Shown here: piece by piece, positions 1-64,000 of the stretch
Position numbering within the stretch: position 1 is the stretch's first letter
Layout: every line of letters begins with the position of its first letter
NCBI GenBank assembly: GCA_024679065.1
Contig: JAGIQG010000015.1
Location: 61,814,001 to 61,878,000, forward strand
Length of the DNA stretch: 64,000 nt
From: Sphyrna mokarran
Taxonomy: Eukaryota
Direction: 5' to 3'
Translations under genes and position numbers: made by a program
The notes under the pieces: model-generated
The model's database searches: none
Seen by the model: only the letters and a program-made list of their open reading frames with translations
Told to the model about the DNA's origin: nothing

Positions 1-365
1 AACAGCCTCCCATCCTTTGACTCCATCTACTTTGCAAAAGCAGCCAGCATAATCAAAGACTTTGCAGAACTCAGACATACTGTGTTCTACCTTCTTCCAT
101 TGGGAAAAAGATACAAAAGTCTGAAATCACTTACCAACCAATTCAAGAACAGATTCTTCCCTGCTGCCATCAGATTTTTGGATGGACCTACCTTATACTA
201 AGTTAATCTTTCTCTAGCTATCTATGACTGTAACACTATATTCTGCATCCTCTCCTTTCCTTCCCTTTGTACAATATGCGTTGTCTGTATAGCGTGCAAG
301 AAACATTACTTTTTGCTGTTTACTAGTACATGTGACAATAATAAATCAAATCAAACCAAATTGAA
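1..365 (+). mobile_element. Rex1/Babar-type LINE 3' end
   Basis: Closely similar to 31790-32143 (aagaacag-ttcttccctgctgccat; tgtgacaataataaatcaaatcaaa tail). Confidence 0.75.
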
Positions 366-519
366 ACTTCACCGGAATAAACACAACTGCTACATTCTCC
401 CAGCACTCTTTTAGTTTTCTTATCCAGTAAGTGGGATCCACTATCCAACTAACCTCTTCATCAGTTTGGATGATCTTGAAGGGAATAAAAAAGTGGGCCA
501 TTATCAAGTTACAGAGAAA

Positions 520-2520
520 CAGAGGACTTAGAAGCAAGATTTAGCCATACAGCCCTTCAAACCTGCTAGGCGACTTTCCATTTGCTTCGCCTAGCCTGTG
601 ACTCCCTTTGCCTATCAAAAATCTATCTTTACCTTATAAATTCAATGATCCAGCCATGACTGCTTCCTGGAGGACAGAATTCCAAATATTAATAACTCTT
701 TGAGCGAGAAAGATTCTCTTTAGCTCTGTTTTAATTGCAGATCATTTATTCTTTAACTGTGTCTGCTTATTCTAGTCTGACCCACAGTAGTACCCTTTGG
801 TTTCAGTACAATCAAGTCCCTTCAGAATCTTAAATATTTCAATGAGATCACCTCTCACTCTTTTAAACTCCAATGAATGCAGGTCTAACCTGTTCATCCT
901 TTCTTCATCAGATAATTCCTTCTCAGAAACCAATTGAATGAACCTCCTCTGAACAATTTCTATTATACCTTTCCTTATATAGGGAGGCCAAAACTGTAGT
1001 TAGTACTCCAGGTATGGTTTCATCAACGCAGTGCACAATTGGAGCAGAATCTATCTATTTTTATATTCAATTTCCATTACAGTAAAGTACAACATCCATT
1101 TGCCTTCCTAAATACTTCCTGTACTTTGTACCAACTTCTTGACCGGGATATCCAAATTTCTCTGTACCACATTCTGCAACCTCTTTCCATTTAAATAATG
1201 TACCATTTTTCTTTTCTTCCTGTCAAAGTAGAAAAGTTTGCACTTTCCCACAATATATTCAATCTGCCAAATTCTTGCCCTCTTACATAATCTATCTATA
1301 TCCCTTGATGATTACCTATGTCCTCTTGACACTTTATTTTCCTACACATTTTAGTGTCAGCAGCAACACTTTGGTCCCTTCATCCAAGTCATTAATTAGG
1401 CTGTATGTAGTTAAGGCTCCAGCAAAGTTCCTATGACATGTCACTAATTACAGCTTGCCAATACAAAACTGCTTGATTTATTCCCCATTCTCTGCTTCAT
1501 TTCGGCTGACCAATTCTCTAAAGATGTGATGTTACCCGTTAACCATCAACTCTTGTTGTATGTACTTTTTCATGTGACACTTTATCAAATTCATTTTGGA
1601 AATCAAAGACTCCACATCTACAGATTAACCTTTATCCACATTGCTTGTTATTTCCTCAAAAATACCTATTAGATAGGCACGATTTTCTTTCATAAACCTA
1701 TGCTGACTCTCCCTGATCAAATCATGATTTTCCAAGTATCCTGCAATAACTTCCTTAATGATGGATTCTAGTAATTTCCCTTTGACAGATATTAAGCCAA
1801 CAAGTCAGTAGTTTCCTGCTTTTTATCTCCCTCTTTTCTTGCAAAGAGGTTCTACATTAGCTTTTATCCAAAGCACCAAAATGCTTCCAAAATCTAACGG
1901 GTTTTGCAAGATAATAAAGAATAAATCTGCTACACTTCCTTTTCACTATAAGATGCAGACCATCTGGTCCTGGGGACTTGTTAGTCTTTAGATATAATAC
2001 TTTTCTCAGCACCTTTTCCCCTGTCATCATCATTGTTTTAATTTATTCCCTCTTGCTCACCTCTTGATTTTGAAGCATCTTTGGCAAGTTTTCTAAATCT
2101 GCAGTGAAGACAAACACAAAATACCTGCCTAATGCCTCTGCCATTTCCTTGCTTCTCATGATCAATTCTCAAATCCAATCTCTAGAGGACTATAACTGGT
2201 TTTATCTCTTTATCTATTTAAATTCTTATAATAACTCTTGCAATCTATTTTTCCTGCTCCCTGGCTGGTTATGGGAGGTACTGCTGTAAGAAATTGTCCC
2301 TAAAACATTCCATGAACTAATTTTCATGAGTATTTTTGCCAACCTAATTTACCTAATCTACAAGTAGATTAAAGTCACCCATTAATATTGCAGTGCTTAC
2401 TTGCTTGCCTCATTTATTTCTTCCTATATGCCCTTCCCTAACATATCTACTATTAAGGGTGCATAGTAATTATTCCCAAAAATGAACTCTTACTTTTATT
2501 ATTTCATATTTCTATGAAAA
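520..2520 (-). mobile_element. Decayed CR1-group LINE ORF2 fragment
   Basis: The minus strand carries the YCVQFW-like segment (ccaaaactgtagttagtactcc), the QHGF-like cataaacctatgctgactc and the GPDG-like catctggtcctggggac, with many stops. Confidence 0.75.
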
Positions 2521-2579
2521 CTGATTCTACATTGTACCCTTTCAAGCTAAGGTCATCTCACGCTACTGCCTAACAACAT

Positions 2580-2850
2580 CCTTACACTCAAGAGGTTCAA
2601 CATCATCCAGGACAAAGCAGCCTCCTTGACTCACATCCCACCTACTACCTCCAACATCCACCCCCTGTGCTACTGATACAGAGTGACATCCAGGTTTACC
2701 ATTCACAAGATGCACTGCAGCAACTCACCAAGGTTCCTTCTACAGCAACTTCCAAACCTGGAACCTCTACCACCTAGATGGACATGGGAACAACATCACT
2801 TTCAAGTTCCCCTCCAAACCATGCATCATCTTGACTTGCCTCAGCTCATC
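2580..2850 (+). mobile_element. Non-LTR retrotransposon 3' fragment (ccaggacaaagcagcc family)
   Basis: Shares catccaggacaaagcagcc...aagatgcactgcagcaactcaccaagg...aagttcccctcc with 50720-51600 and 32145-32350. Confidence 0.65.
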
Positions 2851-2859
2851 CAAGTCATA

Positions 2860-3172
2860 GAGTCGTAGAACATGCAGTGCAACAGAAGATCATTCAGCCC
2901 ATCACATGTGCACCAACCACAATCCCATCCATAATCCCATGCATTTACCCTAGCTAGCCCCTCCCCCCAACAATAAGGAGCAATTTTAGCATGGCCAATC
3001 CCCACCTAGCCCGCACATCTTTGGACTTTGGAATGAAACCAAAGCATCCAGAGGAAACTCACACAAACACAGGGAGAATGTGCAAACTCCACTCAATCAC
3101 TGACCCAAACCAGGAATCAAAGCCAGGTCCTTGATGCTGTGAGAAGCTAACCATTGTGCCACCATGCTGCCC
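2860..3172 (-). mobile_element. HE1-like tRNA-derived SINE
   Basis: Reverse complement of the ggcagcatggtggcac... head, gtttgcacattctcc core and CR1-like tail. Confidence 0.8.
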
Positions 3173-3199
3173 TCTTTTGAATAATGCCACTATCATCCT

Positions 3200-4000
3200 C
3201 ACGATTCACAATACTTGAAAGTTTTCTCTGGCATGTATAGATTTTGAAACTGTAATCTACATGTGCAAGTCGAGGTAATTAATGTAGATTGGGAAAAGCA
3301 GTGGTCCTAACATTAACCTTTGAATTATTTTCATCATCAAATTACCTTTGAATCATCAAAAGAACATGTTCACCATCACTCTGTTTTCTGTCAATTGATC
3401 AACTTTATATTCGTCTAGCTCTAACCCTTTTATTCTATGGTCTTTAACTTTCCTTACTCTTCTGTTATGAAGCACTTCATGAAATGTATTTTATACATGT
3501 ACACCAACTGCACTATCCTCATTAACACTTTCTGTCATCTCATCAACACTTGCTAAGGTAGCTAAACAGGATTTGCCTTTAACAAATTCTTGTTGCCTTT
3601 CCTTAATTAATCTGCATTTATTCAAGCAACTATTAATATTGTTCTTCTTTATCATTTCTAAATATTGTCCACCACTGAGGTTGGTGGGTTTCTCCTTAAA
3701 TCCTTTTTTTACAAAATGGTATGACATTAGCAATTGTCCAGTCCTCTGGCAGCAAATCTGTATCTCAACATAATTTGAAGATTATGGCCAGTTCTTCTGC
3801 AATTTCTAACCTTGCTTTCACCTAACATCCTCTGATGCACCTGCTCTGGCCCTGTAACTTATCAACTTTAAGTAGAGGTATTCTTTCTAACACCTTCTTG
3901 CCATCAATGTTTATCTCATCCAATGCCTCAAATACATCCTCTTTCACAATGACTTGGAAAACAGCTTCTTCCTTTGTAGAGATGGATGCAAAGTATTTAT
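3200..4000 (-). mobile_element. Decayed CR1-group LINE ORF2 fragment
   Basis: ORF pieces LLNKYFASI and QQEFVKGKSCL correspond to CR1 LN-YF-SV and QHGF-KGKSCL. Confidence 0.75.
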
Positions 4001-4307
4001 TTAGTAATGACAACACTAACCAGCCAATAACACTTAATGCACATGTCATTGCCAGGACTTAATGCTGGATGCAAAGTATTTATTTAGTAATGACAACACT
4101 AACCAGCCAATAACACTTAATGCACATGTCATTGCCAGGACTTAATGCTGGATGCAAAGTATTTATTTAGTAATGACAACACTAACCAGCCAATAACACT
4201 TAATGCACATGTCATTGCCAGGACTTAATGCTGGATGCAAAGTATTTATTTAGTAATGACAACTCTAACCAGCCAATAACACTTAATGCACATGTCGTTG
4301 CCAGGAC
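3983..4307. repeat. 83-bp tandem repeat, about 3.9 near-identical copies
   Basis: Unit tggatgcaaagtatttatttagtaatgac...gccaggacttaatgc starts at 3983, 4066, 4149 and 4232. Confidence 0.97.
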
Positions 4308-4689
4308 GCTAGCAGTGACCTTGAGTTTCCACATTGAACAGGATGGGCATTTCATGACACTGTAGTATCCTACTTGTTAAACTATTAACTGACTGAACAG
4401 TAATAAACATCTAGCTTAGATAAATAAGTAATGTTTCTCTGTGAACTTTAAGAATCTATCTCCAAAATCCTAAATATAGAATGCTAGCTTATGACTTTCA
4501 CACCCAGTGGATGAACAAATTGATCAACAAAGTTACTCAGTATAATTTTACAGCAAAGGTATGTGTTATCATCCAAAATGGTCACTGGTACACTTGTTAG
4601 GCAGATAATTTTTCTATAATCAGCTTTATAGACAAATCGGCAAGTAATTTTCATTTTTCTGCACCACAACAACAACATGTTATAATTAT

Positions 4690-5060
4690 ATGAGGCACAG
4701 CTGGAGTACTGTGTGCAGTTCTGATCACCATATTATAGGAAGCATGTGATTGTACTGGGGGATAGCTAAGGAGAGTCACCAGGACATTGCCTGGGATGGA
4801 GCATTTAAGTTATTAGATAGACTTGAATTGTTTTTGTTGGCATAGAGAAGGTTGAGGGGCGACCTGATTGAGATGTGTAAGATTAAGAGGGGCAGGGTGA
4901 ATAGGGAGTGGCTGTTCCCCTTATTTGAAGGCTCAATCACAAAGGGACACAAGTTCAAGGTGGAGGGGCAGGATATGGGATTAGATAGGTAGGTTAGGTG
5001 TTTCTCTCATATTGGTGCTGAACAAGGTTGAAGGGCTTATTCTGCCCTATGTGATTCAGA
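4690..5060 (+). mobile_element. CR1 LINE 3' fragment
   Basis: ctggagtactgtgtgcagttctg (LEYCVQF) and gttgaggggcgacctgattgag (LRGDLIE). Confidence 0.8.
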
Positions 5061-5089
5061 AATATGTATTATCTGCAACATAATAAAAC

Positions 5090-6210
5090 TTTCCTTGCAG
5101 TTCCAAAGGACATTATAAAACAAATTATGGAATGATGTCATGTAAGGAGATATGAGAGCGGATATTTAATACTTCACCAAGGAATTATGTTCTAAAGCAT
5201 GTCTTGAATGTTCTAAAGCATGTCTTGAACAGAAGCAAAATAAAAAGGCAAGAAGATTAGGTAGTTGAACACACAGTCACCAATGGTGGAGGGCTTAAAA
5301 TTGGAGATGCATAAGCAGACAGAATTCGAGGAATTTGGGTGTCTCAGCGTGTTGTGTTGTTGGAAGAGATTACAGAAACAGGGAGGGGTATTTCCATTGA
5401 GGCAGTTGAAAGCAAGAATGAGCAGTTAATTCACTTAACTGGGCATCACAAAGCGCAGTGAGAACAGGAGAGGTAGATCAAATGGATGTTATATTAAGTA
5501 AGGCATGGTCAGCAGAGTTTCAAATGATATCAAGTTTATGAAGCATTGAACTCAGGGGCTGGCAAGGTTTTGGAAAGTCAAGTTTGTGGCAAAAAAATAC
5601 ACGCATGAGGGATTCATATGTAGATGAAATGAGGCTGGGAGGCAATATTACAGAGATGGAAATAGACAGACTTAGTAATTGCGTTGATATGCGTTGCAAC
5701 TCATGTCGGTCAAAAGTGACACCAGGAGTGTGAATAATCAGGTTCAGCCTCAGACATTTGCCAGTGAGAGGGACGGAGTTGGTTACTAGGGATTGGAGGT
5801 GGTTGTGAGAGCAGAAGGCAATGTTTAGTTTATCTATTTTTTAGTGTCACAAGTAGGTTACATTGCAATGAAGTTAACGTGAAAATCCCCTTGTTGCCAC
5901 TTTCTGGTGCTTGAATTTAGCATGCCCCGATGCGTCTAACTAGCGTGTCTTTTGGACTGTGGGAGGAAATCAGAGCACCTAGAGGAAAGCCACACAGGCA
6001 CAGGGAGAATGTAGACTCTACACAGACAGTGACCCAAGCTGGGAATCAAACACCAGTCCCTGGCACTGTGGGACAGTAGTGCAAACCACTGTGCCACCGT
6101 ATCATTCGGTTTCACTGTTCCTAACATTAGTTTTAATAAATATCTGCGCATCATTTGTTGGAAGTCAGGCAAGTAGCCTAACTATTTCAAGACAAGAGAG
6201 AGTGGTTTCC
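5090..6210 (-). mobile_element. L2-like LINE remnant interrupted by a SINE
   Basis: agagattacagaaacaggga and aatatctgcgcatcatttg motifs; similar to 22030-22580. Confidence 0.55.
5826..6100 (-). mobile_element. HE1-like SINE with alternative tail
   Basis: Head accactgtgccaccgt and tail agtgtcacaagtagg...gaagtta..gtgaaaatcccc, as in 9805-10112. Confidence 0.8.
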
Positions 6211-6839
6211 CCACCCACTGAAAAGAATCTAGAATTCAAACTTTCAATCAAGTTAAAGACACATGTATATTCCTGAGTAGATAATTCAATGATAAGAAAA
6301 GTCCCACAGATAATTGGAAGTTCAACTTTGGGTGGAGAATCAATGGGGTCTTTGGAAAAATTAAAACTGATTCAAATGCCCTATGTACCCCAGTAGTATT
6401 CCAATAACCAATGTGTTATTACAAATTCCTTTGAAACAAAAACAAATAAAATGTAATATGGTATGATGGGCAGTTAGAATTTTAAGTCATTTTATGAAAA
6501 TGTCGATCTATGGTTCTCTTCTCCATTAGTACTTTTAACAGAATCTGCAACTTTTTGATAATAGATAATAGTTAATTCTCTTCCACTCTTTTTTGGTATC
6601 TCTTTATTCGACAATTCAGTTACTTGTAATTTTTCAATATACATAGTCATTCTCTCTCTGGCATTTTTAGCAGTCCCACCTGTGTATCCTTTGGGTACTC
6701 TTACTCATATTTTGCTTTTGCCACTTAGGGGATTTTCACAGTAAACTTTAAATTTAATTCCCCTTCTGTTGGGCAATCTGGATGTAATTTTAAATCTGTG
6801 AGTGGATTTTGAGTGAATTAAAATCTCACCCTTTCTTTC

Positions 6840-7580
6840 TTCTTTAGCCACGTTTGAGTCATTTGAGGCCCCTTAATTGTCCTTTCCCTGCCTTTGATGC
6901 TGCCATTGCAGCTTCTGGGTCTCGACTTTCTCCCTCTATATCTTCCATTACTATTTCTAGCTCTCTCTTTTGATGCTCCTTGTTCCCTTTAGGGACCCTA
7001 TTCTTCTTCTCTCAATCTCTTTGAGTTTCCTTTTGCTGCTTCTGATTTCTGCTTTTTCTGTCTGATTCTCCACTTTGAGCCTTTGTTTCTTCTTTTGATT
7101 TTTCTGTTTGTCTGCTTAACATATCTTCTCCTATTGCTGATTTTAACTCTCTTTATGCTGCCTCTGATTCTCCGTATGGTTTTGTTTTGCAGCTTTTGAA
7201 TTTATTTTTCCTTCCTCTCATCTCTCTGATTCTAATTTTGCTGCTTCTAAATTTTGTTTCCTTCTTCTTGAATGTCTTTTTGGATCGTCCTATTCTGGTT
7301 TTGCACCATTGTTTTTGTTTCTTTTCTAATTCCTCTTTTCAAATCCTTGTTTTTCCTCTTCTGCTGTTAATTATCTTCTTTACGAGTCTCTTTTGTTTTT
7401 ACCTTTTTGGACCTCTAATTCTCCAATTGAACATCCTGATTGCCTTTTGAATCTTTCAATTTATCTTTCACAAATCCTCATTCACCTTGTGTTGCTACTT
7501 TAATGTCATTGGACCGTCTAATTTTCCTTTAGAATCCTTAGATTTTCACTCTTTGTCCCTTTAGTTCTCCCACTGATCTC
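6840..7580 (-). other. Strongly purine-rich (minus strand) tract resembling a decayed E/K-rich coiled-coil coding sequence
   Basis: Interrupted minus frames read e.g. SIGELEVQKGKNK, EELEKKQKQ, GESEAA, RELEIVMEDIEGE. No intact ORF. Confidence 0.35.
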
Positions 7581-7919
7581 AGGTGCGATTTTACAGTTTT
7601 GAGATGAGCGAGACCATTAAATCCTACCCTCTAAGTCTGTCTATTTCCATCTCTGTAAATTTGCCCAACCACCATCACCCCCACCCTCCCAGCTTCAGCT
7701 CATCTTCTCCTGAACCCCTCATTCATTTATTTGTTGTCACAAACTTGGCTATTCCAACACCCTAAGTTCTATGTTTCATAAACTTGATATCATTTGAAAC
7801 TCTGGATTCTCTTTTATCTCGCTCGGTCACACTGAAGTATACAACTTTATCTTCAGTTCTGAGCAACCTAGAAATCTAATGGTTTGTTATGTTATTTACT
7901 ATATGAATATAAGCTTGGT

Positions 7920-8290
7920 CAGCATAATGACAGTGGTTAGCACTGCAGCCTCATAGCATCAGAGACCTGGGTACAATTCCATCCTTGAGTGACTGTTTGT
8001 GTGGAGTCTGCATGTTCTCCCCATGACTGTGTGGGTTTTCTCCCACAGTATAAGAATGTGCAGGTTAGGTGGACAGGCCATGGTAAATTGGCCCTTACTG
8101 TCCAAAAATGTCTGGGTTTGGAGAAGGAAGCCATGGTAAATTGGCCCTTAATATCCAAAGATGTCTGGGTTTGAAGAATTAACAGGGTAAATACATGGGG
8201 CTATGGGAATAGAGCCCAGATAAGATGCAAAGTTAGTGCAGATGTGAAGGGCCAAATGGCCTCCATTTGCACTGTAGAGATTCTGTGAAG
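7920..8290 (+). mobile_element. HE1-like SINE with an internal ~53-bp duplication
   Basis: cagtggttagcactgc head; gccatggtaaattggccctta occurs twice (about 8077 and 8130). Confidence 0.8.
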
Positions 8291-8654
8291 CTCAATATTT
8301 CATTACCCTGCCAGCAGCTTCAGCTCAGTATTTAACCATTATTCTCATTGTATGCCTAATAATCTGATTTCTTCCAGATAATGTAACATGACCACACTAT
8401 AAATAAGACTCTTCAGCCACCTCTTGTAAAATTAATCTTATTTATTTATAGAGTATTTTAGGTTAAAAACATATTTCGTCTGGTAATAAAATGTATAATT
8501 TCCAACTAATGCTTATGTTTTAATGGGAATAATTGCAGAGACTATAAATCTAAGTACCACTTATATTTATATTTATTTGGCTTCAAGGCTGCCAGCAAAT
8601 TCCGAGGTTCTTTCTATAAAATAATTATTTTCATAAATAATTGTAACTATGATT

Positions 8655-9300
8655 ATAGAGTCATAGAGTCATAAAGGCTTACAGCATGTAAACAAGCCCT
8701 TTGGCACAACTTGTCCATGTTGCCCTTTTTTTAAACCACTAAGCTAATCCCAATTGCCCGTATTTGACACATATCCCTCCAAAGCTATTTACCCATGTAA
8801 CTGTCAAGATGCTTTTTAAAAGACAAAATTGTACCAGCCTCTTCTACTATCTCTGGCAGCTTGTTCCAGACACTCTGTGTAAAAAAATTGCCCCACTGGA
8901 CCCTTTTGTACCTCTCCCCTTAAACTATGCCCTCTTGTTTTAGATTCCCCTATTATTGGGAAAAGATGTTGACTATCTAGCTGATCTATGCCCCCTATTA
9001 TTTTATAGGCCTCTATAAGATCACTCCTCAATCTTCTACACTCCAGAGATAAAAGTCCCAGTCTATCCAGCCTCTCCTTAAAACTCAAACCATCAAGACC
9101 GATAACATCTTAATAAATCTCTTCCGCACTCTTTCCAGTTTAATAATATCCTTTCTATAATAGGGTGTCCAGAACTGTACACAGTATTTCAAGTGTGGTG
9201 TTACCAATGTTTTATACAACTTCAACAAAACATCCCAACTCCTGTATTCAGTGTTCTGACAAATGAAACCAAGCATGCTGAATGCCTTCTTCACTGCTCT
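8655..9300 (-). mobile_element. CR1 LINE 3' portion
   Basis: ORFs LYKTLVTPHLKYCVQFWTPYYRKDI and RRLRSDLIEAYKI, with a (catagagt)n tail. Confidence 0.9.
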
Positions 9301-9804
9301 TAAATTATGTTAAATTATGCACAATATGCATTCTGCCATGAGCCTTAACCGAGACAATATACTGTCTTAAAACAAAGTAAATTCGAAGCTGTTAAGATGC
9401 AAAGGAACAGAATCAAATGCAAAAAGATTTAGTTATTATTTGGGAGTGAGCCATACATTGGCAAGTGGCACATTCTTTCAATGAGCATATTGTTGGACAT
9501 GTTAATAGAAGACATGTTATTGTTTTTAGGGAATGTTACTGAAAGAGAGAAAAAAAGATCTTAACGTTATTGTACACAGAGCACTCATGATCAAAATAGG
9601 AAATGTATAAAAAAGTATTTGGTTATATCAATTGAACCTTGCAGTATAAATGAAATAACACATTTTTTCATTACTTTGATTACTCTTGGTGGGCATGATG
9701 GCCTTGACTTAGAAGAGAACTACAGGAATGATTCCCATCTTAAAATAAAACTTAGCCTATCAAATAGGTGCAATGATTTTGATCTATTTACTACAAGAGT
9801 GGAG

Positions 9805-10112
9805 AGGCATGGTGGCAAGTGGTTTGCACTGTTGCCTCACAGCACCACAGACCCAGATTTGATTCCTGGCTTGGGTCACTGTCTGTGCGGAATCTGAACA
9901 TTCTGTCTGTGTCTGCGTGGGTTTCCTCTGGGTGCTCCGGTTTCCTTCCACAGTCTGAATGAAATGCTGCTTAGGTGCATTGGCCATGCTAAATTCTCCC
10001 TCAGCGTATCTGAACAGGTGCCAGAACGTGACAACTAGGGGATTTTCACAGTAACTTCATTGCAGTGTTAACGTAAGCCTACTTGTGACATAATAAATAA
10101 ACTTTAAACTTT
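9805..10112 (+). mobile_element. HE1-like SINE with alternative tail
   Basis: ggcatggtggcaagtggtttgcactg head and gtaagcctacttgtgacataataaataaact tail. Confidence 0.8.
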
Positions 10113-10800
10113 AAAGGGAACTGCCTGTTCTGATAGAGGCCCATAAAACCATTAACAAACTTGATGTCATGTCTATTAATAGATTATTTCAGTTTAATAA
10201 ATAGGCAAGATCAGTTTAAGTTATATAAGAGTGGGAATACAGAACATTAGATGTTTGTCTTTTTTGCTGTTGAGACTAGTGTGGTGGGTATTGACTTATT
10301 TTGTGTCTTCAGGGGAAGATGGTTTTATTCTTAACTAGGGTAGGGATCTCTTCATAGTGAAGCTAAATTAAGTTATCTGTAGACAACACTTGCCCTAAGA
10401 AATCTTTTGAATTGATTTTCTTTATTGGGAAGGAGGGTGAGGAGTTGAGGAAGAGAAATTTTTCAGGATATTTATTTGTTATTTGATCTGATGATTTCTC
10501 TGATTCTTCTCCAAGCAGATACAAGCCACAAGTAGAAGGGGTTATGGTGGGCCTCTGTGGTAGGATGTGATTGTCCATGATATACTACACATCATCAATG
10601 GGGGGCAGGTTTGATGAACAAGGTGGTATTTTCCTGCCGACCAATCTTGTATGTAAACAGTTCATAATTTTTCATTCAGCCAAGCTTGTACAAGCGGAGC
10701 TCCAGCTGATCCAGAGCTGAATCAGGCAGCAGGCCAGGATCTCTCCACTGATCAAAAAAGAGCCAACAGCAATCAAAATCATTTCAGGAAGAAACTGGCC

Positions 10801-10974
10801 ATGATGGAGAGTTTCCAGCGCAAGGAGAATTCGGGTAACTCATCCACCACAATTGACTGGCTTGCTCCACATCCCCATATATGCGAAAAACAGTTCGAAT
10901 TCTGCGGATACCCTCTAAACATCGCTCGATATTTTGGTGGCAATTTGGGATACTCCGCTTCTATTTGGGAATCT
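10801..10974 (+). CDS. EEF1AKMT3: EEF1A lysine methyltransferase 3 (METTL21B)-like, coding exon 1
   Basis: MMESF...EKQFEFCGYPLNIARYFGGNLGYSASIWES matches the METTL21 N-terminal segment (F-CG--L-I...G-LG--A-VW). It is followed by a GTAAGT donor at 10975 (phase 0). Confidence 0.9.
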
Positions 10975-11469
10975 GTAAGTCATTGACTTCAATGCCAGTC
11001 CATCGATTGGGCAGGAAAATTATTCACATGTCAATAAGGATAGTTTCTTTTGGTGGATTATCTTTCTGTGTATTTCTATGTTCAACTATTGCAATAGATT
11101 TGTTATCTTGTGTGGTAAAGAGCTGGGGCCTGGAATTATTTACACAGCATACAGGGTACAAACAAGCTCTTGCTTAGAGATTGTGTTGTGTTCTTGATAT
11201 ATTTAAATGTGTGTTAGTGATTGCGCATGCACAAGAGCTGATTCACTCCTTTCCATGCCTGATTATGTTAAAGGAACATAGGAACACAAGTAGATGATTC
11301 AATCAGTCAAACATCTCTCTGTGTGCTATTAGATTGTAGCTGATCCAATACTTTAACTCCATTTACTCCACTTTTCTCTAAATCTCATGATATCCTCACT
11401 TCACAAAGAATTTCAAGTAACATTTCTAGGGGAACATTTACAGATATCCACTACATTTTATGCACATGA

Positions 11470-11778
11470 AACCATAGAATCCTTACAGTGCAGAAGGAGG
11501 CCATTTGACCCAATGAGTTAAAACTGATAGCAAACTCACCCAGGCCCTATTTTCTTAACTCCATGTATTTATCCTATTGTTCTTTCTGACACTAAGAGGC
11601 AATTTAGCATGGCCAATCAACCTAAATCATGCAGTATGGAAAGAAACTAGAGCACCCAGAGGAAACACATGCAGACATGTAGAGAATGTGCAAACTCCAC
11701 ACAGACAATCATCCACAGCTGGAAATGAACCCAGATCTCTGAGCTGTGAGGCTGCAGTACTACCCACTGTGCCATGCA
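11470..11778 (-). mobile_element. HE1-like SINE (intron 1)
   Basis: catagaatccttacagtgcagaaggaggccatt tail and ccactgtgccatgc head. Confidence 0.8.
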
Positions 11779-11779
11779 T

Positions 11780-12525
11780 TTAGGGAAGTTAAACAAGGCA
11801 AAGGAATACCCAATTAATGGGAAAATGTAGACAGGTGTAGACGAAGCAAAAGACCTTGAAGGTACTGTTCACAAATCCCTGAAGGTGGCAGGACAGTTAA
11901 TGAGATGGTTAAGAAAGCAAATGGAATCCTTTCCTTTATTAGCTGATGTTTAGAATGTAAGAGAAGGGAGGTTTCTGCTCGAACTGTATAAGTCATTAGT
12001 TAGGCTATAACTTGAATATTTGTGTGCTGTTCTGATTACCGCCTTACAGAGATTATATAATTGCACTAGAGATGGTCCATAGCAGATTCATGAAGATGTT
12101 GCATGGGACTGGAAAAGTGCAGCTATGGGAAAAGGTAGGATAGGCTGGGGTTGTTTACAAGAAGAGGCTGAGGGTAGATTTGATTGAGATGTACAAAGTG
12201 GTCAAGGGCCTGCATATAGTTGATGGAAGGGCCTAATTACCACATATGATGAAGAGAGATCAATGAATAGGAGCATGAATTTAAATGAGTGGCAGAAAGA
12301 TTAAAGGGGGGGCGGTTTGTGGGGGTCTGGAACTCTGCCTGAACGGGAATAGAGAAAGAAACCCTCGATTCATTTAAAAAGTGTTTGGATATGCACCTAC
12401 AGTATCCAATAGGATTTCAGACCCAGTGATGCTAAGTGGAATTGGACTGAATGCTTTTTGAGCCAACATAGATACAATGGGCCGAGTGGTCTTTTTCTGT
12501 GATGTAAACTTTCTATGATTCTTCA
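11780..12525 (+). mobile_element. CR1 LINE 3' portion (intron 1)
   Basis: gttaagaaagcaaatgg, gaggctgagggtagatttgattgag and a ttctatgattc tail. Confidence 0.75.
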
Positions 12526-12591
12526 CTTAACCTATCGACTATTATTATAATGCTTTTCATCACGTATCTCAATTAATTAATTCTAACATGA

Positions 12592-12762
<171 letters not shown>

Positions 12763-13071
12763 TGAAAAAATAATATGTGCTCTGGTGAAGGAGGTATTAT
12801 AACATATATATCTATACATACATGTACACACATACACACACCAATATAGGCTTTACTGATGATTAGTGTGATTGAAAATACCAGCCCTGCATGTTTTGAA
12901 AAGTAATCCTTCTACTTATGCGTAATATGTCCGTGTAAGACAAGGATGGATCGTATTTCCAGAAAGGTTCAATCATCACCATTCAAGTAAGATCAGGATA
13001 ATACAAACTTGCTGCACTCAGGGATTACACTCACTATCATTCACAACATTACACTCAGTGTCATATTCGAT

Positions 13072-13915
13072 GGGTAGAATTTTCTCTTTTTTTTCAAAGT
13101 GACTAAAAACCGACATGTCTCCCTCTAGCCCAGCCCAGTTTTCATTCCACATCCTCAGCCTCTCAGAGAGAAAAAAAAGTTAGCAAGGACGGTTTGTGCC
13201 ATCAGTCAGAGGCCTAATTGAAGCACCAAGGCCAGTTCCACAGAAATCAAAGTGCCATCATTAAAAGGCCGCCTAAACAACCCTTAAAAAGGACCCCCCA
13301 CCTCCAAACCACAAGTCTCTCACCCCGCACCTTCAAAAAGAACAACATTGAGGCACCCCCTCATCTTTGCTGGCATTAGGATGGCTCCCTCTCACCCCCT
13401 CCATCCCTCCTTGCAGACATCACGAACACTATTCCATACCTCTCCCACATCCGCCACCATTGCAGTCTCAGGAACACTCCCCCCCTCCTCACAGGCATCA
13501 GCCACCCACAACAAACATAAGGGAAACCCCTCAGATGGGGCTGCCCAGTTAGCCACCCTTGGCACTGCCTCTGGCACAGGTTAGAGCTGCCAGGTTGGTG
13601 ATGCCTGACGATGCCTTCCTATCAGTGCTAATTTATGCCAGGGGTCAGTGTCAGGACACTTCCCTGTCATGTCTCTCTCCACCCATGGGCTATACTTACC
13701 TTTGTGCCCTCCCAGGGGAACCCCTTAATGGAATCTTGTTTTGCAAAATCTGTTGTAAACCTTGGCAGCATGGCATTACATCAGCGAGGTTTAAATATTC
13801 ATTGAGGGATGATCATGTAGCGAGAGGATGCTCGCTCATCATTTTTTTTAGTGAGTGCAAAGTTCCGAAGCCAAGCAGTTTCTTCTGGTCCTGCTGTGTT
13901 GAGAGCGGATAAACC
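13072..13915. mobile_element. Non-autonomous Harbinger-like MITE (intron 2)
   Basis: Starts gggtagaattttctc. The internal C-rich segment with ggcactgcc motifs is the reverse of 38955-39130 and 53280-53420. Confidence 0.5.
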
Positions 13916-14416
13916 TCAGCTGATTGTGTGCATTGAACATTCTACAGTGATGTGGTGCGTAGTTTGCTTTCTCCCACAGGCACATAGGGAGCTGGCACCA
14001 TACCCCATCTGTGGAAATTGGCTAGGCAGGGCCTGTGGTTGGTCCTGAGCTTGTTGACCACTTTTTTCTTGGAAAGTTGAAACTAAGCAATTGTTTAGTT
14101 GAATCTAAGAGCAAATATTTGCTTGTTGTGTCCAATGATTCCCATTCATTTGTCCAGATGGAATTTGCATTGAAATCCTATATGGGATTGTTTTTCCAGA
14201 TCAGCCTTCTTGATGGGAGTTGTACATTAGTAGCTGAATAGATCAGATGAAGTAGCAGATGGAAGGCATTACAAACTTTTTTTTATCTTTTGTGTGTTTT
14301 GCAAGTTGACAGGTATGTCAAGGAATGATGTTTGATAGAACAGGATGCTAAGGGAGTAGTGTTGAGCATAGTGCTCCAGTGGTAATACACATGGTAACAT
14401 TCAACATGGGTGTCAG

Positions 14417-14417
<1 letters not shown>

Positions 14418-14473
<56 letters not shown>

Positions 14474-14500
14474 AATGTGTGTATATGTACATGTGTGTGT
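14418..14500. repeat. (TG)n microsatellite
   Basis: Pure TG run followed by a degenerate extension. Confidence 0.97.
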
Positions 14501-14919
14501 TTTTTTATTCAGTCTAACATGCTGGCTCCAACCAAAGGATCCACGTGACTATTCACTCAGTCTCTAGAATTCTACTAAGATGTTTATCCTTTAATTCCCA
14601 CTGAACTGCTTTCTTTTTTCACACTCCATTTAAATAACTTTTGACCATTTGGTTCTTTTTAAGGAATGAAGAAAAATGCAACAAGTCATATTGCAGAGTT
14701 AAAATATAGCTCAGTGCAAATGCCAGCATATCAAAATTCTGCTTTGCAATGTTTTGGAAGTTTTTTAAAAAGACTGAGGATTCCAAAGTCACATAAAATG
14801 CAATATAGTGTACAATCAGTTATTCATTTGTATGTTAGTTCCTATTAACTGGTAAAAAATATATAGGGATTCCCTAGGATTTTTAGAATACTTATACATA
14901 GAAAAAATGACCAGAAACA

Positions 14920-15078
14920 TACCTACACACATGCAGATATACATATGCACACACATTAAAATACACAAATATGCAAACACATATAAACACAGGTATATGC
15001 ACATGAATAAGCATACACACATGTCCTTAAATGCACATATACATGCACACACACACATATATAGATACACATATATGT
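14920..15078. repeat. Degenerate (CA/TA)n low-complexity tract
   Basis: acacacatgcagatatacatatgcacacac... pattern. Confidence 0.85.
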
Positions 15079-16019
15079 TTGCACCAAGTACAATTATAGT
15101 AAATCACTGGCTGCCAGTGTGAGAATATATGCTCCTTTTATTTGCGAAGGACATTGATTTGAACAAACCCTCTACTGCTTTGAACAGTTTATATGGTTTT
15201 GGCTCTGCCTTGAATCCAGCTTTACAGGAATGTTCTCTCAGTAGATATTAATAACACCTGCAGTAATGCTACACTGCAACCTATTTAAAAATATAGTGTG
15301 ACAAGGACAGCTGGTGACAGAATATCAGTACTTAAGTAAATTGTTTTCCATGCTCTTTTAATGCAACACCAAGATCATGGAATTTGATCACGAGAGTATT
15401 AATGGACCTGCATTAAGTTCTTAAATGTGTGAATATTTGAATTGTTGTCTCCTTAACACCACAAAATGCTGAATTCTAAAGAATGCATTTGAGTGCCAGA
15501 GTACTTCAAGGGCAAGTACAGGAACAGATTCCTTCCTGGTTAATTGTACCTTGTATTTTTGAACAAGGTAATTCGATACTTCCAAAATAATAACATCCTG
15601 TGGTTTTAAGGGCTTTTGCCACGTTATCACTTGCAGACAGGGTATACTGATGCACTCAGACAAAAGTATTGCAGCAATAAATGAACACTGTCATCAGAGG
15701 ATAATTTGTGCAAGATTTATTTTGATAGCAGAAAGCAAGAAATATAATGTAATAGCACGAGCCTGATCCTTTGACAAAGATCTTTCCAAGACGGGAGAGA
15801 ATCATAAAATAGACAAGTACTTTACAGAAAGAAGCAACCCAGCTCATTACAGCTGTGCTGACTCTTTGAATGGCTAATCAGTCAACCTAATTTGCCTCTT
15901 CTTTAGCAATGGTAATGCATTTGCCTTCTGTATCTGATTGATATAACCAATATTGTATGGAGGATTGTGTCAACACAAATTGTTCTGATGTTAAGCATAT
16001 GATGAGAAAGATAATTTGT

Positions 16020-16360
16020 TTTATTCATTTATAGAAAGTGGGCAATACTGGCTAGGCCAGCATTTATTACCCATTCTTAGTTGCCCTTCACAAGGCGATG
16101 GTGAGCTGCCTTCTTGAACTGCTGCAGTCCCTAAGATGTAGGTACACTCACTGTGCTATAAGAGAGGGAATTCTGGATTTTAGTCCGGTGATAGTGAAGC
16201 AATTTGATGTATTTCCAAATCAGAATGATGAATGACTTGGAGGGAAATCCTCTGGTGGTGGTATTCCCAGGTACCTGCTGTTCTTGTCCTTCTAATAGTA
16301 GAGGTTGGAGATTTGGAAGGTGCTGCCAAAGGAACTTTAGCGAGTTCCTACAGTGCACAG
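16020..16360 (-). mobile_element. Non-LTR retrotransposon 3' fragment
   Basis: Reverse of the 32145-32540 family (ggccagcatttatt-ccc, ttcttgaactgctgcagtcc). Confidence 0.7.
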
Positions 16361-16730
16361 CTAAATATTATAGACTGGTTAACTTTTGCTACACTAACAT
16401 AGATTTTGTTTGGATAAATTATATTCCGCTTGGTTCCGTTGCAAAGCTGAGTTACCACCAATTTCTATGGCAAAAATATGATGGCTTGATTTCAGCACAT
16501 TTAAGTCATTCTGACAGATCAGTGTGCCAGCCTGGGACAGACTCTGTGCTTCAGAATCCTATGTATAATCGGCTTTGTGTGCCTGTCTGAGTGAAATCAA
16601 TGTAAAGTGCCACTCGTGCTATGCAGTATCTACATCCTTTTTACCTTTGCGACCATGATTGAGGATCATGTTAGTAATTGACTTGTAACCTAAATGAGGC
16701 TTGATAATACTTTTTCATTCTTTTTGTTAG

Positions 16731-17143
16731 GTGGTGATGTTACAATGACAGACAAAGAAAACGTGTTGAGTCAAATCAAACACAACGTCTCCACCAACAT
16801 CCCCACTACCTGTAGACATCGTTCAAAGGTCTGTGCCCTTTCCTGGGGTAAGGACCACACAAACTTTCCTACTGACTATGATTTCATCCTGGGTTCAGAT
16901 ATCGTCTATACTTCCCTCACTTACCCCTTGCTGCTAAAGACTTTGCTACATCTGGCCAAAGATCCAACCATCATTTATCTCTCTTCAAAATTACGTGCAG
17001 GGAACCAGTCGGCTACTTTTCACGAGGAGCTTTTACCTCAGCACTTCAATTGTCAGCTAGTTCACAGAGTCGAGGATAAAAATATTAACGTGTACAAGAT
17101 TAGCAAATTGAGTCCAAGGAGAAAAGATGACCTGCTGATGTAG
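16731..17143 (+). CDS. EEF1AKMT3: EEF1AKMT3-like, coding exon 3 (post-I, DxxY motif, stop)
   Basis: Acceptor tttttgttAG at 16729-16730. Translates GDVTMTD...ALSWG...YDFILGSDIVY...LLPQHF...NINVY, ending TAG. The three exons sum to 699 nt, in frame. LLPQHF is typical of METTL21B. Confidence 0.95.
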
Positions 17144-17461
17144 AATCATAAGGACTGCCAGGAAGAAGCTATTTGACACATCTTGCCTATGCCAGCTTTC
17201 AAAAAGTTAGCCGCACTCTTCTGCAATAAGAAAGATAGATCTTTGTTTTGTGTGGACTTTATTCATAGATGACTTTATTCTCTGATAACTTTCCTTGCAA
17301 AAATTGATTTATATATTTAACATGCTTCTGTTTCAACTTGCTTTTTTTCAATTTTCCTCCTTGCTCTATGGAAGTTGATACCCTAACCACAACTGTTAAC
17401 TAAGAATAATGCTTTCTTTGACTGTGATCCTGAAGAATGTCTAAGGTTGTAAAAGGTCCTA

Positions 17462-17467
17462 AATAAA
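17462..17467 (+). promoter_or_regulatory. Candidate polyadenylation signal of the EEF1AKMT3-like gene
   Basis: AATAAA about 320 nt after the stop codon, followed by a T-rich tract. Not verified by transcript data. Confidence 0.4.
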
Positions 17468-17524
17468 ATGAAATCTTTCTTTTCTTTTGCTGAGATTCTG
17501 AAAGTACTTTTTAACACCTGTTAA

Positions 17525-18168
17525 TATGTTGATAATGTTGTTAAGAAGGCATACGGAGTCTTAGCTTTTATTGGTAGGGGCATTGAATTTCGGAGCCGCA
17601 ACGTCATGTTGCAACTGTACAAAACTCTAGTGTGGCCGCATTTGGAGTATTGTGTATAGTTCTGGTCCCCGCATTATAAAAAAGATGTGGAGGCATTGGA
17701 GAGGGTACAGAGGAGGTTTACCAGGATGTTGCCTGGTATGGAAGGCAGGTCTTATAAAGAGAGGCTGAGAGATTTGAGGTTGTTTTCGTTACAAAGAAGG
17801 CGGCTAAGAGGAGACCTCATTGAAACATATAAGATGATTAGAGGTTTAGATAGGGTGGACAGTGATAGCCTTTTTCCTAGGATGGAGAAAGCCAGCATGA
17901 GGGGACATAGCTTTAAATTAAGGGGTGGTAGTTATAGGACAGATATCAGAGGTAGGTTCTTTACCCAGAGGGTGATAAGGGTATGGAATGCCCTGCTGCG
18001 GCAGTTGTAGATGCGCCAAGTTTGGTGACGTTTAAGAGATTAGTAGATAAGTTTATGGACGAAAAGAGAATGGTTTAGGTTAGAGGGTCATTGCTTTTTC
18101 CTAATTGGTCAGCAAAACATCGAAGGCCGAAGGGCCTGTTCTATGCTGTAATGTTCTATGTTCTATGT
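17525..18168 (+). mobile_element. CR1 LINE 3' end, relatively young
   Basis: ALERVQRRFTRMLPG...RRRLRGDLIETYK...FFTQRV, with a (ttctatg)n tail. Confidence 0.92.
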
Positions 18169-18569
18169 TAATATTGCAATATTGAACCGCATTGAATCCT
18201 TTGCCATTGTGATTTTGGTGCGAAAATTTTATTTCTCTCATGATTATGTTAAAATATATATCACACTTTTGTCTAGGAATGAAATAAAATAACTGTTAAG
18301 CGATGTGATTATGCTGGCTGTCTTCTGTTCATTTGTTAATATTCCAAAGAGAATGCAATTGTAACCCAGCCAGCTCTCCACTTGATTTATTCTCAAGGCA
18401 GCATCTCCCTGCTTGTTACTTATGTTTGCCATTTCACTCCAGAAATAATGAAGGGGAGCAGGCCTTCTGTAAATCTTTTCACACAGGTATTGGGAAATTG
18501 TGGAAAAGCAATGCTGCTTTATCTGTCTGTCATCAGCCTTTGCAAATTTCTGGGAAAATCTTGCCCCTG

Positions 18570-19475
18570 TCATTGAATGACAATTTAGAGACAATCCCCA
18601 AAGGCCAAGCTCCAAGCCATTGCCAGTGTCTTCATCAAGGTACATGACAGCATGGGCCTTACTTTCAGCATCAGTAAGATGAAGTGCCTTTGCAAACTTT
18701 GCCCCTGCTACACAGCACTGCCCCCAGTTATCAACATCCACAAGGACCTGGCCAATGTGGACAATTTTCAATAACCTGGTTGCCTATTCTCAGCAAGGGC
18801 AGACATTGACAACAAGATTCACCTTCAGTCTCCTCAGGAAGAAATGTTAGAAAGTCAAAACATCAGATCTGTCATCACCCTCATGATTTAGAGAGGAATA
18901 GTGATAGCCACTCTCTTCTATGACTCTGAGTTGTGGATTTCATAAAGCAGGCACTTTAAAATCCTGGAGAAGCACCATTAGCACTGCCTCTGAAATACCC
19001 TGCAAATTCATTGGCACCAATGTTTTTGCTCAGTTCAACAGCTCCAACATTGAAGCATTGACCACACTTGATCAGCTCTGCTGGGTAGACCATATTGTCA
19101 ACACAACAGACATGAGACTCCTGAAACAAAAGCTCTACTTGGAGATTCAACATAAGAAGTGAGTCCCAGGAGGCCAGAGGAAATTCTTCAAGGACACCCT
19201 TAAAGCCTCCTTGAAAAAGTGCAATATTCCCTCTGAAATCTGGGAATCCTCGAACCATAAACGCCTGAACTGGAGGAAAAGCATACAGGCAGGAGCTAAA
19301 CACCGTGAGTTTAATCACTGAGAGCAAGCCAAGACAGTGAAAGGAATTCAAAGTTACCTACCCCACCTACCCCACCAAACACTCTCTGGCCCACTTGTGA
19401 CAGAGACTATAAGTCATGAATTAAGTTACTGGGAATTCATTTTTTAGCATGGAAGCCAATCATCCTCAATTCCAA
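18570..19475 (+). mobile_element. RTE-clade LINE 3' remnant
   Basis: IEAL...QLCWVDHIV...MRLLKQKLY followed by GGQRKFFKDTLKASLKKCNIP, typical of the RTE C-terminus. Confidence 0.8.
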
Positions 19476-19855
19476 GGAACACTTAGTTGGCTGAGATTTT
19501 GTGCTCAAGTCCTGGAGTAGAATGTGAACCCCTGGGCCAGAATCTTGTTACCATTCACAGTAGTGGGATTTTCTCATCCTGCCCCAGTGAACGGAAGTTT
19601 GGTTGGCTGCGAAATTCTCCAACTTCGCTGCAGCAGGAGTATGGTGTGAATAGCTGGAAAAATTTCTTCCTGGTGTTCTGAATGAGAAATGAGAATGGGA
19701 TCTTTCTTGATGATGGCCATAATTACAGCATCTCTTGAGATCTCCTGGCATGTTCTCCATGTTCTGAGTTATCAGAGCAATTTTTCATTTTGTTAACCAC
19801 AGTTAGTTTGCATTGACCTTGTTTTTCACTGAAAATTGGATTGCTGTGAGTCTTT

Positions 19856-19984
19856 GGTTGGATTTCTCCGACTACAGCTGAGATTTTCTATTCCTGCTGG
19901 AGTGAATGGTGATTTGGCTGAGCGCCAAATTCTCAATTCTCACTGGCAGCGGTGGCAAGCTATACTACATTGGAGAATTCCAGC
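19856..19984. mobile_element. Short MITE with Harbinger-like TIRs
   Basis: ggttggatttctcc ... ggagaattccagc imperfect terminal inverted repeats. Confidence 0.55.
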
Positions 19985-20864
19985 TTTGGAATTCCCTTCC
20001 TCAAAAGGCAGTGTATGAAAATTTTTAAGGCAGAGCTCAACTAATTCTTGATAGGCAAGATGTGAGAGGTTATTGGGGTTGATGTGAGTATAGAGCTGAG
20101 ATTACAGTCAGACAAACTGTGATTGTTTTAAATGATGGAACAGACTCAGGGGGCCTATTAGTGCTCCTAATTCATGCGACATCAGAGGACTACTTGCAAT
20201 ATGCTCCAGAAACATTATTAATGCCTCCTAACAAGCTGACTGCAGGGAAATTTCAGCAGAATTGCAAAATAATCTCTTGCCCTTCAGTGATTTCACCCAT
20301 TGCCCAGAATCATAAGCTGGGCCTTTCTGGCCAATCAAGCTGGTGGGTTTTTTCAGTCCCTCGTGACACTGTATCCCAGTTGTTGGTTTCAAAACGGCGA
20401 GGGTTGCATTCAATGGGAACTCTGTTGACAACAGTGGGATCAGAAGATCCCACAGCCTGTCAATTGTGGGCCACATCTCTTGCATGATAAATACTGCCTG
20501 TTGCCTGCTATACAGTTTGTTTTAACCCTTATACAGTGTTCAAATAACTACGAACAGATGTCTTATTAGTACAACCAGTATTTATTTAAACCCACACAAT
20601 TAATAATCACCCACCCAACCAACAATAAGTTATCTTACAGGAATATACTAAAGTTCAAGTCCAACATAAGACTTTGACATAACTTTGTATGACTGGCAAA
20701 TGCCCAAGCAGATATTGGCCTTTATCTGTGTGCTGGTCTCGGTAGTCCTCTGCATAGTTTGGTCCTTCGGTCTGGTCTGGCACTCTGGCTTTGGTCTTCC
20801 TTCCTTGTTTCTCAGGTATGGTGGCTCTCCTCGTACTGGTCATCACTGACAAAGCTGTACAAAG

Positions 20865-21632
20865 GATATGGAAATGCTGCCATTGGACTGAGATATCAGT
20901 CTCTAAGATAGACAGAGTAGGTCATCTTAAAACACCAGGTTAAAGTCCAACAGGTTTATTTGGTAGCACGAGCTTTCAGAGCGCTGCCCCTTCATCGGGG
21001 AATGAAGAGTTGGGTTCACAAACAGGGCATATATAGACACAAACTCAATTACAAGTTAATGGTTGGAATGGGAGTCTTAATAGGTAATCAGGTCTTTACA
21101 AAAGCAGACTAAGTTAGTGGAAGAGGGTTAAGCACATGTTAAAGAGGTGTAAATTGTCTCCAGTCAGGACAGTTAGTAAGATTTTGCAAGCCCAGATAAG
21201 CCATGGGGGTTAAAGACAATGTGGCATGAACACAAGATCCTAGTTGAGGCCGTCCTCATGTGTGCGGAACTTGGCTAACAGTTTCTGCTCGGTGATTCTG
21301 CATTGTTATATGTCATGAAGGCTGTCTTGGAGAACGCTTACCCAAAGATCAGAGGCTGAATCCCCGTGACCACTAAAGTGTTCACCAACAGAAAGAGAGC
21401 AGCGTCCTTTCATCTGCTGTTGTAGCATCTGCATGGTCTCCTCAATGTACCATGCCTCGGGACATCCTTTCCTGCAATGTATCAGGTAGATGTTGCAAAC
21501 ATTGTCTTGTAAATTGAGTCTGCGCCTGTTTGTGAACTCAAGTCTTCACCCACCTAATGAAGAAGCAGTGCTCCAAAAGCTTGTGCTCCAAATAAACCCA
21601 TTGGAATTTAACTGTGTTGTGAGACTATTAAT
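20865..21632 (-). mobile_element. Decayed Penelope-like element with inverted end
   Basis: GIY-YIG C-terminal remnant (ccgtcctcatgtgtgcggaacttggcta), inverted pLTR piece at about 21525-21628, and flanking tgtacaaag at 20856-20864 and 21633-21641. Confidence 0.85.
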
Positions 21633-22029
21633 TGTACAAAGAATGGCAGCTCATTTGCTACCCTGGAGCAGCCCACCAACTGACCCAGTCCCTTCATGTC
21701 TTCAGACTGTATTTTGCCTCAGAGAGAGCTCCAATTCTTGTGGTAATTACACATTCTCAACCTAATTTGTCCCCCAAGTCAGGTGACCCTGTTCTGCTGT
21801 GTTACCCTTAAAGGAGCAATCTCCACATTCACCACACTTTTGTGCCCTGAAATGCATAGAGTTGAGTCTCAGTGTGCTGCTGGCCTTCCAAAACTGTGAC
21901 TTTTCTAAGTGGGCCTGCAGCCTCAGAAACCTACCCTCTATACTTCACTGGATGGGTCTCCTGGAGGCAACTTCCTACCCAGCTGTCGCTGGGAAAATTA
22001 GCAGCAGATACCAGAGTTACAGGCTTGGA

Positions 22030-22580
22030 TAGTTGAAAGCAAGGTCATCAATTGTGAAGCAATTAAAATCGGAGATGGGTAAGAAGGCAGAAATCAGAGA
22101 AGGTTGTAAGCAATGTTCCCTTTAAATTGCATTGTAGTGTGTGGTATCTTTAATGTTTGCACAGGGAACATTGCCTGCACAGACTTTTTGCTCTGTTGTG
22201 TGATCACAGATGCAGGCAGCTTTGTGGGAATGTTGATTTTAGGGTTAGAGGGAGTTACAGAAAACAGGAGGAGTGAGGCCATTGAGGGATTTAATAAAGC
22301 TAATATTTAGGTGTTATTGAACTGGCAGCCAATGTAAGGATAATGGTTGAATAGAACATGTTACAAGTTAGGATAAGAGTAGCAGAGTTTTAAAAGAGCT
22401 CAGGTTTATGATGGTGTAGGATGGAGGGATGCGGGGTGGAGATGGGCACTCAAAAAAGCATTGGAGTATTCAAAACTAGAGCTAAGTAAAGCACAGTTAA
22501 GGGTTTCAGCAGCGGATGAGTTGTGACAGGGTCAGAATCAGGCAAGAAAGAAATTTATCTGTGTGATAGTAAGTATTGTG
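22030..22580 (-). mobile_element. L2-like LINE remnant
   Basis: ggagggagttacagaaacagg and aaagcacagttaagggtttcagcagcggatgag; similar to 5090-5820. Confidence 0.55.
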
Positions 22581-22619
22581 AATGAGATACATGTCAGAGC
22601 ACTTTAGTGCCCTAGTCAA

Positions 22620-22942
22620 GGATAGCATGGTGGCATAGCAGTTAACACTGCTGCTTCACAGCGCCAGGAACCCATGTTCAGTTCCGGCCTGGGGTGACTG
22701 TATAGAGTTTGCACATTCTTCCATGTCTGCATGAGTTTCCTTTAGGTGCTCCAGTTCCCTTCCTCAGTCCAAAAATATATGGGTTAGGTTGATTGGCTAT
22801 GCTAAATTTCCCCTTATGTCACGGGGAATTAGTAGGGTAAATAGGTGGGGTTATGGGGATAGGACTGGGATGGGATTGCTGTTGGTGCAGTTTCAATGGT
22901 CAAAATGGCCTCCTTCTGCATTGTAGGAATTCTATGATTCTA
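22620..22942 (+). mobile_element. HE1-like SINE
   Basis: agcatggtggcatagcagttaacactgctgc head and ggcctccttctgcattgtaggaattctatgattcta tail. Confidence 0.85.
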
Positions 22943-23658
22943 GTGTTGCTAATGTGCACAAGACTGTGCGGCAGTGAAAGGAATATTACAAGGGAATGTA
23001 TCTGGTGTTGAGGGGTGCTGTAAAAGATTGAAAGAGGCAGCGCAAAATATGTTGTAGTGATTTTTGAAAACTGCTTGCAGTCTGGAGGGGAAGGTTATGA
23101 GTGCAACAGACAGTGCAAGGCTTATCATAAAGTAATGATAGGCTTACCCTAGCTATGTACATAATATCATTGAACACTAGCTGTTTCTTGCACTGAATAA
23201 TCATGAATTGATCCTCATGACAGTTTCAAGCGTTTGGGTTGGTTTCAGTTTGTATTAACAAAACAAACAACATGAAATTATATAGCTCCTTTCATACTCT
23301 ATTAATTAGGGCACCCAATTTTGTGTCAGTGGCAAATCGATGGTCATGAAATTATGTAACACAATGGTGAGGATGAGAATTTAACTTGATGAAAAGAAGG
23401 AAACCTTCATCATGTGGGCCTCAGTGTGGAACTACAGCATCCTCTAGTGTGAGTGTTAAGTATTGCTTACAGGATGTGGTGATAAGAGTCAGGCCCACGC
23501 AATATGTCAAAGGTAAGCTGCTGCAGTACCTGTCATAATGGGTTCGTGTTACAAAGTCATTGGGAATAAGTGATTAAGAAGGATCAATTTGATCAAAATC
23601 ATTAAAAAAATTATGGATTGAAATGATTTAAAAAGTAGATGTGCCATATAAAAAGTGA

Positions 23659-23769
23659 CAGTAAGTGGTCTCACAACATCAGATTAAAGTCCAGCAGGTT
23701 TATTTGGTAGCACAAGCTATCAAAGCTACTTATTGCGCCTCCCCTAGTCCAACCCTGGCAACTCCACAT
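23659..23769. mobile_element. 111-bp Penelope-terminus-derived mini-insertion
   Basis: cacaacatcagattaaagtccagcaggtttatttgg plus ctagtccaaccctggcaactccacat, flanked by tataaaaagtga at 23647-23658 and 23770-23781. Confidence 0.75.
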
Positions 23770-23894
23770 TATAAAAAGTGAATTACAGTTAAATATTTTA
23801 AAAGTCTGATGATTGTGGTTAAACAGTCATTTGAATGTTAACATTTGAAAACTAAGAAATCATTCAAACGTGTGAAAAACTGTCAGGAAAAGCT

Positions 23895-24375
23895 TAGAGT
23901 CAGAGAGATACATGGCACAGAAACATGGCCCTTTGGCCCAACTCATCAATGCCAACCAGATTTCCTAAACTGAACTAGTCCTATTTCCCTGTGTTAGATT
24001 CATATCCCTCTAAACCTTTCCTATCCGTGTACCTGTCCAAATGAGTTCTAAATGTTATCATGGTACCCGCCATTACCAGATCCTCTGGCACCACCCTCTG
24101 CTGAAAAGGTTATCTTTCAGGTCCCTTTTAAACTTTTCCCCTCTTAAACCTATGCCCTTTAGTATTGGATTCCCCTACCCTGGGGAAAACACCTTGACCA
24201 TTCATCTTATCTACACCCTTCATAATTTTAGAAATCTCTATGAGGACAGCCCTACGATCCAGGGCAAAATGCCCCAGTCTATCCAACCTCTCATTATAAT
24301 TCAAACCTTCCAGCCCTGTAACATCATTGTAAATCTTTTTTGCACCCTTTCCAGTTTAATAACATTCTTCCTGTT
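23895..24375 (-). mobile_element. CR1 LINE 3' fragment
   Basis: accaccctctg-tgaaaa and gtaaatcttttttgcaccctttccag motifs. Confidence 0.8.
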
Positions 24376-25479
24376 GAAAACGTTTTTAAAATATTGATAA
24401 ATTTGAGAAGAGGCGTGACTTCAGATTTTCATTTTGAAAGTTGAATCATCCTTCCATTTCTGGTCAGATATAACTACGCAATTATCCCAAATCTTTTAAT
24501 TTCCTCCATTTAATCCAAATTGCCTGTGGACTGGGAACAAGTGCTGTGGAGTAGCACAGAATGGACCACAAAAATTTAGGAATTCTTTTTCCATTCATCA
24601 GAATTTATGGGAGAGAAAGCAGGATTAGGCTATTGAATTGGATGATCAGCCATGATCGTAATGAATGATGGAGCAGGCTCCAAGGGCCAAATGGCCTTCT
24701 GCTTCTATCTTCTATGTTTCTATGTTTCATATTTGTGTCATCACTAAGGCCATCTATTTCCACTTTCCTGACACTCCCTGAATTTGCTCCCAATTCAGCT
24801 TCTCAGCTGTTGAAACCCATATCAGGGTCAGTGCAATCACAAGGCAAACTAGTTGATCAACTAGAGTGACAAACTTTCAGGGACAGCAGAAAATGGAATG
24901 AACTATTCATGGAACTACTAAAATAAACAAACAGCTTTGGGAATGAAACATCTAGTTCACTGATATGCATTCATATATACTAACAAATATATAGATTTCT
25001 ATGTCATTTACTTTGCAGTGTCTTCCAAAATATCATATTATATTCTTCATTCATTTCATGGTACAACCGTCTGATTTCCAAAACTGAAAATAAGTAGATA
25101 ATGTCAACAAAATAGTTTAATCTAGCCTACTCTGCTGTACTGATCACTGACTGCATAAATTGTGCATAAAATTACTTCATAGTTGTTGTACTAATGCATG
25201 GCATCATACCATGTGAGCCATATTATACATTATAATGTGCACTCCTTCCAACACATATTCTATGAAATGAGAATGTATGATTGGTATCATAATATTCTCC
25301 TTTTCATGTAAGATAAATCTACAATTAAAAATTTAGAGCTTTTATTCATAGTCATGCATAACATTCAGATTTTGAAAGTGAATTGTGAGAAGGCTGAGTG
25401 TTTTCCTAGGGCACCTAACAGCCGTACCTAGACCATGGCTCGTGTTTGTGCCTTCTTTATCTCTAGACCCAATCACTCA

Positions 25480-26030
25480 AACACACTTCCGGCTAGTCTC
25501 CCATAGTCTATCTTCCTTGAACTTCAGATCATTCAACAATCTGGTGCCTATGTGTTTACCCAAAGCAAGTCCCATTCCCCTATCAATCCTGTGCTTGTTG
25601 ACCTACACAGGCTCCAGGTCAAATTACTTGATTTTTACAAATTTCATGACCTCTCGATTGTCCTCTTTATCTCTGTAATCTCTTCCTGAATTACAACCCT
25701 CTGAGATATCAGCAGTCCTCAAATTCTTGTGATTTGTGTACCCCAAAGTTCAATTGATCCACCTTCGGTGGCCATACTTTCAGTTACTTAGTCCACAACT
25801 ACCTGAATATCATCTACGACATCTCTGCCTTTGTACTTCACTTTCCTGCTTTAAAACACTCCTTAAAATCTTTCTTGTTACCCAAGCTTTTGGTCATCTG
25901 ATCTAATATCTCTTCAAGTGGTTCAGTGTCATTTTTTTATTTTACAATGCTCCTATGAAGCACCTTGTGACAGTTGAGATGTATCACTGCATGAAATATG
26001 AAATAATTAGAAATTGTTGTTGCTGTTGTA
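25480..26030 (+). mobile_element. L2-like LINE 3' remnant
   Basis: gacctacacaggctcc, tatctctgtaatctc, tttaaaacactccttaaaa and gctcctatgaagcacctt motifs. Confidence 0.6.
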
Positions 26031-26184
26031 GAGTTTATGCATACTCCTCAAGGTGCTGGGTCTCTCACATGATGCAATTTTATTGAATACTCACAGCTTT
26101 GCCACTTTTAACAGGTCCAGGTATCATAGATAAATTCTAGTACTTCTGAATCATCAGTCAATCAGTAGTTTTCTTATTTCTGAG

Positions 26185-26480
26185 ACAGCAGATTGTGAAT
26201 TTAAGTTACTTTCCAGAGACTTGAAAACTGAATCAAGGTTAACATTCCATTGTACCATGAAGAAAGGACTGCACTTTCAAAGATGTCATCTTTCAGATGA
26301 AGAATTGATCAGCTGCATTTTCAGATGGATGTAAAAAATCCCATGACACTACAACGAAGAGCTCTCTCATGTGTCTTGGCTGATTTTTATCCCTTAATCA
26401 ACAATATTACTAGTCATTATCAGATTGCTATTTGCAGAACCTTGAGTTGTGTGCAAATTGGCTGCTGCAAATCCTACCTC
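26185..26480 (+). mobile_element. Deu-domain SINE (SacSINE1/AmnSINE1-like) remnant
   Basis: cagatggatgtaaaaaatcccatgacacta...tttatccc...gtcattatc...gtgtgcaaattggctgc matches the Deu core as recalled. Confidence 0.7.
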
Positions 26481-28089
26481 ATATGAGTGGCCAAACATCA
26501 AAGTATATATTATTTTTGCCTACCTTGTGATGTTTTCTTGCTTTTGCTTTCAGTCAGAGCCAATCTTTATTCTGCCATTAATATTTACCGCAGATCAATG
26601 CTTTGCTTCTTTATTACAACTATCACCATTCCCTTCACCTTTTGTCCCATGATGTCTTTGGTATTTAATCTCCCCTGCACTTGAACCTATTCCCGCTTTC
26701 AACAGTACTGAATCTTATCACATTTCTACCTTCCTTCACTTACAATTATTTAATTTGAAATGTTAATGATATTTTTCACTGCACAATGCTAGTAAACCTA
26801 TTGCACACATTCTGTTCTTCTTTCATATTTCCAGCACCTAGAGCTTTTCTTCAGAAGTATTTTAATGAGTGGAAACTGTTTGATCATGTCCCAAGGTTAT
26901 TATAGTTGATACATAACTCCAAGACTTCCTGTCTTTCTGAAAATATCCCAAGGCAGTTTGTAGGTTCACTAATAAACAAAATTTGACACCAAGCATTGTA
27001 AAAAGATATAAAGACAGATGATGAAAAGCTTGGACAAAGAGATAGGTTTTTAAGGACTGACTTAAACAAGAAAAACACAATAGACCAAATTTTCCCAGCC
27101 CTATGAAAATGGCTTTGAGACAGGAAGCAGAGAACTTCTGAAAGGGAAACTTCATGCAGACTTCTCGATGGTATTCTCACTTACGTTCCTTTTTTACTGG
27201 AGGCAGTGGAAAGCCAATTGAGATAGTTAGCTGTGCAGTTAGCTCCCACTTCACCTTAGTGAACATTTCTGAATGGTACCCAGGTCCCACAAAATGTCAA
27301 GAGTTTGACAGCTCAGAGGAGATAAAATCACAGAAGGGAGTCATCATTGTCTGTAGCTGACAGGCATTCAGGTCAACAAAACAGAAAACTGACAAGGGCA
27401 GGCAAAATAAATTAATAAATCATAATTTTCTCTTGCGGGAGAATCTATAAGTGGGGGGCACAATTTAAAAATAAGAGAGGTTTCTCATTTAAGATTAATG
27501 AGGATAAATTTATTCTCTGAGAGGATCATTAATCTTTGGAATTCTCTTCCCTAGAAAGCAGTGGCGATTGGATCACTGAATGTATTCAAGGCTAAGTTAG
27601 ATAGACTACAAGGGAGTCAAGGGTTATGAGAATGCAGACAAGAAAGTGGAATTAAGGCTGCTATCAGATCAATCACTTACTTCTGCTCCTATTTCTGAGG
27701 GTGGGAATCCTGCAGTGAGTAACTTGAATTCCTAAATTGATAAGACACAAGTCAGGATTGTAATAGAATACTCTCCATTTGCCTGGGTGAGAGCAGTTCC
27801 AACAACATTCTAGAAGATCAGCCCACTGCTTCGAGTCTGCAGACTGATCAATATTTAAGAACTCAGCGACCAGTAGGCCACTGCAGTAACTGACTTCATT
27901 TATAAGTGTGTAGAAGACAGTGTGTCAAAGAGACAAATCCATGTTTCCAATCAGAGGCGTTCAGGTCAGGCAACCCTGGCCTACACAAGAAATGATGTAA
28001 AGATGCCGGCGTTGGATTGGAGTGGTAAGAACTCAGTAAGAATTTAGCAACACCAATTATTAATCCAACCGATTTATTTGATAGTAAAA

Positions 28090-28127
28090 TAGCGAGCTTT
28101 CAACACTCCCGTGTCTTCATCAGGCAA
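28090..28127 (-). ncRNA. Minimal type I hammerhead ribozyme motif (sense pLTR)
   Basis: Minus strand reads ttgc CTGATGA a GACAC ggga GTGTT GAAA gc TC gcta. CTGATGA is at 28123-28117. Confidence 0.75.
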
Positions 28128-28340
28128 GTGCAGTGTTCTGGTCTGCAATAGCACACATCAGCACAGACAGTCAGAGATTGCTGATTAGAATGCGAATCCT
28201 TACATCTAACCTGCTATTCAAGTGTTAAAGTGGCTAACAATGTGTGTGAAGGGAATCCTGAGCATTGTTAGAGAATTGTGTATTTTCTCCAGACAGCACA
28301 GTAAGTGAGGTTTTTTGCTAACCCAGGCAAGTTACGGGGG

Positions 28341-29453
28341 TTACAGATAGTGTGTCATGAAGCCAAGATCCCTGTTAAGACCGTCCTCATGTGTGCGGAA
28401 CTTGGCTATCAGTCTCTGTTCAGCAACTCTGCGCTGTCGTGTATCACGAAAGCCCCCTTGAAGAACATTTACCCGCAGGTCAGAGGCCGAATGCCCATGA
28501 CTGCTGAAGTGTTCACCCACAGGAAGGGAACTGTTTTGCCTGGTGATTGTTGAGCGATGCTCATTCATCCGCTGTCGTAGTGTTTGCATGGTCTCCCCAA
28601 TATACCATGCTTCGGGACATCCTTTCTTGCAACGTATTAGGTAGACAACGTTGGCCGAGTTGCAAGAGTATGTACCGTGCATCTGGTGAATGGTATCCTC
28701 ACGTTTGATGATGTCGTCCATGTCTATGATCCGGCATGTCTTGCAGAGGTTGCTGTGGCAGGGTTGTGTGGTATTGTGGTCACTGTTCTCCTGAAGGTTG
28801 GGTAGTTTGCTGCGAACAATGATCTGTTTGAGGTTGTGCGGTTGTCTGAAAGCAAGAAGTGGGGGGGTGGGGATGGCCCTAGCGAGATGTTCATCGTCAT
28901 CAATGATATGTTGAAGACTCCGGAGAAGATGTCGTAGCTTCTCCGCTCCGGGGAAGTACTGGACAACAAAGGGTACTCTGTCCACCGTGTCCCGTGTTCG
29001 TCTTCTGAGGAGATCAGTGCGGTTTATCGTTGTGGCACGTTGGAACTGTCGATCGATGAGTCGAGCGCCATATCCTGTTCTCACGAGTGCATCCTTCAGT
29101 GTCTGGAGGTGTCTGTCACGATCCTCCTCATCTGAGCAAATTCTGTGTATACGGAGGGCTTGTCCATAGGGAATGGCTTCTTTAACGTGTCTAGGGTGGA
29201 AGCTGGAGAAGTGGAGCATTGTGAGGTTGTCTGTCGGTTTGCGGTACAGTGAGGTGCTGAGGTGACCGTCCTTGATGGAGATGCGTGTGTCCAAGAATGC
29301 AACTGATTCTGGAGAATAGTCCATGGTGAGTCTGATGGTGGGATGGAACTTGTTGATATCATCATACAGTTGTTTCAATGATTGTTCACCATGAGTCCAA
29401 AGGAAAAAGATGTCATCAATGTATCTAGTATATAACCTTGGTTGGAGATCTTG
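28341..29453 (-). CDS. Penelope ORF fragment: RT C-terminus, Cys linker and GIY-YIG endonuclease (5'-truncated)
   Basis: RYIDD, FLD, LYRKPT, CHSNLCKTC and VVYLIRC...WYIGET...R.NEH...EHF...H motifs in one uninterrupted frame. The ORF-track start lies in the inverted arm and is not a true start. Confidence 0.92.
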   Translation of the reverse strand, partial: QDLQPRLYTRYIDDIFFLWTHGEQSLKQLYDDINKFHPTIRLTMDYSPESVAFLDTRISIKDGHLSTSLYRKPTDNLTMLHFSSFHPRHVKEAIPYGQALRIHRICSDEEDRDRHLQTLKDALVRTGYGARLIDRQFQRATTINRTDLLRRRTRDTVDRVPFVVQYFPGAEKLRHLLRSLQHIIDDDEHLARAIPTPPLLAFRQPHNLKQIIVRSKLPNLQENSDHNTTQPCHSNLCKTCRIIDMDDIIKREDTIHQMHGTYSCNSANVVYLIRCKKGCPEAWYIGETMQTLRQRMNEHRSTITRQNSSLPVGEHFSSHGHSASDLRVNVLQGGFRDTRQRRVAEQRLIAKFRTHEDGLNRDLGFMTHYL

Positions 29454-29737
29454 TGATAGCCAAGTTCCGCACACATGAGGACGGTCTTAACAGGGATCTT
29501 GGCTTCATGACACACTATCTGTAACCCCCGTAACTTGCCTGGGTTAGCAAAAAACCTCACTTACTGTGCTGTCTGGAGAAAATACACAACTCTCTAACAA
29601 TGCTCAGGATCCCCTTCACACACATTGTTAGCCACTTTAACACTTGAATAGCAGGTTGGATGTAAGGATTCGCATTCTAATCAGCAATCTCTGACTGTCT
29701 GTGCTGATGTGTGCTATTGCAGACCAGAACACTGCAC

Positions 29738-29775
29738 TTGCCTGATGAAGACACGGGAGTGTTGAAAGCTCGCTA
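29738..29775 (+). ncRNA. Minimal type I hammerhead ribozyme motif (inverted pLTR)
   Basis: CTGATGA 29742-29748, stem II GACAC/GTGTT, GAAA 29764-29767, palindromic AGCT, and UH site TC at 29770-29771. Confidence 0.75.
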
Positions 29776-31147
29776 TTTTACTATCAAATAAATCGGTTGG
29801 ATTAATAATTGGTGTTGCTAAATTCTTACTGAGTTCCTACACAAGAAATCCAGACATGATCTATAGAAACGCATCAAAGATACCAAAAGACAGTATCAGA
29901 CCAAGCTGGAGTCCCAGGCTAGCCCAATGGACTCCCATCAACTATGGTAAGGTGTGCAAGACATAACAGGCTACAAGATAAAGGAATGTATAATTTTTTG
30001 CTCCAATGCGTCCTTCCCCAACAAGTTCAATGCATTCTATGCCAGTTTTAAGCAAGAGGTCAGTGATAGCACCCCTTCCACCCTGAAAACCTCAGCTGAA
30101 CCCATATGCAAGGCCACCATCATGAAAGTCTTCTTGAAAGACAGCCTTCTTGAAAGTCAATCCATGGAAAGCTACTGGTCCGGATGGAATACCCGGACTG
30201 GCACTCAGATCCTCTGTGCACCAGCTGGCTTGGGTATTCATAGACATCTTCAACCTCTCTTTACACCAATCTGACGTCCCTATCTGCTTCAAAAATACAA
30301 CCATCATCCCTGTATGAAAGAAAATCCAGACAGCGTGTCTTAATTATTATTGTCCGATGGCTCTGACATCCATCATTTTGAAGTGCTTAATGGCACAAAT
30401 CAATTCTGTCCTTCCAGATTGCCTGGGTCAACCGCAATTTGCCTATTGCCACAACAGGTCCACAGCAGACACCATCTCCTTGGATCTACACTCAACACTG
30501 GGATACCTGGCTAACAAAAACACCTCTGTCAGACTCCTATTTATTGACTACAGCTCAGCCTTCAACACCACTATCCCCACAAAACGCATCTCCAAACTCC
30601 ATGTCTTGGGACTCAGCTCCTCCCTCTGCAACTGGATCCTCAACTTCCTAATCCACAGACTGCAATCAGCAAGAATATACAACAACACTTCCTCCACAAT
30701 CATCCTTAATATTAGTACCCAGCTTTATCCTCAGTCCCTTACTATATACATTTATGATTGTGTGGTCAAATTCTCCTTCAACTCGATTTTTAAGTGCTGA
30801 TGATACCACTGTAGTGGGTCAGATCTCAAACAATGATAAGATGGAGTACAGGAAAGAGATAGAGAATCTGGTGAACTGGTGCAATTACAATAATCTCTCT
30901 CTTAATGTCAACAAAACAAAGAAGATAGCCATTGACTTCAGAAAGCATGGTGGAAGACTTGCTGTCTACATCAATGGGGATGAAATGGAAATGGTTGAGA
31001 GCTTCATGTTTCTAGGTGTCTGGATCACCAAAAATCTGTCCTGGTCCCTCCATGCTAACGTTATACATAAGAAAGCCCACAATGTCTCTACTTTCTCAGG
31101 AGGCTAAGGAAATTTGGCATGTCCCCTACGATTCTCACCAACATATA

Positions 31148-31688
31148 TAGATAGAACATAGAACATAGAACACTACAGCACAAACAGGCCCTTCGGCCCA
31201 TGAGTTGCGCCGATCACATCTATATCTACTAATCCACAGACCTATCTATAACCCCCTATCCCATTAGTTCCCATATACTCATCCAGAAGTCTTTTAAAAG
31301 ACCCCAGCGAGTTCGCCTCTACCACCACCGACGGCAGCCGATTCCATTCACTCACCACCCTCTGAGTGAAAAACTTACCCCTAACATCCCCTCTGTATTT
31401 GCTTCCCTGCACCCTGAATCTGTGTCCTCTCATAGCGACCATTTCAGCCTGGGGAAATAGCCTCTGAGAATCCACCCTATCCATTCTTCTCAACATTTTA
31501 TAAACCTCTATCAGGTCGCCTCTCAACCTATGGCTCTGCAGGGAGAAGAGTCCCAGCTCCCTCAACCTATCTTCATAAGGCATGCCTCCCAATCCAGGCA
31601 ACATCCTTGTAAATCTCCTCTGCACTCTTTCAATAGCTTCCACATCCTTCCTATAGTGAGGTGACCAGAACTGCGCACAATACTCCAA
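31148..31688 (-). mobile_element. Young CR1 LINE 3' end inserted in Rex1
   Basis: LEYCAQFWSPHYRKDVEAIERVQRRFTRM...FFTQRVVSEWNRLP, with a (catagaa)n tail. Confidence 0.93.
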
Positions 31689-32144
31689 GATGCACCATAG
31701 AAAACATTCTTTCTGGTTGCATAGCTCCTGCTCTGTCCAAGACTGAAAGAAACTGCAAAGAGTCAGGAATGAAGCCCAGTCCATCACGCAAACCAGCCAC
31801 CCATCCATTCACTCTGTCTACATTTTCTCCTGCTTTGGAAAAGCAACCAGCATAATTAAGGACCCCACATATCCCAATCATATTCTCTTCCACCTTCTTC
31901 CATCAGGAAAAAGATACAAAAGTCTGAGGTCATGTATCAACCGACTCAAGAACAGCTTTTTCCTTGCTGCCATTAGACTTTTTGAATGGACCTACCTCAT
32001 GTTACGTTGATTTTTCTCTACAGCTTGAGCATTGTCTCCTTTTTTCTCTATGAACAGTATGCTTTGTCTGTATAGCGCACAAGAAACAATACTTATCACT
32101 CTATACAAATGCATGTGACAATAATAAATCAAATCAAATCAAAC

Positions 32145-32540
32145 TTGATTGGCACCTCATCCACAAACATTCATTCCCTCGGCCACTGACAAGCAGTGGC
32201 AGCATTGTGTACCATCTAAAAGATACATTACCGGAACTCACCAAGGCTCCTCAGGTGAAACCCTTCAAACATTTTCACTTATAAGGACAATGGGCAGCAG
32301 GAATTTGAGAACACTACCCAACTTCCTCTTTAATCATCCATCATTTTGACTTGACTTACTGTTGTTGGGTCAAAATTCTGGAACTCCATTCCTAATAGTG
32401 CTTTGGATGTGCTTACACCACAGAGACTGCAGCGGTTCAAGAAGGCAACCAAGAAGGACAATTCAGGATGGGCAATGCCCAATTTGGGATGGGCAATAAA
32501 TGTTGGCATAGTCAGCAATGCCTACATCCCGTAAATGAGT
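32145..32540 (+). mobile_element. Non-LTR retrotransposon 3' end
   Basis: cttgattggcacc-catccacaaacattca...gactgcagcggttcaagaaggca...ggatgggcaataaatg. Confidence 0.7.
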
Positions 32541-32719
32541 TAAAAATAAGATCTTGTAATCCAAACTAAATAAGAAGGGAAAATAACATATACAAATCCT
32601 ATAGAGAGAAAGGTAAAGGGGTTCAATATAGAACAAAAAGATGAACAGAGGATCAATGAAGAACCTAGAAAAGCAGTAACTAGAGATATAATGACGAATA
32701 GTGGATGAGTATGTTAGTA

Positions 32720-33345
32720 CAGTCAGAAGTGTCACAACACCAGGTTAAAATCCAGCAGGTTTAATTGGTTTCAGGAGATTTTGGAGCACTGCCCCTTCAT
32801 CAGGTGAGTGAAGAATTGAGTTCACAAACAGGGCATGTATAGACACAAACTCAATTGGAAGATAATGGTTGGAATGTGAATCTTAACAGGTAATCAAGTA
32901 TTTACTGGTACAGACAATGTGAGTGAAGAGAGGGATAAGCACAGGTTAAAGACATATGAATTGCCTCAAACCAGGACAGTTAGTGAGATTTTGCAAGGCT
33001 AGGCCAAATGGCGGGGCTCGCACATTGTGTGACATGAACCCAAGATCCTGGTTGAAGCAGTGCTCATGTGTGCAGAACTTGGCTATCAGCTTCTGCTCGG
33101 TGATTCTGCATTGTTGTGTCTTGAAGGCCACCTTGGAGGACTTATCTGAAGATCGGCGGCTAAATGCCCTTGTCTGCTGAAGTGTTCTCCAGCAGGAAGG
33201 GAACAGCCCTGCCTGGTGATTATTGAGCAGTGTCCATTCATCCATTGTCGTAGCATCTGCATGGTCTTGCCGAAGTACCATGCCTCGGGACATCCTTTCC
33301 TGCAGCGTATCAGGTAGACAATGTTGGCCGAGTGGCATGTGTATG
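32720..33345 (-). mobile_element. Decayed Penelope-like 3' fragment
   Basis: EQKLIAKFCTHEHCFNQDLGFM is homologous to the 28341 ORF end. pLTR carries ccttcatcaggtg (hammerhead CTGATGA on the minus strand; GAAA decayed). Confidence 0.85.
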
Positions 33346-33349
33346 TACC

Positions 33350-34030
33350 ATGTCAGTCAGTCAGACGACTCCCTCTCGGGACTTGTTGCTAGCCAACAGA
33401 TTTATGGGAAAGTCTGCTTCTATCCGTGTCACCTCTGCACCAGGTCAGGATCATGGGGCTGAAGTACATTCAAATATTGAGGAGAAGACCCTTCAAATAA
33501 CTACAAAGAGGCTGCAACTTTGAACAATCTAAATACAAATGGAATATGGATTCCCCTTGATTGCAGAAAAAACATATGAGCCACCTTAGTCTATAGTTGC
33601 ATGGACTGCTGCATTCCTTACCCTCCCAGCTAGATCTCTGGTGGAAAAATGAGGGATTGCCACTGGGGACTTTCCTGAGACAGATAGTAGAACAGAATGG
33701 CACAGTATGGCCTGACGGTGGAAGAAGGTAGGGAAATGGAGGGTGTACAGCAGCAGGCCATACAGGAAAACCCTCCGTGCTGCATGGAAAGGCATGAAGG
33801 AAATTTCCCCAAGATGCCTGAGAGGTTGAGGCTCCTGGGGGAGGTTCTTGCAACATCATCCATCCCATTTCTGTGCACTCCAGTATATCCCCAACTCTGG
33901 TCAGCTCATAGCCCAAGCACTCTTTTCCGTCAGCCCTCGGAATCGATTTTGATAGAGATGTGGATTCCTGTGCAACGGCTGTCTGTTGACAGCTTCTATT
34001 TAATGAGAGAGAACTCCAGCATGAGACAAC
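33350..34030 (-). mobile_element. Tx1/L1-clade LINE C-terminal remnant
   Basis: CFFCNQGESIFHLYLDCSKLQPL is a zf-RVT CCHC-type motif; FLYGLLLYTLHF lies upstream. Confidence 0.75.
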
Positions 34031-34049
34031 CATGTTCTAGACATTAATT

Positions 34050-34213
34050 GTCTTTTTTTGCAATGTAGGGCTTCTTCTATGATGCAAACTAACTGGTAAC
34101 TTAGAGGCCACTGCACTGTGCCTCTTTGGAATTCTTAAGAGCTACAATGCAGTGGCCTCCAAGTTACCAGTTAGTTTGCATCATAGAAGAAGCCCTACAG
34201 TGCAGAAAAAGAC
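34050..34213. repeat. Fold-back inverted repeat with ~70-bp arms
   Basis: tgtagggcttcttctatgatgcaaactaactggtaactt-gaggccactgca is mirrored by tgcagtggcctc-aagttaccagttagtttgcatcatagaagaagccctaca. Confidence 0.93.
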
Positions 34214-34522
34214 CATTTGGCCCATCGATTCTGCATCGACCATAATCCCACCCAGGCCCTACTCTCATATCCCTACACATTTACCAGTTAATCTCTCTAA
34301 TTTACACATCTCAGGTCACTAAGGGGCAATTTTATCATGGCCAATTAACCTAACCCACACATCTTTGGGCTGTGGGAGGAAACTGGAGCACCTGGAGGAA
34401 ATCCACACAGGCATGGGGAGAATGTGCAAACTTGATACAAACAGTGACCTAAGCCAGGAATCGAACGCAGGTGCCTGGAGCTGTAAAGCCACAGTTCTAA
34501 CCACTGTGCTACCGTGTCACCC
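34180..34522 (-). mobile_element. HE1-like SINE
   Basis: ccctacagtgcagaa tail and ctaaccactgtgctaccgtg head. Confidence 0.85.
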
Positions 34523-34949
34523 CTTAATTTCTTACAAAGATTTCAAAACTTAACAGTGACAACACTTCAAAAAATACTGCATTGGCTGCAAAGTCTTGGG
34601 GTTATGAAATGAGCTTTATAAATCCAAATTTTTTCTTTATACACCACATGTCAATATGATAAAGCTGGTTTACCTTAGAAATAAACATAATATTAAATGT
34701 CAGCCCAAATTTAATGGTTATTCAGCTCAAAATAAATAAACCTCACAGCAGTAACAAGGTTCAATCCTGATCAAAATTCACAACAATAATTGCAGCCAAG
34801 TGTGAATGAAAGCAAAAACAGCGGGTGCCGAGAACCTGAAATGAAAACAGAAAATGCTGCAACGGTTCAGCAGGTCCGGCAGTATCTGTGGAGAGAGAAA
34901 CAGAGTTCTATTCTGTATGACTGTCCTGCAGAGGCAGATATGAATATAT

Positions 34950-35800
34950 CCTTGGCTCAGCAGGGAGGAATAGTGAGCAAGACCTTTTTCACAGGCCGAT
35001 CATTTAAATGGGCTCTCTCCAATGTGAATCCACTTGTGTCAGAAAGTGGGTCAGTGAACATGTATCTCAGAAGGAAACAAAACTGTAAAGCTTAGAAATG
35101 AATGATACTGGTCCAAACTGGAGTTCCATTTAAGGTATACAAGACCAGTCTGGACCAGTACCAGTCACTTCTCAAGTTTTACTTCTTTCTTGGGAACCTG
35201 TCTCCAATGTGAAAATCAGTGGTGTGTCAGCAGGGAGGACATCTGAAATAACCACTTTGCACATGCTGATTACTTAAACAGCTTCATTCCTGTATGAATG
35301 TGTTATTTAATGAGCAGGTTGGATGGCTATGTAAACCTCTTCCCTCATTCAGTACAGATAAATTGTTTCTCATCAGTATTTGTGCACTGGCGATTTAGCC
35401 AGTGTGTTGAATGAGTGAATTCCTTTCTAAACACAAAACATTTCAAAATTCACTCATCAGCTGGTGAACCAATTTCTCTGAACTTGTAAAGATTATGCTG
35501 CAATCTAAGCACTTAACTGTTTTCTGGTCAGTGTAAATACTCTGAAGTTTTCACACGATGGGTAACTGAATCACTTCTCATGCAAATGACAGGCAAATTG
35601 TCATTGCCCAGCATGATCATGTCAGCTATGGGTAACTGACTGCCTTCCTCTAATTTCTTCATTTGCTCAGTTGAATCCTGAGGCAGATTGCACGATTGGC
35701 CAAATGGTGGGCCACACATGGAAAATTTCGCTGTTAACGTTCTGTTCTTTCCCTCCATAGGATATTCAGGACATATCAAACACTTCTATCAGTCCCTGTT
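34950..35800 (-). pseudogene. Decayed Kruppel-type C2H2 zinc-finger array
   Basis: Manual minus-strand translation gives TDEKQFICTE*GKRFT*PSNLLIK*HIHTGMKLFK*SACAK..SSLLTHH and WIHIGESPFK*SACEKG..SSLL. Confidence 0.75.
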
Positions 35801-36834
35801 GGTTTAGTATCCAAACTTTACCATTTCAAGTCTTCCAATACAAACACTCCGTAAAACAAATACTCAAAAATCATTGCTATCTCATCCGAACAAGGGCAAG
35901 TGTGAGTCGGAACACGCAAGCACAACTGACACCATAGTCTCATGTTCTCCTGTTCTTATTTGACCTCCACAGAAACATTTTCAGCCGGAGTCACCAGAAA
36001 ATGACAAACAACAGGAACAGATTCTCATCCATATTTAGTCCAGGGGTATTGAGGTCACTTGTAGCTTGCTGTCCAGTCTGAAACTTGTTTGCAATAAACC
36101 TGCCATGTTCCTGGTCCATAATAGGAAGAGGGATAAGGTTTAGCGTACACTATTTATAAATAAAGGTTACCAGGTTTCGAAATGGTGCCTTAATGTAATA
36201 TACTGACGTGTTTGGGAGTAAACATGACATTGATGTTGATTTCAATCATACAAAGTAAAGGGATATTCACCACTTTAAATGGATAGTCACCACCTGCTGG
36301 TGATTGATGTTACAGCTGTTAAGAGAGATGCGAAACACGTCGGGAGACTTTCTGGGGCGCTTTGCCAACACTTGGTCAACATTTATTCCAGAAATTCTGT
36401 GGGGAGTTTTCCTAAAAGAGTAAATGCCATGCTTCTCTAGCTTAACATGAGTCACCAGAAGAATGGGCATATTTGGTCATGAGCATCTTGCCGAAGGTCC
36501 CCTTAGACCTGGATGAGGAATTGAAGGAGGATGTGAGGTAAGGCAGAGCCACATCAGCTGCCGTGAGACAGAGGGGTGGGGGGTGTGGGGTAACGCGGTA
36601 ATGTGGTATCCTCACTCTGCATGGCACAGAGCATCCCTCTGCCTCTGGACTCCCACCACTCAGACTTCTGAGTACATGTGTATCCTCTTTCTCAGACCCT
36701 GAACATCCTGCAATGTGCTGCTGTGTGTCAAGCAGATTCCACAACTTCATTGGAAGTGAGCGCAAGGAATCCACGTATTCTGTTCCACAAGAAATGCATC
36801 TAATCAGCTGAGTGCTAACATTGCAAGTTCTTAT

Positions 36835-37170
36835 TTTCTTTGAATTTGTTCATGGAATATGGGCATTGCTGGTGATGCCAGTGTTTATTGCCCGTCTCTG
36901 AGGGCATTTAAGAGTCAACCACATTGTTGTGGAGCTGGATACACATATAGATTGGACTAGGTAAAGAAGGCAGATTTCCTTCCTTAAAGGACATTAGTGA
37001 ATTAAGTGGATTTTTACGACAATCAACAACGCTTTCATGATTGCCATTAGTCTTTGAATTTCAGATGTTTATTAAATTCAAATTTCACCATCTGCTGTGT
37101 GGCAGGCAAACCCAAGATCCCAGAGCACTACCCTGGATTTCTGGATTACTTGTCCAGCGACAATACATGT
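36835..37170 (-). mobile_element. Non-LTR retrotransposon 3' tail fragment
   Basis: tttattgccc, agggcatttaagagtcaaccacattg and ggcagatttccttcc-taaaggacattagtgaa motifs. Confidence 0.6.
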
Positions 37171-37582
37171 TAGTACTTCTAGGATAGTTTACATTATAGT
37201 AATCACCATTAGGACAACAAAATTCTGTGCTAACCCCAACACTGTAAATGGATACAAGACATGCCTGCTTGTATCCATTTGACGCCTGTTTTACTTTTTG
37301 ACCATAAACCAAATTAGGTCTAATTACATTGTGGTGAAGCGCCATATTTTTCTTATGTTAAAGGCACTATACACGTGCAAGTTGTCATCATTGTATATTT
37401 CACCCTAAATGCAAGAGAGCATATTCGACCAAACGTTAGGAGATGCATACAACTCCCCAGTATAAATACCTTTACGACTTTTGCATTGAGTGAGCATCTT
37501 TGACATGCTGGAGCTGTTTGGTACAGGGTCAAAGGCTTGGAACTCTGGATGAATTCTTATCAAAAAATGACAAGAAAACAGT

Positions 37583-37708
37583 GGCTGGAATTTTACTGCC
37601 CTGCCCACAACGAGAATTGGAGTGGGCGAGGGATGGACAATGGGAAGATTTGTTTACCGCGAGTGGAGTTTTATGATTTTGGGATGAGCAGGGTCTAAAA
37701 ATCCAGAC
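37583..37708. mobile_element. Short MITE with Harbinger-like TIRs
   Basis: ggctggaattttac ... aaaaatccagac termini. Confidence 0.55.
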
Positions 37709-37929
37709 AAACTGGTCAGTTTTCTCTCTTTTCCATACAACATTCTGTCAAAAGAAATCAAGAAGGCATCTCATGCCATCATCCAGGGGTCTCAACACAC
37801 CAGCAAAATCCTACTACTCAGACAGTGAGGTGTTATCTTTAAAGGGCACCCCGATCAGAACCTGAGTATATCTCCCCAACACACCACGAATGTTTCAGGG
37901 GCCCAACCCTACTGGACTTGGTATTTCAA

Positions 37930-38262
37930 TGAGCAGCACAGTGGCACTGTGGTTAGCACTGCAGCAACACAGCGCTTGGGACTTGCATTCAATTCCGGCC
38001 TCGGATCACTGTCTGTGTGGAATTTACAATTCTCCCCGCGTCTGCATGAGTTTCTCCCAGGTGCTCTGCTTTCTTGTCATACTCCAAAGATGTGCAGGTT
38101 AGGTGGATTGGCCATGTTAACTTGACCTTTAGTGTCAGGAGGACCAGCGTACTAAATAATTATGGGATTATGGAGATAGGGCCTGGGTGGGATTATTGTC
38201 AATGTAGGCTTGATAGGCCAAATGGCTGTCTTCTGTAGTGTAGCAATTCTATGATTTCTATG
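37930..38262 (+). mobile_element. HE1-like SINE
   Basis: gcagcacagtggcactgtggttagcactgc head and ttctatgatttctatg tail. Confidence 0.85.
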
Positions 38263-38665
38263 AACCTCTACCCTCCTCCCCCTGCAACAATTGGCTCCTT
38301 CTCACCATCTATCAGCTCCTTCTCCCCCTGATCCCTTTTGTGATCATCAGCCCTTCCCACCTTCTCCCTGCTTCTCCCCCTTACCCCATGCACAATCTGA
38401 GCTAGCATTCACTGAATGTCCGTTGAAGGGGGGAGTCCTGCTGAGAGTGTTCACTACATGCTAATGTATTAAAATGAGCTTTCTGCAGTCCCATGGCATG
38501 TTTCACTCCACTCCATTGGCAAGGGTCGGGAAAGGTTGGAACTTGGAAACTCGCCAGACTGAATCAGGATCTCAGATTTTAAGCATGCACCACCATTCCT
38601 TCAGACAGATAGCATGAGCTCAAAATTGCCCCCTCTGTAACTAACTGAAACAAGAAGAGAAAATG

Positions 38666-39738
38666 AGAGTGATTGTGCTACCCTGCTAGGCTACATTTCT
38701 AGTGCAGAGGAGTGGGAGAATCTTACATCCTGTATTGCATGGAATTTGTGAATCTGTTCCCACAATGCACATTTTCCAACGCTGGATTTTCGGTGCCATC
38801 AGATCTGCACTGGAAACCGATGGGAAGGTCAGACAAATTACTTACATTTAATTTTAATGTCGTTAAAAGCCTCTCCAACCCCAGCAGAATATTTCACTCT
38901 AACAGGGTTTTCAGTAGCTCCCCAATTTCAGGAACTATCAGGATGATCCCGCTAGAGTGAAGGGGGGGCAATCAGGGCCCTCAGGAGGTAGGACACTTGG
39001 GGGGTGCCTCCTGAGCATTGGCACCCTGGCAGTGCTATCCTGTGCCCCTGGCACTACCCATGAAGCAAAGTGCCCGTGCCTAGGGGACATTTTGGCACAG
39101 CCCACCAGGCATGCAGCAGTGCCAACGGGGCTGGGCCTGGTATGGGCAGGGGTAAGGGGGCGATCAGTGGAGAAGGGGGAGGTTCCTGCTGCCACTCTGA
39201 ATGGAGGCTGATGGAGGCAGGAGGGTGGCTAAGTGGGCTGGGAGTGGGTGGGGGGAGGGGGGTAGTGGGGGGAGTCAGCTGGAACAGGATCAGTCAGCCA
39301 GGGGGTGGGGGAATGACTGCTCAGCTGGTGGGGGAGGAGGTCTGCCTATAGTGGGGGGATGGGGATTGGGGCAGGCCAGGATCAGTGGAATGGGTGGGGG
39401 GAGGGGGAGGGCTGGGCCTGGGACTGCTCGCGATCGAGCCATGGAGTGCTTGGGGAGGCTGCACTGTGGGGATCCAGGGCTTGCCAGTGATTAAGCTGGC
39501 CAACAAAAAGGGAGGCTGTCAGATCGGAGCCATTGCACTTGCACAGAAGCCCACTCATTTCAACCTCCCGGGTGGGAATAGGTCCTGCCCTCTGAAATCT
39601 AATAATATTCATACTGGTGTCCTCTGCGTTGCACGGAGTATGGAAGATTCCAGTATGAACTCCCACTGAAAAAAAAGTGAATTACTCCAATTTTCCTGCA
39701 AATTCAGCACTTAGAATTATTTTGAGAGGAACGCCCCC
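38666..39738. mobile_element. G-rich non-autonomous Harbinger-like element
   Basis: Colinear with 52953-53964 (ggggcaatcagggcc, ggca-cctggcagtgc, ttgccagtgatt); ends gagaggaacgccccc. Confidence 0.65.
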
Positions 39739-40099
39739 AATCTCCTTTTGAGGCGTTCCTCCCAATATGCTCACTGAGAATGTCGATTCACATTCTGATT
39801 ACAAATCCATGGGTTGCCAACCTGCTTTCCAAGAGCTCATTTTACAGATGGGATCCAGGAAAACAACAACTCAAATTGATCTCCTGAAAATGAATGAAAA
39901 TGAATGTTTTATTGACAAAAGATAAACAAATTATGATACCTAACAATAGTAACATAGCACCTTAAAGGTAGAAATATATCCCAAAACACTTCACTGAATC
40001 AAAATCAGATATAAACACTGAGCCAAAGGAGGGTGACGTGGGACTGAAATCTATATCAACAAGTCCAATGATTGGGTAAAGGGATTTCAGGATTCACAT

Positions 40100-40533
40100 T
40101 GGGTTGCCAACTCTGATTGGGCCTGATCCTGGAGATTCAGTCACATACCATTTGATGCAGTTTGCAAATGTTTATTAACTTATTTAACTGCTTGATTTCG
40201 ATCTCATTCGAAGACGCCTGATATGAGACTTCTCATATAAGTTTGTCAAGGTTGGAAATTCTAAATAAATCACTTTTACTAGTGTACATTCATCAGTGCT
40301 ACAATTATACCAAGATAGCAGCTGCCAAACAAGTTACTAGCTCAGCACCGATGAATGCACTAAAGTGCTTTATTTAGATTTATTGCAACACATAACAGAT
40401 GGCCACTTTTACAAGATCTAATTTCTTAGACCCCACTTTGCCAAACTTCAAACATTTGTAAATCACTGAACAGCGGACTGTCAATATTCCTGGACTGGAA
40501 CCCCAGAAATTTCCACATCACAAGTTGGCATCA
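40100..40533. mobile_element. Possible old hAT-like MITE
   Basis: gggttgccaact at the left and a degenerate agttggcatc at the right. Another gggttgccaac lies at about 39811. Confidence 0.35.
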
Positions 40534-40624
40534 AACACTGGAGATCCAAACTAACTGGAGCTGTTCACTGTATAAAGTAGCAAATGCATTAATCAGCTGC
40601 TGCACATTGATAAATAGATGTAGA

Positions 40625-41070
40625 TTGCTCTAGACAGGGTGCAGAGGAGATTCACCAGCATATTGCCTAGGCTGGGGTTGTTTTCCTTGGAACAGAATAT
40701 TCAGGAGGGACCTGATCATGGTGTACAAAATTATGAGGAATATAGATACAGTAAAAAGAAAGAAACATTTCTCCTGAGTAGAAGGATCAATAACCAGCAG
40801 GCACAGATTTACATTAAGAGAATTATTTAGATTTGGAGGCAATCTGAGTGGAGACATTTTCACCCAGAGCGTGGTGTGAATTTGGAACTCACTGTCTGTA
40901 AGTGTGATAAAGGTGGGAACACTCATAACAGTTAAGAAGCATTTGGATGAGCATTTGACATGCCATGGCATACAAGGCTACAGACCTAGAGGTAGGACTG
41001 GAGCTGGTGCTTGATGGTCAGCGCACACAATGAGCCAAAGAGTCTCTTTCTGTACTTTAATAGCTCTGTA
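40625..41070 (+). mobile_element. CR1 LINE 3' fragment
   Basis: VQRRFTSILP and ttttcacccagagcgtggtg motifs. Confidence 0.8.
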
Positions 41071-41285
41071 AATGACAAAAAAGATTTGTTTTTAAAGTTG
41101 TAACATTTCCAAGTTGTATTCACTTGCATAGCTAATAATGCATTTTTACTGGGGTACAATTACAAATTCACCAGCCACTGGCTGGCTAGAAGACAGACAT
41201 TTTGTTTGAAGCTGAAATTCTCCAGTGATGCTGAATGTGAATGGAGTTTTGGCTGGTATGCCAAATTCTTCCTTTTCACTTGAGG

Positions 41286-41520
41286 GTGGCACAGTGGTAC
41301 AGTAGAATGGCACAGTAGCACAGTGGAGCAACACAGTGACTCCGTGGGCCAGAACAGTGGCACATGGTGAGCACTGTTGCCTCACAGCCCCAGGGATTTG
41401 AGTTCAATTAAAATTTGGGTCCCTCTCTGCATGGAGTTTGTACGTTCTTCCTGTGTATGTGTGGGTTTCTATCGGATGTTCGAGTTTCCTACCACTTTCC
41501 AAAGATGTGCAGGTTAGATA
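41286..41520 (+). mobile_element. 3'-truncated HE1-like SINE with expanded head repeats
   Basis: Several (g)gcacagt units precede gcactgttgcctcacagc; the element ends at gtgcaggttag. Confidence 0.75.
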
Positions 41521-42759
41521 GCAGCTGTTGAGGGGAGCAGTGGGGTGACCTTGACCAAGCCATCAGGTAGGCTGAAAGGCAATGAACCAAGGTTGGGGTG
41601 AAGAGGCCAAGCAGACAGCAGGCAAGACACCCAGTGAACGAGCAAGCAAATTTCCTGAGGTTTGTTTCAAGTGGAGCTGAGTTGTGAGGACTGAGGAGAC
41701 ACCGGCAGTTGTCAAGAATGACTTGACCAGGCCATTAAGGCTGAAGAGGGATGGGCAATGATACGGATGTGAGGTGAGGAGCTAGCCAGAAAAGCAGCCT
41801 GTGAGCCAGCAGAACAATTAGTCATTGAGTGGGTAAGAGCAACTCGAATTCCAGCCAGGGCTGAGGAGGAATGGGCAACTGAGGGTGAGGCCAAGGCCAA
41901 ACTATTGCCAGGCAGCAGTGAGCCAGCACCACAGCGAAAAGTTGAGTGAGCAGAGGCAGTTTGAAATCTAGGGCTGAGGAGGGCAAACGAAACCTGCTGT
42001 TTCAGAAAATTCATTCATTAGGATCAAGAAAGATCAGTCAACATGATCTGAAAAGAAGTAAAGCTATCTAAATTGCCATGGATTGCAAACAACCAATGAC
42101 GCAAGAACATTTTAAAAATATGTCCCTCATCCATATTCTCTTGTTAAAATGCTGTTTTTCAAACAGGAGCACTATTTGTTGGTGTGCTGTCATGGCTGTC
42201 ACATGCAGACAGTTATACCCGGTGACTAACCACCAATCCCCCATTGCTCTCAATATTGGCCTTCAGAAAGTCTCTTTTGGACATAGAATGCCAGACGCTT
42301 GCCAGCAAAGCCACTGGTATTGGACTTGGACTCACTGGGCTTCATTTGATTTGAGTACCTGTTCCTGCACTGAATATTTTCTGGCTCATTCTGTCCTGCA
42401 CTGGCCTGTGCTGTGCTCCAGTCACATCATTGGTTGATTTCTCCATCTCAATGCTCATTGGTGAGTTCCATGTTTGTTCACTTCAGGACACGGAGATCAC
42501 AATATTGACCATCTCCATCCTCATGCTGACAACAGGTAGGCTTGGATTTCAATTATCCCAATTACAGATACATTTTCATAAGTTAAAAGGCACTAAAACA
42601 GTGAAGCAGTGATTTGACATTTGTGTATCATTTTGTATTTTCTAGGCTAGCATTGCGGATTTGAGTTTGAATGAATCAATTAGGTACTTGTTTTCATCAG
42701 TTACAAAGCACTGATGCAGTAAGCATAATTTGATTACTTGTACTATTTTGAGTTACAGG

Positions 42760-43072
42760 GTCATAGAATCTCCAGTGCAGAAAGAGGCCATTTGGCCCAT
42801 CAAGCCTGCATCGACAACAGTCCCACCTACATCCTAGCCCCGTAACCCCACATATATTTATCCTCCTAACTCCCCTGATACCAACAGACAGTTTAACATG
42901 GCCAGTCAGCCTATCTTTGGATTGTGGAAGGAAACCGGGACACGTGGAGGAAACCCACACAGACACGGGGACAATGTGCAAACTCTGCACAGATAGTAAC
43001 CCAAGGCCGAATTGAGCTTGCGTCCCTGGCACTATGAGCAGCAGTACGAACCACAGTGCCACAGTACCGCCC
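42760..43072 (-). mobile_element. HE1-like SINE
   Basis: tcatagaatctccagtgcagaaagaggccatt tail and gaaccacagtgccac head. Confidence 0.85.
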
Positions 43073-44149
43073 TGTGGCTTTCATTATGGATGTAAATTAA
43101 TCAATTGCAGGCTTGCTTTCATCAATTAAGAAGCATAGAGGCAGTGATTTGTTTACTTTTTTGTACTTTTGTGGCTTCCATTGTGTGAGCTGAGGATGGG
43201 TGTGGTCAGGAGGCGAATAGTGTCATGTGGGGTGGGTCTTAGCCTCATTTGATGTCATTTAATATGGGGCTTGACATCACTGATGGACAGGTCTTGATGT
43301 CACTAGAGTGGAGTGCCATGTCACCAGGCTAGTGAGGGAGGTGGGGTGATACATGGAGGCAGAGTGCAGAGCCCCCAAAAAAGTGTATGTCCTCCTGTGC
43401 CCTCAGTGCTAAGACAAATGTCTTCCAATGAATGTGCAGTCAGCAGCAACATTTCATCATGAAACAAATCATATCCACCAAACAACCATGCCCAAAACTA
43501 CTTTCTCCAAAAACTTCTTGCTCAGCTTATTGAGTAAAATTTATTATTTTATTAAATAAAATACTGAATTAAAAAATATCATCACCCAACTTCGGATTCA
43601 AGACTATGACAATGGAATTAAGAGACCCATTAACTACTAACAGAGCTAGTTAAGATGTGCAGGAATTTGCTCCACTAAACCTGGGTGGCAGTTTCACAAC
43701 TCACTGCCCGAAACTTTTGGACGCAGTAATTTTCACACTAACTCTGTGTGGTCTCCAGCATTTTTAAACAGCATTTTAAAACTTCACTTCACCAATGGTC
43801 CTACTGGTTGGGGAGTCATTAGGAGATGTGGACCAAGTGCATATGCAACTGTTTCCCATTCCCTTTTCATCAGTGGTAAGGGTTACAGTATTTCAAAATG
43901 CAGGATAAAACCAAGATCATCTGCCACATCTCAACCTTTTTGCTAAATCAATCATCAGATCAAGTCCAAGAGGGGGTGCAATGCCTTTTCTCATTGCCTT
44001 GGACCTTGTATGTTTCTCTTGTGGAGACCATGAATTGGATTCAATTAGAATTTGATTTTTGGAGCAAGGAAGGAAATGGATTCGGATTTGCTGGTCCACT
44101 CTGCGCGTGGGCTTCGTAATGTTAAGAATGGAGTAAAAGTTTTAAAAGT

Positions 44150-44550
44150 ACTGTCTGTTCATCACCCAGACACAGCTTCAAGTCCAAGGCAAGAGAGGCT
44201 TGAGGTGTTACTGTAGATTTCATACAAGATCGACACAGAGTGCTGCACAGTCTCAAGATCTTGGTGCTGTCTTTTGGATAGGTCATGCAACTAATGCTTC
44301 GCATATCCTCTCATTAAAGATGCCAGGAAGGTTTGCTGAATGGCTTGGTCAATATTTATCCTTCAACCAACATCACTAAGAATAGGTTCCCTCTCCGTGA
44401 TCTTAGTGTTCTTCACTCTGCACACATTGTTGCTGCGTTCCCAGCAATATGACAGTGACTTCACTTCAAATTCACTTCAGTTATTGTAAACTGCTATGGG
44501 CATGCCCCAAGCTTGTGAAAAGCACTATACAAATTCATGTCTTTCTCTTT
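44150..44550 (+). mobile_element. Deu-domain SINE remnant
   Basis: caatatttatccttcaaccaacatcactaa and acagtgact-cacttcaaa...gtgaaa-gcactata-aaat tail. Confidence 0.65.
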
Positions 44551-44559
44551 ACTCTAGAG

Positions 44560-44860
44560 TGGCGCAGGGCACAGTGGCTAGCCCTTCTGCCTCACAACGC
44601 CAGGGTCCCAGGTTCAATTTTGGCATCGGGTGACTGTGTGGAGTTTTCACCTTCTTATCATGTCTGCAAGAGTTTCCTTTGGTGTTCCAGTTTCCTCACA
44701 CACTTCAAAGATGTGCAGGCTATGTTGATTGGCCATGATAAATTGCCCCTTGGTGTCAGGGAGATTAGCAGGTTAAATATATGGGTTTATGGGAATAGGG
44801 TTTGGATGAGATTATTGTTGGTACAGACCAAATGGCCTCCTTCTTATTGTAGGGATTCAA
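44560..44860 (+). mobile_element. HE1-like SINE
   Basis: ggcacagtggctagccc-tctgcctcacaacgccagggtcccagg head. Confidence 0.85.
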
Positions 44861-45944
44861 ATGTGTTAGATTTTGTCTTCTTATCTCTAAGAACAAAATT
44901 CTACCAGTTCAGACCAGGGCAACTACAACACTCTTCTTCTTAGTCTTTTCACTCCTTGATGGAGCATAGGCCTTGGAGAAATTATTTCCATCTAATCCTA
45001 TTTTGGGCCAAGCTCTGCGGTTATATCCTCCTGCTCCCAACTCTTTTTCCGTACATATAGTAACAGTGCATATTATAACAATTCTATCAAGATGCTGTCC
45101 ATTCACCAATAAAACTTGGCCAAAACTGTGCAGGAAGACTGAGTATGACAGTGAATTACACACTGTTCTTTCACATCTGGCAGACAGGTTCAAAATTCAT
45201 CCCCGAGGGTTCTATTGTCACAATGGTTCGGATGCTGTCTTTTCATGAATGGGGCCTGGTTTCCAAATTGGCATGGGCAAAGTAGGCAGCACTGTAAATT
45301 AAACCAAGTTACTGTCAATGAGAAACTGGTGCACCAGATGTACGGATAATCTGGGACATTCAAACTCACTTCCGCCTGCTCAAATATCTTTCAGATCACC
45401 AGCACTAATGGGTTAGGTTTTAGCTTTCAGAAGGCTGACTGGCAGAATGTGGCGACTGGCTGGCGGCACCTGTCAATTGCTTACCCCGCTACCAGGAAGC
45501 TCGCTTCAATCTGTATGATCACTATCCATTGAAATCTCACCAGCCAGATATATGCCCCAGTAGCTATTCCTGCTGCAGCTTACCAGAGTCAGGTCCAGTG
45601 AATGTAGTCAGACCAAAGTGGGGAGGAATAGGGATGAAGAGTCCAACTGCAGAGGAGCAGGGAGGGGTATCAGGGAAAGCAGCAACCTATGGTCATTTTT
45701 CTGGATCTAAAGTGAAAATCCTTTCCTCCTATGCCCCACAATAATAATACCGTTTTGGGACCTTCTCTGCCAAGTGTAACCAGACAGAGCAAGCACAGCA
45801 CACAGTCTATATTGAAATTGGGGTCCTATGTGTGATTTGTGCCTGTGGGTGAGCTGCAAGATCACCCATTCTCATCACCATAACTGAGCTTCCAAAAACA
45901 ACGGCACCAAATCAGTATTTACGGACTCCTAGACACTTAGAACA

Positions 45945-46241
45945 TAGATCATAGAACATAGAACACTACAGCACAAACAGGCCCTTCAGCCCACAAGTTG
46001 TGCCGAACACATCAAAACCTACCCAGCCATAGACCTATCTATAACCCCCAATCCCATTGGATCCCATATACTCATCCAGAAGTCTTTTAAAAGACCCCAG
46101 CGAGTTCGCCTCGACCACCACCGACGGCAGCCGATTCCATTCACTCACCACCCTCTGAGTGAAAAACTTTCCCCTAGCATCCCCTCTGTACTTGCTTCCC
46201 TGCACCTTAAATCTGTGCCCTCTCATCGCGACCATTTCAGC
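45945..46241 (-). mobile_element. Young CR1 LINE 3' end
   Basis: Nearly identical in reverse to 51200-51497. Confidence 0.92.
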
Positions 46242-46469
46242 TGAAACTTCTTGCTGAAACTGATCACAACTGGTCACAAACCAAACTGGTTATGTTTTTA
46301 ATATATTATTAAATATAGCCACTATTTTTAATAAAATCTCAAACAGATTTTCAGCATGTGTCTTTCCCGAAAAAATAGCCGATATTTTCATTATTATTGA
46401 ACAATAGGAACTTTTCAACTCAGAAAGGGACCACTTTACATGTTGTTTCTGTATTGGCAAAAAAACAAG

Positions 46470-46930
46470 CAACCCAGCCTAATCCCACTTTCCAGCAATT
46501 GGTCTGAAACCCTGCAGACTACAGTGATTGAGGTCCCTATCCAGGCACACTTTAAATGAGTGGAGGGTTTCTGTCTCTACTTTGACAGTGAGTTCCAGAA
46601 CCCCATAATCCTCTGGGTGAAACCAGGTTTCCTCATCTCCCATCTAAACTTCCTATCAATTACTTTAAATCCACGCTCCCTAGTCACTGACCTCTCTGCT
46701 GAAGTATCCAGGCATCCCATCCCTAATTTTGTACATCTCAATCAAATTTCCTCTCAACTGTCTTTGTTCCAAGGAGAATAACCCCAGCCTATCCATTCTT
46801 TCACATAGCTGCAACTCTCCAGTCCAGTTACTTGTCAATCTTCTCTGTCTCTTCTCTACTCAATTACAACGTTGCTGAATTGAGGCCTAATTAATGATTT
46901 ATATAGTTTTAGCATGCCCTCTGTGCTCTT
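46470..46930 (-). mobile_element. Older CR1 LINE fragment
   Basis: ccactttccagc, cctctgggtgaaa and ccaaggagaataaccccagcctatcc motifs. Confidence 0.7.
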
Positions 46931-47084
46931 AGCATATTGGTATGTTAGACACAGTGCTTGTATATCAGGGATTGCCTTCAAGACTATCCATTGGAATTCC
47001 ACTTGTCTTCCTACATTGTCCCTAATTTTTCAAAGCCTCGATTTTAAAATTCTGATCTTTTTTCCCAATAATTCCACAGCCTTC

Positions 47085-47490
47085 CTCTTCTCTATCACTG
47101 TAACCTCCCCTCTCCCTATATCCCTGTAACCTCACCACTTCCTATTACTGTAACTTCCCCACTCCCTATCCCTGTAGCTTCCCTCCTCCCTATCTCTGTA
47201 ACATCCTCCTCACTATCACTGTAACCTCTTGCCTCCCTGGGCCCATAACCTCCCTTCTTATTATCCCTGTAACCTGTCCCATCGCTTTTAGTGTAACCTT
47301 TCATCTCCCTATCCCTGTAACCTCCCATCTCATTATCACTGTAATCTCTAGCCTCACTATTCCTGTAACCTCTCCCTCCTTCTCCTAGTAACCTCCCCTC
47401 GCTATCCCTGCAACCTCCCCCTCCTATCACTGTACATTCTCCCCACTCCCTATCACTGTAATTCCCCCCTCCTTATCACTGTAACCTCCC
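47085..47490. repeat. Degenerate ~21-bp minisatellite (CCTATCMCTGTAACCTCCCCT)n
   Basis: tgtaacct-type cores recur about every 21 nt, roughly 19 copies. Confidence 0.9.
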
Positions 47491-47594
47491 TTTGCTCTAT
47501 GACACTTCAAGATCTGTGTATTCCAATTTTCTGACTTGGAGACTGATGATGCAATCAGTTAACCACCTGAGTGGTGGGAACAACAGTGAGACAA

Positions 47595-47930
47595 TCATAA
47601 AACACTGCAGGGCAGAAAGAGGCCCTTCAGTCCATCAAGTCTGTACCAAACACAATCCCACCCTGGCCCCACTCCACATCCCTACACATTATACCCACTA
47701 ATCCCTCTAATCAATGCATTTTTAGCATGGCCAATCAACCTAACCCACACGTCTTTGGACTGTGGGAAGAAACCAGAGTATCCAGAGGAAACCCATGCAG
47801 ACACGAGGAGAATGTGCAAACTCCACACAGACAGTGAACTGAACCGGGAATCGAACCCACGACCCTGGAGCTGTGAATCAGCTGTGCTAACCACTGTGTT
47901 ACCGTGCAACTCAACCACTGTGCTACCAGG
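47595..47930 (-). mobile_element. HE1-like SINE
   Basis: ggccaatcaacctaacc...gagaatgtgcaaactccacacagacag...gctaaccactgtg. Confidence 0.85.
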
Positions 47931-49460
47931 TGGTAGCAACAAGGGTGTGGATCCTATTTAAACAAACCCTCAGTGCCATTAATTGCTTTATTACATTAAT
48001 TACTTTATTGCATTACCTGATGCTGAACAAGTATCTTAAGAGATACAAGGACCTGGAACATAGGGCAGGGCAATCCCTCAATACAGGATGTGGACATAGT
48101 GGCCCCTTTTTGAAGTCACAAAAGAGGAGCAAGGTATACTTTTTCAGGAATGTGACAGATGGAGCTCTCCTCCCAGCCTAAGGAGATTTAAGATTGAGGC
48201 AATTGAAACAGTGAGCAGAAATGAGGCCTACAGAACAGGCTCCATTACAGAAACAGATTCACTGACTTTATTTCCCATGGCAAGGTAGGCACAAAATTCA
48301 CTCCTCAGGATAGGTGCCCCTCTAGCAGACACAGCAACTGAGGAGCCTCAGGGCCCTCCCGAATCTGTGAGGAGTGTGTGCCTAGATCACTTACTGAACC
48401 CTCAAAAGGGGTCAAAGCCACTTTGCTACTGAGGACCTGCCATCAGCAGAACATGCAGATTCTCACCAACAGGATCAGCTGACATTGGTCATTGAGGTAA
48501 CAGGGCCTGTTCTCGCTCTATTGTATCCTTGAAGGAAAATTGCAGTCATAACACATAGGAGGGTGTCCAGAAGGAAGGAGGGGCTATATACCATGGAGTG
48601 GGAAACTATAGATGTTTTCAGGGTCATCTTCATGAGGAAGTTGAGGAAAACCAGATGGGCAAAGTCTGTAATACATTCATTATGACAGTGTAATGCACTC
48701 CAGCCCTTATAGCATACCCAAAAACACTACACTGGAAAACCTCAGCATTGCAGAGACCTGTGCTCCACAAAGCTAGTTTCCCTAATCTCTTCTCACCATT
48801 TCCAACACTAAGGCAATTGAAATAACTCCTTCACCATCACCATGCCAAATACACCCACAGCAGAGCTCCAACCAAACACTGTCAAACCTTACGCACGAAC
48901 TTTCCAGCAGCACAGATAAAGTCACCTTGATAGTTCTACAGAGTGGCACCAAGTAATGATTATGTCACTAGTTTGCCAGAGGCAGTGCCCGAGGCCGAGG
49001 AAACTCTGGGCATTCCCTCCCCAAAAGCAGAGAACAGACACAACCTTGCTCAGCTGCGCACAGAAACAAGGAGTCAAGAGTCACAAGAAATGCCATAAGT
49101 AACATCCATGATCACACACATCAGTCTCCTCTGAAGTAATGCGCAGTCATGGACTAAGAATAGAAAAGTCCTTCTGGATCATGTGTACTACCGGAGCTCA
49201 CAACTTTGCATGTCTGGGTTCCCCCATTGAGAAAGTGATTAATCTCAAGGAGAGCCAAATGTAGCTGCAAATCGAGTGCTTGCAGGATCCGCACACTGAC
49301 TTTCACAGAAGGCATCTGGCACTATGTAACCTTCATCAGTCAATGGTGCTGATGGCACACAAATGTCTCGAAGGAATGCAGTTACACATCAGCTGATCTG
49401 AATCTTTCTCTGGAATCTAGATTGCAAAGGAAATAGGGAATGAGAATGAAGGGAAATTAC

Positions 49461-49767
49461 TTTTTTTTAATCCAGTTCAATCAAATCAAGTCCAATTCAG
49501 AATCTCAACAAATTGAGACATTTCCGATCCAAGCTGACAAGACAGGGCTCTCACTTCCTGTCTTGGGCTTGATCAACATGATCCACATTGATTGGAGTAG
49601 GCACAGCTCCTCTTCCAAGGCTTGACCTCATTTGCATCTTAGCCAAAAGGCCAAGATGTCACTTCTAAAAATTGCTTCAAATGAAGCTAAAATGTAATCT
49701 AATGACTTCAACAAAGTACAGCATGTCGATACTACACTTGATGTTAGACAAAAGGCTGAGAAGCGAT
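49461..49767 (-). mobile_element. U2 snRNA-headed, poly(A)-tailed retroposed element
   Basis: U2 nt 1-40 at 49767-49728, a second U2 nt 7-27 copy at 49656-49636, and an A8 tail at 49468-49461. Confidence 0.65.
49728..49767 (-). pseudogene. RNU2: U2 snRNA 5' fragment (nt 1-40)
   Basis: ATCGCTTCTCAGCCTTTTGTCTAACATCAAGTGTAGTATC versus vertebrate U2 ATCGCTTCTCGGCCTTTTGGCTAAGATCAAGTGTAGTATC (37/40). Confidence 0.9.
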
Positions 49768-50209
49768 TATAAATTAAATTAAGGTTCTTTCAATTAATAC
49801 TAGTACACCTGCCACTGATCTGAGGGTATTCAAATGTACATCCTCCTTCTCATGTAGCTTGGCAATCAACTCTGCTTGTGTCTCTGATAAAACCAACGAA
49901 TTAGTCATCAAGTTATTGCTCATTGAATGCTGAAATCTGATATATCCTTCCTCTTATCCTCATGTGTCTCAATTTCGTCTCCTCTCCTGACTTATGTAGA
50001 ACATGTTTTTTTTTAACCACCCACTTCCCATATCTACATCCAAGTATCCGTTAATCAGGTATGAGACTACTCTTCAGTGTGATTGCTGCTAATCTATCAT
50101 TCTCAAACTTCTATGTTATTAGATATCTCAAAACACATAATTGAGTATGTGGTTATTTAAAGCTAAAGTTATCTAAAAGTCTCCCATAGCCTGTCCATCC
50201 ACAATTCAT

Positions 50210-52070
50210 TAGTCAGGGGCATGGTGCAATACATTTGCTTGTACGTGTACAGTTCTAACAATATTCAAGAAGTTTGAAACCATGCAGAACAAAGCAACCT
50301 GCCTGATGACTGCCCTTTCCACCATGTTCAGATACTGAAGCAGTCCATGTTCATATACAAGATTTGGACAATATCCAGTCTCGGGCTGACAAGTGGTAAG
50401 TAACATTCACACAGGTGCCAGGCAATGACCATCACTAATAAGACACATTCTAACCACTGCCTCTTGACATTCAATGGTGTTACCATCACTGAATCCTTCA
50501 CTGACAACATCCTTGTCGTTACCATTGACAAGAAACTCAACTGGATTCATCACATAAACACAGTGGCTATATGAGCAGGTTAGAGGCTAGGAATACTCAG
50601 CGAGTAACTTATTTCCTGACTCCCCAAAGCCCGTCCATAATGTACAAGGCACAAGTCAGCAGTATAATGGAATACTCTCCACTTTCCTAGCTGGGTGTAA
50701 CTTCAACAACACTGAAGAAGCTTGACATTATCCAGGACAGAAAAGCTCACTTGATTGGCAACACATTCACAAACATCACTCCCTGCTCCACTGACACTCA
50801 GTAAGGGCAGTGTGTACAATCTATAGGTGCATTGCAGCAATTCACCAAAGGATGTGGTTAAGAAAGCTTATGGTGTACTGGCCTTCATTCATCGAGGGAT
50901 TGAGTTCAGGAGTCAGGAGGTAATGCTGCAGCTTTATAGGACCCTTGTCAGACCACACTTGGAGTACTGTGCGCAGTTCTGGTCGCCTCCCTATAGGAAG
51001 GACGTGGAAGCTATTGAAAGGGTGCAGAGGAGATTTACAAGGATGTTGCCTTGATTGGGAGGCATGCCTTATGAAGACAGGTTGAGGGAGCTGGGACTGT
51101 TCTCCCTGGAGAGATGAAGGTTGAGAGGCGACCTGATAGAGGTTTACCAGATGTTGAGAGGATTACATAGGGTGGACTCTCAGAGATTATTTCCCAGGGC
51201 TGAAATGGTCGCGACGAGAGGGCACAGATTTAAGGTGCAGGGAAGCAAGTACAGAGGGGATACTAGGGGAAAGTTTTTCACTCAGAGGGTGGTAAGTGAA
51301 TGGAATCGGCTGCCGTCGGTGGTGGTCGAGGCGAACTCACTGGGGTCTTTTAAAAGACTTCTGGATGAGTATATGGGATCCAATGGGATTGGGGGTTATA
51401 GATAGATCTATGGCTGGGTAGGTTTTGATGTGTTCGGCACAACTTGTGGGCCGGAGGGCCTGTTTGTGCTGTAGTGTTCTATGTTCTGTGTTCTATCCCT
51501 AGACAGCATATTCCAAATCCATGGCCGCTTCCATCTAGAAGGACAAGTGTAGCAGATGTTTGGGAATACCACCACCAGCAAGTTCCCCTCTAAGTCATTC
51601 ACAATTCTTACTTGGAAATATATCGCCATTCCTTTGCAGTCGCTGGTCAAAATCCTGGAATTTCCTCCCCAGCTGCATTGTGGATCAACCCACAACATGT
51701 CAACGGCAGTGATTCAAGAAGACAGTTTTCCAACAACTTCTCAATAGCAACTAGGGATGCACAATAAATGCTGGCCAGCCAGCAATGTCCATGTTGCAGG
51801 AATGAATTAAATAAAGGTCCTTCACTGCCACTGGCTGAGAAACCTGAAACTCCCTCCTTAACAGCACTCTACGTGTACCTACACCATATCAATTACAATA
51901 GTAAAGTAAAAGTAAAGTTTGTTTATTAGTCACAGTAAAGCTTACATTGACATTGCAAAGAAGTTACTGTGAAATTAGTTCAAGAAAGCTACAACCTTTG
52001 TTAGGGCAATTAAGATCAGGCAATGAATGCTGGCTTTCCCACTGTTGTACACATTCCATGAATTAATTAA
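50210..52070 (+). mobile_element. Non-LTR retrotransposon 3' part split by a young CR1
   Basis: gttaccattgacaagaaactcaactgg, tacaaggcacaagtcag, and tgcagcaattcaccaaag|...|ccctagacagca continuity across the CR1. Confidence 0.7.
50850..51497 (+). mobile_element. Young CR1 LINE 3' end
   Basis: VVKKAYGVLAFI...LYRTLVRPHLEYCAQFWSP...LRGDLIEVY, with a ttctatgttct tail. Confidence 0.93.
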
Positions 52071-52952
52071 AACAAAACAATATATTGAATTATGTGTTTA
52101 TGTAAAGGAAAATACTGAGAGAAATGTATTGGGTTCAAATCCTTTAAACAGACTTACAAAGACAGGGACAGTAATATGGTTGATAATTCACTTAATTTGT
52201 TATTGAAGGAGCATTAATCTTAAATACCCTAAACACTAATATTGCATACCTCGCATTCATTCTATCTTCAAAACTCTTGCGCATGATGATACCCTCGAAA
52301 TGTGACTTCTGCAAGCTTCTATCAAATCCCCATGTGCCTTCATTCTCATGATGTTGTGACCAACTACAGTTACCAAAGGGACCCAATATGACCCTAGCTT
52401 GAACTTAAGGGAGGTATTTGCACAGCTCCTGTTCTGTGTTAGTGGGCACATCATTCCCCACGAAGGTCATCTCTTTGGTGAAACAACAGCGTTTACTTTT
52501 GTTTTGATAAGCAGTATGAGCAGTCTTACTATGGAACATTACCCACATGATAAAGGGTGGTGATTCATTGGTGATATCAATACTGAAGAAAAAAAAACAG
52601 CACTGTTGGGAAGGTCTTCACCTAAAACACCTTGGGGCTAATGTCTTGGCATGTTACTAGATCTGTAGAGACGACTTTAAATTAAATAGCAGAGAGAAGG
52701 GTTTATGTGAGGCAAGATTTGGAAAGTTAAAAGGACATAGCAATCGCACAGGGTAGCAATAAGAGATACTGTTTGACAGGAAGGGGAAGAGCATAGAAGC
52801 GTAAGAGCGTGCTGATCATTCAGATCAGAGTGGGGAAAAATGATAAAAAGACAGAATAAAGACCTCGTTATTTAATTGCCCATACCATTTGTAACCAGAT
52901 GGATGGATGGATAGCACAAATAAAAGTAACTGAGTATATGATACAGAGATAT

Positions 52953-53964
52953 GGGCCGCGATTCTCCCATCCAGACCCGCAACATTTTTGACGGGTTGGG
53001 GTGGGAGATACACGTCACCAGCCTTGTTCTGGGATTTGAGCCGGTGCCGGGAATGTATGCGCATCTCCCAGATCCAGAGAGCACTCGGTGACCAGCCCAC
53101 ACTGGAAACTGGTGGGAAGACAAGTAATTCATTTGAATTTTTTCAGAAGTATTTTAAATGTCATTATCAGGAACTTACCGGCCCTGATTAATCTCCCAGC
53201 CGCCAGGCGAACTTTATTCCAGTAGGGTTTAGAGTAATTTACCAGGTTCAGGAAATTAATCTGAGATCCTGCCAGAATGAAGAAGGGGCAATCAGGGCCA
53301 CCAAGGGGATCGGGCAGCAGGAGTGTGGTGCCCCCTGGGCATGGGCACTCTGGCAGTGCCAGCCTGTGCCCCAGCACTGTCCAAGGGACAAAATGCCCAT
53401 CGTAGGGAGCATCTCTGCAGTGCCCTATTGTGGGAGGGGCCAAGGGGCAATTGGTGTGGGGGGGAGTATCCCGCTGCCACTCTGCATGGTGATTGGTCTG
53501 GGATGGAGGGAGGGAGGGTAGCAATTGGGGTGGGCTGGAGGGATGGTGGTCTTTTAGGGGAAAGCCAGCCTCATGGATGGGGCAGGGGAGTCGCCATTGC
53601 TGGGGGGTTGGTTCGCTGGATATCAGAGCTGCAATTGGGCCGTGGTGGTGGCTGGGGGGGGGTGTGGTGGGGGGGAGGGTGGTAGCTACTGGGGTGGGGG
53701 GGGGAGAGGCAACCATGCGGGAGTCCTAGGCTGGCCAGTGATTGACAGGGAGACTGACAGATCGGGACCACTGAGCATGCACAAAATTCCAGAACTGTCA
53801 GACTCTGATGTGATAATGCTCCGCCTCCCCTAGGTTTTTAATGAGATTCACGAGTGGTACCTCTGCTCAGACTGGGGAGATTGGACTGAGAAGTTGAACT
53901 GACGGAACAATCGTGATCTAGAACAATTTTTCTGCCAATTCAGCGCTTTTGGGAAAATTGCCCC
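52953..53964. mobile_element. G-rich non-autonomous Harbinger-like element
   Basis: Termini gggccgcgattctccc and gggaaaattgcccc; no transposase ORF. Confidence 0.7.
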
Positions 53965-55607
53965 AATGATTGCAACATTACCAAAGCCAGGTCCTAAATA
54001 TTCAAGGGCATTTGACATTTGAGACACACACAAACAAAAGGAAAAGAAGTGGGTTAGCTCTGTTAATAACTGATGAGATCAGCATAGTAGTAAGAAATGG
54101 CCTTTAACTGCAAGATAAAGAGATGGATAGTGATATGAATATACAAGTATACAAATTAAAATCAGAAGTAAGATATAGTAAAAGAAAGAAGTCACTGACA
54201 CGGGAGGAGCTTTTAGGCCTCCTGACAATAGCTACATTGCAGGAAACAGTATAAATCCAGAAATAATATGGGCTGATCAAAAATGGTGGAAGGTTTTAAT
54301 CCTCATATAGACTGGATCAATGAAATTGTAAAGAAGAGTGAGTTCTTAGAGTGTATTTGAGACAATTCCTTAGAACAATACATTCTGGAACCCTATCCTA
54401 TAACCAGGCTATTTTAGACCTGGTAATAATGCGATAGCAATAATTAATATCCTCATAATAAAAGTTCCTCTAGATAAGAATGGTCATAACATTCAATTAA
54501 AGGGTGAGACATGAGAATCTGAAACTAATGTCTAAAACATAAATAAAGGCAAGTACAGGAGTATGAAAACTGGGTTGGCTAAATTGGGATAGGAAAATAA
54601 GTTAAAAGATGAGACATTTGGGAAACAGCGGCAGACATTTAAAGAAGTACTTCATCACCTTTGATAAGATATAGTTCATTGGAAAAGACTCTACCAGAAA
54701 GATGAATGATCCATGACTAACTAAAAAAGTTAAGGATGGTATCAAATAGGAAGCAAAGGCATTCACTGCTGCAAAGATTTGTGATGAGTCAGAAGATTTG
54801 GGAAGTTTTAGCTAAAGATAGCTAAAAACGATACAGAGGAAGAAATTGGAGTATGTAATATTAACTAAAACAGACAAATATGTCGAAAGAAAAAGTGTTG
54901 CTAAATTTCCTCAGAAGATGAGACAAGGGAATTAATAATGTCAAAGAAGGTAATGGTAGAGACTTTGGACTCTGTCTTCATGATTGGTGGCACAATTAGT
55001 ATCTCAAGAATAGTCCAAAATAAAAAGTTAAAAGGGAGAGAAGAACTTAAAACAATCACAGTCACCAGAGAAAGAGTACTGGAAAAAGTATTGTAACTAA
55101 AGACTGGCAAGTCCCCTGGAATTGATAGCCTGCATCTTAGGGCCTTCAAAGAGGTGACTGCAGAGGTAATGGACGCTTTGGCTTTAGTTTTCCAATATCT
55201 CCTCAGTTTAGGAAAAGTCCCAGCAGATTGGCAAAAGTAAAAAGGAGGGAGACAAAAATCAGGAAACTACAGTTCAGTTAGCCTAACATCTGGCATTGGG
55301 AAAATGCTGAAATCCATTCTCAATGAGATGATAGCAAGTCATTTAGGAAATAGATGGTGCAATTTTTCCAAAGAATTTCTAAGTGTCAAAACTGCGAGAG
55401 TGATGGAGTGTTTGGCATCAGTCTCTCAGACACATATGGTATTGCAATCTTTCAATACTCAGTATACTGAAAGAGTCATCATATGGAACACGCCATCATG
55501 GAGGCTCCAAGCATGTGACTCCCTCAAGTTGCCTCAGCTCTGTGCCATTAAGTTGATGAAACTTCATTTAAACATTCATAATACACTCACAGCCAGTCAC
55601 GTCAGGA

Positions 55608-56660
55608 AGATGGCACCCTGCAGAGCACTCCCATGGAGCTAGGGTTAGAACAGCTTCTGGAGACCATAGAGGCAAGGCAGACCATCTTGTTACCCCAAAA
55701 GGGCAGACAACCCAGGAGTCAGGACAGCAATGTGGCCTGGGAATCAGTGCCCATCGCTCCTCACGCCCCAAACCCCCACAACATCTCATGGCCTTACAAT
55801 TATCAGGCTTTCAATCACCCCCTTTTGCTCAGCAGATAAGATGGGAGATAATCAAAGACAGCAAGACAAGACTGGCAGTGGAGTCCCCGAGTTGCGCCTC
55901 TTGACCACATTCAAATCCACTGGGGGACAAAGCTATGAAAGCCATGGCCAACAGTTAGGTCAGTGTGTCTGACAGAAGTGAGGAGCCTCAAAATCTGCAT
56001 TCATATGACCTTTCTCAAGTCAGTTGCCAGCTGCTTAGATATTTGTCCCTACCTTACACTGAACCACTTATCTTATTTTACAGGAGCAGAACTCGATGAG
56101 GCTGGGCTTCCAGGAATCGACACCCTCGTTGCGATCCTTGCTGCGACCCTCGTCAGCACCTCAGAGGAAAGCTCGGAGGAAAGCACTGACCAGTCGGCAT
56201 TGTCATCACCCACACCAATGTAGATACAGTCACCTCAGTGGGACATGTTAGCAGTGAGGCCTCTGGGGTATTTTCTGGTGAACATCACACAGTCACTGAT
56301 GCTCATTGGGTAAAGGTAGGAAGGGCTGATGGGTCAGGCAGGCAGAAGTCTCCTACAACCAAGGAAATGGCCTGGCACCAGCCAGCTGCTGAACCTTTGG
56401 AAACAGTTCTCCTGAATTTGCCGGAAATGCAGAAATAGATCAAGGGATTGTAGGATGGGGTGTCAACAACATTCCAGCAACTGCAAGGCTGTTTTGAGGA
56501 GTTCCACAGTCTTCAGTCACAAGAGATGGTGCCGGCATTGTGTGACACTCAGGCCAACACTGCAAAAGTGGTGACCGCAATGGAAAGCCTTGGGCAGGAA
56601 ATGGTCCTCATGGGTGAAAAGGTCCAAAGCATGCATGAGAGACTGAGGAACAGACCTCAG
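55608..56660 (+). pseudogene. Harbinger Myb/SANT-like second ORF remnant
   Basis: MAP..LEQLLETIEAR..W start and an acidic/Ser tract. Apparent intron GTGAGG at 55978 to ttttacAG at 56083. Confidence 0.6.
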
Positions 56661-56689
56661 GAACACACGGCAGTTATCCCTTGCCCACA

Positions 56690-57460
56690 CTAGTTATTCG
56701 GACAGGCTGGGATGGTCCTCAAAGAGCTTGGAGATACCCAAACGCTGCAGGATGTAGCTCTCATGCACCATCCCAGGTGACATGCATATACTTGCATGAT
56801 GTTCAATGGATGGTCACACACCATTTGAATATTCAGGGAGTGGAAACCTTCGCGATGAATTAAAGTTACTCCCAGATTCCACAGAGCCCACAGGTCAACG
56901 TGTGTGCCGTTGATAGCTCCTTGCAAATGGAGTGCCCTGCTAATGGTAGAGAAACCTGCAGCCCAGGCTTCCTATTGGGCCTGGCCCACATTAAAGTGAA
57001 TGTAATGGTCTGCCCAGGTATATAGGGCACTGGTCATCTTGCGGATGCTCTGTGTGGTAATGATTGGGAAATGTTGCAGAAGTCACCACTCGAGCTCTAG
57101 CAACAGATGGCAGCATAAAAGCTGAGGCTGGCATGACCCTCATGACCACCAAGGGTGGATGTCCTCCTGTGCCACGAAGTGCCAGCTCCATGACGACATG
57201 ACACAGGTGCTGGACTGTCTTCCTACTGAGACACAGTCTGCAGTGACACACAGTATTTGGCAGCCTGTCGAAGAACACTATTGAACTTGAGTCTCTGTCT
57301 CCACTAACCTCTAACTGCTGCGCACTCCCCTCCTCATGCTGATGGGTGGCTGTATGCTGCTCCTTACCAGTGGCTCCCTGACCTCCTGCTATGGCCTCAA
57401 GCCAGGGTTAACCTTGTCCATCAGCCACCACAGCTGCAATGAGAATGGCTGTCAGATCTA
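56690..57460 (-). pseudogene. Harbinger transposase N-terminal half (HARBI1-like), frameshifted
   Basis: GAI(D>N)GTHV and FHSLNIQMVCD DDE_Tnp_4 motifs; the C-terminal half is missing. Confidence 0.85.
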
Positions 57461-60039
57461 CCTGCCCTACCCCAAAATCCATCGCTGCTGAGCATGGGGG
57501 TCGGGGGGGTGGGGGGGAGGGCCATGGTGGGGGCGAGAGGGGGCATTGTGGGGTGGAAAGTAAGAGAGTGAAACCATCAGTAAGGTTATCCATCTGAGGC
57601 CCCTCAATCCCTCCCAGCAACCCATGTCCAATGACTATTGACATTGCCAACCAGGCGCTATTCCCTTGCCATTCTCCACCTCAATGGGTTGCTAACCACT
57701 GCCACATCATTGCCACAGTAATCACAGCCCATGCCTCCCCTTGCTTGCCAAGGCCTCCTGCACAGGTGTACCTTGTCTTCAAATGGTGTGGCATAATGCA
57801 TTCTGCACCCCAAGTGTAGTTGTGTAGCCGTTGGTGTGTGATGTGAGCCTGTCCCTCCAAATGACCAGTGCTATTCTACCCCCTTCCCCTACATTTGGAC
57901 CCCTAATACCACAGGCCATTGTTGGCAGCATGTGGCAGACTGGACTCCATGCACTGGTGCTCACATAGAGCATAAGGGTGGCTATGAGGAAGTGCCCATT
58001 GGGAACCCTTGAAGCATTAACTTGCTGGCACCCTTGTGACTGTCAGGAGATGGAATCATATCAAAGAGAACACAGCAGAGTCGATGCAATATGAAGGGTC
58101 ATGTTAATACTTGCAGAGCTCCCTTGATTGGGGTGACAGCTGCCAGACCTGTAGCTTGTTAGCGTTAGTGGGCGTAGCCTGGGATGGAATGTCAGCAGTA
58201 GGCCACAGAGCCTGCTCAAAAGACAGATGGCAGGGTAACCATAGTGACATTAGCAGCGATGGAACTTGACCTGGTATGGAACCCCTCAGGATTCATTCAG
58301 TGACCAAGGGGAATGGATGGTCCAGACCATCAGCGACTCCCCAATCTATGAAATCCCAGTCAAGTCTGTGCCTGACCAATCCCCCACACCTATGCAAGTC
58401 CCCACCCCATCCCGCACCATGGCAACAGCTGGCCCCACCAACTCCATCCCCTACCCTGCACTCTGGAAGTTGGTGTTCAGTGGTACACACCTCTGAGCTC
58501 TCCTCCACTGCCACATTTTTAAAGGCCAGTACTAATTGACAGCGGTGTAACGTCACGTGGAAAGATGGGAAGCCTCCGGAAATGCAAACAATTGTGGGCC
58601 GAGCTCACTCATGTTATTAAAATCCAGTCAATCCCATATTAATAAGTCTTGAGCCTATTCTGATCATGAAACCGGTTGTTCTATTCAAAAGGGACCAGGA
58701 GGATCATAAACCATTGGCATTGGGCAGGAATCCGATTCGTAGCTATCTTCCCAGCTAGCTGCTAGGCACGGTGAGGCGGTAAAATTCCACCTCATAATTC
58801 AGTGAGGGAGCTTCAACATGGTTTTGTGAAAGAGAAATTGTTTTTGTCAAATTTGTTGGAGTTTTTTTGACGGTATAACAAGCAGTAAAGACATACCTGT
58901 AGCTGTAGTGTAATTGGATTTTCAAAAGGCATTCGATAAGGTGCCATATAAACATTTGTTACATAAGATAATTGCTTGTGGAGCGGGGTAATAACTTTAG
59001 CATGTAAAATGAATTGGCTAACAAGAAATGAAGAGTCAGGATAAATGGGTCAATTTCAGTTTGGCAAACTTTAACTAGTGTTTTGATGTTGTTGCCAAAA
59101 CCTTAGTGAAGTCCTACTGTTACCATATCTTCTTGTCTTACCATCCTTTGATGAGGTTTTGCTTCTTCTATAACAAACCTGAGATAGTCAGTTTAGTTTA
59201 ACGTGAGAACTATTTATAAAGACCTTAGGGTGATTACATGGGATTAAGAACACAGAGGGCTTGATTTTACCATCAAGTTGCACCTGTTTTGAGGTGCGAA
59301 AACTTGGTAAAAGTCAGGCGTGAGGTGAGTAGTGCAATCCATGCCTGCCTCTGTGCCAGTTCCCCCTTTACCGAGGTCTAAAAATGAACACGATCAGGAA
59401 TGCACTCAAAACGGGCGCGACAGCCATTTAAATGTACTTGCATGGATTTAAATTGATTAAATGAGCTGCACACCCATCTTTACTAGCAATTCCCCCTTTA
59501 ATACCATATTCACTAATCCGGATCGGCACAAAACAGATATGCTCCATAACAGTCTGATTCGGGTGTTCCATCAGTGAGGGTTTGTGAAGAGGTAAGTGGT
59601 AAGTGTCTGATGGCTCTCGCTGTTCATGGGTGTCCTTGCATTACAGCCATTTTCTTTCTCGTGTCAGTGACGGCTCTGTGAGTGTGTGCGAAGCTGTTAT
59701 TCAGCAGGGTCTCCGATGTCCGACTTGCAGCACGGACCTGGGTCTCAGCAGTGATCCCAGGTCTTGTAGTGCTGTTAGTTGCTACTGCACTCAGCTCAAT
59801 TCCAGCTGAAGGATGTGTGCAAAGTCCTTGCAAATTGCACAGCTGCAGCTTCTCAACTTTGCAAGGAACTGTGATTTTAGGGAGCATGTGGCTGGGGGAA
59901 TTGGAGGGAGCTATGATTTTGGGATGCTTGTGGCTGAGGAATTTGGGGGATATGGATAGTGACTGTTGATGGGCTAGGTGCAAGCAACATTCCTTAACCT
60001 CATCATGTGTTCCTCTCCATCTCCCCCCACCTCCTTAAG

Positions 60040-61316
60040 GTGATGAGATGGTTTTTGCGATGCAAGCGATCAATCTTCCTGTTCTTTTGGCTGCTGCTGA
60101 AGACGGAAGAGCTAGACAAAGAATTGTGAACACAGGAGGCCCAGACCTGACCACTTGCACAAATAAAGGGAGATGATTACCAGAGGCAGGAGGTGGCTGC
60201 CATTCACTCTGAGAGGGGGCGCAGTAGAAGGCGGGAGCAGAGACCCCAACAATTCCATGTACGAGTTTCATTTGAACAGATGTCAAATACTGCGTGCCAC
60301 CGACGTCTCTGTCTCCAAAAGGAGACAGTGGAACACCTGTACAAACTATTGCAAGACCAGGCGCCTAGGGAGTGGGGGGAGGCACCCACTCTCAGTGGCT
60401 GTCAAATTAACAGTCGCTCTGAACTTTTATGTGACTTGGCTCCTTCCAGATCCTCAGCTGAGATGTATGTGGCATTTCCCAGTCAGCTATGCACACACAT
60501 GTCAAGCAGATCACAGAAGCCCTGTACGCCCAGACTGGGCAGTACATCAAATTTAACCTAGACCAGGTCCATTAGGAAGTCAGGACTGCTGGGTTCGCGG
60601 CTATTGTGGCGATGCATAAAGGACAGGAGCCATCAATTTAATCTATGTCACCCTCAGGGCCCCCCTACAGACTCCATGAAGATTCATGAACAAAAAGGGG
60701 TTTCACTCCCTGAATGTTCAACTAGTGTGTGACCATAATACGACCATCATGCACATCTGCACAAGATGCGCAGGATGTACGCCAGCTTCATTGTCAGGAG
60801 TGCTGATATTTGAGGAATTTGAGGAAGAGCCCAGGCTGCAGGGCTGTCTTGTGCATGATATGGGTTACCCTCTTCAGACATCGCTGAAGGAGCCTGTGAG
60901 GAAGGCTGTGACTCAGGTGGAGACCCATATAATGAGGCCCACGTAGCCACCCACACAATAGTGGAGTGGTGCATTGGACTCCTCAAAGTGCGATTCCTGT
61001 GCCTAGACTGCTCTGGCGGGGCCCTCCAATACAGCCCAGTGATCTCTTTCTGCGTTGTGATTGTGTGCTGCGCTTTGCGCAATCTGACTCTGCAGAGAGG
61101 TGACCTGTTGGAGGAAGAGGAGGAAGATGTGGAGGCTGACCAGCTGGGCGCCACTGGGTAAGATGACCAGCAGGATGAGAAAGAAAAGGAGGAGAGGAGG
61201 AGGAAGAGAAAGAACATGCCCTGGAACTCCAATCAAACCCTGGAGGGCTGATAACTCGAATGAGGCACACGAGGGCAGCTAGGGAGGCCTTGATCACCAG
61301 GTGGTTCAGTCGCTAA
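60040..61316 (+). pseudogene. Harbinger transposase (HARBI1-like), frameshifted
   Basis: LSVAVKLTVALNFY, NKKGFHSLNVQLVCDH, DMGYPL, VEWCIGLLKVRFLCLD and CCALRN motifs. Confidence 0.9.
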
Positions 61317-61774
61317 GGGCTTGTGTCTTTGGGTTTCAAACACACACTCCCCACCTAAAATTTCTTTTATCGCCTGCAACATTGTCACACCTGGATATAC
61401 TGTGTTAGTGAGTTCTTTGGCAGACAGGAGGATGATGACATCATGCTAAGCACCATTTTGATGATTCCCTAGTACAAACTAATCTGACTCCATCTGAGCT
61501 CCACATGCACGCTGGCACTTGGGCCCACATCTTTGTAGTGAGTAAGGATCTGAAATGCCCATACAGGCCCTGGGATGGGTGCATATCCCCCAAATCCCTC
61601 AGAACATGTAAAACACAACTACAGTCTCCTGGCTTGTACACCTGGAATGGTTCAAGCCCTTCCTTCTTCCTTGGGGTTCCTGTGGGTTCCTGGTTTACTG
61701 CATGGGATAGAGATGCTTCTGCAGTGAGCTCCAGAATCCTGGCATCACGTGGCCCTGTCAGCCCAGGAGGACAA

Positions 61775-62100
61775 AGAACAAAGAATGAAACAGCATGGAA
61801 ACAGGCCCTTCAGCCCAACGAGCCTGCACCGCCATCTCCATGTTCCCACTTCCACCCGTGATCCCTGTCATCCCTGTCTATGTTTATAGATCTATGCATT
61901 ACAACAAAATTTGAGACAATTTAGGGAGAACTTGTTCTGCCAATCAGCCTAAGAGCACATCTTTGGAATGTGGGAGGAAACCGGAGCACCTGGAGAAAAC
62001 CCATGCAAGCACAGGGAGAATGCGCAAATTCCCACAGACACAGATCCAAATCCATGTATCTGCACAGCACAGTGATAGTCACTGAACTGTCATGTTGCCC
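61775..62100 (-). mobile_element. HE1-like SINE inside Harbinger 2
   Basis: tgtgggaggaaaccggagcacctggagaaaaccca core. Confidence 0.75.
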
Positions 62101-62174
62101 ATCAACTGGTCCAGGTCAAGCGTACACTAATGACGTGAAGCACTAGGATATTCTCGAAAAATCCAAGAGCATTT

Positions 62175-62380
62175 CTTTTCAGTCCACTTACTCCCTCTTC
62201 CAAGTCATTTATGTATATTACAAATAGAAGAGGTCCCAGTACCGAGCCCTGTGGCACACCATTAGAGACCAACCTCCAGCTAGAAAAACACCTTTCCACT
62301 ATTACTCTCTGTCTCCTATTACCAAGCCAATTACTTATCCATCTAGCTACCTGTCCTTGTATCCCATTAGCCTTGACCAC
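62175..62380 (-). mobile_element. CR1 RT internal fragment
   Basis: [13 protein letters not shown]...[20 protein letters not shown]. Confidence 0.9.
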
Positions 62381-62583
62381 CTACATCCTACCAATGTGGT
62401 CGAGCCCTCTGAGATGGCCGCCTGAGTCAGGAGCCACCTGTCAATGGCCACAGTAAGTGCCCTCTGAGATTGGACCATGCACGGCAGCCCCTCAGCCATG
62501 ACCGTCTGCGACTGAGCTGTGTTCTCATAGGCTGCAGCCATAGCTCACTATGTCTCAGCACTGTCCCACTGGGTCTCCTGCAG

Positions 62584-62824
62584 ACTGTAGAGATACCGGC
62601 GTTGGACTGGGGTAAACACAGTAAGAAGTCTGACAGCACCAGGTTTAAGTCCAACCGATTTATTTGATAGTAAACTCACACAGGCTTTCGAGATTCTCCT
62701 CTTCGTCAGGTGAATGAGGTGTTCTGGTCTCAGACCTGATGGAGAGGAGAACCTCGAAAGCTTGTGAGTTTATTATCAAATAATTCGGTTGGTTTTAAAC
62801 CTGATGTTGTCAGACTTCTTACTG
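62584..62824. mobile_element. Fold-back Penelope-derived mini-element with hammerhead cores on both strands
   Basis: Arms 62619-62711 and 62734-62824. Flanking actgggtctcctgcag at 62568-62583 and 62821-62836. Confidence 0.85.
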
Positions 62825-63202
62825 GGTCTCCTGCAGGCTCTCAAGCCTCTCAGCCATCAGCTGCAGAATAGCTCAGCGGTAGCCCAATGTGACTTGGCCG
62901 TGGCCCTCTGGGACTCAGCCTGTGGTCTGCGGTGACTCAGTCATCGCTTGGAGCCTGCCACACAGGGTGAGGATCCCCGGCCCTACCCTTGCAGTGTTGG
63001 CCCAGGAACCATACGACACAGGCAACAGGTGGCCCACTTGGGACTCCCTCCAGAAACCTCAGAGTTGACCCAATGTGGCTGTCAGTTCCTCCAGCAATCC
63101 CAGGTTCTGCTGCTGCAACTCCAGCAGCTGAGAGAGAAGTGATCTCAAAAGCCCAGCATGTAGCCTGGGCCAGCTGAGTCCTCACCTCTGGCAGGTCCCA
63201 TG

Positions 63203-63338
63203 TAAGAAGTCTGACAACACCAAATTTAAATCCAACCGATTTATTTGATAGTAAATTTTGGATTTAAATTGGATTTAAACCTGGTGTTGTCAGACTTCTT
63301 ACTGTGTTTACCCCAGTCCAACGCCGGCATCTCCACAT
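63203..63338. mobile_element. Fold-back Penelope-derived mini-element without a hammerhead
   Basis: taagaagtctgacaacacca...tggtgttgtcagacttcttac plus tail ccagtccaacgccggcatctccacat, flanked by caggtccc(c)atg. Confidence 0.8.
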
Positions 63339-63709
63339 CAGGTCCCCATGTGCCAGAGGCCTTGGACATTCCTTCCTCCACCAAATGTACATTATCAGAT
63401 GTGTCGTGCTCACCAGTGAGTGACCCAGTAGCCTCACCACTAACTGGACCCACCAACATCTCAGTATCTGGTGGAAGCTGATGCCGAAATGGTTCCCCTC
63501 AGAAGCCCTTTCACCCATATCCTCCGAGGATTTGTCCGAGCTGTTCTGAACAGGTTTGGCAGGAGCTGCATCAGAGGCCTGTAGTGTGAGCCACGATGCC
63601 AGAAGATCCTGGGGCTTCCAGTTCTGTCCCTGCAACACAGGACACAAGGTTAAATGCAAGAGAGAGAGAAGAATCAGGATACAAAACACCTGATTTACTT
63701 TTCTCTATT

Positions 63710-64000
63710 GAACATAGAACAAAGCGCAAAGAAAATTACGTCACAGGAACCGGCCCTTCGGTCCTCCAAGCCTGTAGCCACCAGGCTGTCCATCCGGTTT
63801 GTAACCCCTACTCTTCCTGGACCATATGCCTCTATTCGCATCTCTTTTAAGTAGCTATAGACACATCTTAAAAATCATTATCATATCTGCCTCCATGACT
63901 TCTCCCACACGGCTTGCAGATATCCACTACCCTCTCTGTGTAAAGAAACATGCCTCATTTTCTTTAAACCTTGTCCCTGATACTCGAAACTCATGCCCCT
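63710..64000 (-). mobile_element. CR1 LINE 3' end
   Basis: gaacatagaaca tail, ggcccttcgg and ccactaccctct-tgtaaaga motifs. Confidence 0.7.

Follow-up and report, generated by a model that had tools for sequence, protein, structure and literature searches.

SINEU elements are short snRNA-headed retroposons that, in the account that named them, were found in crocodilians alone and in no host outside this group (Kojima 2015, PMC4494074). As described there, SINEU-1 consists of a short U2 piece, a shared body and a poly(A) tail, with extra U2 pieces on the 5' side, and the heads of SINEU-1 recur on some of the Tx1-Mar LINEs, which are classed together with Keno. Template switching onto snRNA is the model favoured for SINEU in that account, which leaves the transcription of these elements as an open question. 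What makes snRNA-headed SINEs peculiar is that neither U1 nor U2 contains an internal promoter. At the insertion sites of Keno and Utopia, U2 from nt 39 onwards follows the inserted element, according to the description in PMC4640811, and triple snRNA chimeras are among the products described in PMC4476161. No report of an snRNA-headed SINE in cartilaginous fish was found in the literature searched by title and start of abstract, and the words snRNA, SINEU and Tx1 are all absent from the text of PMC5499810 that was available for a word search.

The 64-kb window, i.e. the whole stretch of shark DNA analysed here, contains a 307-nt element on the minus strand (49767-49461). It opens with U2 nt 1-40; after 71 nt of spacer come a second U2 piece (nt 7-27), the body and, at the 3' end, an A8 tail. 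Our preferred reading (probability roughly 0.6) is that the element belongs to a SINEU-like family of non-autonomous shark retroposons, of which it would be a single old copy, mobilised in trans by a LINE of the Tx1/Keno type. It most likely represents a U2-headed, SINE-like layout in a new vertebrate lineage, and may already be catalogued in Repbase or Dfam. The initial annotation of this locus had left the choice between a U2-headed SINE and a retroposed U2/Keno-like chimera; this proposal fits the anatomy and the SINEU-1-like layout of the element, whereas an open reading frame (ORF) and a downstream U2 half are both absent.

The outer head (49728-49767, minus strand) aligns with nt 1-40 of U2 snRNA (Rfam RF00004) and is decayed. 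It is the single Rfam U2 match across the entire window (40.8 bits, E 9.3e-5, under the gathering score of 46), and its base-for-base alignment to Rfam U2 is restricted to positions 1-40. The 5' end of the head coincides exactly with U2 +1, while its 3' end lies 2 nt beyond the Keno/Utopia insertion point (38/39) and 2 nt after the branch-site hexamer (U2 33-38), in agreement with the annotated end just past the branch-site recognition sequence. The head is identical to the Rfam consensus letters at 36/40 positions, and the 37/40 originally reported for nt 1-40 is recovered against what we take to be the vertebrate U2 sequence. Stem-loop I, which is otherwise invariant in U2, carries changes in the head according to the Rfam alignment. 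Furthermore, CpG dinucleotides in the element have decayed to the background level (3 observed vs 11.7 expected; ratio in the window 0.25). Taken together, the altered stem-loop and the depleted CpG mark the copy as old.

The head is followed by an AT-rich spacer (49657-49727, minus strand), estimated before at about 70 nt and measured at 71 nt (49727-49657), which is unaligned to U2, contains one T4 and one T5 run and shows no significant fold (z -0.37 for 49662-49727). It also holds two U runs that we presume to resemble Sm sites. The possibility that the spacer represents a decayed middle portion of U2 including its Sm site was rejected, as Rfam aligned just U2 7-26 in that stretch. This alignment belongs to the inner U2 piece (49629-49656, minus strand), in which Rfam matches 49656-49637 to U2 7-26 at 19/20 positions; with the adjoining base, which matches too, the ungapped homology to nt 7-27 amounts to 20/21, exactly as first annotated. 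When the head is aligned with the remainder of the element and gaps are allowed, the inner homology reaches approximately U2 nt 33 at the cost of a single extra base (49635). Both U2 matches are far above chance expectation, while a third U2-like piece at 49592-49579 was rejected, since an equal score was reached in 62/1000 shuffles. In the predicted fold, the inner piece forms a 10-bp hairpin (49635-49658, minus strand) corresponding to U2 stem-loop I lengthened at its base, with a mean pair probability of 1.0 and a T4 run in the loop (49648-49645). At its 3' end the element terminates in A8 (49461-49468, minus strand), read directly from the sequence and matching the tail noted before at 49468-49461; as this run is preceded by ATT, the tail starts with ATTAAA, a poly(A)-signal variant with a putative signal role. 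Unrelated AT-rich sequence follows the tail, and Rfam detects no 3' half of U2 anywhere in the 64-kb window, so that the downstream half is missing, as had been stated.

Between the inner U2 piece and the tail, the body (49479-49632, minus strand) is predicted from fold z-scores to constitute a multi-branched RNA domain, in which a long stem closes four hairpins. The 193 nt of 49661-49469, comprising the inner U2 hairpin and the body, fold with -72.8 kcal/mol (z -5.24), which none of 200 shuffles equalled, whereas the opposite strand of 49469-49661 folds less well (z -3.16). Without the U2 hairpin the body reaches z -3.13 (1/200 shuffles as good), and the fold of head plus spacer is no better than chance. 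Only four of 262 GC-matched windows had a better fold, all of them in long inverted repeats. The mean pair probability is at least 0.88 in 11 of the 12 predicted helices, in a prediction that draws on one sequence without covariation. The two hairpins previously noticed 3' of the inner U2 piece are both present in the predicted fold, one with nine pairs (49565-49557/49546-49538, mean probability 1.0) and one with seven (49519-49513/49508-49502, mean probability 0.89). Besides U2, Rfam has no match better than E 4.9, and thus no credible family for the body at E<10; together with the lack of an ARAGORN gene, this led us to reject a ribozyme, a tRNA or a snoRNA as the source of the body. The longest stop-to-stop frame overlapping the element encodes 62 aa, no ORF remnant is attached to it, and conceptual translations of the body have no credible protein relatives, the one match in a representative search being an unrelated repeat protein.

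With its U2-derived 5' head, 307 nt of non-coding sequence and a 3' A8, the element closely resembles SINEU-1, notably SINEU-1E, 1F and 1J, which are likewise described as non-coding elements of less than 500 bp with a poly(A) tail, a short U2 piece before the body, extra U2 on the 5' side and internal oligo-T (PMC4494074). It differs from SINEU-1 in its host, which is a shark and not a crocodilian, and in its exact Pol III A box/B box pair (see below), of which that account reports none in SINEU; moreover, the Mariner target given for SINEU-1 is not evident in the flanks of the shark element. The likeness to SINEU-1 concerns the layout, and the shark element is not assigned to this family, as its host differs. 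With Keno and the U2-headed Tx1-Mar LINEs (such as Tx1-11_Crp), as far as they are described in PMC4494074, PMC4640811 and PMC6136364, it has in common an A-tail and a piece from the 5' part of U2 that stops at the Keno site (nt 38-40). In contrast to these, the element lacks an APE/RT ORF, is not followed by U2 39+ and resides outside a U2 gene. A Keno insertion was rejected on the missing ORF and U2 half, and from the comparison with Keno drawn in the initial annotation only the head end at nt 40, which adjoins the 38/39 site, still stands. Utopia, an RLE-type LINE, targets the same U2 site and has reptile copies outside U2 genes (Kojima and Jurka 2015, PMC4640811), but the shark element has neither an RT/RLE ORF nor the 20-bp U2 duplication, and cartilaginous fish do not appear in the Utopia host table of that paper. 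A Utopia tail was also rejected, as four short tail motifs of the element are missing from the 10 supplement files of PMC4640811. As in the shark element, a retroposed sequence with an A-tail has a 3'-truncated snRNA piece on its 5' side in snRNA/LINE template-switch chimeras; those described in PMC4476161 are single events that mostly involve U6, whereas the shark element has two U2 pieces, of which the inner one is built into the predicted fold.

If the element belongs to a shark retroposon family, the core unit of inner U2 piece, structured body and A-tail would have come first, and U2 nt 1-40 together with the spacer would have been joined to its 5' end later. The simplest route for this joining would be a master copy that occupied the Keno site within a genuine U2 gene, where Pol II would have read it from the promoter of that gene; the extent of the head, from U2 +1 to 2 nt past the Keno site, is as would be expected of RNA from such a copy. 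Template switching onto U2 RNA would alternatively have yielded the same product. Reverse transcription from the A-tail would then have placed the unit in an AT-rich site unrelated to U2, where the present copy, having lost its promoter, would have decayed. Use of Pol III for the full 307-nt unit is unlikely because of the T4/T5 runs in head and spacer. Several points speak against a family: the body has one copy in the window, the target-site duplication is short and offset, a Tx1-like fragment in the window (33470-34036) has no match to the body, and successive template switches at one site can also produce two U2 pieces.

Of the alternatives, the one that survives best, although we consider it unlikely, is an internally deleted or 5'-truncated Keno/Tx1 LINE, in which head and spacer would represent the 5' end and the body the 3' UTR, so that the element would count among non-autonomous LINEs instead of SINEs. 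LINE tails typically comprise a structured 3' end and an A-tail, as seen here, and the head terminates at the Keno site. In addition, crocodilian Tx1-Mar LINEs bear U1 or U2 heads (PMC4494074). Such a derivation would leave the absence of any ORF remnant unexplained, and an inner U2 piece is not among the parts of the Keno 3' UTR described in the literature consulted; the four tail motifs were found in 0/10 of the PMC4640811 supplements that we searched for Utopia 3' ends. SINEU-1 itself, as presented in PMC4494074, is also without a known LINE sharing its 3' body.

Distinctly less probable is a one-off chimeric retrocopy, which would go back to a single reverse transcription of a structured, A-tailed RNA, with jumps of the template to U2 and no later amplification. 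The body is single-copy inside the 64-kb window, several LINE clades share the formation of snRNA chimeras by template switching (PMC4476161), and the sequence words shared with other organisms (see below) could derive from orthologs. On the other side, the mammalian chimeras in that paper mostly contain U6 and U6atac, not U2, and the inner U2 piece of the shark element appears to have been remodelled into a clean 10-bp hairpin of a coherent predicted fold, which would suggest selection in a replicating RNA.

Weaker again is the possibility of a self-promoting Pol III SINE, in which the core unit (from about 49658) would be read from an internal A and B box and the outer head would be a later passenger. 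Both Pol III consensus motifs have an exact match in the element, namely TRGYNNANNNG (A box; 49635-49645, minus strand), which is supplied by the inserted base and the 3' side of the U2 stem-loop, and GWTCRANNC (B box; 49566-49574, minus strand), 71 nt after the A-box start. Both consensus strings were used as printed in PMC4333407, which gives the Alu boxes at +13 and +77. A pair at such Alu-like spacing occurred in 12/5000 shuffles of the element, whereas a B box anywhere was present in 342/5000, and the other exact A/B pairs of the window (four pairs at two loci) are all confined to an abundant tRNA-like SINE. A transcript starting 12 nt ahead of the A box would begin at the base of the U2 hairpin and meet no T4 run between A box and tail. 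The search for the two boxes was, however, post hoc and followed trials of several other motif types; furthermore, 10 of the 11 A-box bases come with U2, leaving the B box and one base as independent elements, and seven B-box bases are themselves identical to U2 nt 25-31. The T4 at 49648-49645 overlaps the A-box start and would sit at about +10, and three further T4/T5 runs are located 5' of the boxes in the full unit. A terminator in this position makes use of the boxes less likely, although T4 ends just 75% of transcripts in the human U6 cassette reported in PMC5725217. For crocodilian SINEU, PMC4494074 reports that no Pol III promoter was detected. The related scenario that sharks evolved, separately from crocodilians, a U2-headed SINE family with a self-promoting core, its A box made by one inserted base from the 3' side of U2 stem-loop I and its B box 71 nt on, is considered improbable.

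Least probable is a structured non-coding RNA, or a variant snRNA, encoded at one locus and retained by the host, as the strong, strand-biased predicted fold, the Sm-site-like U runs of the spacer and the near-identical words in other organisms are opposed by the lack of a detectable upstream promoter, the altered stem-loop I of the head, CpG at background, a genomic A-tail and, at E<10, the absence of a credible Rfam family except for the U2 piece.

The hint in the initial annotation that an octamer in the element is the distal promoter element of an snRNA gene did not hold up. This octamer (49630-49637, minus strand) is located inside U2-derived sequence, within the element and not about 220 bp upstream of it, and occurs at chance frequency: the 64-kb window contains three octamers vs 3.2 expected, the other two being more than 13 kb distant, and 218/5000 shuffles of the element contain one. 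It had also been described as abutting the second U2 piece; an overlap exists at 49637-49630, but the U2 homology runs on through the octamer to about nt 33. The inserted base at 49635 not only completes the A box and lengthens the hairpin, but also creates the octamer. Being part of U2-derived sequence and dependent on one inserted base, the octamer is probably incidental. No octamer is present 5' of the element, and the best upstream match to what we take to be the PSE consensus (8/14 at -62) reaches the value that background stretches most often yield as their best (676/1598). A functional U2 snRNA gene was rejected, given a score below the Rfam gathering threshold, alignment of nt 1-40 alone, a PSE at background and the absence of an upstream octamer.

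The insertion site provides a weak indication compatible with retroposition, in the form of a possible 6-bp target-site duplication on the minus strand, with an upstream copy (49771-49776) 3 nt off the head and a downstream copy (49454-49459) 1 nt off the tail. Duplications of this offset kind were obtained at 154/20000 random sites and in 407/20000 composition-matched shuffles; as this is the sole match, the earlier statement that a convincing target-site duplication is absent remains valid. The immediate flanks of this one insertion are unique within the window and have no long terminal inverted repeat.

In an index of sequencing runs, 24 runs from 13 studies were listed as holding words of the element, none of them RNA runs. 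Seven runs from three studies, representing two organisms and one set without label, contained at least 0.22 of 32 sampled 31-mers (0.22-0.50), which corresponds to about 2-5% divergence; the remaining 17/24 listed runs had small word shares (0.06-0.16) and were excluded from the evidence. Because both U2 pieces are short and broken by differences, no 31-mer consists of unbroken U2, and the sampled words are not plain U2; near-identical element sequence therefore exists in at least two organisms. Judged from these words, orthologous loci of related sharks and sister copies would fit the seven runs equally well. No exact matches to body patterns were found in metagenome, viral and prokaryote contigs, which are collections with almost no shark DNA. 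A similar repeat is presumably common in shark sequences, which we take as a lead only.

If true, a shark family of the same layout as SINEU-1 would mean either that the same 5' piece of U2 was recruited convergently or that the lineage is very ancient. The element also allows a test of two routes, namely co-transcription with a U2 gene at the Keno site and an internal Pol III promoter derived from U2. A U2-derived A box, if real, would mean that a fragment of a Pol II snRNA was turned into an internal Pol III promoter and would answer the question of how snRNA-headed SINEs are transcribed. Should the element already be present in Repbase/Dfam, or be a single chimera, its description would amount to mere routine annotation.

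In addition to the U2-headed element, the window contains two probable exons of a gene resembling EEF1A lysine methyltransferase 3, at 10657-10986 (assigned by eye) and 16694-17143 (plus strand). The latter encodes a Pfam PF10294 domain; its identity is 88% with a protein of the basking shark, 82% with one of a sawshark and 74% with one of a sawfish. Cartilaginous fish account for all of the first 51 among 86 matches in the protein search, and a shark is the most likely host on this evidence. A Penelope-like element (28025-29840) includes an open frame of 381 aa (28341-29486, minus strand) with a GIY-YIG nuclease at its end and is flanked by 387-bp inverted repeats, whose 99% identity indicates a recent insertion. 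Nested inverted repeats clustered at 62586-63340 and 27993-28144 are related to the terminal repeat of this element. The Tx1-like fragment at 33470-34036 (minus strand) comprises a 188-aa frame without a Pfam match, the 3' UTR of which seems to have been replaced by a Penelope fragment (32914-33352); the frame includes a zinc-finger-like stretch, which we take to be of the kind found at ORF2 ends of Tx1-type LINEs. Adjoining this fragment, a near-perfect long palindrome at about 34000-34200, possibly a MITE, is the most stable window of the fold scan (z about -20). Decayed remnants of a Harbinger-like transposase were identified at 60151-61158 (DDE_Tnp_4 at 60859-61158) and, by tblastn, at 57024-57278.

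The tRNA-like SINE of about 320 bp is present in about a dozen copies with 67-80% mutual identity, two of which have kept exact A and B boxes; these copies include 2858-3170, 5835-6104, 9799-10099, 11468-11777, 22624-22942, 34188-34519, 37930-38258, 42761-43065, 44564-44858 and 47593-47915, among others. The tRNA-like SINE, the Penelope-like element and the CR1-like ends described below resemble what we presume to be typical shark repeats. Furthermore, a tandem array with an 83-bp period and 97-99% identity is located at 3983-4307. One CR1-like LINE is represented by three young 3' ends (31150-31689, 45944-46241 and 50958-51497) that are 90-97% identical, the last of which lies 1.2 kb from the U2-headed element.

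Follow-up and report, generated by a model that had tools for sequence, protein, structure and literature searches.

With high confidence, we read the hairpin-shaped insert described here (237 bp, against 240 bp in the initial annotation) as two 3´ ends of a Penelope-like element (PLE) joined head to head, one of them tailed and the other tail-less. They likely arrived in a single target-primed insertion and likely represent a dead, decayed copy. The insert, which contains no ORF and no coding sequence, probably exemplifies an already known pattern rather than a new self-copying RNA. It lies in a 64,000-nucleotide stretch of the Sphyrna mokarran genome (contig JAGIQG010000015.1), and this whole stretch is referred to as the window.

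Layout and fold of the insert

The insert and its flanks consist of the following parts:

62568..62583, plus strand: left copy of the target-site duplication (TSD), 16 bp, identical to 62821-62836
62584..62585: two-base junction separating the TSD from the aligned family end; the family alignment begins at 62586 and loose contig ends accumulate before that position
62586..62618, minus strand: PLE 3´ "tail" of about 32 nt, present at one end only; the copies at 27994 and 63200 align with it at their tailed ends, and tail-less arms lack it
62619..62711, minus strand: left arm, by alignment the 3´ part of the PLE pseudo-LTR (pLTR), sense on the minus strand
62712..62735, minus strand: "spacer", an unpaired continuation of the left arm with parental pLTR sequence, by collinearity with the 27994 PLE and by contig alignments
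62734..62735: inversion junction with 2-nt microhomology (AC) common to both arms; the left arm reaches 62735, the right arm starts from 62734
62734..62824, plus strand: right arm, by alignment an inverted, 5´-truncated, tail-less PLE 3´ end; its final 4 nt overlap the TSD
62821..62836, plus strand: right copy of the TSD, identical to 62568-62583

The inverted arms of about 90 bp, the 22-nt spacer and the 16-bp TSD reported in the initial annotation were all recovered. The arms (62619-62711 and 62734-62824) measure 93 and 91 nt and align over 91 columns with 10 substitutions and one 2-nt gap; the loop between them (62712-62733) is 22 nt long. The TSD, ACTGGGTCTCCTGCAG, is repeated over 16 bp without mismatch. 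Because its first four bases (62821-62824) pair with 62619-62622 and thus double as the tail-less end of the element, its length can be read as 12-16 bp. No allele with an empty site was found among the 15 contig joints listed (of 304). The insert is asymmetric, with 62586-62617 having no partner on the right side. The predicted fold of the plus strand reaches -144.1 kcal/mol (z -18) and that of the minus strand -130.8 kcal/mol (z -16); in both cases none of 200 shuffles was as good.

Paralogous flank contigs (62380-63040) place the insert within a host element that is moderately repeated. Frames near 60151-60560 on the plus strand, which by eye we take to be Harbinger-transposase-like, gave no Pfam match. 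A separate fold-back with arms of about 86 bp (89.5%) and almost no loop lies at 34046-34217 and adjoins a dispersed SINE-like repeat at 34195; BLAST within the window found no PLE similarity in it. The window further holds about four nearly identical (99%) 83-bp units in tandem at 3983-4307, and a 149-aa frame at 16694-17143 (plus strand) that matches Pfam Methyltransf_16 (E 1.2e-14) and is likely an exon or a retrocopy of a lysine methyltransferase gene.

Origin of the sequence

The initial annotation likened the termini of the insert to the Penelope at 27994. BLAST within the window agrees, with 74% over 152 nt. Collinearity of the left piece with the 27994 PLE at its tailed end starts at the first base, spans the arm and continues into the "spacer", up to 62730. 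Contigs of related copies align as far as 62735 and then run into other sequence (11 in contig run X2, 65 in X4). The "spacer" is therefore the stretch of the left piece that lies beyond the reach of the right piece. The left piece comprises the tail and about 117 nt of pLTR, ending at 62735; the right piece has no tail and comprises 91 nt of that pLTR in inverted orientation. The junction coincides with a short parental palindrome, GTCT-C-AGAC. A loss of 17 nt from the right arm by slippage, following perfect fold-back at GGTCT-C-AGACC, was considered and rejected, since contigs show that the parent reaches 62735.

The longer relative at 27994 is 5´-truncated and young-looking, with its 381-aa frame still open. 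Its product carries a C-terminal GIY-YIG domain (Pfam PF01541), a pair of cysteines lying in the GIY-YIG motif and a Cx4CxxC linker. This relative shows the combination of a CX2-5CxxC linker and, following it, a GIY-YIG domain with CCHH at the C-terminus. The Cx4CxxC linker marks Neptune and Nematis (PMC8557442), and judging from this neighbouring relative, the parent of the insert was likely a Neptune-clade PLE. By the 74% at its terminus, the insert would be assigned to a different subfamily from the 27994 PLE.

Other PLE ends in the window

BLAST within the window yields six loci with PLE ends, the insert included; a weak 21-nt match at 11525 (E 0.014) was left out. Arm reach is counted in nt from the tail end and given as tailed/tail-less.

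The insert itself: arm reach about 155/130 nt, 16-bp flanking direct repeat
63200..63339: sister insertion of the same subfamily, fold-back of about 140 bp, arm reach 74/94 nt, repeat of 8 bp or more
23659-23769: PLE fold-back, arm reach about 40/109 nt, 12-bp repeat
20865-21632: PLE fragment, arm reach 651 nt and about 139 nt or more, 9-bp repeat
27994..29835, minus strand: longer relative PLE with tailed end, 381-aa RT-EN fragment and 387-bp inverted arm, arm reach about 1460/417 nt, 14-bp TSD
32720-33352: sixth PLE-end locus, single arm, partner not found

A tailed arm combined with an inverted, tail-less one is found at five of the six loci, and these five fold-back copies have five different junctions. 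The focal junction is absent from all five other loci. The sharing of junctions had been proposed as a check, and within the window its outcome (junctions differing in 5/5 fold-back copies) points to independent truncation events.

The sister insertion lies 380 bp downstream of the insert and matches it at 94% over 69 nt; its tail is on the right, it holds no hammerhead and its junction is unlike the focal one. It is flanked by an exact 8-bp repeat, extended by 3 bp after a 1-nt gap, and has an 11-nt tandem duplication at its junction. The copy at 23659-23769 is an older fold-back of about 110 bp, the tailed arm of which is barely more than the tail. In both of these copies the tail-less arm extends further 5´ than the tailed arm, without the tail, and each arm has sequence missing from the other. 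The PLE fragments at 20865-21632 and 32720-33352 are older and belong to another subfamily; a tail and an inverted arm are seen in the first.

Decay of the arms

Fold-back arms can begin near-identical, as shown at 27994, where 387 bp of arm share 99% identity. The arms of the insert differ by 11% while its TSD is exact; the chance of an exact TSD at that rate is 0.16, which is not significant. At seven of the ten arm mismatches, one arm has the family letter and the other a rare letter, with three departures on the left arm and four on the right (family letters were taken from the 40 variant rows listed, of 342). Two of the remaining three mismatches fall at family-variable sites and one is absent from the rows listed. 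All this fits neutral decay after one insertion.

Three other accounts of the mismatches were rejected. An origin of the arms from two subfamilies is unneeded, given that seven of ten mismatches are one-sided departures from a single family state. Selection for the rod found no support, as G-U-compatible mismatches number six on plus and two on minus (p=0.29). A-to-I editing of the hairpin RNA before re-insertion is not compelling: three of the seven resolved changes are A-to-G on plus (62636, 62683 and 62742), and the other four are G-to-A, C-to-T and two A-to-T.

Hammerhead motifs

Two minimal type I hammerheads are found in the insert:

62672..62716, minus strand: core 62709-62703, extra A at 62702, helix II 62701-62690, GAAA 62689-62686
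62736..62770, plus strand: core 62736-62742, helix II 62744-62755, GAAAGCTT 62756-62763

The cores in both polarities and the single defect assigned to each by the initial annotation are where they were described: A9 is changed to G at 62742 on the plus strand and U16.1 to C at 62683 on the minus strand. Both hammerheads carry a second lesion as well. On the plus strand the junction removes the 5´ strand of helix I, leaving 2 bp; on the minus strand 2 nt are inserted after the cleavage site, before the 3´ strand of helix I. The in-register helix I thus has 2 bp (plus) and 3 bp (minus), and an intact CUGANGA and GAAA..UH core was not found on either strand of the insert.

Comparison with contigs indicates that the core lesions are specific to this locus (for 62683, in X1 and X2). 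At 62742, X1 has 17278 depth units out of 17366 with the family letter A, X2 396 out of 399, X4 10435 out of 10616 and X10 111 out of 111; the family state differs from the A9 defect in each of the four runs. The share of the family letter at 62683 is 93% in X1, 93% in X2, 55% in X4 and 5% in X10; the U16.1 defect is not the family state in X1 or X2.

On both strands of the whole insert, the predicted pair probability of helix II is 0.0000, and a fold forced to have helix II and an open core is less favorable by 34.5 and 32.9 kcal/mol. The ribozymes of the insert are likely passengers, predicted by the folding model to be trapped in a long hairpin. Rfam gave no match at gathering score in the window and, in 62400-63500, 21 weak matches to miRNA or snoRNA models with no hammerhead family among them; as minimal hammerheads have no helix III, this blank is weak evidence.

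The presence of cores in both polarities is a consequence of the inversion, and the 27994 copy likewise has one core per strand, both intact. The hammerhead lies about 100-125 nt from the end of the element, so that any inversion with both arms that long has a core on each strand. A warning follows for annotation in general: "hammerheads in both polarities on a rod" arise automatically from PLE inversions.

Contig evidence

At 80% likeness, 45,671 contigs of X1, 6,390 of X2, 43,360 of X4 and 1,739 of X10 fall on 62380-63040; they are short-read contigs and fragment in repeats. Loose ends accumulate before 62586 (1,859 contigs in X1, 199 in X2, 1,287 in X4 and 105 in X10) with a flank agreement of about 0.4. 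Because these flanks are so varied, the tail end is common to very many loci. A further class of loose ends lies before 62617-62618. Among the 15 joints listed (of 304), 14 are inside the element, all at different positions; 13 of them are supported by 1-3 contigs per run, the other by 6 in X1 and 3 in X2. The joints 62635-62797, 62662-62795, 62680-62755 and 62700-62754 recur in two runs.

No piece spanning 62735 is present among the 32 listed (of 98,439), and three of those listed stop at 62735. Where contigs of X2 and X10 show variant letters at 62740 and 62742, these are at most 7 and 9 letters, respectively, from the contig end, which fits a common start at 62733 without bridging; in X4 the distances are at most 8 and 13 letters. 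The corresponding distances in X1 are 39 (62740) and 51 (62742). At least one X1 contig with the family letter at 62742 extends 51 letters both ways and could be a bridging copy. X1 depth, which does not equal copy number, falls from an average of 738,257 in the bin to the left of the junction to 14,232 (less than 2%) at 62740. A high-copy family sharing the junction is unlikely. None of the 8 pieces listed for X10, a run only guessed to be RNA, is identical to the focal locus, which has no bearing on expression. Metagenome pattern scans for PLE-end motifs yielded 0 loci.

Alternative explanations

The initial annotation left two readings side by side, and they fared differently. A 5´-truncated and inverted Penelope product gained from the tail, from the spacer being parental sequence, from the five different junctions in the window and from the many contig joints of low support. 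A rod-like ribozyme RNA, resembling retrozymes or viroids, with ribozymes in both polarities and replication through a circle, lost ground and now appears very improbable. It has in its favor the very stable rod and the cores on both strands, and PLE pLTRs gave rise to animal retrozymes, which are present in a chondrichthyan too (bioRxiv 10.64898/2026.07.22.740005). Retrozymes, however, are tandem same-strand repeats, and two hammerheads are needed to release the unit-length RNA on which they depend (bioRxiv 10.64898/2026.07.22.740005; PMC7229834). The insert has one core per strand, and no tandem repeat occurs in 60000-64000, so no unit-length RNA could be released. In PMC4209133, monomers of the minimal hammerhead did not cleave and dimers showed low cleavage. 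A hammerhead that requires a dimer, present once per strand and locked in a hairpin, could not cut out a circle. As for the rod, it is linear and consists of an inverted duplication that has a tail on one side. The lesions of both cores, the energy cost of opening them and the lack of a hammerhead among Rfam matches, including the 21 weak ones, count against the ribozyme RNA too. An origin as a MITE of the DNA-transposon type, or as a miRNA-like hairpin under selection, is hardly credible. The long, terminal-looking inverted arms and the matches to generic miRNA models would suit it, but the arms are PLE pLTR sequence, the ends are asymmetric due to the tail, the TSD is 12-16 bp long and varies among copies (8-16 bp), and all miRNA matches are far below gathering scores. 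PLE homology largely refutes this explanation.

There is a small chance of a small non-autonomous family, in which a fold-back PLE stub would be transcribed by read-through and then, through its tailed 3´ end, be mobilized again by PLE protein acting in trans, leaving several loci with the same junction. PLE proteins can work in trans on pLTR-bearing RNA (PMC3846280) and non-autonomous PLE derivatives exist (PMC8557442). A few contig joints recur across runs, though these may represent orthologous loci, and the X1 contig reaching 51 letters to either side of 62742 would be expected of a bridging copy. Against such a family stand the absence of the junction from the other five loci in the window, the position of 62740 and 62742 near the ends of X2, X10 and X4 contigs, and the X1 depth at 62740. 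A 100-bp duplex, moreover, is a poor template for reverse transcriptase. A search by title and abstract, mostly of openly accessible papers, listed no precedent for a fold-back PLE family sharing a junction. That this particular stub is founder or member of a small, trans-mobilized, junction-sharing family, MITE-shaped and with ribozyme cores on both strands, is improbable. If true, it would make a possible step from PLE debris to ambisense rod-like ribozyme RNAs.

Possible mechanism of formation

A single insertion of two PLE 3´ ends could proceed as follows. The GIY-YIG endonuclease would nick both strands, 12-16 bp apart. Reverse transcription would start from each nick, at the start site of the tail end in one case and about 32 nt further in in the other. 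Both cDNAs would end early, after about 150 and 90 nt, and their 3´ ends would anneal over AC/GT and be filled in (twin priming). The arms would be identical at the start and mutate separately afterwards.

Two routes to PLE inversions come into question. Self-priming from junction palindromes is favored for inverted junctions in PMC3846280, and the short parental palindrome at the focal junction would suit it. Nicking of two strands with two starts of reverse transcription is documented in vitro in PMC11167929: both target strands are nicked and extended by a Poseidon PLE protein, two start sites of reverse transcription bound the tail, and insertion does not need the hammerhead. We lean moderately towards twin priming, ahead of copy-back and of a central deletion at a later time. 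The focal junction would come out the same by copy-back from the first cDNA. The mini-copies at 63200 and 23659, each arm of which has private sequence, favor two independent priming events; copy-back alone is insufficient for them, unless their centre was deleted later. Later central deletion of longer palindromes could also produce differing junctions. A title-and-abstract search, mostly of openly accessible papers, listed no precedent for twin priming in PLEs. Thousands of such stubs in the host would allow scoring of junction depth, microhomology and tail asymmetry.

Comparison with known systems

Non-LTR retrozymes, as presented in PMC7229834 and bioRxiv 10.64898/2026.07.22.740005, resemble the insert in being non-coding, PLE-derived and of similar size, with a type I hammerhead. 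The insert differs from them in that its units are inverted, not direct, its hammerheads are minimal, not canonical, and it would have no means of excising a monomer; tandem units with two or more same-strand hammerheads were not found in it.

The minimal type I hammerheads of metazoan PLE pLTRs (PMC4209133) share with the insert the extra nucleotide after position 9, the G10.1-C11.1 pair, the short helix I, the palindromic 15.2-16.2 (GC), the lack of helix III and the dual motifs on opposite strands. In that paper, such opposite-strand dual motifs, 100-700 bp apart, are regarded as probable truncated PLEs. The cores of the insert are 26 nt apart in comparison with these roughly 100-700 bp, its helix II has 4 bp in comparison with 7-8 in Schistosoma, and both cores are mutated.

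The 27994 relative is like the Neptune clade as described in PMC8557442 in its GIY-YIG domain, Cx4CxxC linker and two cysteines, whereas the insert has no coding sequence.

The best counterpart of the insert is provided by the complex insertions of EN+ PLEs, the published layout of which is an inverted 5´-truncated copy with a one-sided tail of 30-40 bp (PMC8557442; PMC3846280); such insertions are also described in PMC8969392. The insert agrees with the described cases in its head-to-head 3´ ends of PLE pLTR origin, the inverted copy with strong 5´ truncation, the one-sided tail, the TSD and the short palindrome at the inverted junction. Junctions that differ between insertions are seen in all five fold-back copies in the window, with partial support from contigs. 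The insert departs from the published examples in its size, as at 237 bp in total its arms are too short for an ORF or a direct pLTR. Taken alone, the locus is a tidy fossil of this described insertion pattern.
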